A DNA stretch of 64,000 bases from an uncultured Chloroflexia bacterium (lineage in GTDB: Bacteria > Chloroflexota > Anaerolineae > B4-G1 > SLSP01): the NCBI GenBank assembly GCA_963751345.1, contig CAVVUS010000027.1:1-64000 (forward strand), given 5' to 3'. Both the position numbers and the translations under genes were made by a program. The notes under the pieces are model-generated. The model made no database searches, was not told where the DNA came from, and saw only the letters and a list, made by a program, of their open reading frames with translations. Positions 1-64,000 of the stretch are shown here, in pieces. How positions within the stretch are numbered: position 1 is the first letter of the stretch; the number at the start of each line of letters is the position of its first letter.

Positions 1-23
1 GCCCTGAGCGTAGCGTAGGGTTC
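1..23 (+). repeat. Hairpin repeat family A (GCCCTGAGCGNAGCGTAGGGTTC), copy 1
   Basis: Near-identical copies at 582-604 and 2221-2243; degenerate copies at 1376-1420, 2371-2390 and 15737-15759. Confidence 0.85.
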
Positions 24-80
24 CAACGCGCCCCCCTCCCCCCGGGTGTGCGTCAGTTTTCCGCATCGCCTGGCACAATC

Positions 81-252
81 GTTGTAGAGACGCGCCGGTG
101 GCGCGTCTTCCGGCGTGCAGGCGCCGTCGAACGAGGGCACGCCCCCGTCGTGAACGCCCTCTGCCCACCGCTGATGCAGAAGCTTGCCGTTGACAGGCGT
201 TCCCCGTCCCGAGACGCCCACAACGCGTTCCGACGCGCGGCGTCTCTACAAC
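81..252. repeat. GTAG-type REP/REPIN- or MITE-like element
   Basis: 13-bp terminal inverted repeats GTTGTAGAGACGC (81-93) and GCGTCTCTACAAC (240-252); internal palindrome AGACGCGCC-ggt-GGCGCGTCT; related element at 56024-56116. Confidence 0.7.
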
Positions 253-307
253 CGCAGTGAGAGCCGATTGTGCGGAAATGTAACGCTCCCTCCTCCCCCC
301 TGGAGCC

Positions 308-351
308 TTGATTGCTCTGCGATTCCGCTGTAAAATAGAATATAGGTTCTA
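308..351 (+). promoter_or_regulatory. Sigma70-type promoter with overlapping LexA (SOS)-like box
   Basis: TTGATT(308-313)-17 nt-TAAAAT(331-336); TAGAAT-ATAG-GTTCTA at 336-351, one mismatch from GAAC-N4-GTTC. Confidence 0.6.
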
Positions 352-369
352 CATCGGGAGATATGCAAT

Positions 370-588
370 ATGAGCACAGGCATAGTCCGGCCGAAAGCGC
401 TTTGCCGGCAGTACCACTCAGCGCCCACAGCGTGCGCTCTCGTCTCGGGCGTCTCTGCGGCGGCGAAACTGTCGCCACGCCCTGATTACGAAACGAACCC
501 ATTTTCACACACTTCTCCCCATGGGCCCCTTTTGCGAAACGAACCCATTTTGCGCCACGACGCCCCAAGCGCCGACAGCCCGCCCTGA
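370..588 (+). CDS. Small hypothetical protein or gene remnant
   Basis: GGGAG RBS at 356-360 and promoter upstream; no recognisable family. Confidence 0.3.
   Translation: MSTGIVRPKALCRQYHSAPTACALVSGVSAAAKLSPRPDYETNPFSHTSPHGPLLRNEPILRHDAPSADSPP
489..551 (+). repeat. 17-bp direct repeat CGAAACGAACCCATTTT x2
   Basis: Perfect copies at 489-505 and 535-551. Confidence 0.85.
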
Positions 589-604
589 GCGAAGCGTAGG
601 GTTC
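575..604 (+). repeat. Repeat family A, copy 2 (30 nt identical to 2214-2243)
   Basis: ACAGCCCGCCCTGAGCGAAGCGTAGGGTTC. Confidence 0.9.
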
Positions 605-678
605 AGACGCTCCCCCCCCACTTCTGCTATAATGAGGGTGCCGTCCTGCTGAGCGCCAAGCAGAACAAAGAGGTGACT

Positions 679-990
679 ATGTCAACGACAACCACACAGG
701 ATGCCGATGTCGAGTCGATACTCGAACAGGTAGCCCACGAGTTGGACATCTCCGAGGAAGAGGCCTTGCGCGAGAGCCTGCGTACGCTCCTCAACCGGCA
801 CCTGCGTGAGGTGCAGTCCGAGATCTTCGAGATCGCCGGCAGATATGGTGTGTCTTCCGTGGAAGACATGGAAGAGCATTACCGCCGGGGTACGCTGGAG
901 GAAGCGGATTCTTGGCGCGACCTCCAACGTCTGGACCACTTGGAGTATCGACAGGATCGACTGCAACAGCTCCTCAATCTACTGCCATGA
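679..990 (+). CDS. Putative antitoxin (small acidic protein)
   Basis: Extended -10 TGCTATAAT near 625-633; RBS GAGGTG; ATGA overlap with the downstream toxin-like gene. Confidence 0.6.
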   Translation: MSTTTTQDADVESILEQVAHELDISEEEALRESLRTLLNRHLREVQSEIFEIAGRYGVSSVEDMEEHYRRGTLEEADSWRDLQRLDHLEYRQDRLQQLLNLLP

Positions 991-1373
991 GTCTGGTAGA
1001 CATAGAGCGGCTTTGCACTATCGCCGAGGTCGAGTATGCGGACATCGTGGTCGAAGCCGTGATCCCAGGTCTCAACACATTGCGCGTCATCTTGAGAGAC
1101 GGCAGCTTCGTAGACGTCTGGTACTCTCTGAAGCTTGCCGATCGCTACGGCTATCACTGGGAGCGGCGTGCGGTCGATGGGACCATCTACCGTCACGACA
1201 ATGCTCCGCATCAACGCTGGCACTCGGTGCCAACGGCCCCAAAACACTTTCACGATGGGTGCGAGACCCACGTAACAGAAAGCCACATCAGCGTCGTCCC
1301 CGAAACGGCGCTGCGTGAGTTTTTGGATCTCGTGCAAGCAAAGCTGGAAGAGGTCGATCAGCCTGACAACTAA
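987..1373 (+). CDS. DUF6516/TumE-like putative toxin
   Basis: Motif YGYHW...IYRHDNAPH...PKHFH; translationally coupled to the upstream small gene. Confidence 0.65.
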   Translation: MSLVDIERLCTIAEVEYADIVVEAVIPGLNTLRVILRDGSFVDVWYSLKLADRYGYHWERRAVDGTIYRHDNAPHQRWHSVPTAPKHFHDGCETHVTESHISVVPETALREFLDLVQAKLEEVDQPDN

Positions 1374-1375
1374 GG

Positions 1376-1420
1376 GCAGCGTAGGGTTCCAGCACTCCTC
1401 CCTGAGCGCAGCGTAAGGTG
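1376..1420 (+). repeat. Two degenerate copies of repeat family A between the TA pairs
   Basis: GCAGCGTAGGGTTCC (1376-1390) and CCCTGAGCGCAGCGTAAGGTG (1400-1420). Confidence 0.7.
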
Positions 1421-1479
1421 CTAACGCACCAACGCTTCCGAGGTATAATGGATTATGTGTCAGCCTGAGGGTGAAAACC

Positions 1480-1809
1480 ATGAGCGAAATCATCATAGAC
1501 GAAAGCACGCGAGAGTTGCTCGAAGAGCCATTGCTGGACGGGCAAGACGCGGATGCGAAGATCCGGGCCTTGCTCAAGGCTGAGTACCTGCGCCGTCTGG
1601 CCCAGTATCACCGGCAGGATCGTAATCTGTCCCGGAAGTATGGGATGGATTTCGAGAGCTTCGTCGCCCAGAGGGTCGTCGCCCGTCAAGGATACACCTG
1701 GGAAGTAGAGGAGGATGCCATGGACTGGGAAACGGCTATCGGTGGCATCTCCACGATGGAGAAGAAGCTGGGTCAGCTCCAGGATGTGGCCGCTGACCAC
1801 CCGGATTGA
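1480..1809 (+). CDS. Putative antitoxin, second pair
   Basis: TATAAT at 1444-1449; KYGMDFESF...DAMDWE resembles RYGVSSVED...DLQRLD of the first antitoxin. Confidence 0.55.
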   Translation: MSEIIIDESTRELLEEPLLDGQDADAKIRALLKAEYLRRLAQYHRQDRNLSRKYGMDFESFVAQRVVARQGYTWEVEEDAMDWETAIGGISTMEKKLGQLQDVAADHPD

Positions 1810-2149
1810 GCTCCAACTCGAAGCTCAGGAAGCGCTGGACCACGTCTGGTTTGTCCAGCGTCTGGAAGAGCGCGATAGCACAGAGCTCACAATCTCCTTG
1901 CGTCTGCAGCTACGAACAGATCTGTTTGTACAGGCCTTCCTGGGAGAGCGATCCGGTTCCCTCTATTTCGCATTGATCGAGGGCGGCCGGCGGGTCTTTG
2001 GGATGGACTTGGAAGCAGGTGAATGGCACCTCCATCCTTATGATGCACCCGATCAACACGTAGGCCTGCCCGAAGATCCGGGGCCCAAGCCTCTTCTGAA
2101 GTTCCTCGCATATGTAGAAGACTTGCTTCTGGAACACGATCTTCTCTAG
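1784..2149 (+). CDS. Putative toxin, distant DUF6516-like, second pair
   Basis: Overlaps the upstream small gene; His-rich GEWHLHP...H motif; start codon uncertain. Confidence 0.45.
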   Translation: MWPLTTRIELQLEAQEALDHVWFVQRLEERDSTELTISLRLQLRTDLFVQAFLGERSGSLYFALIEGGRRVFGMDLEAGEWHLHPYDAPDQHVGLPEDPGPKPLLKFLAYVEDLLLEHDLL

Positions 2150-2213
2150 TCGCCTGCTCTTCCCGGCATGTTAGTCCCTCTGTTTGTGCATCGGCTATCC
2201 TCGGAACGTTCCA

Positions 2214-2243
2214 ACAGCCCGCCCTGAGCGAAGCGTAGGGTTC
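2214..2243 (+). repeat. Repeat family A, copy closing the TA block
   Basis: Identical to 575-604. Confidence 0.9.
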
Positions 2244-2342
2244 TAACGGTCCCCTCTCAAACGCCCTTGCACCCCACTGGCACACCACAACCCTTGCGCC
2301 CCCTGCCCCTCCGAGTACAATAGAGACGTGACAAGGACGAGA

Positions 2343-2441
2343 GCGTTTGAACGTGTAAACGCTCGAAAGCGCTCTGAGCGAAGCGTGAGTCCGTACGTTC
2401 CATACGTTCAACGTTCCACGTCACCCGTTCCAACGTGTAAC
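2343..2441. repeat. Degenerate ~8-nt-period AACGT(T) tandem array with an embedded family A copy
   Basis: gcgtttga acgtgtaa acgctcga ... tacgttcca tacgttca acgttcc ... acgtgtaa. Confidence 0.7.
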
Positions 2442-2458
2442 CGCGCTACCGCCGGAGG

Positions 2459-4389
2459 GTGCCCGATGACCGACCAACCTCAACAGCGATTCGGCAGTGG
2501 GTGCTGGGCCTGCGCAACCGCTATCTCCTCTTCGCGGATCTGCTCACGCTGCCCCTGGCGGCGTACCTCGCCTTCGTGCTGCGGTTGGGGATGTTCGACG
2601 TGGGGCAGTACGCGTCCGCGGCGCTGCTCTATGCCCTGCTCGCCCCCGCGCTCAAGATCCCGATACTGCTGCTGCTGGGCGGCTACAGCCGCTATTGGCC
2701 CTTCGCCAGCCTGCCCGAACTCCAGGTGATCGCGGCGGCGGCGGCGGCGGGCGAGATGGCCTGCGCGGCGGCGGCGATGCTCTTGGAGCGCGCCCTGGGC
2801 CTGACGCCGATGCCCCGCTCCATCCCCTTTATCGCGGTCTTTCTCACGGCGACGGCCCTGGCGCTGCCGCGGATCGGGATGCGGCTGCTCAATGCGCGCG
2901 TCACCCGGCACACAGGGAAGGCGCAGCCCACCCGCCGGGTGTTGATCGTGGGCGCCGGCGAGAGCGGTCACCTCGTCCTGCGCGAGATCCGGCGCAACCC
3001 GCAGATGGGGCTCGACGTGGTGGGCTTTGTCGACGACGACCCGACCAAGCAGCGCCTCTACATCCAGGGCGTCCGGGTCCTGGGGCACGTCGACGAGATC
3101 CCGCAGATGGTGAAGCAGTATCGCGTGCAGCGGGTGCTCATCGCCATCCCCACCGCCACCGGCGACGAGATGCGCCATATCGTCGACGTCTGCCAACAGG
3201 CCGGGGTCGAGGCGCTGACGCTGCCGGGGGTCTTCGAGCTGATCTCGGGCCACGTCGAGGTGCAGCGCTTCCGCCCCGTCCAGGTCGAGGACCTGCTGGC
3301 CCGCGACCCCGTCCGCACCGATACCTCGCAGGTCGAGGCGCTGCTCGCCGGCAAGACCGTGCTGGTCACCGGCGCCGGCGGCTCCATCGGCTCCGAGCTC
3401 TGCCGCCAGATCGCGGCTTCCGGCCCGGCGCGCCTCGTGCTCGTGGGCCACGGCGAGAACTCGATCTACCACATCCACCGGGAGCTGGGCGCGCCTACCC
3501 CGCGCTGGACATGGTGCCGGTGATCGCCGACACCCGCGACACCGCGCGCATCGACGCGCTCTTCGCCCGCCACCGGCCCGACGTCGTGGTCCACGCCGCG
3601 GCCCACAAGCACGTGCCGCTGATGGAGTGGAACCCCGAGGAGGCGGTGACGAACAACGTGGGCGGCACGAGGAACATCGTGCAAACGTGTGAACGTTACA
3701 ACGTGCAAACGTTCGTCATGATCTCCACCGACAAAGCGGTGAATCCCACGTCGACCATGGGCGCGACCAAGCGGATTGCGGAGCTGATCGTGCAGGAGGC
3801 GCAGGCGGACGCGCGACCGAGCGGCGGGCGACGACGCTTCGTGGCCGTGCGCTTCGGGAACGTGCTGGGCAGCCGGGGCAGCGTGGTGCCGCTCTTCCAG
3901 AGCCAGATCGAGGCCGGGGGGCCGGTGACGGTCACCCACCCCGAGATGACGCGCTACTTCATGACGATCCCCGAGGCGGTGCAGCTGGTGCTGCAGGCCG
4001 CGGCGCATCGGGCGCGGCGGCGAGGTCTTCGTGCTCGACATGGGCGAGCCGGTGAAGATCGTGGACCTGGCGCGCGACATGATCCGCCTGGCGGGGCTCA
4101 CGCGAGGGCGAGGACGTCAAGATCGAGTTCACAGGGCTGCGGCCGGGCGAGAAGCTCTACGAGGAGCTCTACCTGGACGAGGAGCACCACGCGCGGACGG
4201 TGCACGAGAAGATCTTCGCCTCGCTCAACGGCCACATGCCCGAAAGCGTCGAGGCGAGAAGGCCTGGATGCCGCGGTCGACCGCCTGCTGGACGCCGCCC
4301 GCGCCCACGACACCGCCGCGCTCTACGACTGCATCCGGGCGCTCGTCCCGGAGTGCGCGGAGACGCTGGGGGCGTGCGGGAAGCGTTAG
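2459..4389 (+). CDS. CapD/PglF-like membrane-anchored UDP-sugar 4,6-dehydratase (several apparent indels)
   Basis: N-terminal TM helices, [81 protein letters not shown] spread across frames. Confidence 0.92.
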
Positions 4390-4557
4390 ACCCGCCTGCA
4401 ACTAACGCCTTAAGGCCGGGCTTGACTCGGCATCGTAGGCAGAGACTTGCCCCGACGTGCTGTAGGTCGGGGTTGATCGTGTAACGATGCATTGGTCTTG
4501 ACAACTTTAGTTTAACAGATCGGTCCCGCTCTCATCTCAGAAGGAAGTAACACCCCT

Positions 4558-6319
4558 ATGGAACTTCGCCAATACGTGATGGTCGTCTGGAAGCGGTGGT
4601 GGCTGGTCGTGCTCACCACGGCGCTGGCGGGGATCGCCGCTGCCGTGGTGAGCTTCACGACGACGCCGACGTACCGCGCGACGGTGCGGCTGGAGGTGGA
4701 CCAAGGTAGCGACCCGGCCCAGGATGCCTTCACCGCGGCGCGCAGCAACGAGGCCGCTGCCGGCACCTACGTCGTGCAGGTCGAGTCCCCCACCGTGATG
4801 GAAGCGGTCGTGGCCCGGCTGCAGCTCAACGTGGACGCCAAGGAGGTGCAAAACTACGTGTCGGCAAGCCAGGTCGCGGGGACGAGCATGATCGACATCA
4901 ATGCCGAGCACACGAATCCGGCGCTGGCCAAGGCGCTGGCCGAGACGACGGCCCAGGTCTTCATCGAGCAGAAGGAGGCGCAACAGCAGGCGCGCTACGC
5001 GGCCTCGCTTACCGACCTCGAGACGCAGGTCGACGCGCTGGAGGCGGAGATCATGCAGACGCGTGGCCAGATGGCGACGCTGGGTGACGAGGCGGACCTC
5101 GGTCCCACCGGCCGGGTGGAACTGGCCCGCCTGCAGACCCAGCTCTCCAACGACCAGACGCGCTTGAGCGTGATGCTGCAGTCGACCGAGCAGTTCCGGC
5201 TGGCGATGGCGCGCTACGGCGACTATATCTCGGTCTTCAGCCCGGCCGAGCTGCCCACCGACCCGGTCTCGCCACAGCCGCTGCGCAACATCGCGCTCGC
5301 GCGTGGTGGTGGGCGGGATGATCGGGGTGGGCACCGCCTTCCTTCTCGACTACCTCGACGACACGGTGCACACGCCTGAGGACGCGCGAGAGGCGCTGGG
5401 CGTGAACGTGCTGGGGTCGGTGCCGGACGTGGGCGAGGACAAGGCCATCGGATGGCTCGCGCAAGCACAGCCGCTCTCGCCCGCCGCAGAGGCCTTCCGC
5501 AACCTGCGCACCAGCCTGCAATATCTCAGCCTCGACGCGCCCATCACCACGCTGGCGGTCACCAGCACCCAGCCCGACGAGGGCAAGAGCTTTATCATCA
5601 GCAACCTGGCAACAACGTTTGCGTTGGCGGGCAATAAGGTGCTGTTGCTGGAGTGCGACCTGCGACGCGCTTCCCTCCACCGCCTCTTCGACGTAGACCG
5701 CACCCCGGGCGTGACCGAGACGCTCAAGGCGCTCAGCGAGACCCAGGTCGGGGCGGCCGACGCGGAGATCGAGGCGGCAATGCAGTATGTGAAGCCGACG
5801 GAGGTCGAGGGACTTTACCTGCTGACCGGCGGGGCGCACGTCGGCACGCCGGCCGAGCTGCTCAGCTCGCAGACCTTCCGGCGGCTGATCGAGGTGCTCG
5901 CGAGGGAGTTCGACCTGCTCGTGCTCGACGCGCCGCCGGTGCTGGCGGTGGCCGACGCCGCGATCCTGGCCGCCCAGGTCGACGCGATGGTAATGGTCAC
6001 GGTCTCGGGACAGACCCGACTGCCGTCGGCGGCGCGGGCCATCGAGCGAATCCGGAGCGTGGGCGGCAACCTGCTGGGGCTGGTGATCAACCGGCTCACG
6101 GCGCGCAGCGGCGGCTACTACTACACCTATTATCAATACGACCACCGCTATACGTACGGCGGCGAGGATCACCACAACGGCAACGGCCGGGTTCCCAAAG
6201 CCCGCGAAAATCGATGCCCCCACAGGAGTTCACCATGCGTAAGTCGTTCGTCCTGTTCCGGCGGCATGCAGAGCCGCCGCAACATCCGTCCCTCCATCCA
6301 TCCTGACATGCCGTCCTGA
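4558..6319 (+). CDS. Wzc-like polysaccharide co-polymerase / tyrosine autokinase, copy 1 (indel near 5300; true stop uncertain)
   Basis: MELRQY..WKRWW start, PVSPQPLRN, EAFRNLRT, Walker A PDEGKS, DLRR, DAPP, C-terminal Tyr cluster GGYYYTYYQY. Confidence 0.88.
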
Positions 6320-7336
6320 GCCGCCCTTCTCCTGCTCCTGGCAGGCTGCGGCAACGAGCCGGGAGGCGGTGCCTACCTTCGTACCGCCGACGGCCGGCAC
6401 GACGTCGGGGGCCGCGAGCTTTATCTCGCGCCCCACCTACGTCGTCACCCGCGACACGCTCACCGAGCAGATCGTGGCGCGCGGCGAACTGGGGCGGCGC
6501 AGCAGGAGACGCTGCTCTTCCCGATGGGTGGCGTCATCAAGGCCGTCTACGTAGAGCCGGGGGCGCAGGTGCAGGCGGGCACGGTGCTGGCCGAGCTCAA
6601 CGCGCTGAGCGTCGAGGAGACGCTGCTGCAGCGGACGTCGAGCCTGGCGATCGCGAAGCTGGAGCTGGCGCGCGTCGAGGCGCGTGTGCCGAACACGGCG
6701 ACGCTCGTGCTTACCTCGACGCTGGGCATCGACCTGGCCGAGGCGCGGGAGCGGGTGAGCGTGGCTGAGGCGCTCCAGGCCAACGCCCAGGCGCAGTATG
6801 ACGCCACGGTGCTCAAGGCACCCTTCGACGGCACGGTGGTCAGCTTCAACAAACAGCAGGGCGGCTCGGTGGGCGCCTATGAGACGGTGGGCGTGCTCGC
6901 CGACCTCAGCAAGGTCGAGGTGCAGGCGATGCTGCCCAACACGGATCGCGACCGCGTGAGCGAGGGGATGGCGGCCGAGATCCGGCTCGACGGCTACGCC
7001 GGGACGACGTTCAGCGGCGTCGTGGCCGGGCTGGCCCAAGATGCGGTCGTCTCGCAGGGGGCGCTGATGTTCCCGATGACGATCACGCTCGACGAGGGGC
7101 AGACGCTCCCGCCCGTCGTCCAGGTCGGGGCTGACGTCACGATCGTGGGCGAGGTCCACGCGGACGTGCCGTGGGTGCCCTCCAACGCGCTGGTGATGGT
7201 GGGCGACCAGGCGTACGTCGACGTGCTGCGCTCAAACCGGATCGAGCGCGTCCCCGTGACGCTGGGCATCACCGACAACCAACGCGTCGAGATCACGGGC
7301 GGCCTGCAGGCGGGCGAGACGATCGTGTTTCCGTAA
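6235..7336 (+). CDS. RND/ABC efflux membrane-fusion (adaptor) lipoprotein (indels)
   Basis: AGGAG RBS; LLLLAGC lipobox; lipoyl-like GGVIKAVYVEPGAQVQAG; LKAPFDGTV; ends VEITGGLQAGETIVFP. Confidence 0.75.
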
Positions 7337-7536
7337 GTGAAGCGCGTCAGAACAGCCGGTTTCCCCATCTTCTCGGTGCTCTCCACCGTCACATTGACCG
7401 CGGTGGAGAGCACGCTATACTGACGCGCCTACAGACCTTCTGAGGCGAGGCGGGCGAAGCTGGAGCACTCCGGTTCGGCGCCCTCACAAGGTGGCATCCA
7501 TCGACTCTCGTCGCAACAATAGGGTTGGGGTAATCC

Positions 7537-10150
7537 ATGGAACTACGTCAGTATGCTATGATCCTCTGGAAACGATGGTGGCTCATCCTGCTTGCCACGG
7601 TCGTCGCAGGCGGGGCGGCGGCCGCGTATAGTCTCACGGCGACGCCCATCTACCGCTCGACGGTCACGCTGGAGGTGCGCCAGGAGGGCAATCCGGCCCA
7701 GCAGGCCTATATCGACGCCTACAACCAGAATGCGCTGGCCGGGGCCTATGCGGTGCAGGTGACCGCGCCCACGGTGGCCGAAGAGGTGGCGACGCGGCTG
7801 CAGGTACCCGTTGAGGTCGTGCGGGGCGCCGTCTCGGGCGAGCAGGTGGCCGACTCGGGCATGGTCCAGATCAGTGCCCGAAACACCGATCCGGCGTTGG
7901 CGCAGGCGCTCGCAGCCACGACCGCCGAGGTCTTTATGGCGCAGGCGACGACCCAGCAGCAGACGCGTTACCAGGCGTCGGTCGACGAGCTGGACGTCCA
8001 GATCGCCCAACTGGAGGACGAGCTTTCGACCGCGCGCAGCACCGTGGCGAGCTACGGCGACCCCGAGGGGCTCACGTCCACCGCGCGGGCCGAGCTGGCG
8101 CGGCTGAATACGCAGATCTCCAACGACCAGACGCGGATGACCGTGCTCCTGCAGAGCACCGAGTCGTTCCGGCTGGCGATGGCCCGGTACGGCGACCAGA
8201 TCACGATCTTCAGCCCGGCCCAGCTCCCCAGGGCGCCGGTGTCGCCGCGGCCGCTGCGCAATACCGCGCTGGCGATCGTAGTCGGTGGGATGATCGGCGT
8301 AGGCATGGCATTCCTGCTCGACTACCTCGACGACACGGTCCACACGCCCGAAGAGGCCCGCGAGGCGCTGGGCGTCAATGTGCTGGGCGCGATCCCCGAC
8401 ATCGAGGGAGAGAATGCGGTCGGTTGGCTGGCGGAGGCCCTGCCGCTCTCTCCAACGGCGGAAGCCTTCCGCGACCTCAGGACGAGCCTGCAATACGCCA
8501 GCCTCGATACGCCGCTTCGCACACTGTTGATCACGAGTACCGATGCCGGCGAGGGCAAGACCTTCGTCTCGTCCAACGTGGCCACGGTGATGGCGCTCAG
8601 CGGCAAGCGAGTCCTGCTGCTGGAGGCCGACCTGCGGCGACCACGGCTGCACAGATTGTGGGAGGAGGAGCGCAGCCCGGGCCTGACCGAGGCGCTGAAG
8701 GCCGTCAGCGAGGCCAGATCCGCCGGTCCGGACGCGACGTGTGACTTCCATAGCTGCATCAGGTCCACGCGGATTTCGGGGCTGTCGTTGCTGCCGGCAG
8801 GCACAGAGATTTCCACCCCGGCGGAGCTGCTGAACTCGCAGACGTTCCGCTCCATGCTCGACGAGCTGTCGGACGGCTTCGATCTGATCATCGTCGACTC
8901 ACCACCCGTATTGGCCGTTACCGACGCGGCGGTGTTGACCAGCTTCGTGGACGGGGTAATGCTGGTGGCGGCCTCGGGTTCGACGCGGCTGCCCACCTTG
9001 GCGAGAACGATCGACAGAATCGGGAGCGTGGGGGGCAACCTTCTCGGCTTGGTGGTGAACCGACTGACCGCGCAGAGCGGTGGCTACGGCTATTACTACT
9101 ACCACTACGCTCGCTCCTACGCCTATGGAGACGAGAACGAGAGCAGCGGCCGGTTCGGCGGCCGCGTGATGCGGCAGCTTCGTGCCGTGTTCCGTCCGGG
9201 GACGCCAAAGTTCGAGCGCACGAGCGCATCAGAAGCTTCCGAAGCCGCCTTGTCGCCGGTCCTGAGGGAGGTCGCGCGCAAGACCCACGTGGTGACCGAG
9301 GGTACGCTAACCGAGGAGATCAGTGTTCGAGGAGAGCTTGTGGCGGCCCAGCGGACCTCGCTGACCTTTGGCGCAGGCGGCATCCTGAAATCGATTCACG
9401 TCGCGCCCGGCCAACACGTCGAGGCAGGCGAGCTCGTGGCGGAGCTGTACGCGCCCGAGTTGGAGACGGAGATGCTCCGGCGGAAGGCCGAAGTGAGGAT
9501 TGCGACGCTCGAACTGGCAAAGGCCGAAGGAAGCATCGTCGCCGGGAGCGATCGAGTTGGCCATCGCCCAGGAGCGGCTGCGGCTGGCAGAGGACCTTCT
9601 CTCCAACGTCGAGGCGCGGGCACGATCCACGACGCTGAACGCCCCATTTGCGGGGACGGTGGTCGCGTTGGGCAAACAACCGGGCGACCGCGTGGAGCCG
9701 TACGAGGCCATCGGCGTTATCGCGGACCTCGACGAGCTCCGCGTGCGGGCTGCGCTGCCTGCGGAGGCGCAGGGCCACATCAACGTTGGCGATTCGGCGA
9801 GCATCCGGGTCAACGGGACTGTCGAGACCCCGCTCAATGGCGAGGTGATCTCGCTGAAGGAGGGGGCGCCGCGGCCGGAACTCATATTGGCGGTATCTGC
9901 GGATGCGGCAGTGCCGGCACTGGCCCACGTGAGCCATCCCCGTTACCCTCACCTTTTCCGGTGACGTTCGCGACAGCGTCCCGTGGACGCCCTCGACCGC
10001 GCTCATCAAACGAGAACGGTCAATCTTATCTCGACGTCCAGAACGACGGCAAGGTCGACCGCATCGAAGTCGAAGACCGGCATCACGGACGGCCAAAGGA
10101 CGGAGATCGTGAGCGGCGTCAGGGTCGGGGACACGATTGTGTTCCCGTGA
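7537..10150 (+). CDS. Wzc-like tyrosine autokinase copy 2, reading in frame into a membrane-fusion-protein domain (indels after ~9540)
   Basis: Paralog of 4558-6319 (GEGKT, DLRRP, DSPP, GGYGYYYYHY), then GGILKSIHVAPGQHVEAGE and LNAPFAGTV; ends IVFP-TGA at 10150. Confidence 0.8.
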
Positions 10151-11307
10151 AAGTAAGACCCTCGCGGGGTAAGACCGGTATTGGGCAAGCACCCGATCGC
10201 AGACCAGAATACGCCCCAAAGGTCTCGACGTGGGTATTGTTCGCCCTGGCCGCGCTGCTGACGCTCGCGCTCGGCGCCAACCGGCTGGGCGCGGCGTGGT
10301 GGAACAACCTCGGGGCGCGCCGGCTCAACGAAGCGCAGATAGCGCCGGACTTGACGGAGGCCCAGCGGCGCACGGCGGCCACCGAGGCCGGGCAGGCACT
10401 GGCACAGTCGCTGCGCCTCGACCCCGGCTACGGCAAGGCCTACACCAACCTGGGGAACGTCTACACCTTCTTTGACGATCCACAGGCTGCGGCGCAGGCG
10501 CTACAGGCGGCCGCGCGCTCCACGCCCGACGATTGGCGCGCCCAGTTCTTCCTGGGCCAGGCGCTGGCCACGCTGGGCGAAGAGACTGAGGCCCGCGCCG
10601 CGTGGCACCGGTCAGCCGGCGCGTCGGCCTACTTCGTGAAGCAGGCCGACGACCTGCGGGCAACGGATCCGGAGGGGTCGCAGCTAAGCGCCGAGCGCGC
10701 CGTCGCCGCCGATCCCGCCTCGCCCGGCGGCTACCTGGCGTTGGGCAAGACGCTCAGCGCGCAGAAAGCCTACACCGACGCCCTCGAGATCTACCAAACC
10801 GCGGTAGCGCAGGTGACGGACACGTCCGACCCGGGCCTGGCCGCGTGCTACTACGAGATGGGCACGCTGCTCCACCGCCAATTCGGCGAAGCCGCGGAAG
10901 CCACGTCGGCGCTGGTGCGGGCTGCGGCGCTGCAGCCAAAGGACGAGGCGACGCTGCTGGAGCTGGCCACGATCTCGCAGGAGCGCGGCGCGTGCTACGA
11001 GGCCGAGACGTGGCTGGCGCCGCTGCTCGAGACGCCGTCGTCGCCCGCCAAGGGCGCGCAGGCAAGCGCGCTCGTCGGGCGCTGCTTCCTGGCCCAGGAG
11101 CGCCCCGAGACTGCCGTCCCCTACTTCGAGCGGGCCGTCCGCGACGATGCTACCTCGGTGAGCAACTGGCTCCTGCTGGGGCAAGCAAACCGGGCGGCGG
11201 GTCACGTCGACGCCGCCATCGACGCCTACGAGCAGGTGCTGGTCCTCAAGCCGGATAACGCCGCCGCCCAGAAGGCACTCGACGAGTTGCGAGGGGATAG
11301 CCCGTGA
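10147..11307 (+). CDS. Membrane-anchored TPR protein
   Basis: GTGA overlap with the preceding stop; N-terminal hydrophobic helix; TPR-like repeats (AYTNLGNVY, YYEMG, WLLLGQA, AIDAYEQVLVLKPDN). Confidence 0.82.
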   Translation: MKVRPSRGKTGIGQAPDRRPEYAPKVSTWVLFALAALLTLALGANRLGAAWWNNLGARRLNEAQIAPDLTEAQRRTAATEAGQALAQSLRLDPGYGKAYTNLGNVYTFFDDPQAAAQALQAAARSTPDDWRAQFFLGQALATLGEETEARAAWHRSAGASAYFVKQADDLRATDPEGSQLSAERAVAADPASPGGYLALGKTLSAQKAYTDALEIYQTAVAQVTDTSDPGLAACYYEMGTLLHRQFGEAAEATSALVRAAALQPKDEATLLELATISQERGACYEAETWLAPLLETPSSPAKGAQASALVGRCFLAQERPETAVPYFERAVRDDATSVSNWLLLGQANRAAGHVDAAIDAYEQVLVLKPDNAAAQKALDELRGDSP

Positions 11308-11318
11308 ACCGCAGGTTC

Positions 11319-11440
11319 GGTAGCATCCGATTCATCGGTCTCCGGGCCAGCTGAACTCAGAACGATTGAAACCGCTACGGCAGCAGAAGCCCACCGTTGG
11401 ACCCAAGACCGGGTTCGTAGTAACCGATTCATCGGTTCCG
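11319..11440. repeat. Pair of GTAG...CCGATTCATCGG REP-like palindromes
   Basis: CCGATTCATCGG occurs twice, each preceded by GTAG, in the intergenic space. Confidence 0.55.
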
Positions 11441-11472
11441 GCTCCGCTCGCTCAACCAGACGAGGGTCCGTA

Positions 11473-12780
11473 GTGATGTCCGCTGCACCCGCGCGCCGGC
11501 TCAAACTCGTCGCCATCGTCCAATTCGTGGGCGTCGCGCTCTGCATTCCCGCGCTGATCCTGCCGGACTTCCTCCCCTCCTGGTCGATCACCGCCTCGTT
11601 GATCGGGCTCGCCGTCGTGCCGGCCTTCGGCCTCATCGTCGCGCGGCGTCCGTTCGCGCGCACGCCGGTGGATCTCCCCCTCGGCCTGCTGCTCATCGCC
11701 ACGGGCGCTAACCTGCTGGCCACGGCCAACCGCGCCGTGACACTCCCGCACGTCCTTAAGACATTGGCCGGGATTGCGCTCTTCTACGCCATCGTGGGGC
11801 TGCTGCGGGAGACCGGCTGGACCCGCCTGGCAGGGTGGGCTGTGTGCTTGCTGGGGCTTGCGCTGGTCCCGCTCGTGCTCTTTGGCGTACAATGGAGCGG
11901 CACGAAGTTCTCGTGGCTACCGTGGGTGCCGGACGACGTCGTGCCGCGACTCTACCACCCCTTCTGGAAACCTGAGGACTACGGGGGCTTCAATCCCAAC
12001 ATGGCGGGCGGGGCGCTGGCGATGGTGCTGCCCGTGCCGTTGGCTTACGCCCTCCTCGGGCGAGGCAAAGGCTCGGTGTGGAGCCTTGGGCTGCGGTTGC
12101 TCGCCGGCCTCGTCACCGCGCTGATGGGCCTGACGCTGCTCCTGACCCAGTCACGCGGCGCCATGCTCGCCGTCCTCGTCGCCATCGCCGCGATGCTGGC
12201 GGCCCGCGATTGGCGCTGGTTCGTCATCGCGGGCGTGCTGCTGATAGCCGGCGCCGCGATCTTCCAGGCGGCGGGCTTTGAGGCCTCTCCGGCGTGGGAC
12301 CTGACATCGGATGCGGACAGCGCGATCAACAGCGCCGCGGGGAGGGTCGAGCTCTGGTCGCGTGCCTGGGCGATGGCACAGGACTTCCCCTTCACCGGCA
12401 TTGGGATGGGGATGACCAATGAGATTGCGCCGCTGCGGTACCCCACCTTCAGGATATCGGTCACCACCTCGACCGATCACGCCCACAGCCTGTTCTTCGC
12501 GACCGCCGCCGAGATGGGCTTCCCGGGCCTCATCGGTCTGCTGGCCTTCCTCATCGGGCTCCTGCCGTTCGCCTGGCGATCGTGCCGCCGCCTGATCCGC
12601 AGGCCCGGAGGGGTTGCATCGCTCCCGCTCGCGCTGGGCACGCTCGGTTCGGCCGTCGCCTTCTGCGTGCACGGGCTCACCGATGACGTGACCTTCTACG
12701 CCAAAGCCCACATTATCGCGTGGGGTCTGTTCGGGGTGGCGGTGGGCGTGGGCGTGCTCGCGGAGAGAAGGGAGAGGTGA
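11473..12780 (+). CDS. O-antigen ligase / Wzy_C family membrane protein
   Basis: Polytopic; FNPN, LTQSRGA, GRVELW, PFTGIGMG, HAHS...AEMGFPG. Confidence 0.85.
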   Translation: MMSAAPARRLKLVAIVQFVGVALCIPALILPDFLPSWSITASLIGLAVVPAFGLIVARRPFARTPVDLPLGLLLIATGANLLATANRAVTLPHVLKTLAGIALFYAIVGLLRETGWTRLAGWAVCLLGLALVPLVLFGVQWSGTKFSWLPWVPDDVVPRLYHPFWKPEDYGGFNPNMAGGALAMVLPVPLAYALLGRGKGSVWSLGLRLLAGLVTALMGLTLLLTQSRGAMLAVLVAIAAMLAARDWRWFVIAGVLLIAGAAIFQAAGFEASPAWDLTSDADSAINSAAGRVELWSRAWAMAQDFPFTGIGMGMTNEIAPLRYPTFRISVTTSTDHAHSLFFATAAEMGFPGLIGLLAFLIGLLPFAWRSCRRLIRRPGGVASLPLALGTLGSAVAFCVHGLTDDVTFYAKAHIIAWGLFGVAVGVGVLAERRER

Positions 12781-14449
12781 ACGGGGATACGCAAGTGGAC
12801 GCTTCTGCCGTCGCGCATCCCAGGAATTGGTCGCAGTGGGTGGTCGTAGGCGTCGTGCTCCTCACCTTCGCCCTGGTCGTGCCGGGTCTGGGCCATAAGG
12901 GCCTCTGGATCGATGAGGCGGACAGCGTCTATTTCGCACAGCATACGTGGCCCAGCCTGCTCTGGGGGCTCTGCGACCCCCACCCGCCCGGCTACTACGC
13001 GCTGCTAAAGATATTCGTCACGCTGGGTGGGGCCAGTGAGTTCGTCGTTCGGTTCCCCTCTGCACTGGCGGCCACGTTGGCCGTTGCCGCGCTGGCGCGG
13101 CTCGTGCGTGAGCTCACTCATGGAACCGGTGAGCCGGCTACTACGGCCCTATATCGCCGGGGCGCGCGGGGTCGCCGGTCGGCGACTGCGGACCTGTGGC
13201 TCCCTGCGGCGCTGCTGGCCACGGCACCCCTTCACGTCTGGTATGCGCAGGAGGCGCGGATGTATGCACTGGTGGCCCTGCTGGGGCTGGGGGCCGCGAT
13301 CCTCGCCGTGCGATTGGCCCGCCGGTGGCGTTGGGGTGATGCCCTCGGCTACGCGGCCGTGGCAGCCCTGGCCCTGCTCACGGATCAGTCGGCGCTTCCC
13401 ATCCTGCTGGGCGTGAATGTCCTATGGATCCTCTACACCATAGGTACTGGCTCGAGATTCCTGCGGGCTTCAAAGACGTTTCAAGCGAACCGGCTTGTTC
13501 CAAGGAATCGCACGAGCGCCTTGGCGCTCTGGCTACTGCTCCAGGTCGCCGCGGGCGCCGCCTTCTGGCTTTGGTCGCGCCGCGCCGACACCTTCGCGCA
13601 GGTGAGCGCAGGCACCCTCTACCCCCTCACCATGGCGCGATTGTCGCTGGAGCAGGTGCTCGCGGCGGCCCGCGACCATCTGCCGCTGGTCATTGCAGCC
13701 CTTGGCATCGCGGCTCTCGTGCTGGTGGCTGCCATCATCGTCGCGCTGCGGCAGATGCGGCACGCAGGCCCGGGCGCAGTGCCGGGCAGGAATCCGTCAC
13801 TGGTACGTCACAGCATTGTCGTCTGGGGCATCCTGATCCTCTTCACCCTGGGCACGGTAGCCTCCGTTCGTGCCCAGACTCTACACAGTGAAACGGCTCG
13901 CAGTGGGATTGTTGCCCTACGGGCTGCTGGCTGCGGCGTGGGCAATAGGGCGTCTACGCCGCAAGCGCCTGGTGTGGGGACTCGCCCTCGGCCTGTCGCT
14001 CGGCGGCAAGCCTCTTCAACGCGTGGGGGGTGCCGAAGACGCCGTGGCGCGAGGTCGTGGCGACTATCGACGCGCGCCTCCGGCCCGGTGACGTCGTGTG
14101 GGTCGACGGCCTGGCAATGCCGGTCTTCGACTACTACCATCATAGCGCCGGCACCCTCCATCCCTGGCAGGTCGGCGACCTGGACGCCATCGGCGCCTCG
14201 CTGCCGGGCGCGGGCCGGCTGTGGCTGATCGCCGAGGCGAACCGCTATCGCGACCTCTTCGACTTCTACCCCGCGCTCAGCGATGAAGCGCCGGCCTGGT
14301 CGGGCAGCTGGCCCGGCATTGAGGTCAGGGCCTACGACGCTGCGCGGGTGCCCGAAGGCGCGCTGGCCCCACAATCGGCCGTCCCCGAGTGGGCGCTCAA
14401 CTGGCCCTCCCCTCTCGACGAAGCCTGCCGCGCACCCCTGGGAAACTAG
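12777..14449 (+). CDS. GT-C (PMT/GT39-like) membrane glycosyltransferase (indels near 13870 and 14005)
   Basis: LWIDEADS, DPHPPGYY, EFVVRFPSA, YAQEARMYAL. Confidence 0.8.
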
Positions 14450-14524
14450 CCGCTTGCGCCGTACGCTACCCCCGCTATACTCCCCTTGATTCCAGAAGTG
14501 AGCTTGGCGGCAAGAAAGCGTCGT

Positions 14525-15713
14525 ATGCAAACAGATCCCGATACAGCACCATCTGCTCCTCACCCACGCCGGATGACTATCTGGCGCTCTGGTGGCACGG
14601 CGAGGTGCGGCTGCCCGAGGAGGCGCTGATCGCGTGGGCGCGTAGCCAGCGCCTGCTGCCGCTGCTGGGGTGGCGCGCCCAACAGGAAGGATGGGAGCTG
14701 CCGCAGTCGCTCACCGAGGCCATCCGGCGCACGCGGATGACCGTCGCCATCGGCCAGGTGCTGGCCGACCGCCAGCTCAAGGCCCTGGGCGAGATCGCGC
14801 AGGAGCTCGATATCCCCATCGTGCTCGTCAAAGGCGCGGCAGCCGCCGAAGCCTACCCCGAGCCGTGGATGCGCCCCTACGGCGACATCGATCTGCTGAT
14901 CGCCGAGGCCGATGGTGGTCGCCTGTTGGACAGCGCTCAAGCGCCGGGGCTACACCTATGCCGAATCGGCCGAAGGCCATCGCGCCTGGCATTTCATGCC
15001 GCTCGTCTCGCAGGAACCGGGCGTCAGGCTCGAAATCCATACGGCTATGGCTCGCGAACGAGGCCGCGAGCTGTTCACGGTCGACCAGTGGCGCGACGAT
15101 CTCAGACCGAGCCGGACCTACGCAGGGCTGCTCTGCCCGGGTTCCGTCGATCACGTCCTCTACCTGATCCATCACGCCCTGATCCATCATGCGTCTGATG
15201 ATGGGCGTGCAGCCCTTTGTCGATGTGGGACTCTGGACGCAATCCTGGGCCTCGGGCGATTGGGATGCGCTCCAGAGCGCGACTGCCTATGCGGAGATGG
15301 ACAACGCCGTGGGCCTGGCGCTGGCCCTGACCGCGGTGGCTGTGGGACCGCCCACAGCCGGGAGGCGATCGGTTCCCCCAACCGCCGGATGCGCTGCTCA
15401 GCCGGGCCAAGGCGACCGTAGCAGGAACTGCAAGCGCCGGGCAGCCTCCCCCACGTCTGGCGGGATATGCCGAGCTCGGAGCAGGGCGGCATCTTCAGCT
15501 ACATCAGGACGATCCTGCTGGGCGACCCGGCGCAACTTCGGGAATTGTCGTTCAAAGAACGGCTCAGATACCATATCCAGCGCCCAGGACAGCTCTTCCA
15601 CAACCACGGCACCTCGCTTTGGCAACTGGTCAAAGGGCGACCCGGCATCCAGGGCCGCTTGGCGAGCCCAGCGCGACCTGCAGACGTGGCTGCGAGGGAA
15701 GAAGAACGTTTGA
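14525..15713 (+). CDS. Uncharacterised nucleotidyltransferase family protein (NTP_transf_5-like; indels; start uncertain)
   Basis: IPIVLVKGAA...YPEPWMRPYGDIDLLI; LEIH; LYLIHHALIH. Confidence 0.8.
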
Positions 15714-15765
15714 ACGTTTGCACGTTCAAACTGCTTGCCCTGAGCGCAGCCCAGGGTTCAAACGC
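15705..15765 (+). repeat. Composite of octamer array and repeat family A
   Basis: aacgtttg aacgtttg cacgttca aac followed by GCCCTGAGCGCAGCCCAGGGTTC. Confidence 0.75.
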
Positions 15766-15779
15766 TTAGGAGGCACCCA

Positions 15780-16723
15780 ATGCGTATTCTCGTCACCGGC
15801 GGCGCAGGCTTTATCGGATCCCACGTCGTCGACGCCTACGTGGCGGCGGGCCACCAAGTAGCCATCGTCGATAACCTCGTCAGCGGTCGCCGCGAGAACC
15901 TCAACCCAAACGCCACCTTCTATGAGGTCGACATCCGCGACGCGGAGCCGTTGGCCGAGGTCTTCGAGGCTGGAGCAACCCGACGTCGTCAACCACCACG
16001 CGGCGCAGATCGACGTGGGCCGCTCCGTGGCCGATCCGCTCTACGACGCCGACGTCAACATCCTGGGAACGCTCAATCTGCTGGAGTGTGCCCGCGCCCA
16101 GCAGGTACGCACCGGCAAGCAGGTCCACGTCATCAGCATCTCCAGCGCCGCGGTCTACGGCACGCCCGACTATCTCCCCGTCGACGAGGCCCACCCCGTC
16201 CGGCCGCTCAGCCCCTACGGCGCGAGCAAGGCCGCCGTCGAGATCTATCTCAACGTCTATCGCGAGACGCACGGACTCAAGACCACCATCCTGCGCTATG
16301 CCAACGTCTATGGCCCGCGCCAGGACCCCCACGGGGAGGCCGGGGTCGTCTCGATCTTCGTGGGGAAGATGCTCGAAGGCGCGGCGCCCGTGATCAACGG
16401 GACCGGCGAGCAGACGCGCGACTTCGTCTACGTGGGCGACTGCGCCCGGGCGAACGTCTTGGCTGCCGAGACGGCGAGACGCGGGTCCCGGACCCTACAA
16501 CATCGGCACCGGGGAGGAGACCACAATCAATCAGCTTGCCGCGCTGATCCAGGCGGTGTCGGGCTACGCCGGTGAGATCCGCCACGGCCCCGAGCGGCTG
16601 GGCGACATCCTCCGCAACGTCTCGGACAGCTCCAAAGCGCGCGAGGCGCTGGGTTGGGCGCCGGAAGTTGGTCTTCGTGAGGGTCTGGCGCGGACGGTCG
16701 CCTATTTCCGAGATCAGGGATAG
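15780..16723 (+). CDS. NAD-dependent epimerase/dehydratase (GalE-like; indels)
   Basis: AGGAGG RBS; MRILVTGGAGFIGSH, SSAAVYG, YGASK, RYANVYGPRQDP, TRDFVYVGD, YNIGTG. Confidence 0.9.
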
Positions 16724-16764
16724 CGAAATAGTACCAAAGTACCCCAAAATGGTCCGGGTGGCGC

Positions 16765-16794
16765 TTGCGCATTACGCACAGATCATGCTATAAT
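16765..16794 (+). promoter_or_regulatory. Promoter of the RiPP-like operon
   Basis: TTGCGC-18 nt-TATAAT with extended -10 TG; GGAGG RBS downstream. Confidence 0.6.
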
Positions 16795-16824
16795 GGTTAA
16801 AATCGCCCAGGGAGGGGACGACCA

Positions 16825-17119
16825 TTGCCGAATCTCACTGACACCTATCAACAAGACCCATCGATTGTCTCCCGTGAAATCGCCGGCGAGGTGATTCTCG
16901 TCCCCATCCGCAACAACGTGGGCGACCTCGAGAGCATCTACACCCTGAACGAGACCGCGGCGCGCATCTGGGCGTTGCTGGACGGCGAGCATACGCTTGC
17001 GGATGTGCGGGATGCGATCGTCGCCGAGTTCGAGGTCGAGGCGGACGAGGCAGAGGCGGATCTGATGGAGCTTGGTTGAGCGGCTAGAGGACGTCGGGGC
17101 CATCCGGCCTGCGTCCTGA
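16825..17119 (+). CDS. PqqD-family RiPP recognition element (RRE) protein (1-bp indel near 17075)
   Basis: IVSREIAGEVILVP...IYTLNETAARIWALLDG...AEFEV...AEADL; corrected C-terminus ELVERLEDVGAIRPAS. Confidence 0.92.
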
Positions 17120-17203
17120 CGAAATCGCCGTGTTGTCGGTGGGACACCGATGTTGTTCATTATACGTACTAACGGCAGGCACGCTGATAGTGTTTGGAGC
17201 CAT

Positions 17204-18352
17204 ATGGACTGTGACGGCGGGACCGAACTAGCATACAGGGAGTTCAGCAAGCACCTCCGCGAAAGGGTTGCGGGGAAGCGTATTCCCCTGTCTGGTTCAC
17301 TCGAACTCACGTTCCGGTGCAATCTGCAGATGCGTGCACTGCTATCTCGATGGACAACACACACCCTCACCCGACCAGCACGAACTTACCACGTCTGAGA
17401 TCACCGACATCATCGACCAGATTGTGGCCGAAGGGTGTCTGTGGTTGCTCCTGACCGGCGGTGAGCCACTGGTCCGCCCGGACTGGAAGGAAATCTATCT
17501 CTACGCCAAGCGCAAGGGCCTGATCGTCACGCTGTTCACCAACGGCACACTGTTGACGCCGGAGGATGCGGATTTTCTCGCTGAGTGGCGACCGTTTGTG
17601 GTAGAGATCTCGCTCTATGGAGCGACGCAGGAGACGTACGAGCGGATCACGGGCGTACCGGGTCGTACGAGAAGTGCATGCGGGGTATCCAGTTGCTGGT
17701 CGATCGCGGCGTGCCACTGAAACTCAAGACGCCGTTGATGACGCTCAACAAGCACGAGTTGGCGGCCTTACAGCAGTTTGCAGAAGGACAGGGTGCCGAA
17801 TTCAGGTATGATCCTATTCTTAAGCCAGAACTAGATGGAGCTCAAGGACCGCTGAAATACAGGCTCTCTCCAGCGGAAGTCGTTGATGTTGAGGTCGAGG
17901 ACCCCGTTCGGTCTTCGCGATGGCCCGAGAGATTTGAACTATTGCACGGTCGACGCGACATCGGCCCTGAGCTTTTTGTGTGCGGAGCTGGTAAGCAGTC
18001 TTTTCACATCGATGCATACGGTATGTTGAGCCTGTGCATTGTTGCTCGAACACCTTCATATAGCTTGCGACTAGGTCGATTCCACGAAGCGTGGTCGGGG
18101 TTTCTTGCAGATGTTCGGCGCGCCCAGCACAGCCGGGAACACCAATGCGCACAGTGTGATCTACGATCATTGTGTGCACAGTGTCCTGCTGTCGCCGTGC
18201 TCGAGACCGGTGATCCCGAACAGCCGGTGAGCTATCTATGCGAAGTGACTCACTTGCGCGCAGAAGCGTTTATGACAAAGAGCCATGACGCTCAGGGGCA
18301 AGCCCTATCTTACGGAAGTCCACACAGGCCTCTAAGTTACCTAAGGAGATGA
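17204..18352 (+). CDS. Radical SAM / SPASM-domain peptide maturase (indels near 17328 and 17660)
   Basis: LELTFRCNLxCVHCY (CxxxCxxC across the indel), LTGGEP, FTNG, ISLYG; C-terminal CGAG...C...CAQCDLRSLCAQCP...C. Confidence 0.92.
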
Positions 18353-18357
18353 AAGCC

Positions 18358-18519
18358 ATGTCCGACACCCAAACCAGCATCGTTCGGAATCCATATGTCA
18401 AGCCTATCGTGAGCGAAGTGAAGCTCGTCGCCGAGGAAGCTGTGTTCGTAAACTGCCAGGAAAGCGGCGGCCTTAGCACATGTGGCTCAAGCATTGACCT
18501 CTGTGGTGAGCATGTATAA
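18358..18519 (+). CDS. Putative RiPP precursor, 53 aa: MSDTQTSIVRNPYVKPIVSEVKLVAEEAVFVNCQESGGLSTCGSSIDLCGEHV
   Basis: AAGGAG RBS 9 nt upstream; directly follows the rSAM stop; YxxP leader motif; Cys33, Cys42 and Cys49 in a Gly/Ser-rich tail; too short for the ORF track. Confidence 0.85.
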   Translation: MSDTQTSIVRNPYVKPIVSEVKLVAEEAVFVNCQESGGLSTCGSSIDLCGEHV

Positions 18520-18752
18520 GGTATGTAGTTGAGCCAGCCCGAGCCGATGGAGCAGTGATTTACCTCACCCATGTCTGCTGCCGTGATGCGACAGTCGTAT
18601 TTCAGCCAGAGATGAGTCTACTCTTCTCCTGAGATCGACGCCGTTTCACTCAGGCGGCCTATAGTGATGTCGGTGGGGTCTAGCTTCAGCGAATATCCGG
18701 CTGTTCGGAGCATTCACGACTGCGTAGCAGATTCCCTGGGGGATTCGTCGTC

Positions 18753-19631
18753 ATGGCTCAACAGCCGGATATGGTAACTACTCTTCGATATGACATAGCG
18801 GGCATCGTGATTGGGTTGGACGCCTCAAGTCCAATACCTCAATCACCCATTGCTCGTATATATGCCCCCTTTACCACCGACCGGGTGCCTAACCTGGCTC
18901 TTAAGGTTCACTATGATGTGCACCCGACGCTCAACATTTGTAATCAGGTGTTTGAGACTGGGAAAGTATGGAGAATATACCGTGTGGGTAGTCACCTGGT
19001 ATTTTCCGTCGGTCCCCCCAAAGAAGCCCCCTACCAGATTAGCATTTTCCAGAAAGACTTCCGCGAGGGAGAAATATACTATCCTGACCCGACCATACAA
19101 CCAATGAAGTCGCGGTTCCCATTGGCACCGCCGCTGGGGCAGTTGATTGTGATCGGGCGCCTTAGCCAAGGATACGGTACGCTACTGCACGCTTGCGGTG
19201 TCAAAGTTGATGGTAGAGGACTCCTGTTTGTGGGAACGGACAACGCTGGCAAGACATCCATAGGACGTCTTTGGGAACAGCACGCAGGTGCGACCACTCT
19301 AGGTGATGACCAGATCATTGTTCGCAAGCAAGGGCAAGAGTATTGGATGTATAGCACACCCTGGCGAGCTAATGGTTCCTTTGTGGGCTCGGCCCCAGTC
19401 GAAGCAGTCTACGTTATCCACCATGGCATTGCTAACAAGATCACTCCGCTCTCGCCCGTGCAAGCTACTGCACAACTGGTGAAACGTTCCTTCTCAGCCA
19501 TGTGGTCTCCTGAAGGGATGAGCTTTACAGTGGAGATGTTGAGCGAAATTGGGATAGAAATGCCCGTCTACGACTATGCTTTTGTGCCTGATAGGAGTGC
19601 GGTCGACTTCGTCCAATGTCTGAGCGCCTGA
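18753..19631 (+). CDS. HPr-kinase-related P-loop protein (ScmC/HprK-related-like)
   Basis: LLHACGV...LLFVGTDNAGKTS...LGDDQIIVR...YSTPW. Confidence 0.85.
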   Translation: MAQQPDMVTTLRYDIAGIVIGLDASSPIPQSPIARIYAPFTTDRVPNLALKVHYDVHPTLNICNQVFETGKVWRIYRVGSHLVFSVGPPKEAPYQISIFQKDFREGEIYYPDPTIQPMKSRFPLAPPLGQLIVIGRLSQGYGTLLHACGVKVDGRGLLFVGTDNAGKTSIGRLWEQHAGATTLGDDQIIVRKQGQEYWMYSTPWRANGSFVGSAPVEAVYVIHHGIANKITPLSPVQATAQLVKRSFSAMWSPEGMSFTVEMLSEIGIEMPVYDYAFVPDRSAVDFVQCLSA

Positions 19632-20106
19632 TCGACCACAGTTACCTTCGCGCAATAGCAGGCGCAGTCCTGGAGCAGCGCACAGCCTTTCGCTTTGAGG
19701 CTCACGGCAACAGCATGTCACCTTTCCTCTGGGATGGCGACGTCATCACTGTGCAACCACTAGACGCTGTCAGCGGGCAAGTCAGAGCAGGTGATATCGT
19801 CTTCTGCGACCTGGGAAATGATAGGCTGGTCGTACACCGAGTCAAGCAAGTCATACGGAGCCAGCAGGACATTGCTTCGTGATCCAAGGCGATGCTGTTC
19901 GCCACCCAGATGGAAAAGTCACTGACGCACCAATACTCGGCAAAGTAGTTCGGATACAGCGAAATGGCAAGGAAATCGAGACGGCATCTCGATTACAACG
20001 CCTTGGCGGCTTGCTGTGGCTGTGGACTTCTCCCCTCAGTCAACGCCTATATCGACTTGCCCAGCGGGCTATGCGCGTAATGCAGCGCGATTCAAAGCTG
20101 GCATAG
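19616..20106 (+). CDS. S24/S26 signal-peptidase-like serine peptidase without an N-terminal TM segment (indel near 19875)
   Basis: GNSMSPFLWDGD, GDIV, VVHRV, IQGDA..PDG, ILGKV. Confidence 0.85.
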
Positions 20107-20212
20107 CAGAGAACAGCTGTCCGGATTACCCATAGATCCCACAGCAGATAGCTGGCAACCACAGTTCCCATGATACTATAGTATAGGAAACGCTGAGCGG
20201 TCAGGTGAGAAG

Positions 20213-23200
20213 ATGACTAAACGAGGATTTCGATGCGATTGCATCTATAGGGCTCTCATTAGTGTTATACGTAGTCGGTGTCAGGCTGACTCTAGCTGCC
20301 CCGCCTTCCTGGAAGCCTTCAGTTGCGGATACTGCCGCCGTCACTAGCTCAAAGCCTGATGTCAAGCAGCCAATCCAGGGCAGTACTATCATGGTCCTTC
20401 AAAGACTCCGCGGCAGGTGTTCGGCTAATCGGCAGTCGGCGGACCGCATTGTCCTGGAGTTCGTGACCGGTGATTACACGATCACGAACGTTTCGACGGA
20501 AGAAGGCACCTGTCAGGAAATCATGATTCGGGTTACCAGACAGCTGCCGATCCAGGGCATCCTTCCCTCCCTGCTACCCAGGCGGCCGTTGGTGTACCCG
20601 TCGCTTCAGACCCTTCAGTGCGTGTGGTCAGCTCACAATCCAGATTGCTCCCCGGCGCCTACGATCTGTGTCCCGAGGCAAGCCCCATCATTGATACGAA
20701 CCTGACGGGCGAGAGCCTTACACAAGTAGCTGGCTGGACCAGGGTTCGCGATGTTGCTGCTTACGCTATTGACGCATTCGCTCCTGCCGATCTCGTGGAG
20801 CTCTCTTCGACCGGCTTCATCCGAAATCAGCGGATTGCTGAGCTGCTCATCCATCCCGCTCAGTATAATGCCGTCTCTGGCCAGGTACGACTTGCGACCC
20901 ATCTCGTGATAGAGGTCCAATTGGGCACAGCGGCAGAGGACGAACAAGGCACTTCGGATACTCGCATTCAGCAGGATCTGCCCACCCTTCGAAAGCGTCC
21001 TTAGCGGCTATCTCGTGAACTACGAGGCAGCAAAAGCCTGGCGCCAGCAGCCGCCGTTGGGATGCCTTCGCAGATTCCTTCCGATCTTCATATAGAAACG
21101 ACATCTTCTAGCACGCCGATCTACCGTATCCAGATCAAGGAGTCTGGCGTATACAGCCTTACCTATGGTGAGCTTTCAGCTGCAGACCCCTCTGTCAACC
21201 TTACTACTGTCGACCCACAAAACTTTCATCTTACCAACCAAGGGCAGGAAGTCGCAATCCAAGTGACTGGAGAAAGCGACGGATCTTTTGATTTGGGGGA
21301 TACAATCTACTTCTTCGGACAAGCCTTAGATACGGTATATGCGGATGAGAACACGTACTGGTTGACCTGGAATGGTCAACCCGGCCAGCGAATAACAACT
21401 TCTGATGGGCAACCGACAGGAGGGGAAACAACGCCAGCGTTCTTCTTCACCGATGATGTGATAGAGCAGGACAAACGCTACGTGAGCGATTACCCAAGTG
21501 AAGACGGGGACCATTGGTTCTGGAGTATATACTTCAGCGTCGGCTCTCCAATTACCAAGTCACATATATTCGATGTCCTTGACACCGTGTCAGGGGTACC
21601 TACAGCTACGCTTGGCGGGTTGCTGACAGGTTTTGGCGCCGACCCATACCAATCGGTGGAAGTACGTCTTAACCAACACTGGGTGTATAGCGCCACTTGG
21701 CCATCAGCAAAAGATCACGTGTTTGAGGTTATCGTACCAAATTCTTACTTAGCGAGCGGGACTAACAGAATCGACGTGACAGCCGGGATCGGGAATCTCA
21801 CAGACGGTCTTCTCGTCAACCGGTTTTACCTATCGCACGCGATGCCCTACATCGCTCATCAGAATGCCCTGTGGTTTGATGGCGATAAGACCGGTGTATG
21901 GGACTATGAGCTGACGGGATTTACTACAAATACCGTGAGAATCTTCGATATCACCAATCCAAGACAAGCCATAGAGATCGCTGGAGCGCAAGTTCAACAG
22001 AATGCCACTACTTACAACCTTACGATCGAGCAGACTATCCAGGGAGAGCATCACTACCTTGCACTATCTCCTAGCAGTGTAAAATCGCCCCTGTCGGTGG
22101 AACGTGATGCCGTATCCGATCTACACAATACCCTCAACCGCGCAGACTATCTGGTTATCAGCCCCAGCGATTTCTATACTGCAGCTCAGACGCTAGCTGT
22201 TTACCGCGCATCTCAGGGGCTGCAGACAATGTCGGTTGATGTGCAGGACATTTACGATGAATTCAACTACGGCATTCCCGATGCCGAAGCTATCCATCAA
22301 TTCATCTCTTACACATATGCCTCTTGGACCCAACCTGTGCCATCCTATGTCGTCTTACTTGGCGACGGCAACTTCGATCCGAAAGACAACTTGGGACTTG
22401 GCGAAAAAAGCTATATCCCCCCATATCTTGCTGATGTCGATCCCTGGATCAGGGAAACGGCCGCTGACAATCGCTACGTATGCGTGAGCGGTAATGATAC
22501 ACTGCCTGACCTGTTCATTGGACGGCTTCCCGCTAACAGCTTGGACGAGGCAAATGCGCTTGTCAGCAAAGTCATTAGCTATGAGCAAACACCACCAAGT
22601 GGTAGCTGGGCATCCCAGATGCTATTCATCGCAGACAATGCCGACTCTGCCGGTGATTTTGCTGCTGACTCCGATATCGTTGCCGATCACTATGTGCCTT
22701 CCTCTTATAGTGTCGAGAAGGTGTACTACGGCATCACGCACTTAACGCCAGAGTCTGCACGTACTGCTATTACTTCGTCCATTAACTCGGGCAAGTTGAT
22801 CGTGAACTATGCCGGGCACGGGAGCGCTCAGCTTTGGGCTACCGAACAACTACTCACAACTGGGATTCTCGCCACGTTGACGAATACTGACGAGCTGCCG
22901 TTTGTTGCCCCTATGACCTGCTACGAAGGCTATTTCATCTGGCCGGGCCACCCCTCAATGGCAGAGACCTTTGTCCGCCTCCCCACCACCGGTGCCATCG
23001 CCAGTTGGTCAGCCACCGGCCAAGGCCTCTCAGCTGGCCACGACTACCTCAACCACGGCCTCTTCGAGGCCCTCTTCCAAGAAGACATCACCGAACTCGG
23101 CCCAGCGACGACCTACGCCAAGCTCTACCTCGCCGCCAACACACCCTACTACCGCGACCTGCTCGACACCTACACGCTCTTCGGCGATCCGGCGACGCGG

Positions 23201-24037
23201 CTGAACGTCCTGCCCGTCGACGTGCAGATCGAGAAACAGACGCTAGGCGGGCAGACGGGGTTCACGTCTGGCCACCCCATCACCTACACGCTGAACTACG
23301 CCAACGCCGGCCCGGCCACTGCGCATCACGTGACGATCACCGATACGCTGCCTGCGGCCCTCAATGCAGTCTCCTGGACCTCCAGCGGCAGTGTGATCAC
23401 GGCGAGGGTCGGCAGCACGTACACCTGGGACGTCGAGGATCTGCCGGCGGGCACGGGCGGTGTGATCACGGTGACGGGAACCATCAACGAGGCCTACCAA
23501 GGATCGTTGTCCAACACGGCCGAGATCGCGACGACCTCCAGGGAGACCGATACCACCAACAACACCAGCCAGTTTGCCGTGCAGGTGGCCCCGATCACGA
23601 CCGACGTCAAAGTCACGGATCTGACGATTGAGGGGAGCTCCTCTTCTTCCTGGCTGCGGCCAGGCGATACGGTGACCTACACGCTCGCGTTCGAGAATAC
23701 AGGGCCCGACATCGCCCGCGACGTCGTCCTGACCGACATTCTTCCCACGCGTCTGACTCAGGCGACCTTCTCCGCCTCGGGTGTCGGCGCAACCCAGCAA
23801 GCTGGCACGCGCTTCGTCTGGGACATCTCGGACATGGCCCCCGGGGCTACGGGACAGATCGTCATCACGAGCGTCGTCGATCACGACCTGCATCGCGAGG
23901 CAATCACCAACACGGCCACGATCTCGACGTCGTCGGTTGACGAGTATGAACCCAACAACACGGCGAGCGTGACGGTGATGATAAGCCCCTACCAGATCTA
24001 CCTGCCCATCGCGCTGAGGAACGTCGCAGGTAGGTAG
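20213..24037 (+). CDS. Secreted C25 (gingipain/PorU-like) cysteine peptidase with propeptide, two DUF11-like Ig domains and a C-terminal YLPIALR motif (indels in the 5' part)
   Basis: VQDIYDEFNYG, YVVLLGDG, IGRLP, catalytic NYAGHG and MTCYEGYF, YTLFGDP; DUF11-like ITYTLNYANAGP and VTYTLAFENTGP. Confidence 0.88.
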
Positions 24038-24077
24038 GACACGATCTCGGGCACTCCTACCCCATTCGTAACCATAC

Positions 24078-24110
24078 AAAAACGCCCCGGCCTTCTGCCG
24101 GGGCGTTTTT
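24078..24110. terminator. Bidirectional intrinsic terminator
   Basis: AAAAA-CGCCCCGGC-cttct-GCCGGGGCG-TTTTT between the convergent C25 gene and tRNA. Confidence 0.9.
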
Positions 24111-24115
24111 GGTCA

Positions 24116-24186
24116 CTGGGGGCGGAGGATTTGAACCCCCACATACGGATTCAGAGTCCGCTGTCCTACCGTTAGACGAGCCCCCA
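24116..24186 (-). tRNA. tRNA-Gln (anticodon CTG); CCA not encoded
   Basis: Reverse complement TGGGGGC...GCGGA-CT-CTG-AA-TCCGT...GGTTCAAATCC...GCCCCCAG folds as a cloverleaf. Confidence 0.95.
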
Positions 24187-24262
24187 ATATCGCAACGAGG
24201 CGTAGTATACCATGCTCCATAAAATCCGCAAGACACGCATCGCCGGGGCAGCCGTGTGCCTC

Positions 24263-24304
24263 ACAAACAAGGAGCCCAAGGGCACATAGGTACCCTTGGG
24301 CTCC
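24263..24304 (-). terminator. Intrinsic terminator after the YtxH-like gene
   Basis: GGAGCCCAAGGG/CCCTTGGGCTCC stem followed by TTGTTTGT on the minus strand. Confidence 0.75.
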
Positions 24305-24324
24305 GGTTTCACCCCAACGACGCC

Positions 24325-24678
24325 CTAGGCCGCCTCAGCCTCCTCCGTCATCGTCTCGACGGCGGCCTCCGCCTCCTCGGCCTTCTCCTTGCCCATCGAC
24401 TCAATCTGCGACTGTAGCTCCTGGGCCCGGCTCTGGATCTCCTTCGTGGCTTCCTCGAGCTTCCCGCGCGCGTCGGTCAGAAGCGCCTCCGCCTTCTCTC
24501 GCGCTTCCTCTGCCTTCTCCGACGCCTGCTCGCTGAGCTCGATCGACTTCTGACGAATCTGGTCGCGTGTCTCCTCGCCGGACTGCGGCGCAAACAGCAG
24601 ACCTACGGCCGCACCCATCAGAGCCCCGAAGAAGAACCCAACGACAAACGTGCCGAACTCACTTTCCTGATTGGACAT
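24325..24678 (-). CDS. YtxH domain protein
   Basis: FVVGFFFGALMGAAVGLLFAPQSGEETR plus coiled coil; GGAGG RBS. Confidence 0.9.
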   Translation of the reverse strand: MSNQESEFGTFVVGFFFGALMGAAVGLLFAPQSGEETRDQIRQKSIELSEQASEKAEEAREKAEALLTDARGKLEEATKEIQSRAQELQSQIESMGKEKAEEAEAAVETMTEEAEAA

Positions 24679-25213
24679 TTTGGTTACCTCCACTTGTTTT
24701 GGTTTTTGTAGGTGTCACGGAACGAGGCCGCATGGCCTTCGCCACGCCCATGGTGTTACTCACGACCTTCTGAACGGCCGAGGTAAAGCCGGCAAACTTG
24801 ATGATGGGCGTGACGAGGTTGTGGCTGACAAACTCAGTCGTCCCCCTCACGGTCGAGGCCGTGTCGTTCACAGAATGCAACAACGGCTGGATCTCATCGC
24901 GCAGGACCTGGATCAATACCTGGATCTGGAAGAGCAACAGGATCATCGCCAGACCGATCAAGAACGTCTCCACGGCAACAAAGACGATGGCGATATCGCG
25001 CACGACCTGTGTAGCGGTCGGGAACTTGGCCATCAGGACGATGGCCGCGACCAAGATGACCAAGAAGCCAACCGCGCCCCCGATGATGTACATCTGGGTG
25101 CGCTTGGCGGCCCGCTCTTCCGCGGTCAAGGGACCCGAGGTCTTGGGGGATTCGGCCTGAACTGGACCCCCGCCAGGGGTGGCCGAACCAGCCGATGTTG
25201 TGTCAGACTCCAT
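24659..25213 (-). CDS. Hypothetical membrane protein (DUF948/YtxG-like)
   Basis: Two TM helices; overlaps the ytxH-like gene; GGAGG RBS. Confidence 0.6.
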   Translation of the reverse strand: MESDTTSAGSATPGGGPVQAESPKTSGPLTAEERAAKRTQMYIIGGAVGFLVILVAAIVLMAKFPTATQVVRDIAIVFVAVETFLIGLAMILLLFQIQVLIQVLRDEIQPLLHSVNDTASTVRGTTEFVSHNLVTPIIKFAGFTSAVQKVVSNTMGVAKAMRPRSVTPTKTKTSGGNQNVQSGK

Positions 25214-25297
25214 GGTTACCTCCTCGCATGACGTGACATGCGTATTGTACCACGCAGTCAGGGCCGATACAAGAGAAATGTGATGATAAAAGAGACC

Positions 25298-27352
25298 CTA
25301 TTTGTCAAAAGGTTGTGATCGGCGCGCCCCAGAGACGCCATCCACATCCATCTCCCGCCAATACCCGCCCGGGGCATCGTCATTGGCCCACTCCAGACCC
25401 GGTAACAGGACCGTGATCCCATCACCGGCCTCGTCCAGACGGAACCAATAGCGCCGTTCGTACATCACATAAGAGCTCAGCGAGGGATCGTCGGCAAAGA
25501 AGACACCTACATTGAGCAACTCGGCGTCGGAGAGTGCCCCAATGTCTGCGATCTGCGCCTTGGCGGCGCCTTCGAAGGTCACCCCGTCCGGCGTGATCAG
25601 CCACTGCACGGGGTAGACCTGCCCTCGGACCGACGCATCGTCGAGCAGGAACGTCTCGCCGGCGCCGTTGTTCCAGACGTAGGCGTACACGTAGGGGCTG
25701 TCGGTCGGGTTTGTGATCTGCAACGCCGGGGCAAAGGATGTCCCCCGGTGAAATGCATAGGCATCCAGTAGGTCGTCATACGCCCCCGTGTTGAGCCGCC
25801 ATACCTCACGCCAGCGGGCAAGATCCCAGAACTCCCCTCGGATAACAAAGGAGAGCTTGTCGTAGTAGGCCGACAGGTTGGGATCGGCGATACGGTTCTC
25901 CCCCGTCTCCAGCGTGAGCAAGTACCCCTCGGGCGGGCGCCGCCCGAAGTGACCGATCTGCCAGTTCGGGTCGGTCACCGGCAGCCTCGCCAGGAGCGGA
26001 TCGCCGAGCGCCAGGAGATCCACGACGTGGACTTCCGGCCCGGCGTTGAAGCCATAGAACCCCACCGAGCCCCTGACCACGACGGCAGGGCCGGCCTCAC
26101 GCGCCTCACGCCCCTCCTCGGCCCAATCGTGATCGGGCAGCGCAACGTGGCGCCGGAACGCCTCGAGCAGCCCCGTGTTATGGTAGTAGTTGGCCCGCTC
26201 GTCGGTGATGCTGCGCCCGCGCACCCACACGTCCGGATCGGTGTCGGCGCTCTTGGCGCCGGTCGCGCGCAGAGGGGTATACGGCGAACTCAACCCGATG
26301 ACCACCAAGCACAAGGCAAGTCCCGCCTGCGCTAAGACCTTTGGGGTTCCAGCTCGAGCTTGCTCGGGCCAAAACCCCAAAGGTCTTCGACAGTCGCCAC
26401 TGCGTCATCGCCACGATCACGACAGCCTGCAGCAGCGGGGCGGCGAGAAAGCGCCCGCTCATGAAGTCCCCACCCACGCGGACTACGTACAGGACGTAGA
26501 GCAGCACACCTCCCACCAGCGGCAGCTTGCGCCGGTCCGCCTGCAGCAATCGGCAACACAATCGCGAGGCCGATGACAACCAGCGTGATGGGATCCACCT
26601 TGAGGGAGTTCAGGAGATACATCAGCCCCTCGTGGTAGATCGCCGCGGGGCGTATCAGCCCGGCGTTGAGCTTCGCCATCGCCGTGTTGGGCACCGGCGA
26701 GCCGTAGTAGAGAAGCGCGAAGAGCTCCCAGGCGACAAGCGGCAGAAAGCCCAGGGCGCCCATCGCCAAGGCCTTGCGGCCCCGCACCTCGAGGAAGGCG
26801 AAGCCGAGCGCAGGCAGCATCAGCAGGCCGATATCCAGCCGGTTCAACATCCCCAGGGCTGTCAGCAGCGACAGCCAGAAGAAGCGCCGCACAGTAGGGG
26901 GACGCTTGAGATAGACCAGCAGGAATCCGGCCAGGATCACGTACGTGAGGGGGTTCTCCAGCCCCGACGTGGCGTAGTCGATGAAAGCCTTGGAGAGTGA
27001 GAGGATCCCCACCGCCAGCATCGCCATCCCGGATGTCCGTGCGCCACGCGTCGCGATCAGCGACCACCGCCAGGAACGAAAGCGCGATCGACACGCCCAG
27101 ACTGGTGAAGTAGATCTCACCGGTCAGCGCGTAGAAGCCGGAGAGCAGCAGCATCCACAGCGGGTGCGTGTAGACCTGCACGCGCTCGTCGACGTTCCAC
27201 GTCAGACCGTACCCGTGGATGAAATTGTCCACCGTTCTGAAGGTGATATAGGCGTCATCGGACAGCCAGGCGTTCAGAACCACCAGCGTCAGGAAGCCCG
27301 CCAGCAGTAGGCCGATGACGACTGTCGCAGAAGGTCGATCTCTCCGCGTCAA
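25298..27352 (-). CDS. GT-C membrane glycosyltransferase, AftB-like (indels)
   Basis: SDDAYITFRTVDN..GYGLTWNVDERVQVYTHPLW, TSGLENPL, PNTAMAK, GGDFMSGRF, DPLLARLP, IGHFGR. Confidence 0.75.
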
Positions 27353-28477
27353 GGGAGACGCTCCACGAACTCAGGTCCGGCATCCGTCCAGCGATAGAGG
27401 TACAGCGGCGCTCCGCGCCAGTATCCCTGATCGTCCCACGCAATCGTGCCGAGCCGGCCCGACCTATGGGTGTCCGGCAGCGCTTCGACCAATGCAGCGC
27501 GATCGGGTGTTCGCCCTCCGTCGAGCGCTGCAGCAATGGCATCAGCGATCACGTAGACCGCCTCGTACGTGGGCAGGGCGTAGGGTCCCGGAGGCGAGAC
27601 GTAGGGGCCCATCCCCAGATAGGCGTCAATCCATGGGCCGGTGCCATCGAGGTCCTGTGGGAAAGGGTAGGGCGTGACGAACCGGGCGCCGACGGCATCC
27701 GCCCCTGCTACCAGCCCGAAGCTCGCTGAGGCCAGACCAATCTCACCCACGACGCGCCCCGACCACGACTGCCGGCGCCATGCCGTCATCCCCTCACCGC
27801 TCTCGACCGGGGGCAGCGTAGCGTACACAATGGCCTGGCCATCGCTCGGCGCATCGGGGGTCGATCGCGGAATGCCGCGGGTCACCAGAGCGTCGGCGAC
27901 GGGGCCCTCCCCCCAGACAACGCTCGACTGAACCGCCTGATCATCCGCGGCCTGGATCATCGAGGCCGCCAGGGATTCCGGGGACGCGTTGAGAACCCAC
28001 GTCGATGCGGAGGAGATACCCCCAGCCCCCGATCTCCAGGTATGCCAACGTGCCGCGCGCATAGACCGGGGCAGCGACCGCGCTGGTCTCGGGGCGATAG
28101 TGACCGATGACCGCGACGACGTCGGGATCGATCACCAGATCACCCGCAGTCCTGATGGCGAGCGAACGATCGCCCCTGTCGTCATAGGCAGCCAACTCGA
28201 GGCGCCAGCCGTCAATGCCGCCTGCTTCATTGATCTCGCGAACGGCCAGTCGCGCCGCGTAGATGGCATCATAGCCGGTCGCGCGATATTGGCCCTCGAA
28301 TGGCGCGACGAGGCCGATCTTGAGGATGCCGGGGATACTTCGACTGCCACACCCGAGGAGCGACACTGCGACCAGGAAAACCAACACAGAGCGCGTGGCG
28401 TGCTGCCGGAAGCGCGGAACGATCCGAGGACGCTGCCGCGTGTCGAACCAGTGGTGTGCGAACACCGAAGGAGCCAA
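27349..28477 (-). CDS. Branched-chain amino-acid-type ABC substrate-binding lipoprotein (indel near 28030)
   Basis: LLGC lipobox, LKIGLVAPFEG, AVREINEAGGIDG, YDDRGD, VVAVIGH. Confidence 0.8.
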
Positions 28478-28490
28478 CAGCGAACGGGGC

Positions 28491-29057
28491 CTACCGCCCC
28501 AGAAACGTCAAGGCCTGACGGATCTTCTCGTCCAGGGAGAGGCCCTCGTCGCGGGGAAGTTGCTGGAGGGCACGCTGCGCCTCGACGATACTAAAGCCAA
28601 GCGCCGTGAGGGCAGCGATGATATCCGCATCATCTTCGGTCACCTGGATCTCTACGCCGGTATACCGCCGGATCTTGTCCTTGAGATGCAGAACGATCGC
28701 CTCGCCGGTCTTCTTTCCAATGCCCGGCGCACGCGCCAGTACCTCGGGCTGCCCGTTGAGGATAGCGCGGCGAAGCGTATCCGGCGACAGCGTGCCCATC
28801 AGGCTCAACGCTGCCTTCGGCCCAACACCGCTTACGCCGAGCAGCATCTCGAAGAGCTGCTTCTCGTCGAGCTCGGCAAAGCCATAGAGCGTCAGTTCGG
28901 TCTCCCGGACCTGCAGGTAAGTGTGAAGCTGGATGTGATCCCCCACGCGCAGGGCCAGATCCGCCGGCACGTAGACGGCGAACCCCACCCCGCCGACGTC
29001 AAGGACGACAAGACCGTCCTCGGCACGGGCGACCTTACCGACTAACTGAGCAATCAT
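28491..29057 (-). CDS. ruvA: Holliday junction branch migration protein RuvA
   Basis: MIAQLVGKV, DVGGVGF, LYGF, GVSGVGPKAA, PGIGKKT, ALTALGF. Confidence 0.96.
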   Translation of the reverse strand: MIAQLVGKVARAEDGLVVLDVGGVGFAVYVPADLALRVGDHIQLHTYLQVRETELTLYGFAELDEKQLFEMLLGVSGVGPKAALSLMGTLSPDTLRRAILNGQPEVLARAPGIGKKTGEAIVLHLKDKIRRYTGVEIQVTEDDADIIAALTALGFSIVEAQRALQQLPRDEGLSLDEKIRQALTFLGR

Positions 29058-29073
29058 CCCTCACCGGGCCCCT

Positions 29074-29556
29074 CTATAGATTGTCCAATTTCGCGCGATG
29101 CAGACAGCAGATCGCCACCGCGGCGGCGTCAGCTGCATCGTCGGGCCGTGGCAGCTCCGAAAGCCCCAACAACATGCGCACCATTTCCTGAACCTGGCGC
29201 TTGTCCGCATTACCATAGCCTGTCACCGCCTGCTTGACCTGCATCGGCGTATATTCAGCGATCGGCAGTCCTGCATCTGCCAGCGCCAGCAGGGTCACAC
29301 CCCGGGCGTGACCGACCGACATAGCAGTACGAGCATTACGACTGAAGAAAAGCTCCTCCACCGCGGACGCGTCGGGACGGGTGGCACCGACAATCTCGAT
29401 AAGCTGGCGGTAGATCTGCTGTAGACGCTCAGGCAGAGGCGTCTTCGCCGGCGTGGTGATCACACCGATCGCCAGCAACTGAAGACGCCCTGCCTCTTCC
29501 TCTACAACGGCATAACCTGTGGTCGCGGTTCCGGGGTCAATCCCCAAAACGCGCAT
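29074..29556 (-). CDS. ruvC: Crossover junction endodeoxyribonuclease RuvC
   Basis: VLGIDPG, VEELFF, HARGV, YTPMQVKQAVTGYGNADK, PDDAADA. Confidence 0.97.
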   Translation of the reverse strand: MRVLGIDPGTATTGYAVVEEEAGRLQLLAIGVITTPAKTPLPERLQQIYRQLIEIVGATRPDASAVEELFFSRNARTAMSVGHARGVTLLALADAGLPIAEYTPMQVKQAVTGYGNADKRQVQEMVRMLLGLSELPRPDDAADAAAVAICCLHRAKLDNL

Positions 29557-30327
29557 CTAGTCTCCAGCGACTGCTGCGTACGCGGAGACGGCCTCGTCCG
29601 TCATCTCTAGATTGGTGAAGACCCGGCTCACATCGTCGAGATCCTCGATCTCGTCGATCAGCCTCAGCATCCTCACCGTATCCGACTGGCTCAGCGTGAT
29701 CTCGTTCTGCGGCACCATCACCAACTCAGCCTCTTCCACCGGGATATCCATCTCCTTGAGCTGCTCGCTCACGGTATGAAGATCGGTCGGTTCGGTGTAG
29801 ACCTCATGGCTATCCTCTTCCGAGCCCTGCACGACGTCGGTGGCACCCGCCTCGACAGCGGCCATGAACAGCTCCTCGAAATCCACACTGTTCGGCACGG
29901 TGATCGCCCCCTTGCGGTCAAACTGCCACGCCACGGCGCCGGGGTTCGCCATGGAACCACCCGCACGACTCAAGGTGTGACGGAGTGCGGCAACTGAGCG
30001 GTTACGGTTATCGGTGACAACGTCGATCAACATCGCCACGCCGTTCGGGCCATAGCCCTCATAGACGACCTGTACGATCTCCTCGGCATCCTTGTCATCA
30101 CCAGTCCCGCGCTTGATCGCCCGATCGATGTTATCCTTGGGCATTCCCAACGCGCGCGCATTGTCGAGCACCATACGCAGGCGAATGTTGCTATCGGGAT
30201 CGCCCCCGCCGCCCTCACGGACGGCTATGACGATCTCGCGCGCGGCCTTGGTGAAAACCGCCCCACGCTTCGAGTCGTTTGCTTCCTTCTTACGCCGAAT
30301 CGTTGACCAATGGCTATGACCAGACAT
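29557..30327 (-). CDS. yebC: YebC/PmpR family protein
   Basis: MSGHSHWSTIRRKK, MPKDNIDRAI, YEGYGPNGVA, TDNRNR, DLDDVSRVFTN. Confidence 0.95.
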   Translation of the reverse strand: MSGHSHWSTIRRKKEANDSKRGAVFTKAAREIVIAVREGGGGDPDSNIRLRMVLDNARALGMPKDNIDRAIKRGTGDDKDAEEIVQVVYEGYGPNGVAMLIDVVTDNRNRSVAALRHTLSRAGGSMANPGAVAWQFDRKGAITVPNSVDFEELFMAAVEAGATDVVQGSEEDSHEVYTEPTDLHTVSEQLKEMDIPVEEAELVMVPQNEITLSQSDTVRMLRLIDEIEDLDDVSRVFTNLEMTDEAVSAYAAVAGD

Positions 30328-30407
30328 ACAACCTCCTTACACATACCCTCAATGATAGTATCAATCTGCTAATCTTTGTAGAAAACCAACCGGGCGACGT
30401 CTCTTGC

Positions 30408-31377
30408 TCACTCGCCCGGTTGTTCGGAACCCAATACGGTCCCGATGAAATCCTGTCGTCCACGCACAAAGGCGCCGCCGTCCATGGGACGCTTACCGGC
30501 CATCTGTAGATAGACGAGAGCCAGATGCCCCTCCCCTGTGGCGACAACCGGCAGCCCTTCCCACAACGAGACAGTCCCCGGCGCGTCCCCCTCCGTCTCC
30601 GATCGGAGCACATCGTCAGGTTCGACAATTCGGGATCTCAGGATCTTGAGCCTGACACCCTCCCAGAACGTGTAGGCCCCTGGGTCCGGGGAGAAGGCTC
30701 GGATGTGATTGTGCCCTTCCTCAGCGGATGCGGCCCAGTCGATAAGTGCCTGCGACTTGCGGAAAGTTCGCGTCATCGTCACGCCCTCTTCGGGCTGCGG
30801 CTGCGGCTCAATCTGACCCGAAAGGTATGCCGGCAACACACCCATCAGAAGATCCGCGCCGAGCCGAGCGAGACGGCTCTCCAGTTCGCCGGCGGTTTCG
30901 TTAGGATCAATAGGCGTCTCGCGGGCCGCGAGCATGGGCCCTGTGTCGAGGCCCTCATCCAGCTTGATGATCGTCACCCCCGTTACTTCGTCACCGGCGA
31001 GCAAAGCCCCCTGAATCGGCGCAGCCCCTCGCCATCTGGGCAAGAGGCGAAGCATGAACGTTGAGGACGCCAAACCGCGGCGCATCGAGAACTGCCTTGG
31101 GCAGAATCTGACCATAAGCAGCCACCACCGCCACGTCCGGCGCCCAGGCACGGAAATGCGCCACCGCCTCCGCGTTACGCATCCGAGCCGGCTGGAAAAC
31201 AGCAATCCCCTCGGCAAGCGCAAACTCCTTCACCGGTGACATCATCACACGCCGGCCCCGGCCCGCAGGCCGATCCGGTTGAGTGACAACGCCTACGACG
31301 GTATATCGCTCGGCGAGTTGTTCCAGAGTGGGAAGCGCAAACTCGGGCGTCCCCATAAAGATGACACGGGTCTCCAC
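30408..31377 (-). CDS. fmt: Methionyl-tRNA formyltransferase (indel near 31050)
   Basis: [51 protein letters not shown]. Confidence 0.95.
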
Positions 31378-31425
31378 ACTCACAATTTTATCACAAGGCA
31401 ACCCAGGATCAAGCGGTTTTCGGCG

Positions 31426-31866
31426 CTATCTTGGTACTAACGGCGTGACGCCCTTCTTGAGGATGACATTGCCATACTTGGCCGTCTCACCCGTCATCAC
31501 AACCGCGAAAGCGCCCCTTGCCCGCTCGTAGAAGGCAAACCGCTCGATTCGCTCAATCGCGGGTGTCTCCGGCCATTGCCGGTCGATCGCCTCGCGATAG
31601 CTCGCCTCCACGGACGGATCCAGGCTGTCGCCCGGCACGGGCGCCATCATCATCACCGGGCTGTCGACGTAGCCATCCAGCGCAAGGAGCGGCAGGATCG
31701 CATCGAGCAAGTCAGCAACGCGCAGACCATCGGCCCGTACCACGTGAGAATTGACGCTTTCGCCTGGAAAGTGAGCATCGGCCAGGACGATCTCGTCGCC
31801 GTGCCCCATACGGTAAAGCACAGAAAGCAACTCGGGACTCAAGAGCGGTGAAATGCCAATCAGCAT
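31426..31866 (-). CDS. fucU: L-fucose mutarotase (RbsD/FucU family)
   Basis: [40 protein letters not shown]. Confidence 0.92.
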
Positions 31867-31877
31867 AGTGGCCTCCT

Positions 31878-33825
31878 TTAGGCTCCAGCTTCGATGCTGA
31901 GAACAGTATGGATCTCCAACGAGGGCAATTCGAGCGACAGTACCCCCTCCTCCCAGGCTGTGACGACGTCACATGCGGGCACAACGGCGACGGACAGAGG
32001 CGGCGCGGCCATCCTGACCTTGACGGTCAGGGGACCAACAGGGGGGATAGCGTCCAGGATCGTATAGGTCGATGCCACCTGCATCCCGGCTGTATTCACC
32101 AGATGCACCAGCAGCCGACCATCCTTCCTGCGCACGGCGACGTCAACGCACGGTGGCCCATCAAACCTCGACCAGTGGACTTGGGAATAGGATCTGCATC
32201 ACGCCCTTCAGGAAGTCGCGCACCTGGGGCGTGTGACATCTTAGGTGAACACTTCCCAACGGTCCGTAGATCGCGCCCACCTTCCCCTCGCCGAACCTGG
32301 CCACCGTCGCGGCAGGCTCAGCCTGTACGCGTGTGTCGAACTTCGGATAACGCCAACCGACGACCTCAGCATTGACGACCTGAACTTCCTGCCAGGCGCC
32401 CTCGCACATGCCCATCAGAGACCCTGCTAACAGGTAGTCGTAGCGTGTGACGGGATCACCCAATAGTGTCACCCCAGCCTCATCTGCGAAGAGTTGGGCT
32501 GTCTCAGCGCCAATAATCAGCAGACTTCCTCCCTGTCGCACATAGTCGATCAAGGCCGTCCGGAACTCGGGGGTAAGCACGTGAATCTCCGGCAACACGA
32601 TCACCGGATAGTCGGCAAGCCGGCCCTGGATTTGGTGCTCTGCGACTACATCCACGGAGTAGCCCGCCTCCAGCAACGCGTGCAGTGTCCCCTCCACCGC
32701 GTTGTGCTCGCCCTCATAGGCGCGGAGCACACCGTTTGTCTTGTCGTAGAAGGCTGTGGCGGAGAGAAGCAAGGCAACCTGCGGCACGCTCTCGGTCTTG
32801 TGGGAGAGCTCCTGGCGCTCGCGACAGAAGTCCGAGACCTCACCCACAACCTCCACGAGCAGCGGGTCGAACCAACCTGCACGCGTCGGCGTGTAGTAGA
32901 CCTGGAAGCCCCCTCCCTGGGAAAGGACCACCGAAGCCTCCTGCTTCAACTGGATCGCCGGCTTGTGGGTACGGTGATGGGTGGATCCATCGCCCCACCA
33001 CGAAAAACCCCACGCCATCAAATCCCAGGGCATCCCGGTACTCGCGATGTACCGCGCCTCGAAACGTGCCGTATTGACTGAATCCTGTGCACTGTAATCG
33101 CCCGAGATGAAATCGAGCGGGGCTTGGACCGGACGAGGGGCGAACCCCGTGTACATCCAGTTGCTCGTGATTTCAAGACCGGGTTTGAACGCGTGGAGAT
33201 CGTCCAGGTAATGGGTCAGGTAGCGCTCAAACTGCTGCCGGTGAAACTCCAGCCACTCGTGCCAGTGCGGGTCCTTGGGCGAGAGAGGTGCGACGGCGTA
33301 TCCTGTGGCCTGCCTCCAGGCTTCGATTGCCATCGGGCCGTAGTCGACCACGGTGCCCCAGCACTCGCCATCGACCCATGCCCCGTCGAGATCGTACTCT
33401 GCAAAAACCTCCTTGAGTTGCGGGATCATCAGGCGGTCCACGTAGGGACCGAAAGTACTTGTCGCCCCATTGGGGGCAGGCTCACCCTCAGCGGTACGGG
33501 CCGCCCACTCGGGATGCATCGCCACAGCCTTCTGATCAATGACACCCGAGTAGTGAATGAAAAGACGTACACCGTAGCGTTTGGTGACCGCACGCCAGAT
33601 CGCCAACGCGTCCTTCACGATGCCGGGAGACGCCCACCCAACCTCCGTGGGGTAGCTGGCATACCCGGGATGTCCTTTGCAGTCCTGCTGGACGTAGTCA
33701 GGTTTGACGCGTGCCAACAGGAGTTCGATCATCTCCTCGGTCACATCGGCGCCCAGCTCCGTGTCGCGCTCGTTGGCATGGAGATCGAAGTGAATACCGA
33801 AGAAAGCGTTCTTACGAGAGACCAT
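31878..33825 (-). CDS. Putative glycoside hydrolase (alpha-L-fucosidase-like TIM barrel plus trimerisation-type domain; indel near 32160)
   Basis: [30 protein letters not shown]; upstream of fucU. Confidence 0.65.
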
Positions 33826-34015
33826 CTTCCCTCCTGTGTGGGCTACCATCCAGCAGGTCCAGTATAGGATAGTTGGACGAATCCAACAACCACGGAGGAA
33901 TTGCCCTATCGAAGAGTGATATAATAGGCCGAACCTGTCGACGATAAGAGTGTAGCCTCTCCATCACGTGCCGAAGCGAGACCCGGCAGGCATCGAGGCT
34001 GGTTGAGGAGTCACT

Positions 34016-35173
34016 GTGACCTATAGTATCAGGCGCTTTCTGCGCATCACCTATATGGCCTTTTTCAAGGCCGAAAACACAACGGCTAGGATCACACCCA
34101 AGCGCATCTTCGTGCTCCTGCTTTTCTATGCCATCTATTTCGTAGTGGAGAGCATCACGTGGTTCGGCTTTCTACTCGACGAGATACTCTTCGCAGGCTA
34201 TCGTCGGCAGGAGGTCAAACAACCCATCTTCATCGTTGGCAATCCCCGCAGTGGTACGACCTTCCTTCATCGACTGCTGGCCAGGGACGTAACCAACTTC
34301 CAAAGCATCCATCTCTGGGAGATCCTCTTTGCCCCCTCCGTGACTCAACGCAAGGTGGCTTGGGCGGTCGGAAGCATGGACCGCTTGCTGGGAGGGCTGC
34401 TGCACCGGCTGGTTCTGTGGTTCGACCACCACTTCGTCCGCGCCTCCAACGCGATGCACAGGATGAGCCTGGTCGTCCCAGAAGAGGATGAATACTTCCT
34501 TATTCATCAGGGCGCGACTATCATTGCAGGGCTCTTCTTCGGGTTTCCCGAAGCAGCCCTCCCCTTCGTCTACTTCGACACCCGTCTCTCCCGCTGGGAA
34601 AAGGGCAAAGTGATGCGCTTTTACAGGCATTGCCTCCAGCGGCACATCTATGCTCACAGAGACCACCGGCATATCGTGTCAAAGAACCCGTTCTTCACTC
34701 CCAAGGTCGATTCGCTCTACCGGTTCTTCCCCGACGCAAAGATCATCTACCTTGCGCGGAATCCGCTCAGCGTGGTACCGTCATATGCCAGTCTCTCAGC
34801 TCATTGGTGGCAGGTTCTAGGGGAGCCAGAGAAACGCTATCCCCACCCCGACTACATCCTTGAATCCACACAGCATTGGTATCGCTATCCCGTCGAGCGT
34901 CTTGATCGCGCCCCGGAGGAGAGCCGCATCTTCGTGAATTTCCACGAGCTCGTGGCTGACCCCAAACGCATCGTAACCGAGATCTACGATCACTTTGGCC
35001 TGGAAATCAGCCCCGAGTTTGCCCAGATCCTCGTGGAGGAGACGGAAAAGTCCTGCGAGCATGAAAGCAACCACCAGTACTCGCTTGAGGGTGTCGGATT
35101 CACGCGAGAGCAGATTCTGTCTACCTACCAGGACATATTCGAACGATGGGGGTTCGACCGCGAAGCATCTTAG
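34016..35173 (+). CDS. Sulfotransferase family protein
   Basis: PAPS-binding PIFIVGNPRSGTTFLHRLL; SKNP; FPDAKIIYLARNP. Confidence 0.88.
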   Translation: MTYSIRRFLRITYMAFFKAENTTARITPKRIFVLLLFYAIYFVVESITWFGFLLDEILFAGYRRQEVKQPIFIVGNPRSGTTFLHRLLARDVTNFQSIHLWEILFAPSVTQRKVAWAVGSMDRLLGGLLHRLVLWFDHHFVRASNAMHRMSLVVPEEDEYFLIHQGATIIAGLFFGFPEAALPFVYFDTRLSRWEKGKVMRFYRHCLQRHIYAHRDHRHIVSKNPFFTPKVDSLYRFFPDAKIIYLARNPLSVVPSYASLSAHWWQVLGEPEKRYPHPDYILESTQHWYRYPVERLDRAPEESRIFVNFHELVADPKRIVTEIYDHFGLEISPEFAQILVEETEKSCEHESNHQYSLEGVGFTREQILSTYQDIFERWGFDREAS

Positions 35174-35257
35174 TCCCACTGCTCCGGCGACAACAGGGAA
35201 CCTTCTAGCGGCGCCGGGCGTCCAGATAGTACGGACCCGATAGTGCTGGGAGGTACT

Positions 35258-38200
35258 ATGAGAAAACTCGCGTTGTGCCCGATCCTCGTGCTGCTCCTGG
35301 TTGTTATCCTGACCGCTTGTGGACGCGTCCCGCCGGTCTCGCAGACCCCAACCGTGACACCGGTCACGATGACCCCAACGCCACGGGTGACGAGCACGCC
35401 GCTTCCGCCGCCCCCGGCCCTGCCGTTCACCCCAATGCCGCCGGACCTGCTCTCGCCCATCGTGATACAACACAGCCCGAGTCGGGGCCAAACGCTCACG
35501 CCGGACGGCGCCGTCGAGCTAGTATTCGATAAGCCCATGGACCAACAGGCGGTCGCCAAGGCGCTACGGGTCGAGCGCGCCGGCGCCGCGGAGCCCATCG
35601 CCGGAACGCTCTCGTGGACTGACAACCGCACGGCACACTTCCAGCCCTCCGCTGCGCTGCCACGCGACACTTCCTTTGACGTCATCCTTACCCAGGATGC
35701 AGCAGCTCAGACAGGAGAGCCCTTAGGGGCGCCCTTCACTTTCCGCTTCGCCACGGCGGGTTACCTGGAGGTAGCCCAGGCGATCCCGGCGCCGGATACT
35801 ATCGACGTGGAGACGGACGCCGCGATCACGGTTATCTTCAACCGGCCCGTCGTGCCGCTGACGACCATCGCCGAGATGGACAACCTACCCCATCCGCTCT
35901 CCTTTGAGCCCGCCATCGCGGGCTCCGGTGAGTGGGTCAACACGTCGATCTACGTCTTCACGCCCGACGAGCCCCTTGCCGGCGGGCTCACCTATCAGGC
36001 CACCGTCTCAGCCGAGCTTCAGGACATCGCGGGAGCCACGCTGCCGGAGGCGTATAGTTGGCGATTCAGCACGCTCCCGCCCGCCGTGACGTGGGTCACC
36101 CCCCGTGAGGATAGCACCCTCGTCGACATCAACACCCCCATCAGGATGCAGTTCAACCAACCCATCGACCTGACGTCCGCCGGCGAGGCCTTCCACTTGA
36201 GTAGCGGTGGCCTCCTCGGAGGCACAGTCCGCGGCACATACGGTGTCGAGGGTAGCACGCTGATCTTCACGCCGGCGCAGTCGCTCGACTTCAACACCCG
36301 CTACACCGCCAATCTCGATGCAGGCGTCACGTCATCTGCGGGCGGCGAGGGCATGGCGCAACCCTTTGGCTGGCGCTTTACGACGGTCCCTCTGCCCAAC
36401 ATCGTGGAGACATATCCTGCCGATGGCAATAGGAATGCCCCGCCAAATACGGAGTTCCGGATTGTTTTCAACACCCCGATCGACCCCGCGACAGTAATGC
36501 CCAACCTGACGATGACGCCGCCGATGTCGCCCACCCTCGTCTACACCTACTACGCCGAGTACAACAACACCTTCGTGCTCTATTTTGGAGCAGAGCCGTC
36601 GAGTGACTACGTCGTGACCATTGATGATGGCATTGCGGATCCCTACGGCAACACGATCCCACGAGGTCGCATCGTGAGGTTTCGGACCGGGCCGTTGTCA
36701 CCGAGCTACCAACTGCGTATACCCGATTTCGTCAGCACGTATGACGCGGGCCTCCCGGCACACCTTGCGCTGACGTACATCAATCTCAATCGTGTAGACC
36801 TGAAGCTCTACCGGCTCCCCCTGAGCACGATCACCGATCGTCTATGGGAGTGGCAGTATCAGGACAGGGCACCCGGCCAAGACGCCCTGCTACGTGAATG
36901 GGAGGAGCGTCTCGAGGCGCCCCTGAACAAACAGCAGACCACGGTGGTCGACCTTACTGAGACGACGGACGGCACGCTGGCGCCCGGCGTCTACTTGCTT
37001 GACGTCGACGCCCCCGACCTCGACCCCAACCAATACTTGCGCCACCAACGCCACATCCTGGTGGTCTCGGACCTCAATCTCACACTCAAGGCGGGGGCCG
37101 AAGATGCCTTGATTTGGGTTACGGACCTGGCTACGGGAGCACCGGTGCCGAATCTCGCACTCACCGTCGTTGAAAGTGACGGCGCCTTCCGGCGGACCGC
37201 GGTGACGGATCGCGATGGGGTAGCCGGCCTTGACCTCCCCCGTGACCACTACACCATCCTGGCCTACAGCGAAGCTCCCTTCGGTGCCGTCTCTGCCGAC
37301 TGGGGACGCGGCATCGGTCCCTGGGACTTCGGAGTGAATGAGGGTATGGCGGGCCAGCGGCAGAGAACCTACATCTACACGGATCGCCCGATCTACCGAC
37401 CGGGGCAGACAGTGGCCTTCAAGGGTGTGCTGCGTGCGGAAGAGGATGCGATCTACAGCCTGCCCGGCGTGACCCAGGTCACGGTGACGATCAGGGACGT
37501 CACGGGCGAGGAGCTCCTCAACAAACCGCTGGCGGTCAGCGACCAGGGCACCTTCGAAGGCACCTTGGCCCTTTCCGATGGCGCAGCGCTGGGTGACTAC
37601 GCTATCAGTGCCGCCTTCGGCGACGACTATAGCCAGGCCACCTTCACCGTTGCTGAATACCGCGCGCCTGAGTTCCAGATCGCCGTGAGCGCCGATCAGG
37701 ACGAGATGCAGAAAGGCGACGATCTCAACGCCGAAATCGCCCTCAGCTACTTCTTCGGCGGCCCGCTGAGAGACACGCCGGTCGCCTGGCATGTCCTCGC
37801 TGAACGATACACATTCGAGCCCCCCTGGGGCGGGCGCTATACCTTCAGCGATATCGAGGATCCCTACACGTGCTTCGACTGCTGGTGGCAAGAGCCCACC
37901 AATCCGGAGCCGTTGCTGAGTGGCCAGGGCACGACAGGCCCGGACGGCATCTTGAGGGTCCACATCGATGGCAGCGAACTGGCGGATGCACTTGGCCGTG
38001 GACCCCAACGCATCACCTTCGAGGCGACCGCGACCGGCCCCGACAATCAGGAGATCGCAGGGCGCACCTCAACGATTGTCCACCCCGGCCCGTTCTATAT
38101 AGGCCTCCAGGCGCGGTCGTACGTCGGCGAAGCCGGTGAGGAAAGCAACATCGACCTTGTCGTCGTCGACTGGCAGGGCGAACGCCAGCCCGACACGCCG

Positions 38201-41200
38201 GTTCACGTCACCTTCTACCGGCGGGAATGGATCAACACGTTTGTGGAGAACGATGCCGGCGGTGGATCGTGGCAGTGGGAGACCAAGGAAACAAAGGTCG
38301 ACGAAACCACGGTCACCACCGACGAGCTTGGCGAGGCCGTCGCCACGTTTGTCCCTGCCGAGGGTGGCTCCTATCACGTCGTCGCCGAGCCCGCCAACGC
38401 TACCTCCGCCACACAGGCCATCCGATCCTCTATGTTCATCTGGGTGTCGGGATCGAATTACGTCTCGTGGCGTCGCGAGAATAACGACCGGATCACGCTT
38501 GTGAGCGACAAGGCGACCTATGAGGTGGGGGATACAGCGGAGATCTTGATTCCCTCGCCCTTTGAGGCTCCAACGATGGCCCTGGTGACCGTTGAGCGGG
38601 AAGGCGTCCGCCGTCACGAGGTCATCCGCCTGGAGACCAATAGTGCGATCTACAGGCTGCCTATCGTCGAAGGAGACATCCCCAACGTCTACGTCTCCGT
38701 GGTGTTGATCAAACCGCGCGGTGGTGACGTCGCAGCCCTCAAGATGGGGCTGCTTCCCCTGGCGGTCGATCTCGGGCCCAAGACCCTGGACGTGTCAATC
38801 GAGGCCGATCGGGACCAGGCCCAGCCGGGAGAAAGCGTCACGTACGCACTCACGGCACTGACACCCGAAGGGCGGCCCGCCGCCGGGGCGGAGCTGTCGC
38901 TCGACCTCATCGACAAGGCGGTGTTGAGCCTCAAGCCGCGCACCGACGACATCCTGCACCGCCTCTATGCGGCCCGAATGCTCCAGGTATTCACTGCCGG
39001 CGGTCTGACAGTCTCGGAGAATCGCTATCTCAAGGAACTCTCCGACGAGCTTAACCTCTCCGAGAACCTTCTGGCACAGTACGGTTTGGGCGGAGGCGGC
39101 GACGCAATGGACAAGGCGCTGGTGCCTATGGAGGCCCCGGCACCTATGGCAACATCCGTTGCATCCGAGGCTAGGGAAGGCATGCGATCCTCTGCATCTG
39201 CTCCTGAGGGCGTGGAGGTACGCGAGGAATTCGCGGACACCGCATTCTGGAGTCCACGCGTAACCACCGATTCGGAAGGTAAGGCCTCGGTGACAGTGAC
39301 ACTCCCCGACAACCTGACGACGTGGGTCGCGCGGACGGTCGGGCTCACGGCTAAGACCGTGGTCGGCGAGGCTACGGCAGAGGTTGTGGCAACCAAGCCA
39401 CTTCTCGTTCGCCCCGTGGCACCGAGGTTCTTCGTGGTCGACGACCGCGCACAGCTTGCGGCTAACGTCTCAAACAACACCGACGCGGCCCTCAGTGTAG
39501 ACGTCGGCCTCAGCACCGGCGGGCTGCAGATTGCAGCGGACACGCCGGCCCACCAGACAGTTTCGGTCCCGGCACACGCTGAAGCCAAGGTCACGTGGTG
39601 GGTCACCGTCGAGGATGTAACTGACGCGGACCTCATCTTCAGCGCCGACCTCCGGCACCTATACAGATGCCAGCAGGCCTCGCCTGACCACGGGTCCGGA
39701 TGGCACCCTTCTGGTGCTGCGCTATACCTCCCCGGACACCGTGGGAACCGCCGGGCAGCTCATCGACGGGGGCTCGCGAACCGAGGCCATCGCACTCCCG
39801 CCCGCTTTCGATGACCGCCGCGGGCAGCTTACGGTAGAGCTCGATCCCAGCCTCGCCGCTGGAATGCAGGCAGGGCTGGACTATCTGGAGCACTACGAGT
39901 ATGAGTGCACCGAACAGACGGTCAGCCGTTTCCTGCCCAATGTCTTGACCTACAGGGCGTTGACGTCGCTGGGTATTGCCAATGCGGACCTGGAAGAGCG
40001 TCTGCCAGGCCTGATCGACGAGGGCTTGGGCAAGCTCTATCTCCAGCAGAACCCCGACGGCGGATGGGGTTGGTGGTACGATGCGCAGCATCCGCAGAGC
40101 AACCCCTACGTGAGCGCCTACGTCGTCTTCGCGCTGCTCCAAGCGCGCCAGACGGGGATCGGCGTAGATACGTCGGTGCTGAGCCAGGGGCTGACCTACC
40201 TGAAGTCCCAGATCGAACCCGTGGACGGGCTGTTGACCTATCGCGAGGCGAACCGGCAGGCATGGCTGCTGTACGTTCTGGCCGAGGGCCAGGCTGTGAA
40301 CCGGGGCGACATCGACGACCTCTACGCCCAGCGCGACAAGCTCAGCAGCTATGGGAGGGCGTACCTGGCCCAGACGATTTGGCTGCTTTCGCCCAACGAC
40401 AGCCGCCTGGCCACCCTGCTCTCGGATCTGAATACCGCCGCACTCCTGAGTGCGACCGGCGCCCACTGGGAGGAGTCCCGTCCCGACTGGTGGGCTATGA
40501 ACACCGACACACGCTCCACGGCGATCGTGCTGGATACCCTGACGAAGCTCGATCCCGGCAACGAACTGATCCCCAACGTCGTCCGCTGGTTGATGGTCGC
40601 TCGCGAGGGTGGTATCTGGGAGACGACGCAGGAAACAGCCTGGGCCCTGATCTCGCTCACCGACTGGATGGTCGAGACCGGGGAACTCAACGCAGCCTAC
40701 GACTTCGCCTTCTACCTCAACGACGTCGAGCAGGCCGGCGGCACCGCGACAGCCGACACCGTGCGCGAGAGCGTCACGACCTCTATTCCCATCTCGGCGC
40801 TCGCGGCAGGCACGACCAACGCGCTCACCATCGCGCGGACAGAAGGAGCAGGCCGCCTCTACTATTCGGCGCACCTCCAGGTCTACCTACCCGTCGAGGA
40901 TATCGCGGCAGAAGATCGTGGCTTCGTTGTCTATCGACGCTATACCATGGCTGACTGCGAGGCAGAGGATCGTCGAGAGTGCCCGGAGGTACGCGAGGCG
41001 AAGCTGGGTGACGTGATCCGCGTGGATCTCACGCTGATCGCCCCACACGATCGTTACTACGTGGTGGTTGAGGATCCGCTCCCTGCAGGAGGAGAAGCGG
41101 TCGATACCGGCCTTGCTACGACGAGCCTGTTAGCGATGACGCCCCAACTCCAGCGCGACAGCTCGCGCTTCTGGTGGTGGTGGCATTGGTACAGCCGGAG

Positions 41201-41387
41201 CGAACTCCGCGACGAGAAAGTCGTCCTCTTTGCAGACGTTCTGCCTGCGGGCACCTACGAGTACAGCTACACGTTCCGCACGACGCTGCCGGGTGACTAT
41301 CACGTCATCCCCACAACGGCCACCGAGTTCTACTTTCCCGAAGTCTTCGGACGGAGCGAAGGCAGGCTCCTGACCATCGGCGAGTAG
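35258..41387 (+). CDS. Alpha-2-macroglobulin family lipoprotein with N-terminal Ig-like repeats (indel near 39650)
   Basis: LTAC lipobox; repeated FNxP Ig-like domains; YTDRPIYRPGQTV; LPDNLTTW; PRFF; thioester motif CTEQ; QNPDGGWGW; EFYFPEVFGRS. Confidence 0.92.
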
Positions 41388-41400
41388 CTCCTCAGCTCAC

Positions 41401-41458
41401 GAACAGCGCCCCCTGGCTGCTGCGTCCTGCCGACGCCTGGCCGGGGGGCGCTCTGTTC
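41401..41458 (+). terminator. Hairpin / probable terminator after the A2M gene
   Basis: GAACAGCGCCCCCTGGC...GCCGGGGGGCGCTCTGTTC. Confidence 0.5.
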
Positions 41459-41613
41459 ACCACGGAATCCCATTCCGCAGGTTACTTTTCAGGATGTGCA
41501 TGCGGACTACAAAAACTGGCCGTTTTCAAAATCATGAATATACTATGGATATAATCATGGGTCACACTGCCTGCAACGCCAGCTCGCGTACTTAGCCAAC
41601 CAAGGAGACGAGA

Positions 41614-41850
41614 ATGACCGCAATCAAGGACATGGTGGAGTTCATCGCCAAGGGCCTAGCAGACAACCCCGATGCCGTGCGCGTTTCTGAGTCCATTGGA
41701 GACAGCGTCATCATGATCGAGATGAACGTCGGTGCAGAGGATATGGGCCGGCTCATTGGGCGCAAGGGCCGGACCATCAACGCTATCCGCTCTCTCGCCC
41801 GCATTCTCGGCGCCAAGATGGAAAAGAAGGTCAACGTCGAGATTGTCTGA
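41614..41850 (+). CDS. khpA: KH-domain RNA-binding protein
   Basis: EFIAKGLADNPDAV, DMGRLIGRKGRTINAIR. Confidence 0.85.
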   Translation: MTAIKDMVEFIAKGLADNPDAVRVSESIGDSVIMIEMNVGAEDMGRLIGRKGRTINAIRSLARILGAKMEKKVNVEIV

Positions 41851-41864
41851 GCGCGTCTCTCGAT

Positions 41865-43546
41865 CTATAGGGCGACGCGTGGCTGATACTCGCCCCAGAC
41901 ACCGCGCAAGACGGCACAGATCTCACCAAGCGTACATCCGGCTTCTACGGCCTCACCAAAGAGTGCCATCATCGGCGCTTCGGGTTTTCGCGCGGCTTCT
42001 TCAATCCGGCTGAGGAGGGCCGAGACGCGCGAGTTATCCCGCCGCGGATCGCAGCTCGGCCAACCGTCGCCGCTGATCGACCTCGACTGCAGGATCGACC
42101 TTGAGCTGGTCAATCTCCAGTTCTTCGCCCTCGTCCTGGAATTCGTTGACCCCGACGATCGTCTGATCGCCTCGCTCGATAGCCAGTTGCGCTCGATAGG
42201 CGGCCTCCGCGATCTCAGCCTGCATGTAGCCCTGCTCGACCGCGACAGGTGCCCCACCCAACTCGTCGATCGTGTCGAATATAGTCGAGGGCGCGACGCT
42301 CGATCTCCTGGGTCAAGCCCTCGATGTGGTAGGATCCTGCCAGGGGATCAACGGCGTCGGGAACACCGGATTCGTATGCGATGATCTGCTGCGTGCGCAG
42401 GGCGACCCGCACGCTCTCCTCGGTGGGCAGCCAGAGCGCCTCGTCCATCGAGTTGGTATGCAGCGACTGGGTCCCCCCTAAGACGGCGGCGAGTGCCTGC
42501 ATTGTCACCCGGATGACGTTGTTCATAGGCTGCTGAGCGGTCAGTGTGGAACCGGCAGTCTGCGTATGGAAGCGCAAGAGCCACGACCGGTAGTCTTTCG
42601 CACCAAAGCGATCCCGCATGATTCGAGCCCACATGCGCCGGGCCGCACGGAACTTCGCGACCTCCTCCAGGAAATTGCTGTGGGCGCTGAAGAAAAAGGA
42701 GAGCCGCGGCGCAAAGTCATCCACATCCAGTCCCGCATCTACCGCGGCCCGAACGTAGGCGATGCCGTTGGCCAGCGTGAAGGCAATCTCCTGGACAGCG
42801 GTGCTGCCCGCCTCGCGGATGTGGTAGCCGCTGATACTGATGGGATTCCAAGCCGGCACCCTATCCGCTCCGTAGCGGAACGTATCCGTGATGAGACGCA
42901 TCGAGGGTCGAGGTGGGAATATATACGTGCCCCGCGCCACGTACTCCTTGAGGATATCGTTCTGGATGGTGCCACGAAGTTGCCCGGGGGCCACGCCCTG
43001 GGACTTAGCGACAGCGATGTACATAGCCCAAAGGACGGCAGCGGGTGCATTGATCGTCATCGAGGTGCTCACCTTGTCGAGTGGGATCTCCTCGAACAGC
43101 CGGCGCATGTCGTCCAGGCAACTGATTGAGACGCCTACCCGTCCCACCTCCCCGAGGCACATCTCGTCATCTGCGTCGTATCCCAGTTGCGTCGGCAGAT
43201 CGAAGGCCACAGAAAGGCCCGTCTGTCCCTGCTCCAGAAGATAGCGGTAACGCCGGTTAGACTCCTCCGCGGAAGCATAGCCCGCGTACTGGCGCATTGT
43301 CCAGAAGCGCCCCCGGTACATCGTCGGCTGCACGCCGCGCGTAAAAGGGTACTCCCCCGGGAAACCCAGATCGGCGAGATAGTCCACGGCAACGTCGGCA
43401 GGCGTCTCAACCGCAGGCACCGGAATGCCGGAGGTCGTCTCGAAGTGTGAGCGCCGCTCGGGGAAGCGGCTCACCGCTCTCTCGTAGGCCGTCTCACGCC
43501 ATATCGCTTGCTGGCGCCGAATCTCCTCGTACTCAGGGTCGTTCAT
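41865..43546 (-). CDS. Methylmalonyl-CoA mutase, substrate-binding large subunit (indels near the 3' end)
   Basis: [62 protein letters not shown]; no B12-binding domain. Confidence 0.92.
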
Positions 43547-43565
43547 CGCTCCCTCCACAGCTTGA

Positions 43566-45329
43566 CTAGGCAAGCTTCTCGAGTTCGTCGAGCCTCTCGG
43601 CCACGAGGTCGAAGCCGTTCTGCCAAAACTGCGCGGACGACATGTCAAAGCCGGCCTCCCGGATGATCCGGTCAGGGCTTGCCGATCCGCCATATGAAAG
43701 GATGCGGAGATAGTGAGGCTCGAACGCCTTGCCCAACTCCTTGTATTTGCGATAGAGCGCCAAGACGAGGAGATTGCCAAATGCATAGGCGTAGCAGTAG
43801 AAAGGGGTGTGGTAGATGTGGGGAATCGCCGTCCACTCCACTGCAAAGTCGTCGCTGAGGGACATCGAGTCGCCCAGTTGTTCGTGGAGGTTCTCCAGGT
43901 AGGCGGTCTTGAGTTCATCCGCCGTCGCGTTGGCAAGCACCATGCTGTGCGCGGTCTTCTCGAAGATGACGAAATACCCCTGACGCATCACGGTCGCATA
44001 GACATCGTCGAGGAATGTCCCCAGCAATGTCGTTCGAACGGCAGGATCCGTCTCCTCAGCGAGGAGTCTGTCCGTCAGAAGCATCTCGCCAAAGACGGAA
44101 GCGGTCTCGGCCATCGGCAGTGCCGAATGAAAGGTCAGAACCGAATGATCGGCCGCCATCATTGCATGAACGGCGTGGCCGAGCTCGTGCGCCAACGTCG
44201 AGACGTCACGGGCCTTGCCTGTGAAGCTGGTCAGAACCCACGGCGTCACGTTCGGCAGAACCCCATAGCAGTAGGCGCCGTCCATCTTGCGGGGACGCAC
44301 CTCGGCGTCAAGGTGCTGCTCCTCGAGCACGCGCATCGCGTGATCGGCCAACGTGGGCGAAAAGGCCCGATAGCTCTCATCCACCAGCCGCACAGCCTCA
44401 TCGAATGAATAGGTCTTCTCGGATTGGGAGAGCGGAGCGTAGAGATCGTAGCGGCGCAGCCGATCGACACCCAACATTCGGGCCTTGAGGGCAAAGAAGC
44501 GCTGAAAGATTGGAGCGTTGTCCCGGATGACGCCGAGCAGGGTCTCGACCACGGCATCCGGTATGTCGTTGGAGAGGTTTCGGACGCTGATGGGGCTGTC
44601 GTATCCGCGGATCTGCACCTGCTCCTGGGTCCAGTCGCGCACGCGTGCCGCATAGACTTCAGCCAGGAGCCCTGTCTGTTCGCTGTAGACGCGATAAAGC
44701 TCCCGATAGGCCGACTCGCGCAGGGGCGGCGACGGATTCGAGACATAGGACATCAACTGTCCGCGCGTCAGTACCTTCTCCTCACCGTCCACAGTCAGGT
44801 GGAACTCGAGAGCCGTAGTAATCATATCGTAGACCGTCAGAAGGCTGTCGATGCCGTTGACGTCCTTGATGTTGATAATCCGCTCCTCGGCCTCGCTCAA
44901 CGTATACGGCTTGAGCAGTCGCAGCGTGTGGAGGTAGTAGGCGGCGTCACCGGCAACCGCCATCAGGCGATTGGCCGCCTCCTCCTCCAGTTGACGCCAC
45001 CAGAGCGTGAAGAAGAGTGTGCGGTTCTCAAGATCGGCCACGAGTTGGGCCGCGCGAGCCCGGAACGCCAGCCGCTCCTGCCCTGCCGTATCCTCCGAGA
45101 ACCACAGATAGCTATACGCAGCCAGCTTCGAAGCATCAGCGTAGAGCTCCTCATAGTGCGTCAGGAGGTCGCGGAACGTCTCCGCCGCCATATCAGGGGA
45201 CAGATCATCACGACGAGCCTCAAACGCCCTCAGACGGTCATCGACCTCCGCAATTTCGGACTCCAGCTCCTGCGAGCCGACCTCCGGGAGCAAGTCCGAG
45301 AGCGTCCATCTCTGTGGTTGGAATGCCAT
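43566..45329 (-). CDS. Oligoendopeptidase F (M3B family)
   Basis: [11 protein letters not shown] zinc motif, [26 protein letters not shown]. Confidence 0.92.
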
Positions 45330-45352
45330 GCACTCACCTCCATCCGAATCAC

Positions 45353-45754
45353 TTATGTAGATGGCCACGCTGACGGGATCTCCACACAGCCGTGACCCAC
45401 GTCAACAGGATCACAAGCCCGATGTAGAGACCCGTCAGGACAAGGTCGCGGGGCCAGAGCCGCCGGGCATACGAGGAGTGGTCACCCAGCAGTTTGGTCA
45501 GACCAGAGGGTCACCTGGTACAACACAGCGCTGCCGACGAGGGCGACTGGAGAGAAGCGTTCGTCAGACGCCAGATAAACAGCCGCTATCGCCAGGAAAA
45601 CGAGGCCCCATACAATGTAAGCCACGCCCAGCACGACAAGCAGCCCCGCCACCGAACTCACAACCGGCGAGATGAAGACCCCTAGCACACCACGAACGAT
45701 ATTGGCGACGCCAATACCCACATATAGAATCAACAGAATCCACTGTGCAAACAC
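45353..45754 (-). CDS. Hypothetical membrane protein (indels)
   Basis: About 4 hydrophobic segments across frames. Confidence 0.45.
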
Positions 45755-45828
45755 AGGAACATTCTACCGCAGGGCGGCCAAAGTGCGAAGGCCCGGAACT
45801 CGCGTACCTGCAGGCGCCCTAATCTGTT

Positions 45829-46647
45829 TCAGGAGAACGGAGGTTTCCGAGCTGAGAAGAAGAGATATGCGCCCTCGTCGGGAAGCGTCTCTTCATAGAA
45901 GCGGCGCAGCACCACCTCGGTCAGCCATAAATTCCACCGGGATGGCACCAGCAGCCAGTGCCCCGTCAGTTTCTTCGCCACGACGCACGGCAACCCGAGA
46001 GGATGGCCCCATTCCAGGGCTGCCAGCGCATTGCGTGAGAAATACGGCCACCACCGCTCCACGACGAGACCGACCTCCGCGAGCCTCTCGGTCCACGCCT
46101 CCGGGGTCAGGTAGTAGCGATGTCGCGAGATGCGATCGAAGGCCTTCCGGTAGGCCTCCGCAAGGGACGGCAGATGCAACACATCGAGGAATCGAGCAAC
46201 AGAGAGGAACCGACGGAAATTGGGCCCGGGCACGCAGAAATGAAACCGGCCTCCAGGGGCCAAGACCCTCGTCACCTCGTGCAGGACGGGACCCACATCC
46301 GGAATGTGCTCGAGCACCGAGTTGCTCACGATGGTGCGATACGCGCCATCGGCAAAAGGCATCGCCGCACCATCCGCGTAGGTAAGCCAACGGTGCGCTC
46401 TCCGGTCGTCGGCCTCACGCAGCGGTGGCCACCAGGGATCGAGCCCCACGTCAAGGCGAAAGGGGAAGGTTACTTGCGCGAAATGCCCATCACCACACCC
46501 AAGATCCAGGACCGGCGCAGAGATCGGTAGATTCTCGTAAAAGTCTGCCTCGACGGCACGGAGCAGCGCACGAAACGCCGGCAGCTCCTGCAATTGCCGG
46601 CGGAATCTATCGGTATGCTTCTGAATAACGGGCGGCGAGGGTATCAT
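45829..46647 (-). CDS. Class I SAM-dependent methyltransferase
   Basis: VLDLGCGDG, SNSVLEHIPD, RVLAPGG. Confidence 0.88.
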   Translation of the reverse strand: MIPSPPVIQKHTDRFRRQLQELPAFRALLRAVEADFYENLPISAPVLDLGCGDGHFAQVTFPFRLDVGLDPWWPPLREADDRRAHRWLTYADGAAMPFADGAYRTIVSNSVLEHIPDVGPVLHEVTRVLAPGGRFHFCVPGPNFRRFLSVARFLDVLHLPSLAEAYRKAFDRISRHRYYLTPEAWTERLAEVGLVVERWWPYFSRNALAALEWGHPLGLPCVVAKKLTGHWLLVPSRWNLWLTEVVLRRFYEETLPDEGAYLFFSARKPPFS

Positions 46648-46679
46648 GGGATCTGATCATAGCCAGGAGATACGGGCTA

Positions 46680-47960
46680 TTAGGGCTGGAAGCCATAGGA
46701 TGGGCAGAGATCGGGCACCTCATACACGGGATTGGAGTAGCCGAAGCTGTTGAGGAAGTCCAGGGCGGGCTGCGCCTGGTCGCTGTCCACGGCATAAGCA
46801 CACGCGGCCACGACATCCCCATCCCTCTGATAGGACCTCCAGAAACGTTGGGCAAGTTCGATCACAGGGTACCCAGGATCCCCGGGTGCGAGCGCTAAGT
46901 CCAGCCCGTCGTATGCTGCCTGGGCTTCAGCCGATTGGCCCTGGATAGCCGCCAGGATCACCTGCCGCCATTGTCCCAAGACCCCGAACCATTGCCGCTC
47001 GTCACCGGCACTGAAGAAGGCACCCCACGGCTCCAGCGTGTCATCTACAATCACACGTTCGTAGTCCGTTGCCGCCGATGCGTAGTCACCCGTGGACAAG
47101 GCGCGATCGCCGTCCAGAAACGCGTGATACCGGTAAGTGGGGGGACCGAGTACCTCTCCCGTCACGGTGATCACTTGCCCAGTCCAAGCCAGAGTAGTCG
47201 TGACCGGGCGCTGGGGTCCCGCCCCGACAGACCCGACCCCGCCACTCACGACGACCAGACTCGTCGCTCCCACAGTGTAGACAGGATAGGGGAATTGGAA
47301 GTCACTTCCCATCTGGTTTACGAAATCACTGCCCTGCCAGGTCCAGACGTTGGGCGTATGCCAGCAGGTGTGAGCGCCGCAACTATACTCTGAGAAGATT
47401 AGGTCGTCGACGCCATCCTGTGTCAGATCCTGAAGCGCGATCAGTTCCAGGCCATATCCCTGCAAGGACGCGTAGTGGTAGAGCACCTTGACATCTCCGG
47501 ACTGGCATGTGAAAATGAGCAAGTGCGCCTCAGGGAACAGTTGGTCAGACTGCGGATCGATCAATGCGAAGACGGTCTCCTCATTCCCGTTCCCCGTGAG
47601 GTCGCCCCTGAGCATCGTCTCGAAGTCCATCAGCGGGATGAGCCCCGGATCCCCTCCCTGGGCAAGGTAGCCCTGGAGATCCTCGATGAAGTTTGCCAAG
47701 CCGGAAGGATCATCGATAGGTCGTTCCGGCGGAGAAATGGCGCGAGATTCTGGACACTCACTTGCCGCAGGAGAGGCAGCGGGTGTCTCGGTAGCCTTCG
47801 TCGTGACCGGCGTCAGCGTTGCCGCCGGCGCCTCTGTCTGTAAGGGCGTTGCACTCGGTACAGAGATCGTCGGGGAAGCCTCTGCAAAGAGAGAGCAGCC
47901 CAGCGACAAGCCGAGCAAGACAGCGATTCCTGCCCAAAACAGCGGTCTACGTTTACGCAT
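46680..47960 (-). CDS. Hypothetical lipoprotein
   Basis: MRKRR signal, LSLGC lipobox, Pro/Thr linker, DLTGNG/DLTQDG Ca-binding-like motifs. Confidence 0.7.
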   Translation of the reverse strand: MRKRRPLFWAGIAVLLGLSLGCSLFAEASPTISVPSATPLQTEAPAATLTPVTTKATETPAASPAASECPESRAISPPERPIDDPSGLANFIEDLQGYLAQGGDPGLIPLMDFETMLRGDLTGNGNEETVFALIDPQSDQLFPEAHLLIFTCQSGDVKVLYHYASLQGYGLELIALQDLTQDGVDDLIFSEYSCGAHTCWHTPNVWTWQGSDFVNQMGSDFQFPYPVYTVGATSLVVVSGGVGSVGAGPQRPVTTTLAWTGQVITVTGEVLGPPTYRYHAFLDGDRALSTGDYASAATDYERVIVDDTLEPWGAFFSAGDERQWFGVLGQWRQVILAAIQGQSAEAQAAYDGLDLALAPGDPGYPVIELAQRFWRSYQRDGDVVAACAYAVDSDQAQPALDFLNSFGYSNPVYEVPDLCPSYGFQP

Positions 47961-48115
47961 AGTGTCCACGGGAGCCTCCAGCCCAGCCATCACAGCGACC
48001 AAGTATAGCCGCGCCCTACGGATCCGCAACTTCACGCATCGCGTCGTCTCAATTGCACCTCTGCGAAACATGCCTATAATAGAGTCAGAAGATCACATCC
48101 AGGAGAATCGCAAGT

Positions 48116-49246
48116 ATGGAAAGCCTGCCTCCAGTGTCTAGCACTGACCCTGATCCCATGGGTACACTCCTTGAGGAGTACATGGATACCCGACGGTGGC
48201 ACCGCGGCGAGATCGTCGACGGTGTCATCGCTTCAGTCAACCCGAGGTCAATTCTGATCGACATCGGCGGAAAATCCGATGCTGTTGTCCATCCGCGTGA
48301 GGTCGAGCGCATGACCGACGAGGACCTGCAGTTGCTCAAGCCCGGGCAGGATGTCAGTGTCTATGTGATCGAGAGTGACAGCGATGGCACTATGCTCGTG
48401 TCGCTGGCTCGCGCCTCTCAGCAAAGCGACTGGGAGCAGGCACAGGAGCTGATGGACAATAACGAGACAGTTGATCTCACCGTTGTCGATACCAATAAGG
48501 GTGGGGTTATCGTGCGTTTGGGAGAGCTCCGGGGATTTGTGCCGGGCTCTCAGCTGATGCCGAACTGGCGTCGATATCAGGACACCGCCAACCCCGAGCG
48601 CCGGTGGCGTGCCCTGATGGGGAAGGTCTTGAAGCTCAGCGTCATCGAGGTCACGGCAGAACGCAATCGGCTGATCTTCTCGGAGCGCGGCGCGTATCAT
48701 CGTCGTGCGACCAAGCGCAAGCTCCTCGAAAGTCTACAGGTGGGTTCGGTGGAGAAGGGTGTGGTGAGCAATATCGTGCCCTTCGGTGCCTTCGTCAACG
48801 TCAACGGTGTGGATGGGCTTCTCCACGTCTCCGAACTATCGTGGAGGCGTGTGAACGATCCCCAGGAGGTGATACAGGCCGGTCAGACGATTGACGTGTT
48901 CATCCTGGACATCAACCTGGACAAGGAGAGGCTGGGGTTGAGCCTGAAACGGTTAACTCCAGATCCGTGGACAGAGGTCGACGAAGTGTGTCGTGTCGGG
49001 CAAGTCGTCGATGTCTCGGTGGTGAATCTCACTTCCTTCGGAGCTTTTGCAGCCCTGGTCGATATGCCTGAACTGGAGGGGCTGATCCATATCTCGGAAC
49101 TCAGCGATGATCCCATCAGCCATCCCGAAGAGGTGATCGCTGTCGGAGATCAATGCAGGGTCAAGGTCATTTCTGTCAAACCGGATCAGCGGCGCATCGC
49201 TTTCAGTTTGAAGTCTGCAGATGGATCGGAGCCTACCGAGGGCTGA
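48116..49246 (+). CDS. Four-S1-domain protein (ribosomal protein S1-like)
   Basis: IDIGGKSD, NKGG..LRGFVPGSQ, FGAFV..GVDGLLHVSELSW, EGLIHISEL; promoter TTGCAC-16-TATAAT at 48053-48080. Confidence 0.85.
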   Translation: MESLPPVSSTDPDPMGTLLEEYMDTRRWHRGEIVDGVIASVNPRSILIDIGGKSDAVVHPREVERMTDEDLQLLKPGQDVSVYVIESDSDGTMLVSLARASQQSDWEQAQELMDNNETVDLTVVDTNKGGVIVRLGELRGFVPGSQLMPNWRRYQDTANPERRWRALMGKVLKLSVIEVTAERNRLIFSERGAYHRRATKRKLLESLQVGSVEKGVVSNIVPFGAFVNVNGVDGLLHVSELSWRRVNDPQEVIQAGQTIDVFILDINLDKERLGLSLKRLTPDPWTEVDEVCRVGQVVDVSVVNLTSFGAFAALVDMPELEGLIHISELSDDPISHPEEVIAVGDQCRVKVISVKPDQRRIAFSLKSADGSEPTEG

Positions 49247-49322
49247 GGTCGTGCCCAGCTGACCTTAGTGTTGCACCCGGCCCTGCGGCCATGGCCACAG
49301 CCGGATAGTTTGGACATATCTC

Positions 49323-49354
49323 GGCCCCGGTTCATTACCGGGGCCTTGTTGTTT
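49323..49354 (+). terminator. Intrinsic terminator
   Basis: GGCCCCGGT-tcatt-ACCGGGGCC-TTGTTGTTT. Confidence 0.7.
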
Positions 49355-49370
49355 CGTATAGGAGGGTACG

Positions 49371-50175
49371 ATGGCTGAGATCCGACCGCCCGCGGTCGCG
49401 GGCATGTTCTATCCTGGACAGTCCGACGCTCTACGCGAAGCGATTGAGGGATACCTCCAGCGAGCCACGTCGCCACAGCTTTCGCCGGTCAGAGCCTTGA
49501 TCGCTCCCCACGCCGGCTACATGTATTCCGGTCCGGTCGCAGCCTATGCCTACCGGCTGCTATCCGAACAGGAGACCAAACCCCAACGCGTCTTCATCCT
49601 GGGTCCTTCTCATCGCGCTTGGTTCCCTGGCGTCGCCGTTTCCGATGTCGATGGGTTCCGCACGCCCTTGGGCGTACAACCCGTGGACCGGGTGGTCGCG
49701 ACGGAGATGTCGGAGACGATGGCGCATCTTCAGCGCCATCAACACCCCCCACGAACCTGAGCATTGTCTTGAGGTACAGGTTCCCTTTCTCCAAATGGTC
49801 CTTCCGGATATCCCGATCGTCCCCATGTTGTTCGGTGAAGTTGATCCTATCGAGGTGGGTAAGGCACTTCTCGAGATCTTGAGGCCGGAGGACTTGATCA
49901 TTGTCAGCTCCGATTTGAGCCACTACCACGCCAATAAGGCGGCGCACGACATTGACGCCCGCTTTCTCGACGCGATTCTCAAGGGAGACAAGCGGGGCGT
50001 CGCCGGCAGCGAGGCGTGTGGACAAGTCCCGGCACTAACGTTGATGACCGTCGCGGAGGATCGTGGCTGGCAGCCCCATCTGCTCGACTATCGCACGTCG
50101 GGGGACGTCACAGGTGAACATAGACAGGTCGTGGGCTACGCCGCCGTGGCCTACGTGGAAGGAGGCCAAGGATGA
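49371..50175 (+). CDS. amrB: AmmeMemoRadiSam protein B (MEMO1 family; indel near 49718)
   Basis: RPPAVAGMFYP, PHAGYMYSG, LGPSH, EHCLEVQVPFLQ, SSDLSHY, VVGY. Confidence 0.9.
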
Positions 50176-50750
50176 CCGAGAGTTATCTTGCAGAGGACGA
50201 AGGCCGGTACCTGCTGCGCCTGGCTCGCCATACGCTTGAGCAAGCGCTCAACGTGTCTACCGGGCCGATGGAGCCTCCGCCACCATCGGAGCTCATGGAG
50301 CAGTTCGGCGCCGCCTTTGTGACGCTGAACAAGCGGGGCGGAGAGCTCCGTGGCTGCATCGGCTCACTCGTTGCGTGTCGCACGCTCATCCAGGATGTCT
50401 GTGCCAACGCATATGCCGCCGCCTTCGAAGATCCTCGCTTCCCACCGCTAACCAAGGAGGAACTGCCGGACATTGTCATCGAGGTCTCCGTCCTTACCCG
50501 TCCGGAGCCCCTGCAGTATACCGGTCCCAAAGATCTTGTCGCGAAGCTACGCCCGGATATCGATGGCGTCGTCATCGAACGAGGGTGGCACAGGGCTACG
50601 TTCCTGCCGCAGGTGTGGGACCAGTTACCGTTGCCGGAAGAGTTCCTGGCTCATCTGTGCTACAAGGCAGGGTTGCCCGGTCTTGCCTGGAAGCAAGGCG
50701 ACCTTGAAGTCTCGACCTACCAGGTTCAGGAGTTCGTGGAGCCACATTGA
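50172..50750 (+). CDS. amrA: AmmeMemoRadiSam protein A (AMMECR1 family)
   Basis: AFVTL, LRGCIG, AAFEDPRF, EVSVL, ATFLPQVW. Confidence 0.92.
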   Translation: MTESYLAEDEGRYLLRLARHTLEQALNVSTGPMEPPPPSELMEQFGAAFVTLNKRGGELRGCIGSLVACRTLIQDVCANAYAAAFEDPRFPPLTKEELPDIVIEVSVLTRPEPLQYTGPKDLVAKLRPDIDGVVIERGWHRATFLPQVWDQLPLPEEFLAHLCYKAGLPGLAWKQGDLEVSTYQVQEFVEPH

Positions 50751-50868
50751 ACCCGCAGGCTCTGCTGCAACCTCCCGGCAGGATCTGCGTACTATTGAGT
50801 AGAAATCACTCGTGCATTGGCCGGCAGGATAACGCTGTCGGGCAGTCCACCGACAATCAGGAGGAAGA

Positions 50869-51381
50869 ATGAACGAAGAGAACGAAGTGACAATGGAAAC
50901 ACCAGAGGCGCCCAAGGCACCTTCGACGGCATCGAGCACACCCAATGTGGCACCAGCGCCGGCTGCGCCACAGCCGCTGTCAGCCAGTGACGAGCGCACC
51001 TGGGCGATGCTGGCACATCTGAGCGTGCTGCTCAACCTGATCACAGGCTTCCTGGGGATAGCCGCCGCACTGGTGATCTACCTGGTCTACAAGGACCGGT
51101 CGCGATACGTCGCCTACCAGTCGATGCAGGCTTTCCTCTTCCAGCTCATCTTCTGGGCCGGAGGCGGGCTGCTGATCGGAATCATGTGGGCCGTCGTCGG
51201 GGCGTTGAGCGCGGTACTCGTCGGACTCTTGCTCATCCCGTTTGCCGTCCTGCTCACACTTGTCTTTGTGTTGATGCCGCTCCTGGCCCTCGTCTACGGT
51301 GTCGTCGGCGGCGTGCAGTGCTCCAACGGGGATGACTTCCGCTATTGGCTGGTCGGTGACTGGGCACTGCACATGATGTAA
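50869..51381 (+). CDS. DUF4870-like membrane protein
   Basis: ERTWAMLAHLS...KDRSRYVAYQSMQAFLFQ...FRY. Confidence 0.75.
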   Translation: MNEENEVTMETPEAPKAPSTASSTPNVAPAPAAPQPLSASDERTWAMLAHLSVLLNLITGFLGIAAALVIYLVYKDRSRYVAYQSMQAFLFQLIFWAGGGLLIGIMWAVVGALSAVLVGLLLIPFAVLLTLVFVLMPLLALVYGVVGGVQCSNGDDFRYWLVGDWALHMM

Positions 51382-51479
51382 TCGTGCTTGTGATCGCCAT
51401 CGACATCAGCTAACGGGATCTCACGCGATCGTACCCGCTCGGCCATACCGCCGAGCGGGTACCTTTGCTAGGAGTGGCA

Positions 51480-52244
51480 ATGGATGTGGATATAGAGGAA
51501 CCGCGCGCCGCCATCGAACTGATGGGGATTCCCATCCACGACGTCACGATGGAGGAGACGGTGCAATGGATAGGACGCTGGATCGCCGAGGGTGGGGTGC
51601 ACCAGATCGCCACCGTCAATCCCGAGTTCCTTATGAGAGCCAGGGACGATACCGCGTTTTCGACAGTCCTGCGCCGCGCCGCGCTCTGTATCCCGGACGG
51701 ATTTGGCGTCGTGTGGGCCGCCAGGCTCCGGGGGCAACGGCTGCGCGAACGGGTGGCGGGCTCCGATCTCGTGCCCCGCCTGGCCCGAGAAGCTGCCGAT
51801 CAGGGCTGGCACGTCTTCTTCCTCGGCGCCGCCCCGGGTGTCGCCGCGCGGGCAGCCGCCATCCTCGCAGAGCGCAATCCCCATCTCCAGGTCGCCGGAT
51901 GCTATGCGGGCTCCCCTGCCAGAGAAGAGGAGCAGGCCATCGTGGATCGGGTCCGAACCTCCGGGGCCGATCTGCTGCTGGTCGCGTACGGGGCGCCCAA
52001 CCAGGATCTGTGGCTGGGTCGGAATTTGCAGCACACCGGCGCCCCGGTGGGCATCGGCATTGGGGGCTCCCTCGACTTCGTCGCCGGCTATTCCCGGCGG
52101 GCCCCTCGATGGGTCCAGAAAATGGGGCTCGAATGGCTGCACCGGCTCATCCGGGAACCCAGGCGTTGGCGGCGACAACTGGCCCTCCCGAAGTTTGCTG
52201 CTCTGATCCTCCTCGGACGCGACAAGCCGAGAAATCCAGAATAG
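51480..52244 (+). CDS. WecB/TagA/CpsF family glycosyltransferase
   Basis: TVNPE, PDGFGVVWA, ERVAGSDL, FFLGA, VAYGAPNQD, RAPRWVQKMGLEWLHRL. Confidence 0.92.
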   Translation: MDVDIEEPRAAIELMGIPIHDVTMEETVQWIGRWIAEGGVHQIATVNPEFLMRARDDTAFSTVLRRAALCIPDGFGVVWAARLRGQRLRERVAGSDLVPRLAREAADQGWHVFFLGAAPGVAARAAAILAERNPHLQVAGCYAGSPAREEEQAIVDRVRTSGADLLLVAYGAPNQDLWLGRNLQHTGAPVGIGIGGSLDFVAGYSRRAPRWVQKMGLEWLHRLIREPRRWRRQLALPKFAALILLGRDKPRNPE

Positions 52245-52380
52245 AGAATGAAGCATAGAAGAACGAAGACAGCTCCTATCTCCGCTGCTGCCTATGAGTG
52301 GAGACCCATGTGATCTGTGGTTCCCTCCGAGCCACTATCTTCTATTCTCCCATTCTTTCATTCTCCGATTCTCCGATTCC
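52238..52380. repeat. Inverted arrays of short GAGAAT/ATTCTC units
   Basis: agaatagagaatgaagcatagaaga ... tcttctattctcccattctttcattctccgattctccgattc. Confidence 0.6.
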
Positions 52381-52438
52381 CTCCCCCGTGGTAAGATACG
52401 GGACCAAAACGATGGCAAGTGAGTAGAAGGAGTCACCT

Positions 52439-53330
52439 ATGCAGACTTCACCGAATGCTTCCGAGACACTGGTAGCTGCAGCTAACCCGCTGATTGAACT
52501 GGCGCTGGAAGAGGACATCGGCACCGGCGACGCTACCAGCCTCTCAACGCTTGAGCCCGAGACCTTACTCGAAGGGCGCATCGTTGCCAAGGCTCCCGGT
52601 GTGATCGCCGGCTTGGCGGTGGCGGAGTCCGTGTTCTGCCACGTCGATCCGGCTATCAGCTTCACGGCGCACGTGCAGGATGGACAGGCCGTCGTAGCCG
52701 GCGAATTGGTCGCCGTAGTCACCGGACCCGGCCAAAGCCTCCTTGCCGCGGAGCGAACGGCGCTCAATTTCCTCCAGAGGATGTCGGGCATTGCCACCCA
52801 GACACGCAGACTGGTGGGCGCGGTCGGTACCAGCAACGCCACCGTTCTCGACACCCGCAAGACCCTGCCCGGCTATAGGATTCTGGATAAATATGCCGTC
52901 AGGATGGGGGGCGGGACCAATCATCGGATGTCGCTGTACGACATGCTCCTGATCAAGGACAATCACATCGATGCATCGGGTGGCATCGCCCCGGCCATCC
53001 GGCGAGCGCGCGAGAGCTATCCCGACCTGCCGATCGAGGTCGAGGTTCGCGACCTCGCGGAGCTCCAGGAGGCACTCGCGGCCGATCCTCCCCTGGACCG
53101 CATCCTGCTCGACAATATGACGCTGCCCGAGATGCGCGAGGCCGTTGCGCTCACAGCAGATCGGGTGCCCCTGGAAGCCTCGGGCAACGTCACGCTCGAG
53201 CGCGTTTCAGAAATCGCAGCGACAGGCGTCGATTACATCTCGGTGGGCAGCCTGACACACTCGGTGACAGCACTTGACATCAGCATGAAGATCGGGCCCA
53301 CGACGAATCCCGATGAGCGCGATCTGGTCA
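52439..53330 (+). CDS. nadC: Quinolinate phosphoribosyltransferase; probably the N-terminal part of a NadC-NadA fusion
   Basis: ALEEDIGTGD, ERTALNFLQRMSGIAT, DTRKT, HRMSL, IKDNH, EVEV, LLDN, EASGN, DYISVG; no stop at the normal end. Confidence 0.93.
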
Positions 53331-54355
53331 CGAGAGATTCGCAAGATCAAGCAGGATTTCGGGGATCGCCTCGTCATTTTGGGCCACCACTATCAACGGG
53401 ACGAGATCATCGATCTGGCCGATTTCCGCGGCGACTCGTTGCAGCTTTCGCGCGAGGCAGCCCAAACCGATGCGGAGGTCATTGTCTTCTGCGGGGTACA
53501 CTTCATGGCCGAGACCGCCGCGATTCTCGCCAAGCCAGGCCAACACGTCCTGATCCCCGACGTTACTGCGGGCTGCTATCTGGCCGATACCGCCACGCCC
53601 GAAGGGGTGGAGGCCGCCTGGCAAGCGTTGGATGAAGCGCTTGGCGATGCCGAGCGTGAGATAACGCCCATCACCTACGTCAACTCCTCGGCGACCCTCA
53701 AGGCCTTCTGTGGCCTGCACGGTGGCGCGGTCTGTACCTCGGGCAATGCGGAACGGGTCATGCAGTGGGCTTTGGGACAACGTCCACGCGTGTTCTTCTT
53801 CCCCGACCAACATCTCGGCCGCAACACAGCTAATCGAATGGGCGTACCGGCAGCAGAGATGCTCCTCTGGACGCCACGAACACCGCCCGATCCGGAGGTC
53901 ATCCGGGCCAGCAAAGTGATCCTGTGGCCTGGGGCCTGCAACGTCCACATGCGATTCCGCCCCGAACACGTCCGCTCGGTCCGCGAGCGCTACCCGAACA
54001 TCCGTGTGGTCGCCCACCCGGAGTGCCGGGCTGAAGTCGTGGCGCTGGCCGATGAGAGTGGCTCGACAGCTCGCATCATCCACCTGATCGAGGCCGTCAG
54101 AATCGGGTGCCCAGTGGGCCGTGGCGACCGAGAGTCGCCTGGTCTACCGCCTCCAGGCCGAGCACCCCGACCAGCTCATCATCCCGCTCGCAGACGTTCC
54201 ACCATTCTGCAAGACGATGAGCCAGATCACACTCGCCAATCTCAGTGAGACGCTGGCAGCCTTGAGTCGAGGAGAGATGCACAACGAGGTGACGGTCGAC
54301 GACGAGATCAGCGCATTGGGCTCGGACCGCCCTGGAAAGGATGCTCTCCCTGTAG
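53313..54355 (+). CDS. nadA: Quinolinate synthase A (indels near 54097 and 54318)
   Basis: ILGHHYQR, GDSLQL, FCGVHFMAE, AGC, YVNS, CTSGNA, PDQHLGRN, GACNVH, AHPEC, CKTM. Confidence 0.92.
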
Positions 54356-54376
54356 CGCGGCGCCAGGGACCTTACT

Positions 54377-56014
54377 ATGCCTATCGAAACTGACGTTCTT
54401 ATCATTGGTTGTGGAATTGCAGGTGCAACGGCGGCACTCCGATTGGCGCAGGACACACAGCGCCAGATTATCCTGATCACCCGTACGTATGACCCTGAGG
54501 AATCGAACACCCGCTATGCACAAGGGGGCATTGTCGCGAGGGGCCATGATGATTCTCCGGACCTTCTGACCGAAGATATCCTCCGTGCGGGAGCCGGCCT
54601 CAGTTTGCCCAGTGCGGCCCATCTCATCGCCGATGAGGGACCTAACCTGGTCCAGCAACTGCTCGTAGAGGAGCTGGGTGTCCCCTTCAGCACCGAAGAG
54701 GGAGGGGGGCTTGCCTACACCCGCGAGGGCGGCCATTCACTCTCTCGCATCCTCCACGTCGGTGATGCAACCGGCCACGCCATCGAGAAGGCACTGATCG
54801 AACGACTACAGGCCCTGCCCAACGTGGACCTGCGGGCCGGCCTGACTGCCATTGATCTGATTACGTCTTCGCATCACAGCAAGGATCCTCTCGACGTCTA
54901 CGCGCCGATCACGTGCCACGGGGCGTACGTTCTTGATCGAGCGGCCAACAAAGTCGACCGCGTTTTGGCAAAGGCCACCGTCCTGGCGACCGGCGGCGTG
55001 GGGCGCATCTACCGGCATACCAGCAACCCTCCCAGTGCCCGCGGCGACGGATTAGCCATGGCCTATCGCGCCGGTGCCCGCGTCATCAACGCGGAGTACA
55101 TACAGTTTCACCCCACCACGCTGGCGGTCCCGGGTGCGGACAACTTCCTCATCTCCGAGGCCGTGCGCGGCGAGGGAGCCAGGCTCTATACACCGGACGG
55201 TCGTCACTTTATGGACGACGTGGCGCCTGAATGGGGCGACTTGGCGCCGCGCGACGTGGTGGCACGGGCGATTCACCACGAAATGTTGGAGCACGGATAT
55301 CCCTACGTCCTGCTCAACCTTGCCGAGGCGATGGACAAGGAGCGGATCGCCGAGCGTTTCCCCACCATCTATGAAACCTGCAAGCAGGCGGGAATCGATA
55401 TGACGGAAGATCCGATTCCCGTCGTCCCCGCCGCACACTATTTCTGTGGCGGCGTGCACGTCGATCTGCAGGGGCGCAGTTCACTCAAGGGGCTCTACGC
55501 CGTCGGCGAGGTGAGTTGTACCGGCGTCCATGGGGCTAACCGCCTTGCGAGCACTTCGCTCCTGGAGGGGCTGGTGTGGGGCTACCGCGCAGGCATCGAC
55601 ATCGCAGGCAGGGACGACCTTAGCGTGATCAACGAGGCGTGCATCCCGCCCTGGCGCGACGTGAGCGAGGGTGCCGGCGCCGATCCTGTGCTGGCCTACC
55701 GTGACTCACGGACGATCCAGAACATCATGTGGCTCTACGTCGGGTTGGCGCGTAACACCCACCGGCTCGCGCGCGCGCTCAAGGATCTCAACCACCTCTG
55801 GGAGGTCATCGACGGGTTCTACCGGTCGACCCGGCTCAACGATCAGCTCATCGGCCTGCGGAACATGGCTCAGGCCGCGTGGATCGTGACGTTGGCCGCA
55901 TGGCACAACCGGCAGTCGCTAGGCGCTCACTACCGGGAGGATGCTGAGACATCGCACTTTGTCAGTCGTCACGACGTCGACGGCCCCTTCCCCAGCACCG
56001 GCCCAGAGATCTGA
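54377..56014 (+). CDS. nadB: L-aspartate oxidase
   Basis: IIGCGIAG, YAQGGI, EGGHS, LATGG, QFHPT, LISEAVRGEG, LAPRDVVAR, AAHYFCGG, GVHGANRLASTSLLE. Confidence 0.95.
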   Translation: MPIETDVLIIGCGIAGATAALRLAQDTQRQIILITRTYDPEESNTRYAQGGIVARGHDDSPDLLTEDILRAGAGLSLPSAAHLIADEGPNLVQQLLVEELGVPFSTEEGGGLAYTREGGHSLSRILHVGDATGHAIEKALIERLQALPNVDLRAGLTAIDLITSSHHSKDPLDVYAPITCHGAYVLDRAANKVDRVLAKATVLATGGVGRIYRHTSNPPSARGDGLAMAYRAGARVINAEYIQFHPTTLAVPGADNFLISEAVRGEGARLYTPDGRHFMDDVAPEWGDLAPRDVVARAIHHEMLEHGYPYVLLNLAEAMDKERIAERFPTIYETCKQAGIDMTEDPIPVVPAAHYFCGGVHVDLQGRSSLKGLYAVGEVSCTGVHGANRLASTSLLEGLVWGYRAGIDIAGRDDLSVINEACIPPWRDVSEGAGADPVLAYRDSRTIQNIMWLYVGLARNTHRLARALKDLNHLWEVIDGFYRSTRLNDQLIGLRNMAQAAWIVTLAAWHNRQSLGAHYREDAETSHFVSRHDVDGPFPSTGPEI

Positions 56015-56023
56015 CCTGCCATC

Positions 56024-56116
56024 GTAGAGACGTGGCGGCGCCACGTCTTCGGACGCAGTAGGCGCGGCACCGGGGCCAGGCACGGCGAAGTAGATGACCC
56101 GCCAGGTCGTCTCTAC
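56024..56116. repeat. GTAG-type REP-like element between convergent nadB and nadD
   Basis: GTAGAGACGTGGC-ggc-GCCACGTCTTC ... CGTCTCTAC; same family as 81-252. Confidence 0.7.
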
Positions 56117-56817
56117 CGGGCCTGGGGTGCCGCGTATAGGTTGTGCGAGGCCAGGTAGCGGGCAATCGCCGGGGTCAGAATGCCCCGGTAAGCCAGCGCC
56201 TCGGGAGAGACCCCCTCGGATAGAAGCCGCCTGACGTCAGTCGCGGAGATATCGGGGGTACTTACCTCGTCGAGCAGGATAACCTGCGCGTCCGTCCGTT
56301 TCATCGAGGCGACAAAGCGGGCGTTACGAACATATCCGGGCCGAGGGCAGATCGCGAGCGAGGCCAGCCGCAAAATGACGTCGGGCCGGTACCAGCGACC
56401 GAATTGTGGATCGGGTCCTGAGACCAATTCGCTGCTGATGAGAAAGATCAGACCCGTGCCGGGTGCGGATCGCAGCTTGAGTAACGCCAACGTCTCCGCC
56501 GTGTAGTTTGGCCCCGATCGTCCCTGCCCCAACTCGGCTTCAATTGCGCTGGCGCACACGCGCTCCTGCCTGAAGCCCAAGGCTTCGGCGATCTCTACCG
56601 ATGCCAGGGCACACATCGTGAGGCGATGGGGATAGGTGTCGGGAATCCGCTGCTTGACGGCGCCTACCGGATTGCGGCGATAGACCGGCACCAGAAGCAC
56701 CTGACCAATCTCGAGCCCTCTGTCGATCAGGCAACGGGCTGACTGCGTCACGGTTTCCACGTGACCGGCGTGCACCGGATCGGCGGAAAGCCCGAAGATC
56801 AGCGTGTGAGCCGCCAC
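56113..56817 (-). CDS. nadD: Nicotinate-nucleotide adenylyltransferase-like
   Basis: FGLSADPVHAGH (HxGH), HRLTM, YTAETL, W, PRPG, ISATDVR; next to nadCAB. Confidence 0.75.
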   Translation of the reverse strand: MAAHTLIFGLSADPVHAGHVETVTQSARCLIDRGLEIGQVLLVPVYRRNPVGAVKQRIPDTYPHRLTMCALASVEIAEALGFRQERVCASAIEAELGQGRSGPNYTAETLALLKLRSAPGTGLIFLISSELVSGPDPQFGRWYRPDVILRLASLAICPRPGYVRNARFVASMKRTDAQVILLDEVSTPDISATDVRRLLSEGVSPEALAYRGILTPAIARYLASHNLYAAPQAR

Positions 56818-56972
56818 TAGCTATACCGAGACCCTACAGGCAACAGACGCTGGACCGTGCCTGGTGCAACACCCATGGAGATCCTCGCGAACCCTGCAGC
56901 TAAGTGAATCACCGTCGCACACAGTGTGCGCATCGGTGGAAGTCGGCCCCAAGAGGCTCACCTCTTCCGCCA

Positions 56973-58400
56973 CTATGCCACACCGGAGCGCTCTAGCTCA
57001 TCCCGCACAAGCCGGGCCATCGCCCGCGCCCGCGCAGGTGCATCCCCAATGTGCTCACGAGCGTCGAGGAGCGCCGTCACGCTATCCTTCGGAAAAAAGC
57101 GCAGCACCTGCGGGTCCCGGCTCAACAGGTCCGGCAGAGGGTTGCTGCGCCCATCCCCCGTCTGGATGGTCTCCCAGGCTGCCATCGCGTGCCCGCGGAT
57201 GACCTCGTGCATCTCCTGCCGATCCGCGCCCGCGTTCACCAGTGCCATCAAAAGGCGCTCTGTTGCAGCAAAATCGCCGTATAGCGCGAGGTTTCGGGCG
57301 ATCGCGCCGTCGTAGATCCTCAGATCACCCAGGATCACCTGGGCTGTGCTCAGGAGCTCATCGGTGGCGAGGAACGCGGTAGGAAGCACCTCCCGCCGAT
57401 TGCCCGAGTCGTCGAGCGTGCGCTCCAACAAGCAATGCGCGGCGTTGTCCCAGGCAACGCGGGGAAGGGCGGCGACATAGCGAGCCAGCGAGTCGATATT
57501 CTCAGAACGTACAGGGTTGCGCTTGAACGGCATCGCGGACGACCCTACCTGGCGCTTCCCAAAGGGCTCGCTCCACTCCCCAAACGAGGGAGACTGCAGC
57601 AACCGGAGATCGAAGGCAAACTTATAGAGAGAGCCCGCCAGGCCCGCCAGTGCGTTGAGAACCAGCCAATCCTGCTTGCGCGGATAGACCTGGGTGGCGA
57701 CGGGGAAGGGCACCAGATCTAACGCCGCCATCACGTGAGCCTCCAGAGCGTCAGGGGAGACATCGGTGCCGGCCAACAGCGCCCCGTAAGAGGCCGACGT
57801 CCCCACTGCTCCCTTGATCCCCTTGCCCCGCAGATGATGACGCACCCGTAGGAGCTCGTCGAAGTCCATCAGCAGATCTTGGGCATACTGCGCGAGGCGG
57901 TAGCCCACGGTGGTCGGTTCGGCAGGCTGGATATGGGTAAAGGCCATGCAAACCTGATCCGATCGCGCGTCGACCAGTCCGACCAGAGTCTCCAGAAGCC
58001 GGCGCAGCGCGGAAAGGACGAGATCAAGCGACTCACGGATCCGCAGCACCTCCATGTTGTCGGAGATGTCCATGCTGGTGGCGCCGAGATGGATGATCCC
58101 ACCGCCGATCCGGCACTGCTCGGCGAAAGTCCTCACCTCCGCCATCAGATCGTGGTGGATTTGCTCCTCGATCTCCGCTGCACGCGCAATGTCGATATCG
58201 TCCTGGTGAGCACGTAGATCGGCAAGCTGCTCGGCGGTCACCAGCCCGGCCCGGTACTGAGCTGCCGCCAGGGCTACCCAGATCCGCCGGAATAGGCGTC
58301 GCTTGTGTGCTTCCGACCAGATGGTGTGCATCGCATCACTGCCATATCGCCACGTGAAGGGCGAGAGATACGTATCGTGCGAAAACGTGAGCTGGGGCAT
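56973..58400 (-). CDS. purB: Adenylosuccinate lyase
   Basis: YLSPFTWRY, HDLMA, IHLGATS, FTHIQPAEPTT, GSSAMPFKRNP, LERTLDDS. Confidence 0.95.
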   Translation of the reverse strand: MPQLTFSHDTYLSPFTWRYGSDAMHTIWSEAHKRRLFRRIWVALAAAQYRAGLVTAEQLADLRAHQDDIDIARAAEIEEQIHHDLMAEVRTFAEQCRIGGGIIHLGATSMDISDNMEVLRIRESLDLVLSALRRLLETLVGLVDARSDQVCMAFTHIQPAEPTTVGYRLAQYAQDLLMDFDELLRVRHHLRGKGIKGAVGTSASYGALLAGTDVSPDALEAHVMAALDLVPFPVATQVYPRKQDWLVLNALAGLAGSLYKFAFDLRLLQSPSFGEWSEPFGKRQVGSSAMPFKRNPVRSENIDSLARYVAALPRVAWDNAAHCLLERTLDDSGNRREVLPTAFLATDELLSTAQVILGDLRIYDGAIARNLALYGDFAATERLLMALVNAGADRQEMHEVIRGHAMAAWETIQTGDGRSNPLPDLLSRDPQVLRFFPKDSVTALLDAREHIGDAPARARAMARLVRDELERSGVA

Positions 58401-58418
58401 ACGGAACTCCTTGTCTGC

Positions 58419-59687
58419 CTACATCACGATGATCTGATCGCGCTCCGGACCCACCGAGATGAAGCGCACGGGCACGCCGGCAAGCTCGCCGATCCGATTG
58501 ACATAGGCTTGCGCCTCTCCGGGGAGATCATCCCAGGTGCGCACCTTGCTGGTGTCGGCCAGCCAACCGGACCACACCTCATAGATCGGCTCGACCTGCT
58601 CCTGGATCGCGGTATCCGGCACATAGTCCAGCACCTGCTCTCCCAGCCGATACCCCACGCAGAGCTGCAGGGTCTCGAAGTGGTCGAGTATGTCCAGTTT
58701 GGTCACGGCAATGCCGGTGAACCCGTTCAGCCAACTCGCATAGCCAATCGCTACCCCATCAAACCACCCACACCGGCGGGGCCTGCCCGTCGTCGCACCG
58801 AACTCCTGGCCTATATCCTGCAGCTTCTCGCCGGTCTGGTCGGTCAGTTCGGTGGGGAAGGGCCCTCCACCGACCGAGGTCGAATACGCCTTGACGATAC
58901 CGAGCACGTCATCGATGGCGCGGGGCGGAATACCTGCGCCGACGCATCCCCCTCCCGCCGTGGGAGAGGATGAGGTCGTGTAGGGGTAGATCCCCCAATC
59001 GAGGTCCCGCATCACACCCAACTGACCCTCCAGGACCACACGTTTTCCCGACCTCACGGCATCTCGCACGATTGGCAGCCCGTCGACGACGCGGTGGCCC
59101 AACTCCTGTCGCCACTCCGCGCAGATGGCCATCAAACCGTCGACCGTCACCTCCGGTATGCCGAAATAGGCGAGTTCGCGATTCTTCGGGGGCACGAGCA
59201 TCTCCAGGCGCGTGCGCAGCCGATCGGGGTCGAGGATGTCGCCCACGCGAATGCCCTGGCGCGAAGCCTTGTCCGCGTAGACAGGCCCGATACCGCGTTT
59301 GGTCGTCCCGACCTCCCACCCCTCTTTGCGGGCAGCTTCCTCCGCACCGTCCAACTGGCGGTGGAACGGCAGGATCACGTGCGCGCGGCGATCGACGACG
59401 AGGTTACCGACGTCGACGCCAGCCTCGGTTAAGAGCGCCAGCTCATCGGAGAGTGTGTCGAAGTTCACCACCGCCCCGGTCCCAATCAGGCACTGCGTGG
59501 CCGGGTTGAAAATCCCCGAGGGCACCAAGTGTAGTGCAAACTTGCCATAATCGTTGACCACTGTATGGCCCGCGTTGTCGCCCCCCTGGAACCGAACGAC
59601 CAGGTCAGCGCGCTGACCCAGATAGTCGACGATACGCCCTTTGCCCTCATCGCCCCACTGCGCTCCCACCACTGCCGTTACTGGCAT
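58419..59687 (-). CDS. purA: Adenylosuccinate synthetase
   Basis: [58 protein letters not shown]. Confidence 0.97.
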
Positions 59688-59974
59688 TTGAAACCTCCCG
59701 TCTCCAATAGGATCGACACGGCCGGACCCGTGACGCGATCCGGCCATGCCTATCGTTGTCTTTGAGGTTGGCGCGGGCCGCCATCCCGGTCGGCCCTGCC
59801 CACACCTACATTATAACCCCATTGCGCATCCTGCTAAACTCCCGGAAGGTGGTTCGCACGCCGCGCGATTGCCCCGCTCGTTGACCCGTGCCAGCCGCAG
59901 GCTAGAATAGGGTGACTGCGAGCCGAGTCATCTCGAATGTCCCAGCCCACTCCGCTCCCACGCGAGGAAAGTCC

Positions 59975-61582
59975 ATGACGCGTCGTGCGAAGTTGTCCAT
60001 CTATCTGTTCCTGAGCGTGTTCCTGGTGGCAGGCGCGGCCTGCGTGCCCACGTCGACGCCCGAGGTGATCGCGCCGGCTACCTCAGAGCCCGGCGTCGTC
60101 ACGATCGAACCGTCTGCCACGCCGCTGCCGGCATCGTCACCAACCTCGCGCCCATCGTCGCAGCCGACGTTGACGCCCGTCCCGTCGGTGGTGCCAGCCT
60201 CACCCACAGCGATTCCGACCGAGCCGGCCCAGTCCAGCCCATCACCGACGGCAAACGTCGCCCCCTCCCCTACGGCTGCACCCGAGCCGCCGGGTGACTT
60301 CTCCTCCCCCGACAGCAGGCTGAAGGTCTCCGAGACCAGCATCACGATTCCCACCTATGGATACGAGAGGGCCTTTCAGGCGACCACACCCGACGACCCC
60401 ATCTATCCCTATCCTAGAGTAGATCCGGGCAGCGTAACCCCGCCCGAGCCGCGTAGGTATCAGGCGATCATGCTCGAGAATGACTACGTCTCCCTGACCG
60501 TACTGCCCGAGTTGGGTGGAAGGATTTATCGCTGGATAGACAAGTCAACGGGATGTCACTTGCTGTACGAGAACCCGGTGGTCAAACCTACGCAATGGGG
60601 ATACCGGGGATGGTGGCTCGGGGCAGGAGGGATCGAATGGGCTTTCCCGGTGGAGGAGCACGGGCTGAATGAGTGGCGGCCCTGGTCCTACACGATCGAC
60701 CGCACTGACAATGGCTTTGAGGTCACCGTCTCGGATACCGAGGATCGCACGGGGATGGTCGTGGGCGCCACGATCGCCCTGGATGCCGACCACAGCTACG
60801 TCACGATCAGTCCGTGGGTCAAGAACGTGACCGACAGAGAACAGCGCTACCAATATTGGCTCAATGCAATGCTGGCGCTGGGCGACAACCACGTCTCGCC
60901 CAACACTCGCATTATCCTACCTGCAGATCAGGTCATCGTCCACTCCACGGGGGACGAGTCGCTTCCGGCTGCGTGGCAGCCCATGAGCTGGCCGATCTAT
61001 GAGGACCGCGATCTCAGCAGCTTGGGCACGTGGACCAATTACCTCGGGTTCTTTGTCCCGCAGGTGTCAGCCGGGTTTGTGGGACTCTACGATGAGGAGG
61101 CTGACCAGGGCATCGTGCGAAGCTTCACGCCCGGATCGCCTGCAGGCACCAAGGTCTTCGGCCCAGGCACGCTGCCCTCCTGGCTCTGGACGGACGACGA
61201 CAGCACCTACGTGGAGCTATGGAGTGGGATCACCCCCACCTTCGCGGACACCACGAGCCTCCAGCCGGGCGCATCGGTGACGTGGACCGAACGCTGGTAT
61301 CCGGTTCACGGCATCGGCACTCTGCAGATGGCCAACGCGTCCGCGGCGCTCAGCCTTGGCGAAGCGGATGGCACGGTGGTCGTCGGGGCAACCGCCACTT
61401 CCGCAACCGTGGGTAGTTTGCATCTCTATGTCGGAGGGAAAGTGGCCAACGCATGGGACCTAACACTTGTGCCGGGGGAGGCTTTCAGGACTTCACTGCC
61501 CCGGCAAGCCGCCGGAGCGTTGGGGCTCGCCTTGCTCACGACCGAGGGCGAGACGGTGGTCCAGATGGGATCCGTGCCCTGA
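59975..61582 (+). CDS. DUF5107-like lipoprotein
   Basis: AAC lipobox, Pro/Thr linker, MLENDYVSLTVLPELGGRIY, GGIEWAFP, YVELWSG. Confidence 0.72.
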   Translation: MTRRAKLSIYLFLSVFLVAGAACVPTSTPEVIAPATSEPGVVTIEPSATPLPASSPTSRPSSQPTLTPVPSVVPASPTAIPTEPAQSSPSPTANVAPSPTAAPEPPGDFSSPDSRLKVSETSITIPTYGYERAFQATTPDDPIYPYPRVDPGSVTPPEPRRYQAIMLENDYVSLTVLPELGGRIYRWIDKSTGCHLLYENPVVKPTQWGYRGWWLGAGGIEWAFPVEEHGLNEWRPWSYTIDRTDNGFEVTVSDTEDRTGMVVGATIALDADHSYVTISPWVKNVTDREQRYQYWLNAMLALGDNHVSPNTRIILPADQVIVHSTGDESLPAAWQPMSWPIYEDRDLSSLGTWTNYLGFFVPQVSAGFVGLYDEEADQGIVRSFTPGSPAGTKVFGPGTLPSWLWTDDDSTYVELWSGITPTFADTTSLQPGASVTWTERWYPVHGIGTLQMANASAALSLGEADGTVVVGATATSATVGSLHLYVGGKVANAWDLTLVPGEAFRTSLPRQAAGALGLALLTTEGETVVQMGSVP

Positions 61583-61586
61583 GCAC

Positions 61587-62861
61587 TCAGCCTTTGCCGA
61601 GAAACCGCCGCAGCCAGGAAGTATGCTGTTTGTCCGGCTCGGGGCAATCAGCATCGTTGTCGGGATCCTGACCCGGCGGAGGACAATTCGCCAGGGCCCT
61701 GCGCGCGGCAATCGCGACGTGGCGCACCTCGTCGTCCTGTAGTTTGGTCAATGCTTGATGCACCTCGACGGTGCTCCCATCGAGAGAACTCAAGGCGTGC
61801 GCGAGCGCAGCACGCAGATAGGCATTGGTATCGTTGACAAAGGGCAGGAGCTTTTCGACCATCCGTGGGTCTCCCATGAGACCTAATGCCTCCACGGCGG
61901 CAGGGCGCACCAGGGGACTCCCATCATTGTGTGCCATCTCGAGCAGCCGAGACGAGGCTCCACGGTCCTTCAAAACGCCCAGGGTGACCGCAGCGGTGCG
62001 GCGCAGTCTGGGGTCCGGCTCATCCAGGAATGGACGGATAGCGGGGATCGCCTTCCGATATTCGAGCTGGCCGAGGCTCTTCAGCGCGGCGAGCTGGAGC
62101 GTCTTGCTCTTGTCGTCGTGAAGCGCCTCCAACAGGGCGGGGGCTGCTTGAGGATCTCCGATCCGACCCAGCGCCTTGGCCGTCAAGGAACGCACGCCAA
62201 CGTAGCCTCGCATCACCTCGATCAGGACCGGCACCGCCTCACTGGACTTGAGCTCGCCCAACGCACTGACGAGAGTCTTCACAACGGGCAGATCGCGCTG
62301 ATCCGGATTGAGCAAATAGGACTCGAGGATCGCCACCATATCCGGGACCGTGTCCGCCGCTTCCAGGCGCCGAAGCGCGATGATCGCGGTGCGGCGGATG
62401 CGAGGATCAGGTGTCTCCAGAAACGGGGCCAGCATTGAACCCAAATCGGGAAGCCCAAGCTTGCCGACCGCGTTGATGGCTGCACGCCGGACGTAGAAGT
62501 TGGAATCCTCCAGCGTCCTCAGGAGCGCTCCCTGCGCCTCTTTCGCCTGCATCTGACCGAGGCCGATCGCGGCTGCCCGACGAACGAAAGAACATGGATC
62601 GCGTAGCGCATCCATCAGAGGAAAAATGGCCCTGGCATCGCCTATCCGACCCAGGGCTTCCGCGCAGGCACTTCGAACGTAGGTATTGACGTCCTCTTGT
62701 AGGTGCTCCACGATCTCAGGCACGCTCTCCTGAGCGCCAAGCTTCCCCAAATCTTCGACTGCCTGGGATCGCAGCCTGGGATTTGGGCTTTCGAGGTTCT
62801 CAATGCAACGTTCGACAGCACCGCTTCGATCAGAAGTGTCGGTAAGGATCACGTTGTCCAC
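61587..62861 (-). CDS. HEAT/PBS-lyase repeat protein
   Basis: Tandem ~31-aa repeats of the form VRxAAAxALGxxG. Confidence 0.88.
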   Translation of the reverse strand: MDNVILTDTSDRSGAVERCIENLESPNPRLRSQAVEDLGKLGAQESVPEIVEHLQEDVNTYVRSACAEALGRIGDARAIFPLMDALRDPCSFVRRAAAIGLGQMQAKEAQGALLRTLEDSNFYVRRAAINAVGKLGLPDLGSMLAPFLETPDPRIRRTAIIALRRLEAADTVPDMVAILESYLLNPDQRDLPVVKTLVSALGELKSSEAVPVLIEVMRGYVGVRSLTAKALGRIGDPQAAPALLEALHDDKSKTLQLAALKSLGQLEYRKAIPAIRPFLDEPDPRLRRTAAVTLGVLKDRGASSRLLEMAHNDGSPLVRPAAVEALGLMGDPRMVEKLLPFVNDTNAYLRAALAHALSSLDGSTVEVHQALTKLQDDEVRHVAIAARRALANCPPPGQDPDNDADCPEPDKQHTSWLRRFLGKG

Positions 62862-62949
62862 CCTTTGTTTTTGTAATGGCCCGTCTCTCGGTCGGGCAAG
62901 CCAAGTATATCACAAGGATAAAGAAAAACAACGACTAGAAAAATGGGCC

Positions 62950-63000
62950 TTGACAAGGCTTGGGGAGATCACTATAATGAGAAATAGAACATAAGTTCTA
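62950..63000 (+). promoter_or_regulatory. Consensus sigma70 promoter with a LexA (SOS) box over the start site
   Basis: TTGACA(62950-55)-17 nt-TATAAT(62973-78); TAGAAC-ATAA-GTTCTA at 62985-63000. Confidence 0.85.
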
Positions 63001-63019
63001 TATCGGTCGAGGGAAACCT

Positions 63020-64000
63020 ATGGCTCAGAAGAAGCTTAGACCGTATCTGGAATATCAAGCCGACCGCGTCGAAGCGGTCCTCGCCGCCCACCGCGCTCCC
63101 GGGCGCGTCACCGGCGGCACCGTCGGCCCCCGCCTCATCCGCTTCTTCCTCAACCCCGACCCCGCCACCCGCTTCGCCGCCATCAAGCGCCTCGCCGACG
63201 ACCTCGCCCTCGCCATGCGCGTCTCCGCCCTCAACGTCGACCGCGACGAACACGGCGTCGTCCTCTCCTTCGCCAATCCCGATCCCAAGCCCGTCGAGCT
63301 GCTCGCCCTCCTCGACGATGTCCTCCCCATCCCCCCGGCTACCGCCGTCCTCGGCCTCACCGACGCCGGCCTCCCCCTCCTCGCCCGCCTCTCCGCCCCC
63401 GACGTCGCCCACGTCCTCGTCGCCGGCACCACCGGCTCCGGCAAGTCCGTGCTCCTGCGCACTATGGCCACCTCCCTCTGTCTCACCAACTCCCCGGCTG
63501 CCTTGCGCCTGCTGTGCATCGATCCCAAGGGCCGCACCTTCCGCTCGCTCGCTCCTGCTCCCCATCTCGCCCGCCCCATCATCTCCGATCCCCTCGAGGC
63601 CGTCGAGGCACTCCGCTCGCTCCTGCGCACCATGCAGGTCCGCGACCGCCGCGGCGAGCTCCCCGGTGAGGCTACCCCGCGCATCGTGGTCTGCATCGAC
63701 GAGCTTGCCGATCTGATCATGGCCGGCGGCGATCCGGTCGTCGAGACCCTCACCCGCCTCGCCCAACGCGGGCGCGAGGCCGGCATCCATCTGGTTGCCG
63801 CCACCCAGCATCCTGCCGCCGCGATTCTCGGCAGTCTCATGCGCGCCAACTTCCCCCTGCGCCTTATCGGGCGGGTCGCCTCCGCCCAGGATGCCCTGGT
63901 CGCCAGCGGGCGCGGCGGCACCGAGGCGCATCTGCTCCACGGGCGCGGTGACTTCCTCGCGGTCTCCGGTGGCGATCTGCCGATTCGTTTCCAGGTGGCC
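63020..64000 (+). CDS. FtsK/SpoIIIE-domain ATPase without an N-terminal membrane domain (truncated by the window end; not in the ORF track)
   Basis: Translated by hand: MAQKKLRPYLEYQADRVE...VGPR...DDLALA...HVLVAGTTGSGKS...IDPK...VVCIDELADL...GREAGIHLVAATQHP...ANFPLR. Confidence 0.9.
   Translation, partial: MAQKKLRPYLEYQADRVEAVLAAHRAPGRVTGGTVGPRLIRFFLNPDPATRFAAIKRLADDLALAMRVSALNVDRDEHGVVLSFANPDPKPVELLALLDDVLPIPPATAVLGLTDAGLPLLARLSAPDVAHVLVAGTTGSGKSVLLRTMATSLCLTNSPAALRLLCIDPKGRTFRSLAPAPHLARPIISDPLEAVEALRSLLRTMQVRDRRGELPGEATPRIVVCIDELADLIMAGGDPVVETLTRLAQRGREAGIHLVAATQHPAAAILGSLMRANFPLRLIGRVASAQDALVASGRGGTEAHLLHGRGDFLAVSGGDLPIRFQVA

Follow-up and report, generated by a model that had tools for sequence, protein, structure and literature searches.

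What does a block of five consecutive genes in an uncultured Chloroflexia bacterium make, and is it still able to make it? The block lies in a window of 64,000 nucleotides (positions 1 to 64,000 of contig CAVVUS010000027.1) and was compared with the syntenic locus of a sister assembly, referred to here as G002. RiPP classes are defined by the chemistry of the core peptide. The initial annotation had described five co-oriented genes at 16765-20106, and all five are indeed found there, on the plus strand and in one direction: a PqqD-family RRE, a radical SAM (rSAM)/SPASM enzyme, a peptide with three Cys, a protein of the HPr kinase fold and a signal-peptidase-like protein. Judged from its sequence, this cassette is probably a real gene set for a small cross-linked, probably phosphorylated peptide. 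It likely constitutes a working copy, garbled by indels in the assembly, of a widespread and as yet unnamed RiPP cassette that combines the tool set of linear polyphosphorylated peptides (LPPs) and lasso peptides with an rSAM/SPASM enzyme. The features of the locus are as follows.

14486-15713, plus strand: NTP_transf_5 (PF14907) nucleotidyltransferase gene, frameshifted, located by tblastn to the intact 405-aa G002 orthologue
16765-16794, plus strand: possible extended -10 promoter, TTGCGC-18 nt-TGcTATAAT, read from the sequence, with an identical stretch in G002
16825-17119, plus strand: discrete PqqD-family RRE (PF05402, 54.6 bits, E 1.4e-14)
17204-18352, plus strand: rSAM/SPASM maturase (PF04055 E 1.1e-16; TIGR04085 SPASM 33 bits against a cutoff of 27)
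17785-21875, no strand: low-GC segment of ~4.1 kb without blastn alignment to the syntenic G002 locus
18349-18519, plus strand: precursor peptide (family precursor HMM) with YVKPIV in the leader, predicted cleavage after EEA and core VFVNCQESGGLSTCGSSIDLCGEHV
18753-19631, plus strand: HPr-kinase/PEPCK-fold P-loop protein of the ScmC family (PF27840), intact (profile, fold and family match)
19616-20106, plus strand: soluble archaeal/SipW-type signal-peptidase-like protein (S24/S26), putative leader peptidase (PF00717 E 2.9e-7)
20213-24037, plus strand: giant C25 peptidase and DUF11 surface protein (PF01364 306 bits, DUF11 130 bits)

The cassette had been placed behind its own promoter. The promoter-like sequence at 16765-16794 is present, but a consensus scan of 16400-21200 made no call at this site and none after the peptide gene. 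Over the same interval, the scan returned three promoter-like sites against a shuffle mean of 2.4, i.e. not above shuffles, and three terminator-like sites against a mean of 3.0. The 249 nt spanning the gap from the peptide gene to the kinase gene (18512-18760) likewise give no reason to propose an attenuator: the RNA fold had z = -1.86, with 8 of 200 shuffles equally stable.

The peptide carries much of the argument. It comprises 56 aa when read from the ATG at 18349, which shares bases with the rSAM stop codon (ATGA), or the 53 aa of the initial annotation when read from the ATG at 18358. Searching the window with the HMM built for the precursor family matched this peptide and no other (E 1.7e-11). 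A precursor gene was present in 81 of 87 kinase-baited loci, always placed after the rSAM gene and before that of the kinase; these precursors were collected with the HMM, an earlier regular expression having missed most of them. Across phyla, the family shares a YxKPx[IV] leader, a first Cys 20 residues after the Tyr and three Cys. Among 78 distinct precursor sequences, the Tyr-to-first-Cys spacing is exactly 20 residues in 70, three Cys occur in 70 and a CK motif in 74, and the C-terminal residue is Ser in 69 and Thr in six (Ser/Thr in 75 of 78). Such tight conservation of the spacing, the three Cys and the terminal Ser leads one to expect a defined product. The window peptide retains the spacing and the three Cys; it ends in Val, has CQ in place of CK and spaces its first two Cys by nine residues instead of the usual 13.

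The peptides of the window, G002, G003 and G012 have a C-terminal residue other than Ser or Thr. Three of these four carry a Ser exactly at Tyr+20, the position of the first Cys in the family, and the window peptide has one at Tyr+23. The number of Cys in this group may be linked to the maturase: the window combines an rSAM gene with three Cys and G002 and G012 combine one with a single Cys, while the G003 peptide has no Cys at a locus with no rSAM gene, none being found at E <= 1e-20 in the G003 genome either (93% complete). This link has one clean case, G003, and is opposed by locus L051, where a three-Cys peptide occurs with no rSAM, PqqD or S24 gene within about 7 kb. Three further loci (L048, L074 and L095) contain PqqD, peptide and kinase genes without an rSAM gene, though in each the available sequence ahead of the kinase gene is shorter than 2 kb.

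The proposed maturase contains the CxxxCxxC motif of the initial annotation as CNLRCVHC, although the motif is split by the indel near 17328 in the window and readable only via comparison with G002. The enzyme carries the full SPASM Cys pattern, and its closest solved relative by sequence is SkfB (E 1.2e-10); none of the NCBIfam maturase models reaches its cutoff. The best NCBIfam matches of the RRE include lasso PqqD models, likewise below their cutoffs. Binding of the precursor leader by the RRE would be expected from the protein families and is weakly backed by modelling of the complex, which scored 0.50 against 0.25 for the best of three controls. Among solved complexes, 58 of 80 attain this mark, as do 2 of 110 mismatched pairs; at scores of 0.60 or less, it is attained by only seven of the 80 but by both of these mismatched pairs. 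The model, built with own alignments, showed at least 86% contact agreement between runs and a partner pLDDT of at least 53; RRE-leader complexes have already been solved, so its pass may reflect likeness to these.

For the P-loop protein, local Pfam and NCBIfam searches gave weak matches (HprK_rel_B E 0.01, ScmC E 0.04), and the precomputed assignment is to Pfam PF27840, which the Atlas calls ScmC. The kinase-like character proposed initially was corroborated by a 13-sequence profile, whose best PDB match is an HPr kinase/phosphorylase (E 7e-5), and by an AF2 model (pLDDT 87) resembling PEPCK and HprK/P folds. His146 and Lys167 are strictly conserved, Asp185 and Asp186 almost strictly, and the window protein has all four. 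In PMC9266682, this His-Lys-Asp-Asp set is given as the motif of lasso-peptide kinases that modify the C-terminal Ser of the precursor. The last gene product fits the description of a soluble signal-peptidase-like protein: it keeps the invariants GxSMxP, HR and GD of the S24/S26 family, and no hydrophobic segment was found in it. Its best NCBIfam model is TIGR02228, to which the window fragments score 27.6 bits and the orthologues 54.9-62.3 bits, above the cutoff of 51.85.

Two genes next to the cassette, both absent from the initial annotation, encode the PF14907 nucleotidyltransferase and the giant C25/DUF11 protein. The former lies 1.1 kb upstream of the cassette with an epimerase gene in between, and its G002 orthologue is intact (405 aa; PF14907 117.7 bits, E 8.6e-34). 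A PF14907 gene is found in 31 of the 87 kinase-baited loci, in several of them fused to the S24 domain, and the enzyme is likely an accessory component of the system.

At E <= 1e-30, 2,624 cluster representatives match the kinase-like protein. Scanning species-representative genomes with a kinase-derived peptide pattern (six closer sequences) yielded 279 relatives, from which the best 80 were taken. Full context was available for 57 loci, drawn from more than ten phyla; 46 of them contain all five parts, in the order PqqD-rSAM-peptide-kinase-S24. PqqD and rSAM genes are each present in 55 of the 57, S24 and precursor genes each in 52 and PF14907 in 20; the kinase was the bait for all loci, so these figures describe the neighbours of the kinase and not those of the other parts. 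Antisense shadow ORFs from high-GC genes contaminated the clusters of neighbouring ORFs, and only Pfam-annotated clusters were used. As far as these genomes indicate, the cassette is no orphan and belongs to a large family spread across many bacterial phyla, mostly uncultured.

Based on these families, the following route is conceivable. The RRE would bind the precursor (53-56 aa) at its YxKPx[IV] leader, and the rSAM/SPASM enzyme would cross-link the core via its Cys, most likely through thioethers; the alignment reveals no conserved thioether acceptor in the core, so the chemistry of this step is a guess. The kinase would then act, in the wider family, most likely on the conserved C-terminal Ser/Thr, like PadeK and PsmK. 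With the terminal Ser gone in the window clade, its target there would probably be a Ser near the start of the core, like S3 of the LPPs. The nucleotidyltransferase may decorate the phosphate in the manner of PsmN. Finally, the soluble S24/S26B peptidase would cut the leader after the Ala at Tyr+15 (..EEA|V..), a site predicted by register with the LPP leader of LppA. The original proposal of an rSAM-crosslinked, phosphorylated RiPP trimmed by an S24/S26 peptidase is thus supported and agrees with all that was tested, i.e. the precursor family, the rSAM-peptide-kinase order and the lack of lasso enzymes in the operon.

The window clade may depart from its family in the phosphorylation step. 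As the window peptide ends in Val, the kinase target proposed for the wider family is missing here, and the kinase-fold protein might leave the peptide of this clade unphosphorylated, giving a product that is only cross-linked and trimmed, or serve some other ATP-dependent role. The four kinases paired with peptides not ending in Ser/Thr form one long-branched clade (SH-aLRT 99 in a quick tree), and their P-loop reads GTDxxGK[TS] instead of the GxSGAGKS found elsewhere. Nevertheless, all four keep the His, Lys and Asp-Asp, and the kinase gene is intact even in the indel-ridden window. In addition, the Ser at Tyr+20 in three of the four peptides, and at Tyr+23 in the window, lie near the phospho-Ser of the LPPs, which is at Tyr+18 according to PMC13381572. 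Loss of phosphorylation in this clade is hence considered unlikely.

Phosphorylation by the kinase stays part of the preferred reading. Upstream of the cassette, the window contains Polysacc_synt_2, Wzz/AAA_31-TPR, Wzy_C and PMT_2 genes, and Wzz/GNVR and Poly_export genes occur in other loci; directly downstream of the S24 gene follows the C25/DUF11 gene. In 36 of 84 loci, a C25 domain is encoded in the same orientation no more than about 7 kb away; 13 loci have it fused with the S24 domain in a single ORF, where a hydrophobic stretch resembling a signal peptide and DUF11 repeats follow. The polysaccharide setting and the coupling to the giant protein point to the cell surface. Conceivably, then, no free product is released at all and the peptide is made for, attached to or regulating the C25/DUF11 protein or the polysaccharide. 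The location of LPP clusters in capsule loci (PMC13381572) is in line with this, as is the extent of the segment that differs from G002, which covers peptide, kinase and peptidase as well as the N-terminal region of the C25 protein. Against it, a fusion or a neighbourhood is no proof of a physical or chemical link, and no C25 domain lies within reach in 48 of the 84 loci, so C25 is not a core part. A pure surface apparatus without a free product therefore appears improbable.

The variable segment allows a further, more speculative reading. In blastn, window and G002 align at 93.8% up to 17785, not at all over 17785-21875 and at 86.4% from 21875, and GC runs 0.66/0.53/0.59 across this region in both alike. 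The segment holds the SPASM half of the maturase gene, the precursor, kinase and peptidase genes and the part encoding the N-terminus of the C25 protein; by these alignments, the cassette appears to sit in a strain-variable segment adjoining a giant surface protease. It could be imagined, with considerable doubt, that the cross-linked, phospho-linked peptide and the C25/DUF11 protein work as a strain-specific pair at the cell surface, the low-GC allelic block, with its substrate-facing SPASM half, being swapped as a unit between close relatives. If true, such a pairing would be expected of a recognition or conflict locus (kin discrimination, evasion of phages or predators) and would be unlike a housekeeping peptide or a classical antibiotic.

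There is also the possibility that the array is decaying, with real frameshifts and nothing made in this genome. Four single-base indels disrupt three cassette genes: one extra base near 17071-17075 truncates the PqqD protein at residue 84, shifts of +1 near 17328 and -1 near 17660 leave the rSAM gene reading in three frames, and a -1 shift near 19878 splits the S24/S26 gene. The C25/DUF11 gene has at least two more frame changes, between about 20995 and 21060, with one or two further ones inferred near its start; its sole in-frame stop sits between two compensating shifts. Several indels lie outside homopolymer runs, and the window peptide, as noted above, is without the terminal Ser and CK motif of its family. 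However, window and G002 differ by 17 single-base gaps over the 5.8 kb aligned at 93.8%, gaps of the same type also affect the neighbouring PMT_2, PF14907 and epimerase genes, and their positions differ between the two assemblies. The G002 PqqD orthologue is intact (99 aa, 97.6% identity), the rSAM orthologues in L012, L013, L014 and L015 are intact ORFs of 368-391 aa (start-stop or stop-stop), and the ORFs of short-read relatives, assembled in hundreds of contigs, are intact as well. Three in-frame blocks of the PqqD and rSAM genes gave pN/pS values of 0.094, 0.059 and 0.058. Within the genes, neither a premature stop by substitution nor a larger deletion was seen, and the catalytic residues of kinase and peptidase are kept. 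From the similarly broken neighbouring genes, the intact short-read relatives and the low pN/pS, the indels look like assembly errors, and decay of the array is judged quite unlikely.

A working cassette thus remains the favoured reading, and it can be set against four known systems. SynChlorMet (Scm), known from the NCBIfam models TIGR04248-TIGR04251 only and without a paper found in a literature search for its name, has the same types of parts in a PqqD relative (ScmD), a kinase-fold protein (ScmC) and rSAM/SPASM enzymes (ScmE, ScmF). Membership was rejected, given one rSAM gene instead of two and scores far below the equivalog cutoffs (ScmC 13.2 vs 125, ScmD 28.7 vs 100, ScmE 37 vs 400, ScmF 58.9 vs 400).

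With sactipeptide and ranthipeptide systems (SkfB, AlbA, PapB, QhpD), the cassette shares an rSAM enzyme with CxxxCxxC and SPASM, an RRE and a Cys-containing precursor; the similarity of these maturases to the window enzyme is distant only. To our knowledge, the known sactipeptide and ranthipeptide classes include no kinase and no S24 peptidase.

Phosphorylated and phosphoglycosylated lasso peptides, such as paeninodin with PadeK/ThcoK and pseudomycoidin with PsmK and PsmN (PMC9266682), resemble the system in their HprK-type kinase with His-Lys-Asp-Asp, nucleotidyltransferase partner, YxxP leader and PqqD-type RRE, and in the C-terminal Ser conserved in the wider family. Unlike in lasso pathways, the leader is presumably cut by the S24/S26 enzyme, and rSAM cross-linking would replace the macrolactam. 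The initial annotation had noted the lack of a lasso cyclase and of a transglutaminase-type (B2) peptidase; the operon genes at 16.8-24.0 kb are all assigned to other families, and a lasso cluster remnant was rejected, as no Asn-synthetase-like cyclase or B2 cysteine peptidase is among them.

The closest counterpart is found in the LPPs (LppA/B/K/S/N/D) of Bacillota, described by Popov et al. (Nat Commun 2026; PMC13381572). Similar gene sets had been regarded as known only bioinformatically, which no longer applies to the core of RRE, HprK-like kinase, SpI-like leader peptidase and NTP transferase characterised there; the main text of that paper does not treat the rSAM form. In the LPP pathway (PMC13381572), LppS serves as a SipW-like, RRE-assisted leader peptidase, and LppK is the kinase that polyphosphorylates the core at Ser3. 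The window has a discrete RRE like LppB, an HprK-like kinase resembling LppK by profile, fold and His-Lys-Asp-Asp rather than by direct alignment, and a putative leader peptidase of the archaeal signal peptidase I type, which is SipW-like. The PF14907 gene may be compared with that of the uncharacterised NTP transferase LppN, which bears no Pfam accession in the main text of that paper. Further likenesses are the YxxPx[V/I] leader, in which Tyr+14 is Glu and Tyr+15, the cleavage position of LppA, is a small residue, and the embedding in a polysaccharide locus. Unlike the LPPs, the system has an rSAM/SPASM enzyme and a Cys-bearing core, and it lacks the remainder (VLxHQxIxFETxxS) of the leader motif YxxPxVLxHQxIxFETxxS. 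No exporter gene, MsbA-like or other, adjoins the cassette among the operon ORFs and ten large neighbouring ORFs scanned; an ABC exporter is present in L012 and 15 other loci. The hosts belong to Chloroflexota, Acidobacteriota and many other phyla, whereas the LPPs are called Bacillota-restricted in PMC13381572. The words 'radical' and 'SPASM' do not occur in its main text, and literature searches for HPr kinase with radical SAM, PqqD, SPASM or signal peptidase found no paper on such a cluster, and two RRE genome-mining papers contained none of the terms sought; within the reach of these searches, the earlier statement that no product of this type has been characterised therefore remains valid for the rSAM form.

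Taken together, the family would unite rSAM/SPASM cross-linking with HprK-type (poly)phosphorylation and SpI-type leader removal, which have so far been studied apart. Natural variants occur in the window clade, namely a Ser instead of the first Cys, loss of the terminal Ser, and an allele lacking both the rSAM gene and the Cys; they could show which enzyme reads which residue. Moreover, the recurrent tie to C25/DUF11 proteins and polysaccharide loci bears on the purpose of LPP-like peptides, a question that the main text of the 2026 paper (PMC13381572) leaves open.

The five co-oriented genes described in the initial annotation, encoding a discrete RRE, a radical SAM (rSAM)/SPASM enzyme, a small peptide, an HprK-like protein and an S24/S26 protein, were confirmed by ORF calls and family matches and, from these calls and reading of the sequence, lie on the + strand at 16.8-20.1 kb of the window.

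Cassette of the window, its promoter-like site and the gene next after it
16765-16794, promoter-like site TTGCGC-18-TGcTATAAT
+ strand, PqqD-family RRE (PF05402, E 1.4e-14)
+ strand, radical SAM/SPASM enzyme (PF04055, E 1.1e-16; TIGR04085, 33 bits, cutoff 27)
+ strand, precursor ORF, 56 aa from the first ATG, 53 aa from the second
+ strand, P-loop kinase-like protein, 292 aa
+ strand, S24/S26 peptidase-like protein (PF00717, E 2.9e-7)
about 20213-24037, giant surface protein with a C25 peptidase domain and DUF11 repeats, next after the peptidase gene (PF01364, 306 bits)

The peptide's first ATG overlaps the rSAM stop codon (ATGA), and the last 16 nt of the kinase gene are shared with the start of the peptidase gene. 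On the claim that the cassette has its own promoter, the promoter-like site is present, and the same stretch is identical in G002, a same-genus genome with a syntenic locus, but a consensus promoter scan did not call it. Relative to G002, single-base differences occur at four places in the cassette.

Single-base differences in the cassette
about 17071, +1 base in PqqD
about 17328, +1 base in the rSAM gene, splitting CxxxCxxC
about 17660, -1 base in the rSAM gene
about 19878, -1 base in the peptidase gene, read from the sequence

These cassette indels are very probably assembly errors. Over the 5.8 kb that align with G002 at 93.8% identity, 17 of 20 gap runs are one base long, and gaps also strike the PMT_2, PF14907 (NTP_transf_5 nucleotidyltransferase) and epimerase genes; the G002 assembly has its own gap set at other positions. 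Both assemblies comprise few contigs (49 and about 30), and intact ORFs are found in relatives assembled in hundreds of contigs, with an rSAM of 391 aa in locus L012 and open frames of 368-381 aa in L013, L014 and L015. Between the window and G002, pN/pS is 0.094 for PqqD and 0.059 and 0.058 for two rSAM blocks. The C25 gene shows at least two frame changes between about 20995 and 21060, probably with one or two more shifts near its start, and its sole in-frame stop sits between two compensating shifts. When 11947-17785 is aligned with 1-5839 of locus L009, the window has the additional base in 12 of the 17 single-base gaps, mostly not in homopolymer runs, an odd error profile if these are errors.

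Library family searches gave no match for the precursor ORF in either length. A precursor HMM based on 48 family peptides matches in 81 of 87 loci collected with the kinase-like gene as bait, each time immediately before the kinase gene, and this conserved family supports the initial reading of the cassette as a RiPP pathway whose peptide would be rSAM-crosslinked, phosphorylated and freed of its leader by the S24/S26 protein. The consensus of 78 distinct precursors is ..[KR]xYxKPx[IVL]xx[IV]xLxPEEAVLxxCK...C...C...GS. Three Cys occur in 70 of the 78 and the CK motif in 74, the distance from Tyr to the first Cys is exactly 20 residues in 70, and the last Cys lies 5-6 residues before the C-terminus in 64 of the 70 three-Cys precursors. 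The C-terminal residue is Ser in 69/78, Thr in 6/78 and another in 3/78. The only match of the HMM in the window (E 1.7e-11) is the cassette's peptide, which retains three Cys and the 20-residue spacing and departs from the family by reading CQ, by its short spacing of 9 residues between Cys1 and Cys2 and by ending in Val. The interplay of RRE and precursor was modelled with the intact G002 RRE (97.6% identical to that of the window) and the window's peptide, both given as alignments. This model scored 0.50 against 0.25 for the best of three controls, with at least 86% contact agreement between runs and a partner pLDDT of at least 53. Among solved complexes, 58 of 80 reach the mark for such models, as do 2 of 110 mismatched pairs; at 0.60 or under, only 7 of those 80 complexes reach it, along with both mismatches. 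Since solved RRE-leader complexes exist, the pass may reflect likeness to them. The model hints that the RRE may bind the window's precursor.

This gene set is widespread. Within the window's genus, the kinase-like gene is present in 7 of 21 other genomes. Among seven loci examined from genus and family, six have an rSAM gene, the exception being that of the related genome G003, and five hold PqqD, peptide, kinase and peptidase together, the remaining two ending at contig ends. A profile search of 1.84 billion representatives returned 35,546 proteins at E <= 0.001, 13,737 at 1e-10 and 2,624 at 1e-30, the looser sets of which may include other kinds of HprK-like protein. A scan for a kinase-derived peptide pattern, with each species represented by one genome, gave 279 relatives, and the best 80 of these were taken for locus analysis; by their record titles, these 80 belong to Chloroflexota, Acidobacteriota, Thermodesulfobacteriota, Omnitrophota, WOR-3, Aminicenantes, Nitrospirota, Planctomycetota, Verrucomicrobiota, Myxococcota and others. 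Six-frame ORFs of 87 loci (L009-L095, from which three duplicates were dropped afterwards) were searched with jackhmmer, yielding PqqD in 76, rSAM in 80, S24 in 74 and PF14907 in 31. Sequence of at least 2.5 kb upstream and at least 1.5 kb downstream of the kinase gene is available for 57 loci; here the counts are 55 for PqqD, 55 for rSAM, 52 for S24, 52 for the precursor and 20 for PF14907; all five core parts co-occur in 46 of the 57, and the gene order is PqqD-rSAM-peptide-kinase-S24. Because every locus was kinase-baited, such counts describe what neighbours the kinase.

Some loci carry further elements. In a second, divergent cassette on one Chloroflexota contig (L037, 12957-14700), a further kinase-like gene is accompanied by the beginning of an rSAM gene and by a weak precursor match (E 0.0018) with the leader WHKP instead of YxKP. 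An ABC exporter of 596 aa stands directly upstream of PqqD in the intact same-genus locus L012 (8748-10538), and a similar ABC_membrane plus ABC_tran gene occurs in 15 loci; no ABC exporter adjoins the cassette in the window.

The kinase-like protein has no match in the local Pfam library, and in NCBIfam only HprK_rel_B (E 0.01) and ScmC (E 0.04), both far under their cutoffs. A precomputed Pfam family, PF27840 (Atlas name ScmC), contains it together with its five word-search matches. With a profile of 13 relatives, the best PDB match is HPr kinase/phosphorylase (2qmh, 1jb1; E 7e-5), spanning the His...GxxGxGKS...DD stretch, and an AF2 model (pLDDT 87.3, pTM 0.87) matches ATP-dependent PEP carboxykinases (E 2.5e-6) as well as HprK/P chains (1ko7, 5.4e-5; 1kkl; 3tqf). 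Two of its residues, His146 and Lys167, do not vary among relatives, two more, Asp185/Asp186, hardly vary, and these four residues match the His-Lys-Asp-Asp motif reported for lasso-peptide kinases (PMC9266682).

Orthologues of the peptidase exceed the cutoff (51.85) of TIGR02228, the archaeal-type signal peptidase I, with 54.9, 58.4 and 62.3 bits. The G-x-S-M-x-P, H-R and G-D columns are invariant or nearly so in 36 stand-alone family members and are all held by the two pieces of the window's peptidase together, in which no hydrophobic segment was found. Other loci have fusions of the S24 domain with PF14907 (544-694 aa) or with a GNAT domain. In the fusion of L033 (7863-8891), the C-terminal residues 215-318 form a GNAT acetyltransferase-like domain, and S24 ORFs of similar length (336-353 aa) occur in L025, L041, L066, L070 and L084.

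Of 84 loci, 36 encode a C25 domain in the same orientation at a distance of up to about 7 kb. In 13, mostly from Acidobacteriota, C25 and S24 share one ORF, in which the S24 domain precedes a signal-peptide-like hydrophobic stretch and then the DUF11 repeats. The C-termini of C25/DUF11 proteins are alike in the window (23980-24037, ..SPYQIYLPIALRN..) and in L011 (about 12800-12858, ..TPYRIYLPVMIRR) and may represent a sorting signal. Two same-genus loci have an extra protein of 550-585 aa between the peptidase and C25 genes (L012 3769-5526, with a hydrophobic C-terminal tail, and L011 7722-9377) that is absent from the window. Upstream of the cassette, the window encodes Polysacc_synt_2, Wzz/AAA_31/TPR, Wzy_C, PMT_2, PF14907 and an epimerase; Wzz/GNVR and Poly_export genes occur in other loci.

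Polysaccharide-type locus upstream of the cassette (2497-14228)
2497-4389, Polysacc_synt_2
5303-6319, ParA/CbiA-like P-loop protein
6524-7336, HlyD-like protein
7537-11307, Wzz + AAA_31 + TPR protein, 1256 aa
11473-12780, Wzy_C
12720-14228, PMT_2 glycosyltransferase, frameshifted

Farther along, 35243-39814 encodes a 1523-aa bacterial alpha-2-macroglobulin-like protein (Big_5 x4, MG2, A2M_BRD, A2M).

The window carries an atypical allele of the rSAM-bearing family in a strain-variable block. Its DNA aligns with G002 at 93.8% identity over 11947-17785 and at 86.4% over 21875-26139, with no alignment in between. These 4.1 kb have a GC content of 0.53 in both genomes (left flank 0.66, right flank 0.59) and span the SPASM half of the rSAM, the peptide, kinase, peptidase and first ~550 residues of the C25 protein, the break falling at about rSAM residue 193, the end of the radical SAM core. 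Protein identity is 97% for PqqD and the N-terminal part of the rSAM, 29% for the peptide by alignment, 41-54% for the kinase, the peptidase, the C-terminal half of the rSAM and the initial part of C25, and 95% again over a portion of the C-terminal region of C25. On a maximum-likelihood tree of 85 kinases from a quick search, a single clade (SH-aLRT 99) unites the four with peptides ending in neither Ser nor Thr (window Val, G002 Leu, the related genome G012 Leu, G003 Glu); their loss of the terminal Ser counts as one evolutionary event. Within this clade, the number of Cys follows the presence of an rSAM gene, with three in the window and one each in G002 and G012, all with the gene, and none in G003, where no rSAM was found in the locus or, at E <= 1e-20, in the genome (93% complete). 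Beyond the clade the pattern is less consistent: in L051, a three-Cys peptide stands without rSAM, PqqD or S24 within about 7 kb, and the rSAM gene is absent from L048, L074 and L095, each with little upstream sequence.

Literature searches turned up no publication on such clusters with an rSAM enzyme; the earlier statement that no product of such a pathway has been characterised still holds as far as the searches reach, and the rSAM-bearing family is, as far as found, uncharacterised. The closest known clusters, those of the linear polyphosphorylated peptides (LPPs), are located in capsule loci (Popov et al. 2026, PMC13381572). Their discrete RRE is LppB, their HprK-like kinase LppK, their SipW-like signal peptidase LppS and their NTP transferase LppN, and they also encode an exporter. 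They are described there as Bacillota-restricted, neither "radical" nor "SPASM" occurs in the main text, and the final product and its role are left open. LppS cleaves after Thr-1, aided by the RRE, and Ser3 of the core receives several phosphates from LppK (PMC13381572). With the LppA leader motif YxxPxVLxHQxIxFETxxS (PMC13381572) set in register on the leader Tyr, Glu +14 is shared, and position +15 is Thr in LPPs and Ala in the cassette family. Cleavage is therefore predicted after ..EEA, and by analogy with this motif the core of the window's peptide would be VFVNCQESGGLSTCGSSIDLCGEHV.

In lasso-peptide pathways, PadeK, ThcoK and PsmK phosphorylate the conserved C-terminal Ser of the precursor, and PsmN, an annotated nucleotidyltransferase, attaches a hexose to the phosphate (PMC9266682); the conserved terminal Ser/Thr of the cassette family fits that model. 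In the window's clade, three of the four peptides have Ser at Tyr+20, the place of the family's first Cys; in the window this place is Cys, and a Ser follows at +23. As these Ser positions lie near the LPP phospho-site (Tyr+18), the phosphorylation site in this clade may, conceivably, have shifted to the beginning of the core. The initial view that the core gene set is known only bioinformatically is outdated, as the combination of RRE, kinase, SpI and NTP transferase now has a characterised relative in the LPPs (PMC13381572).
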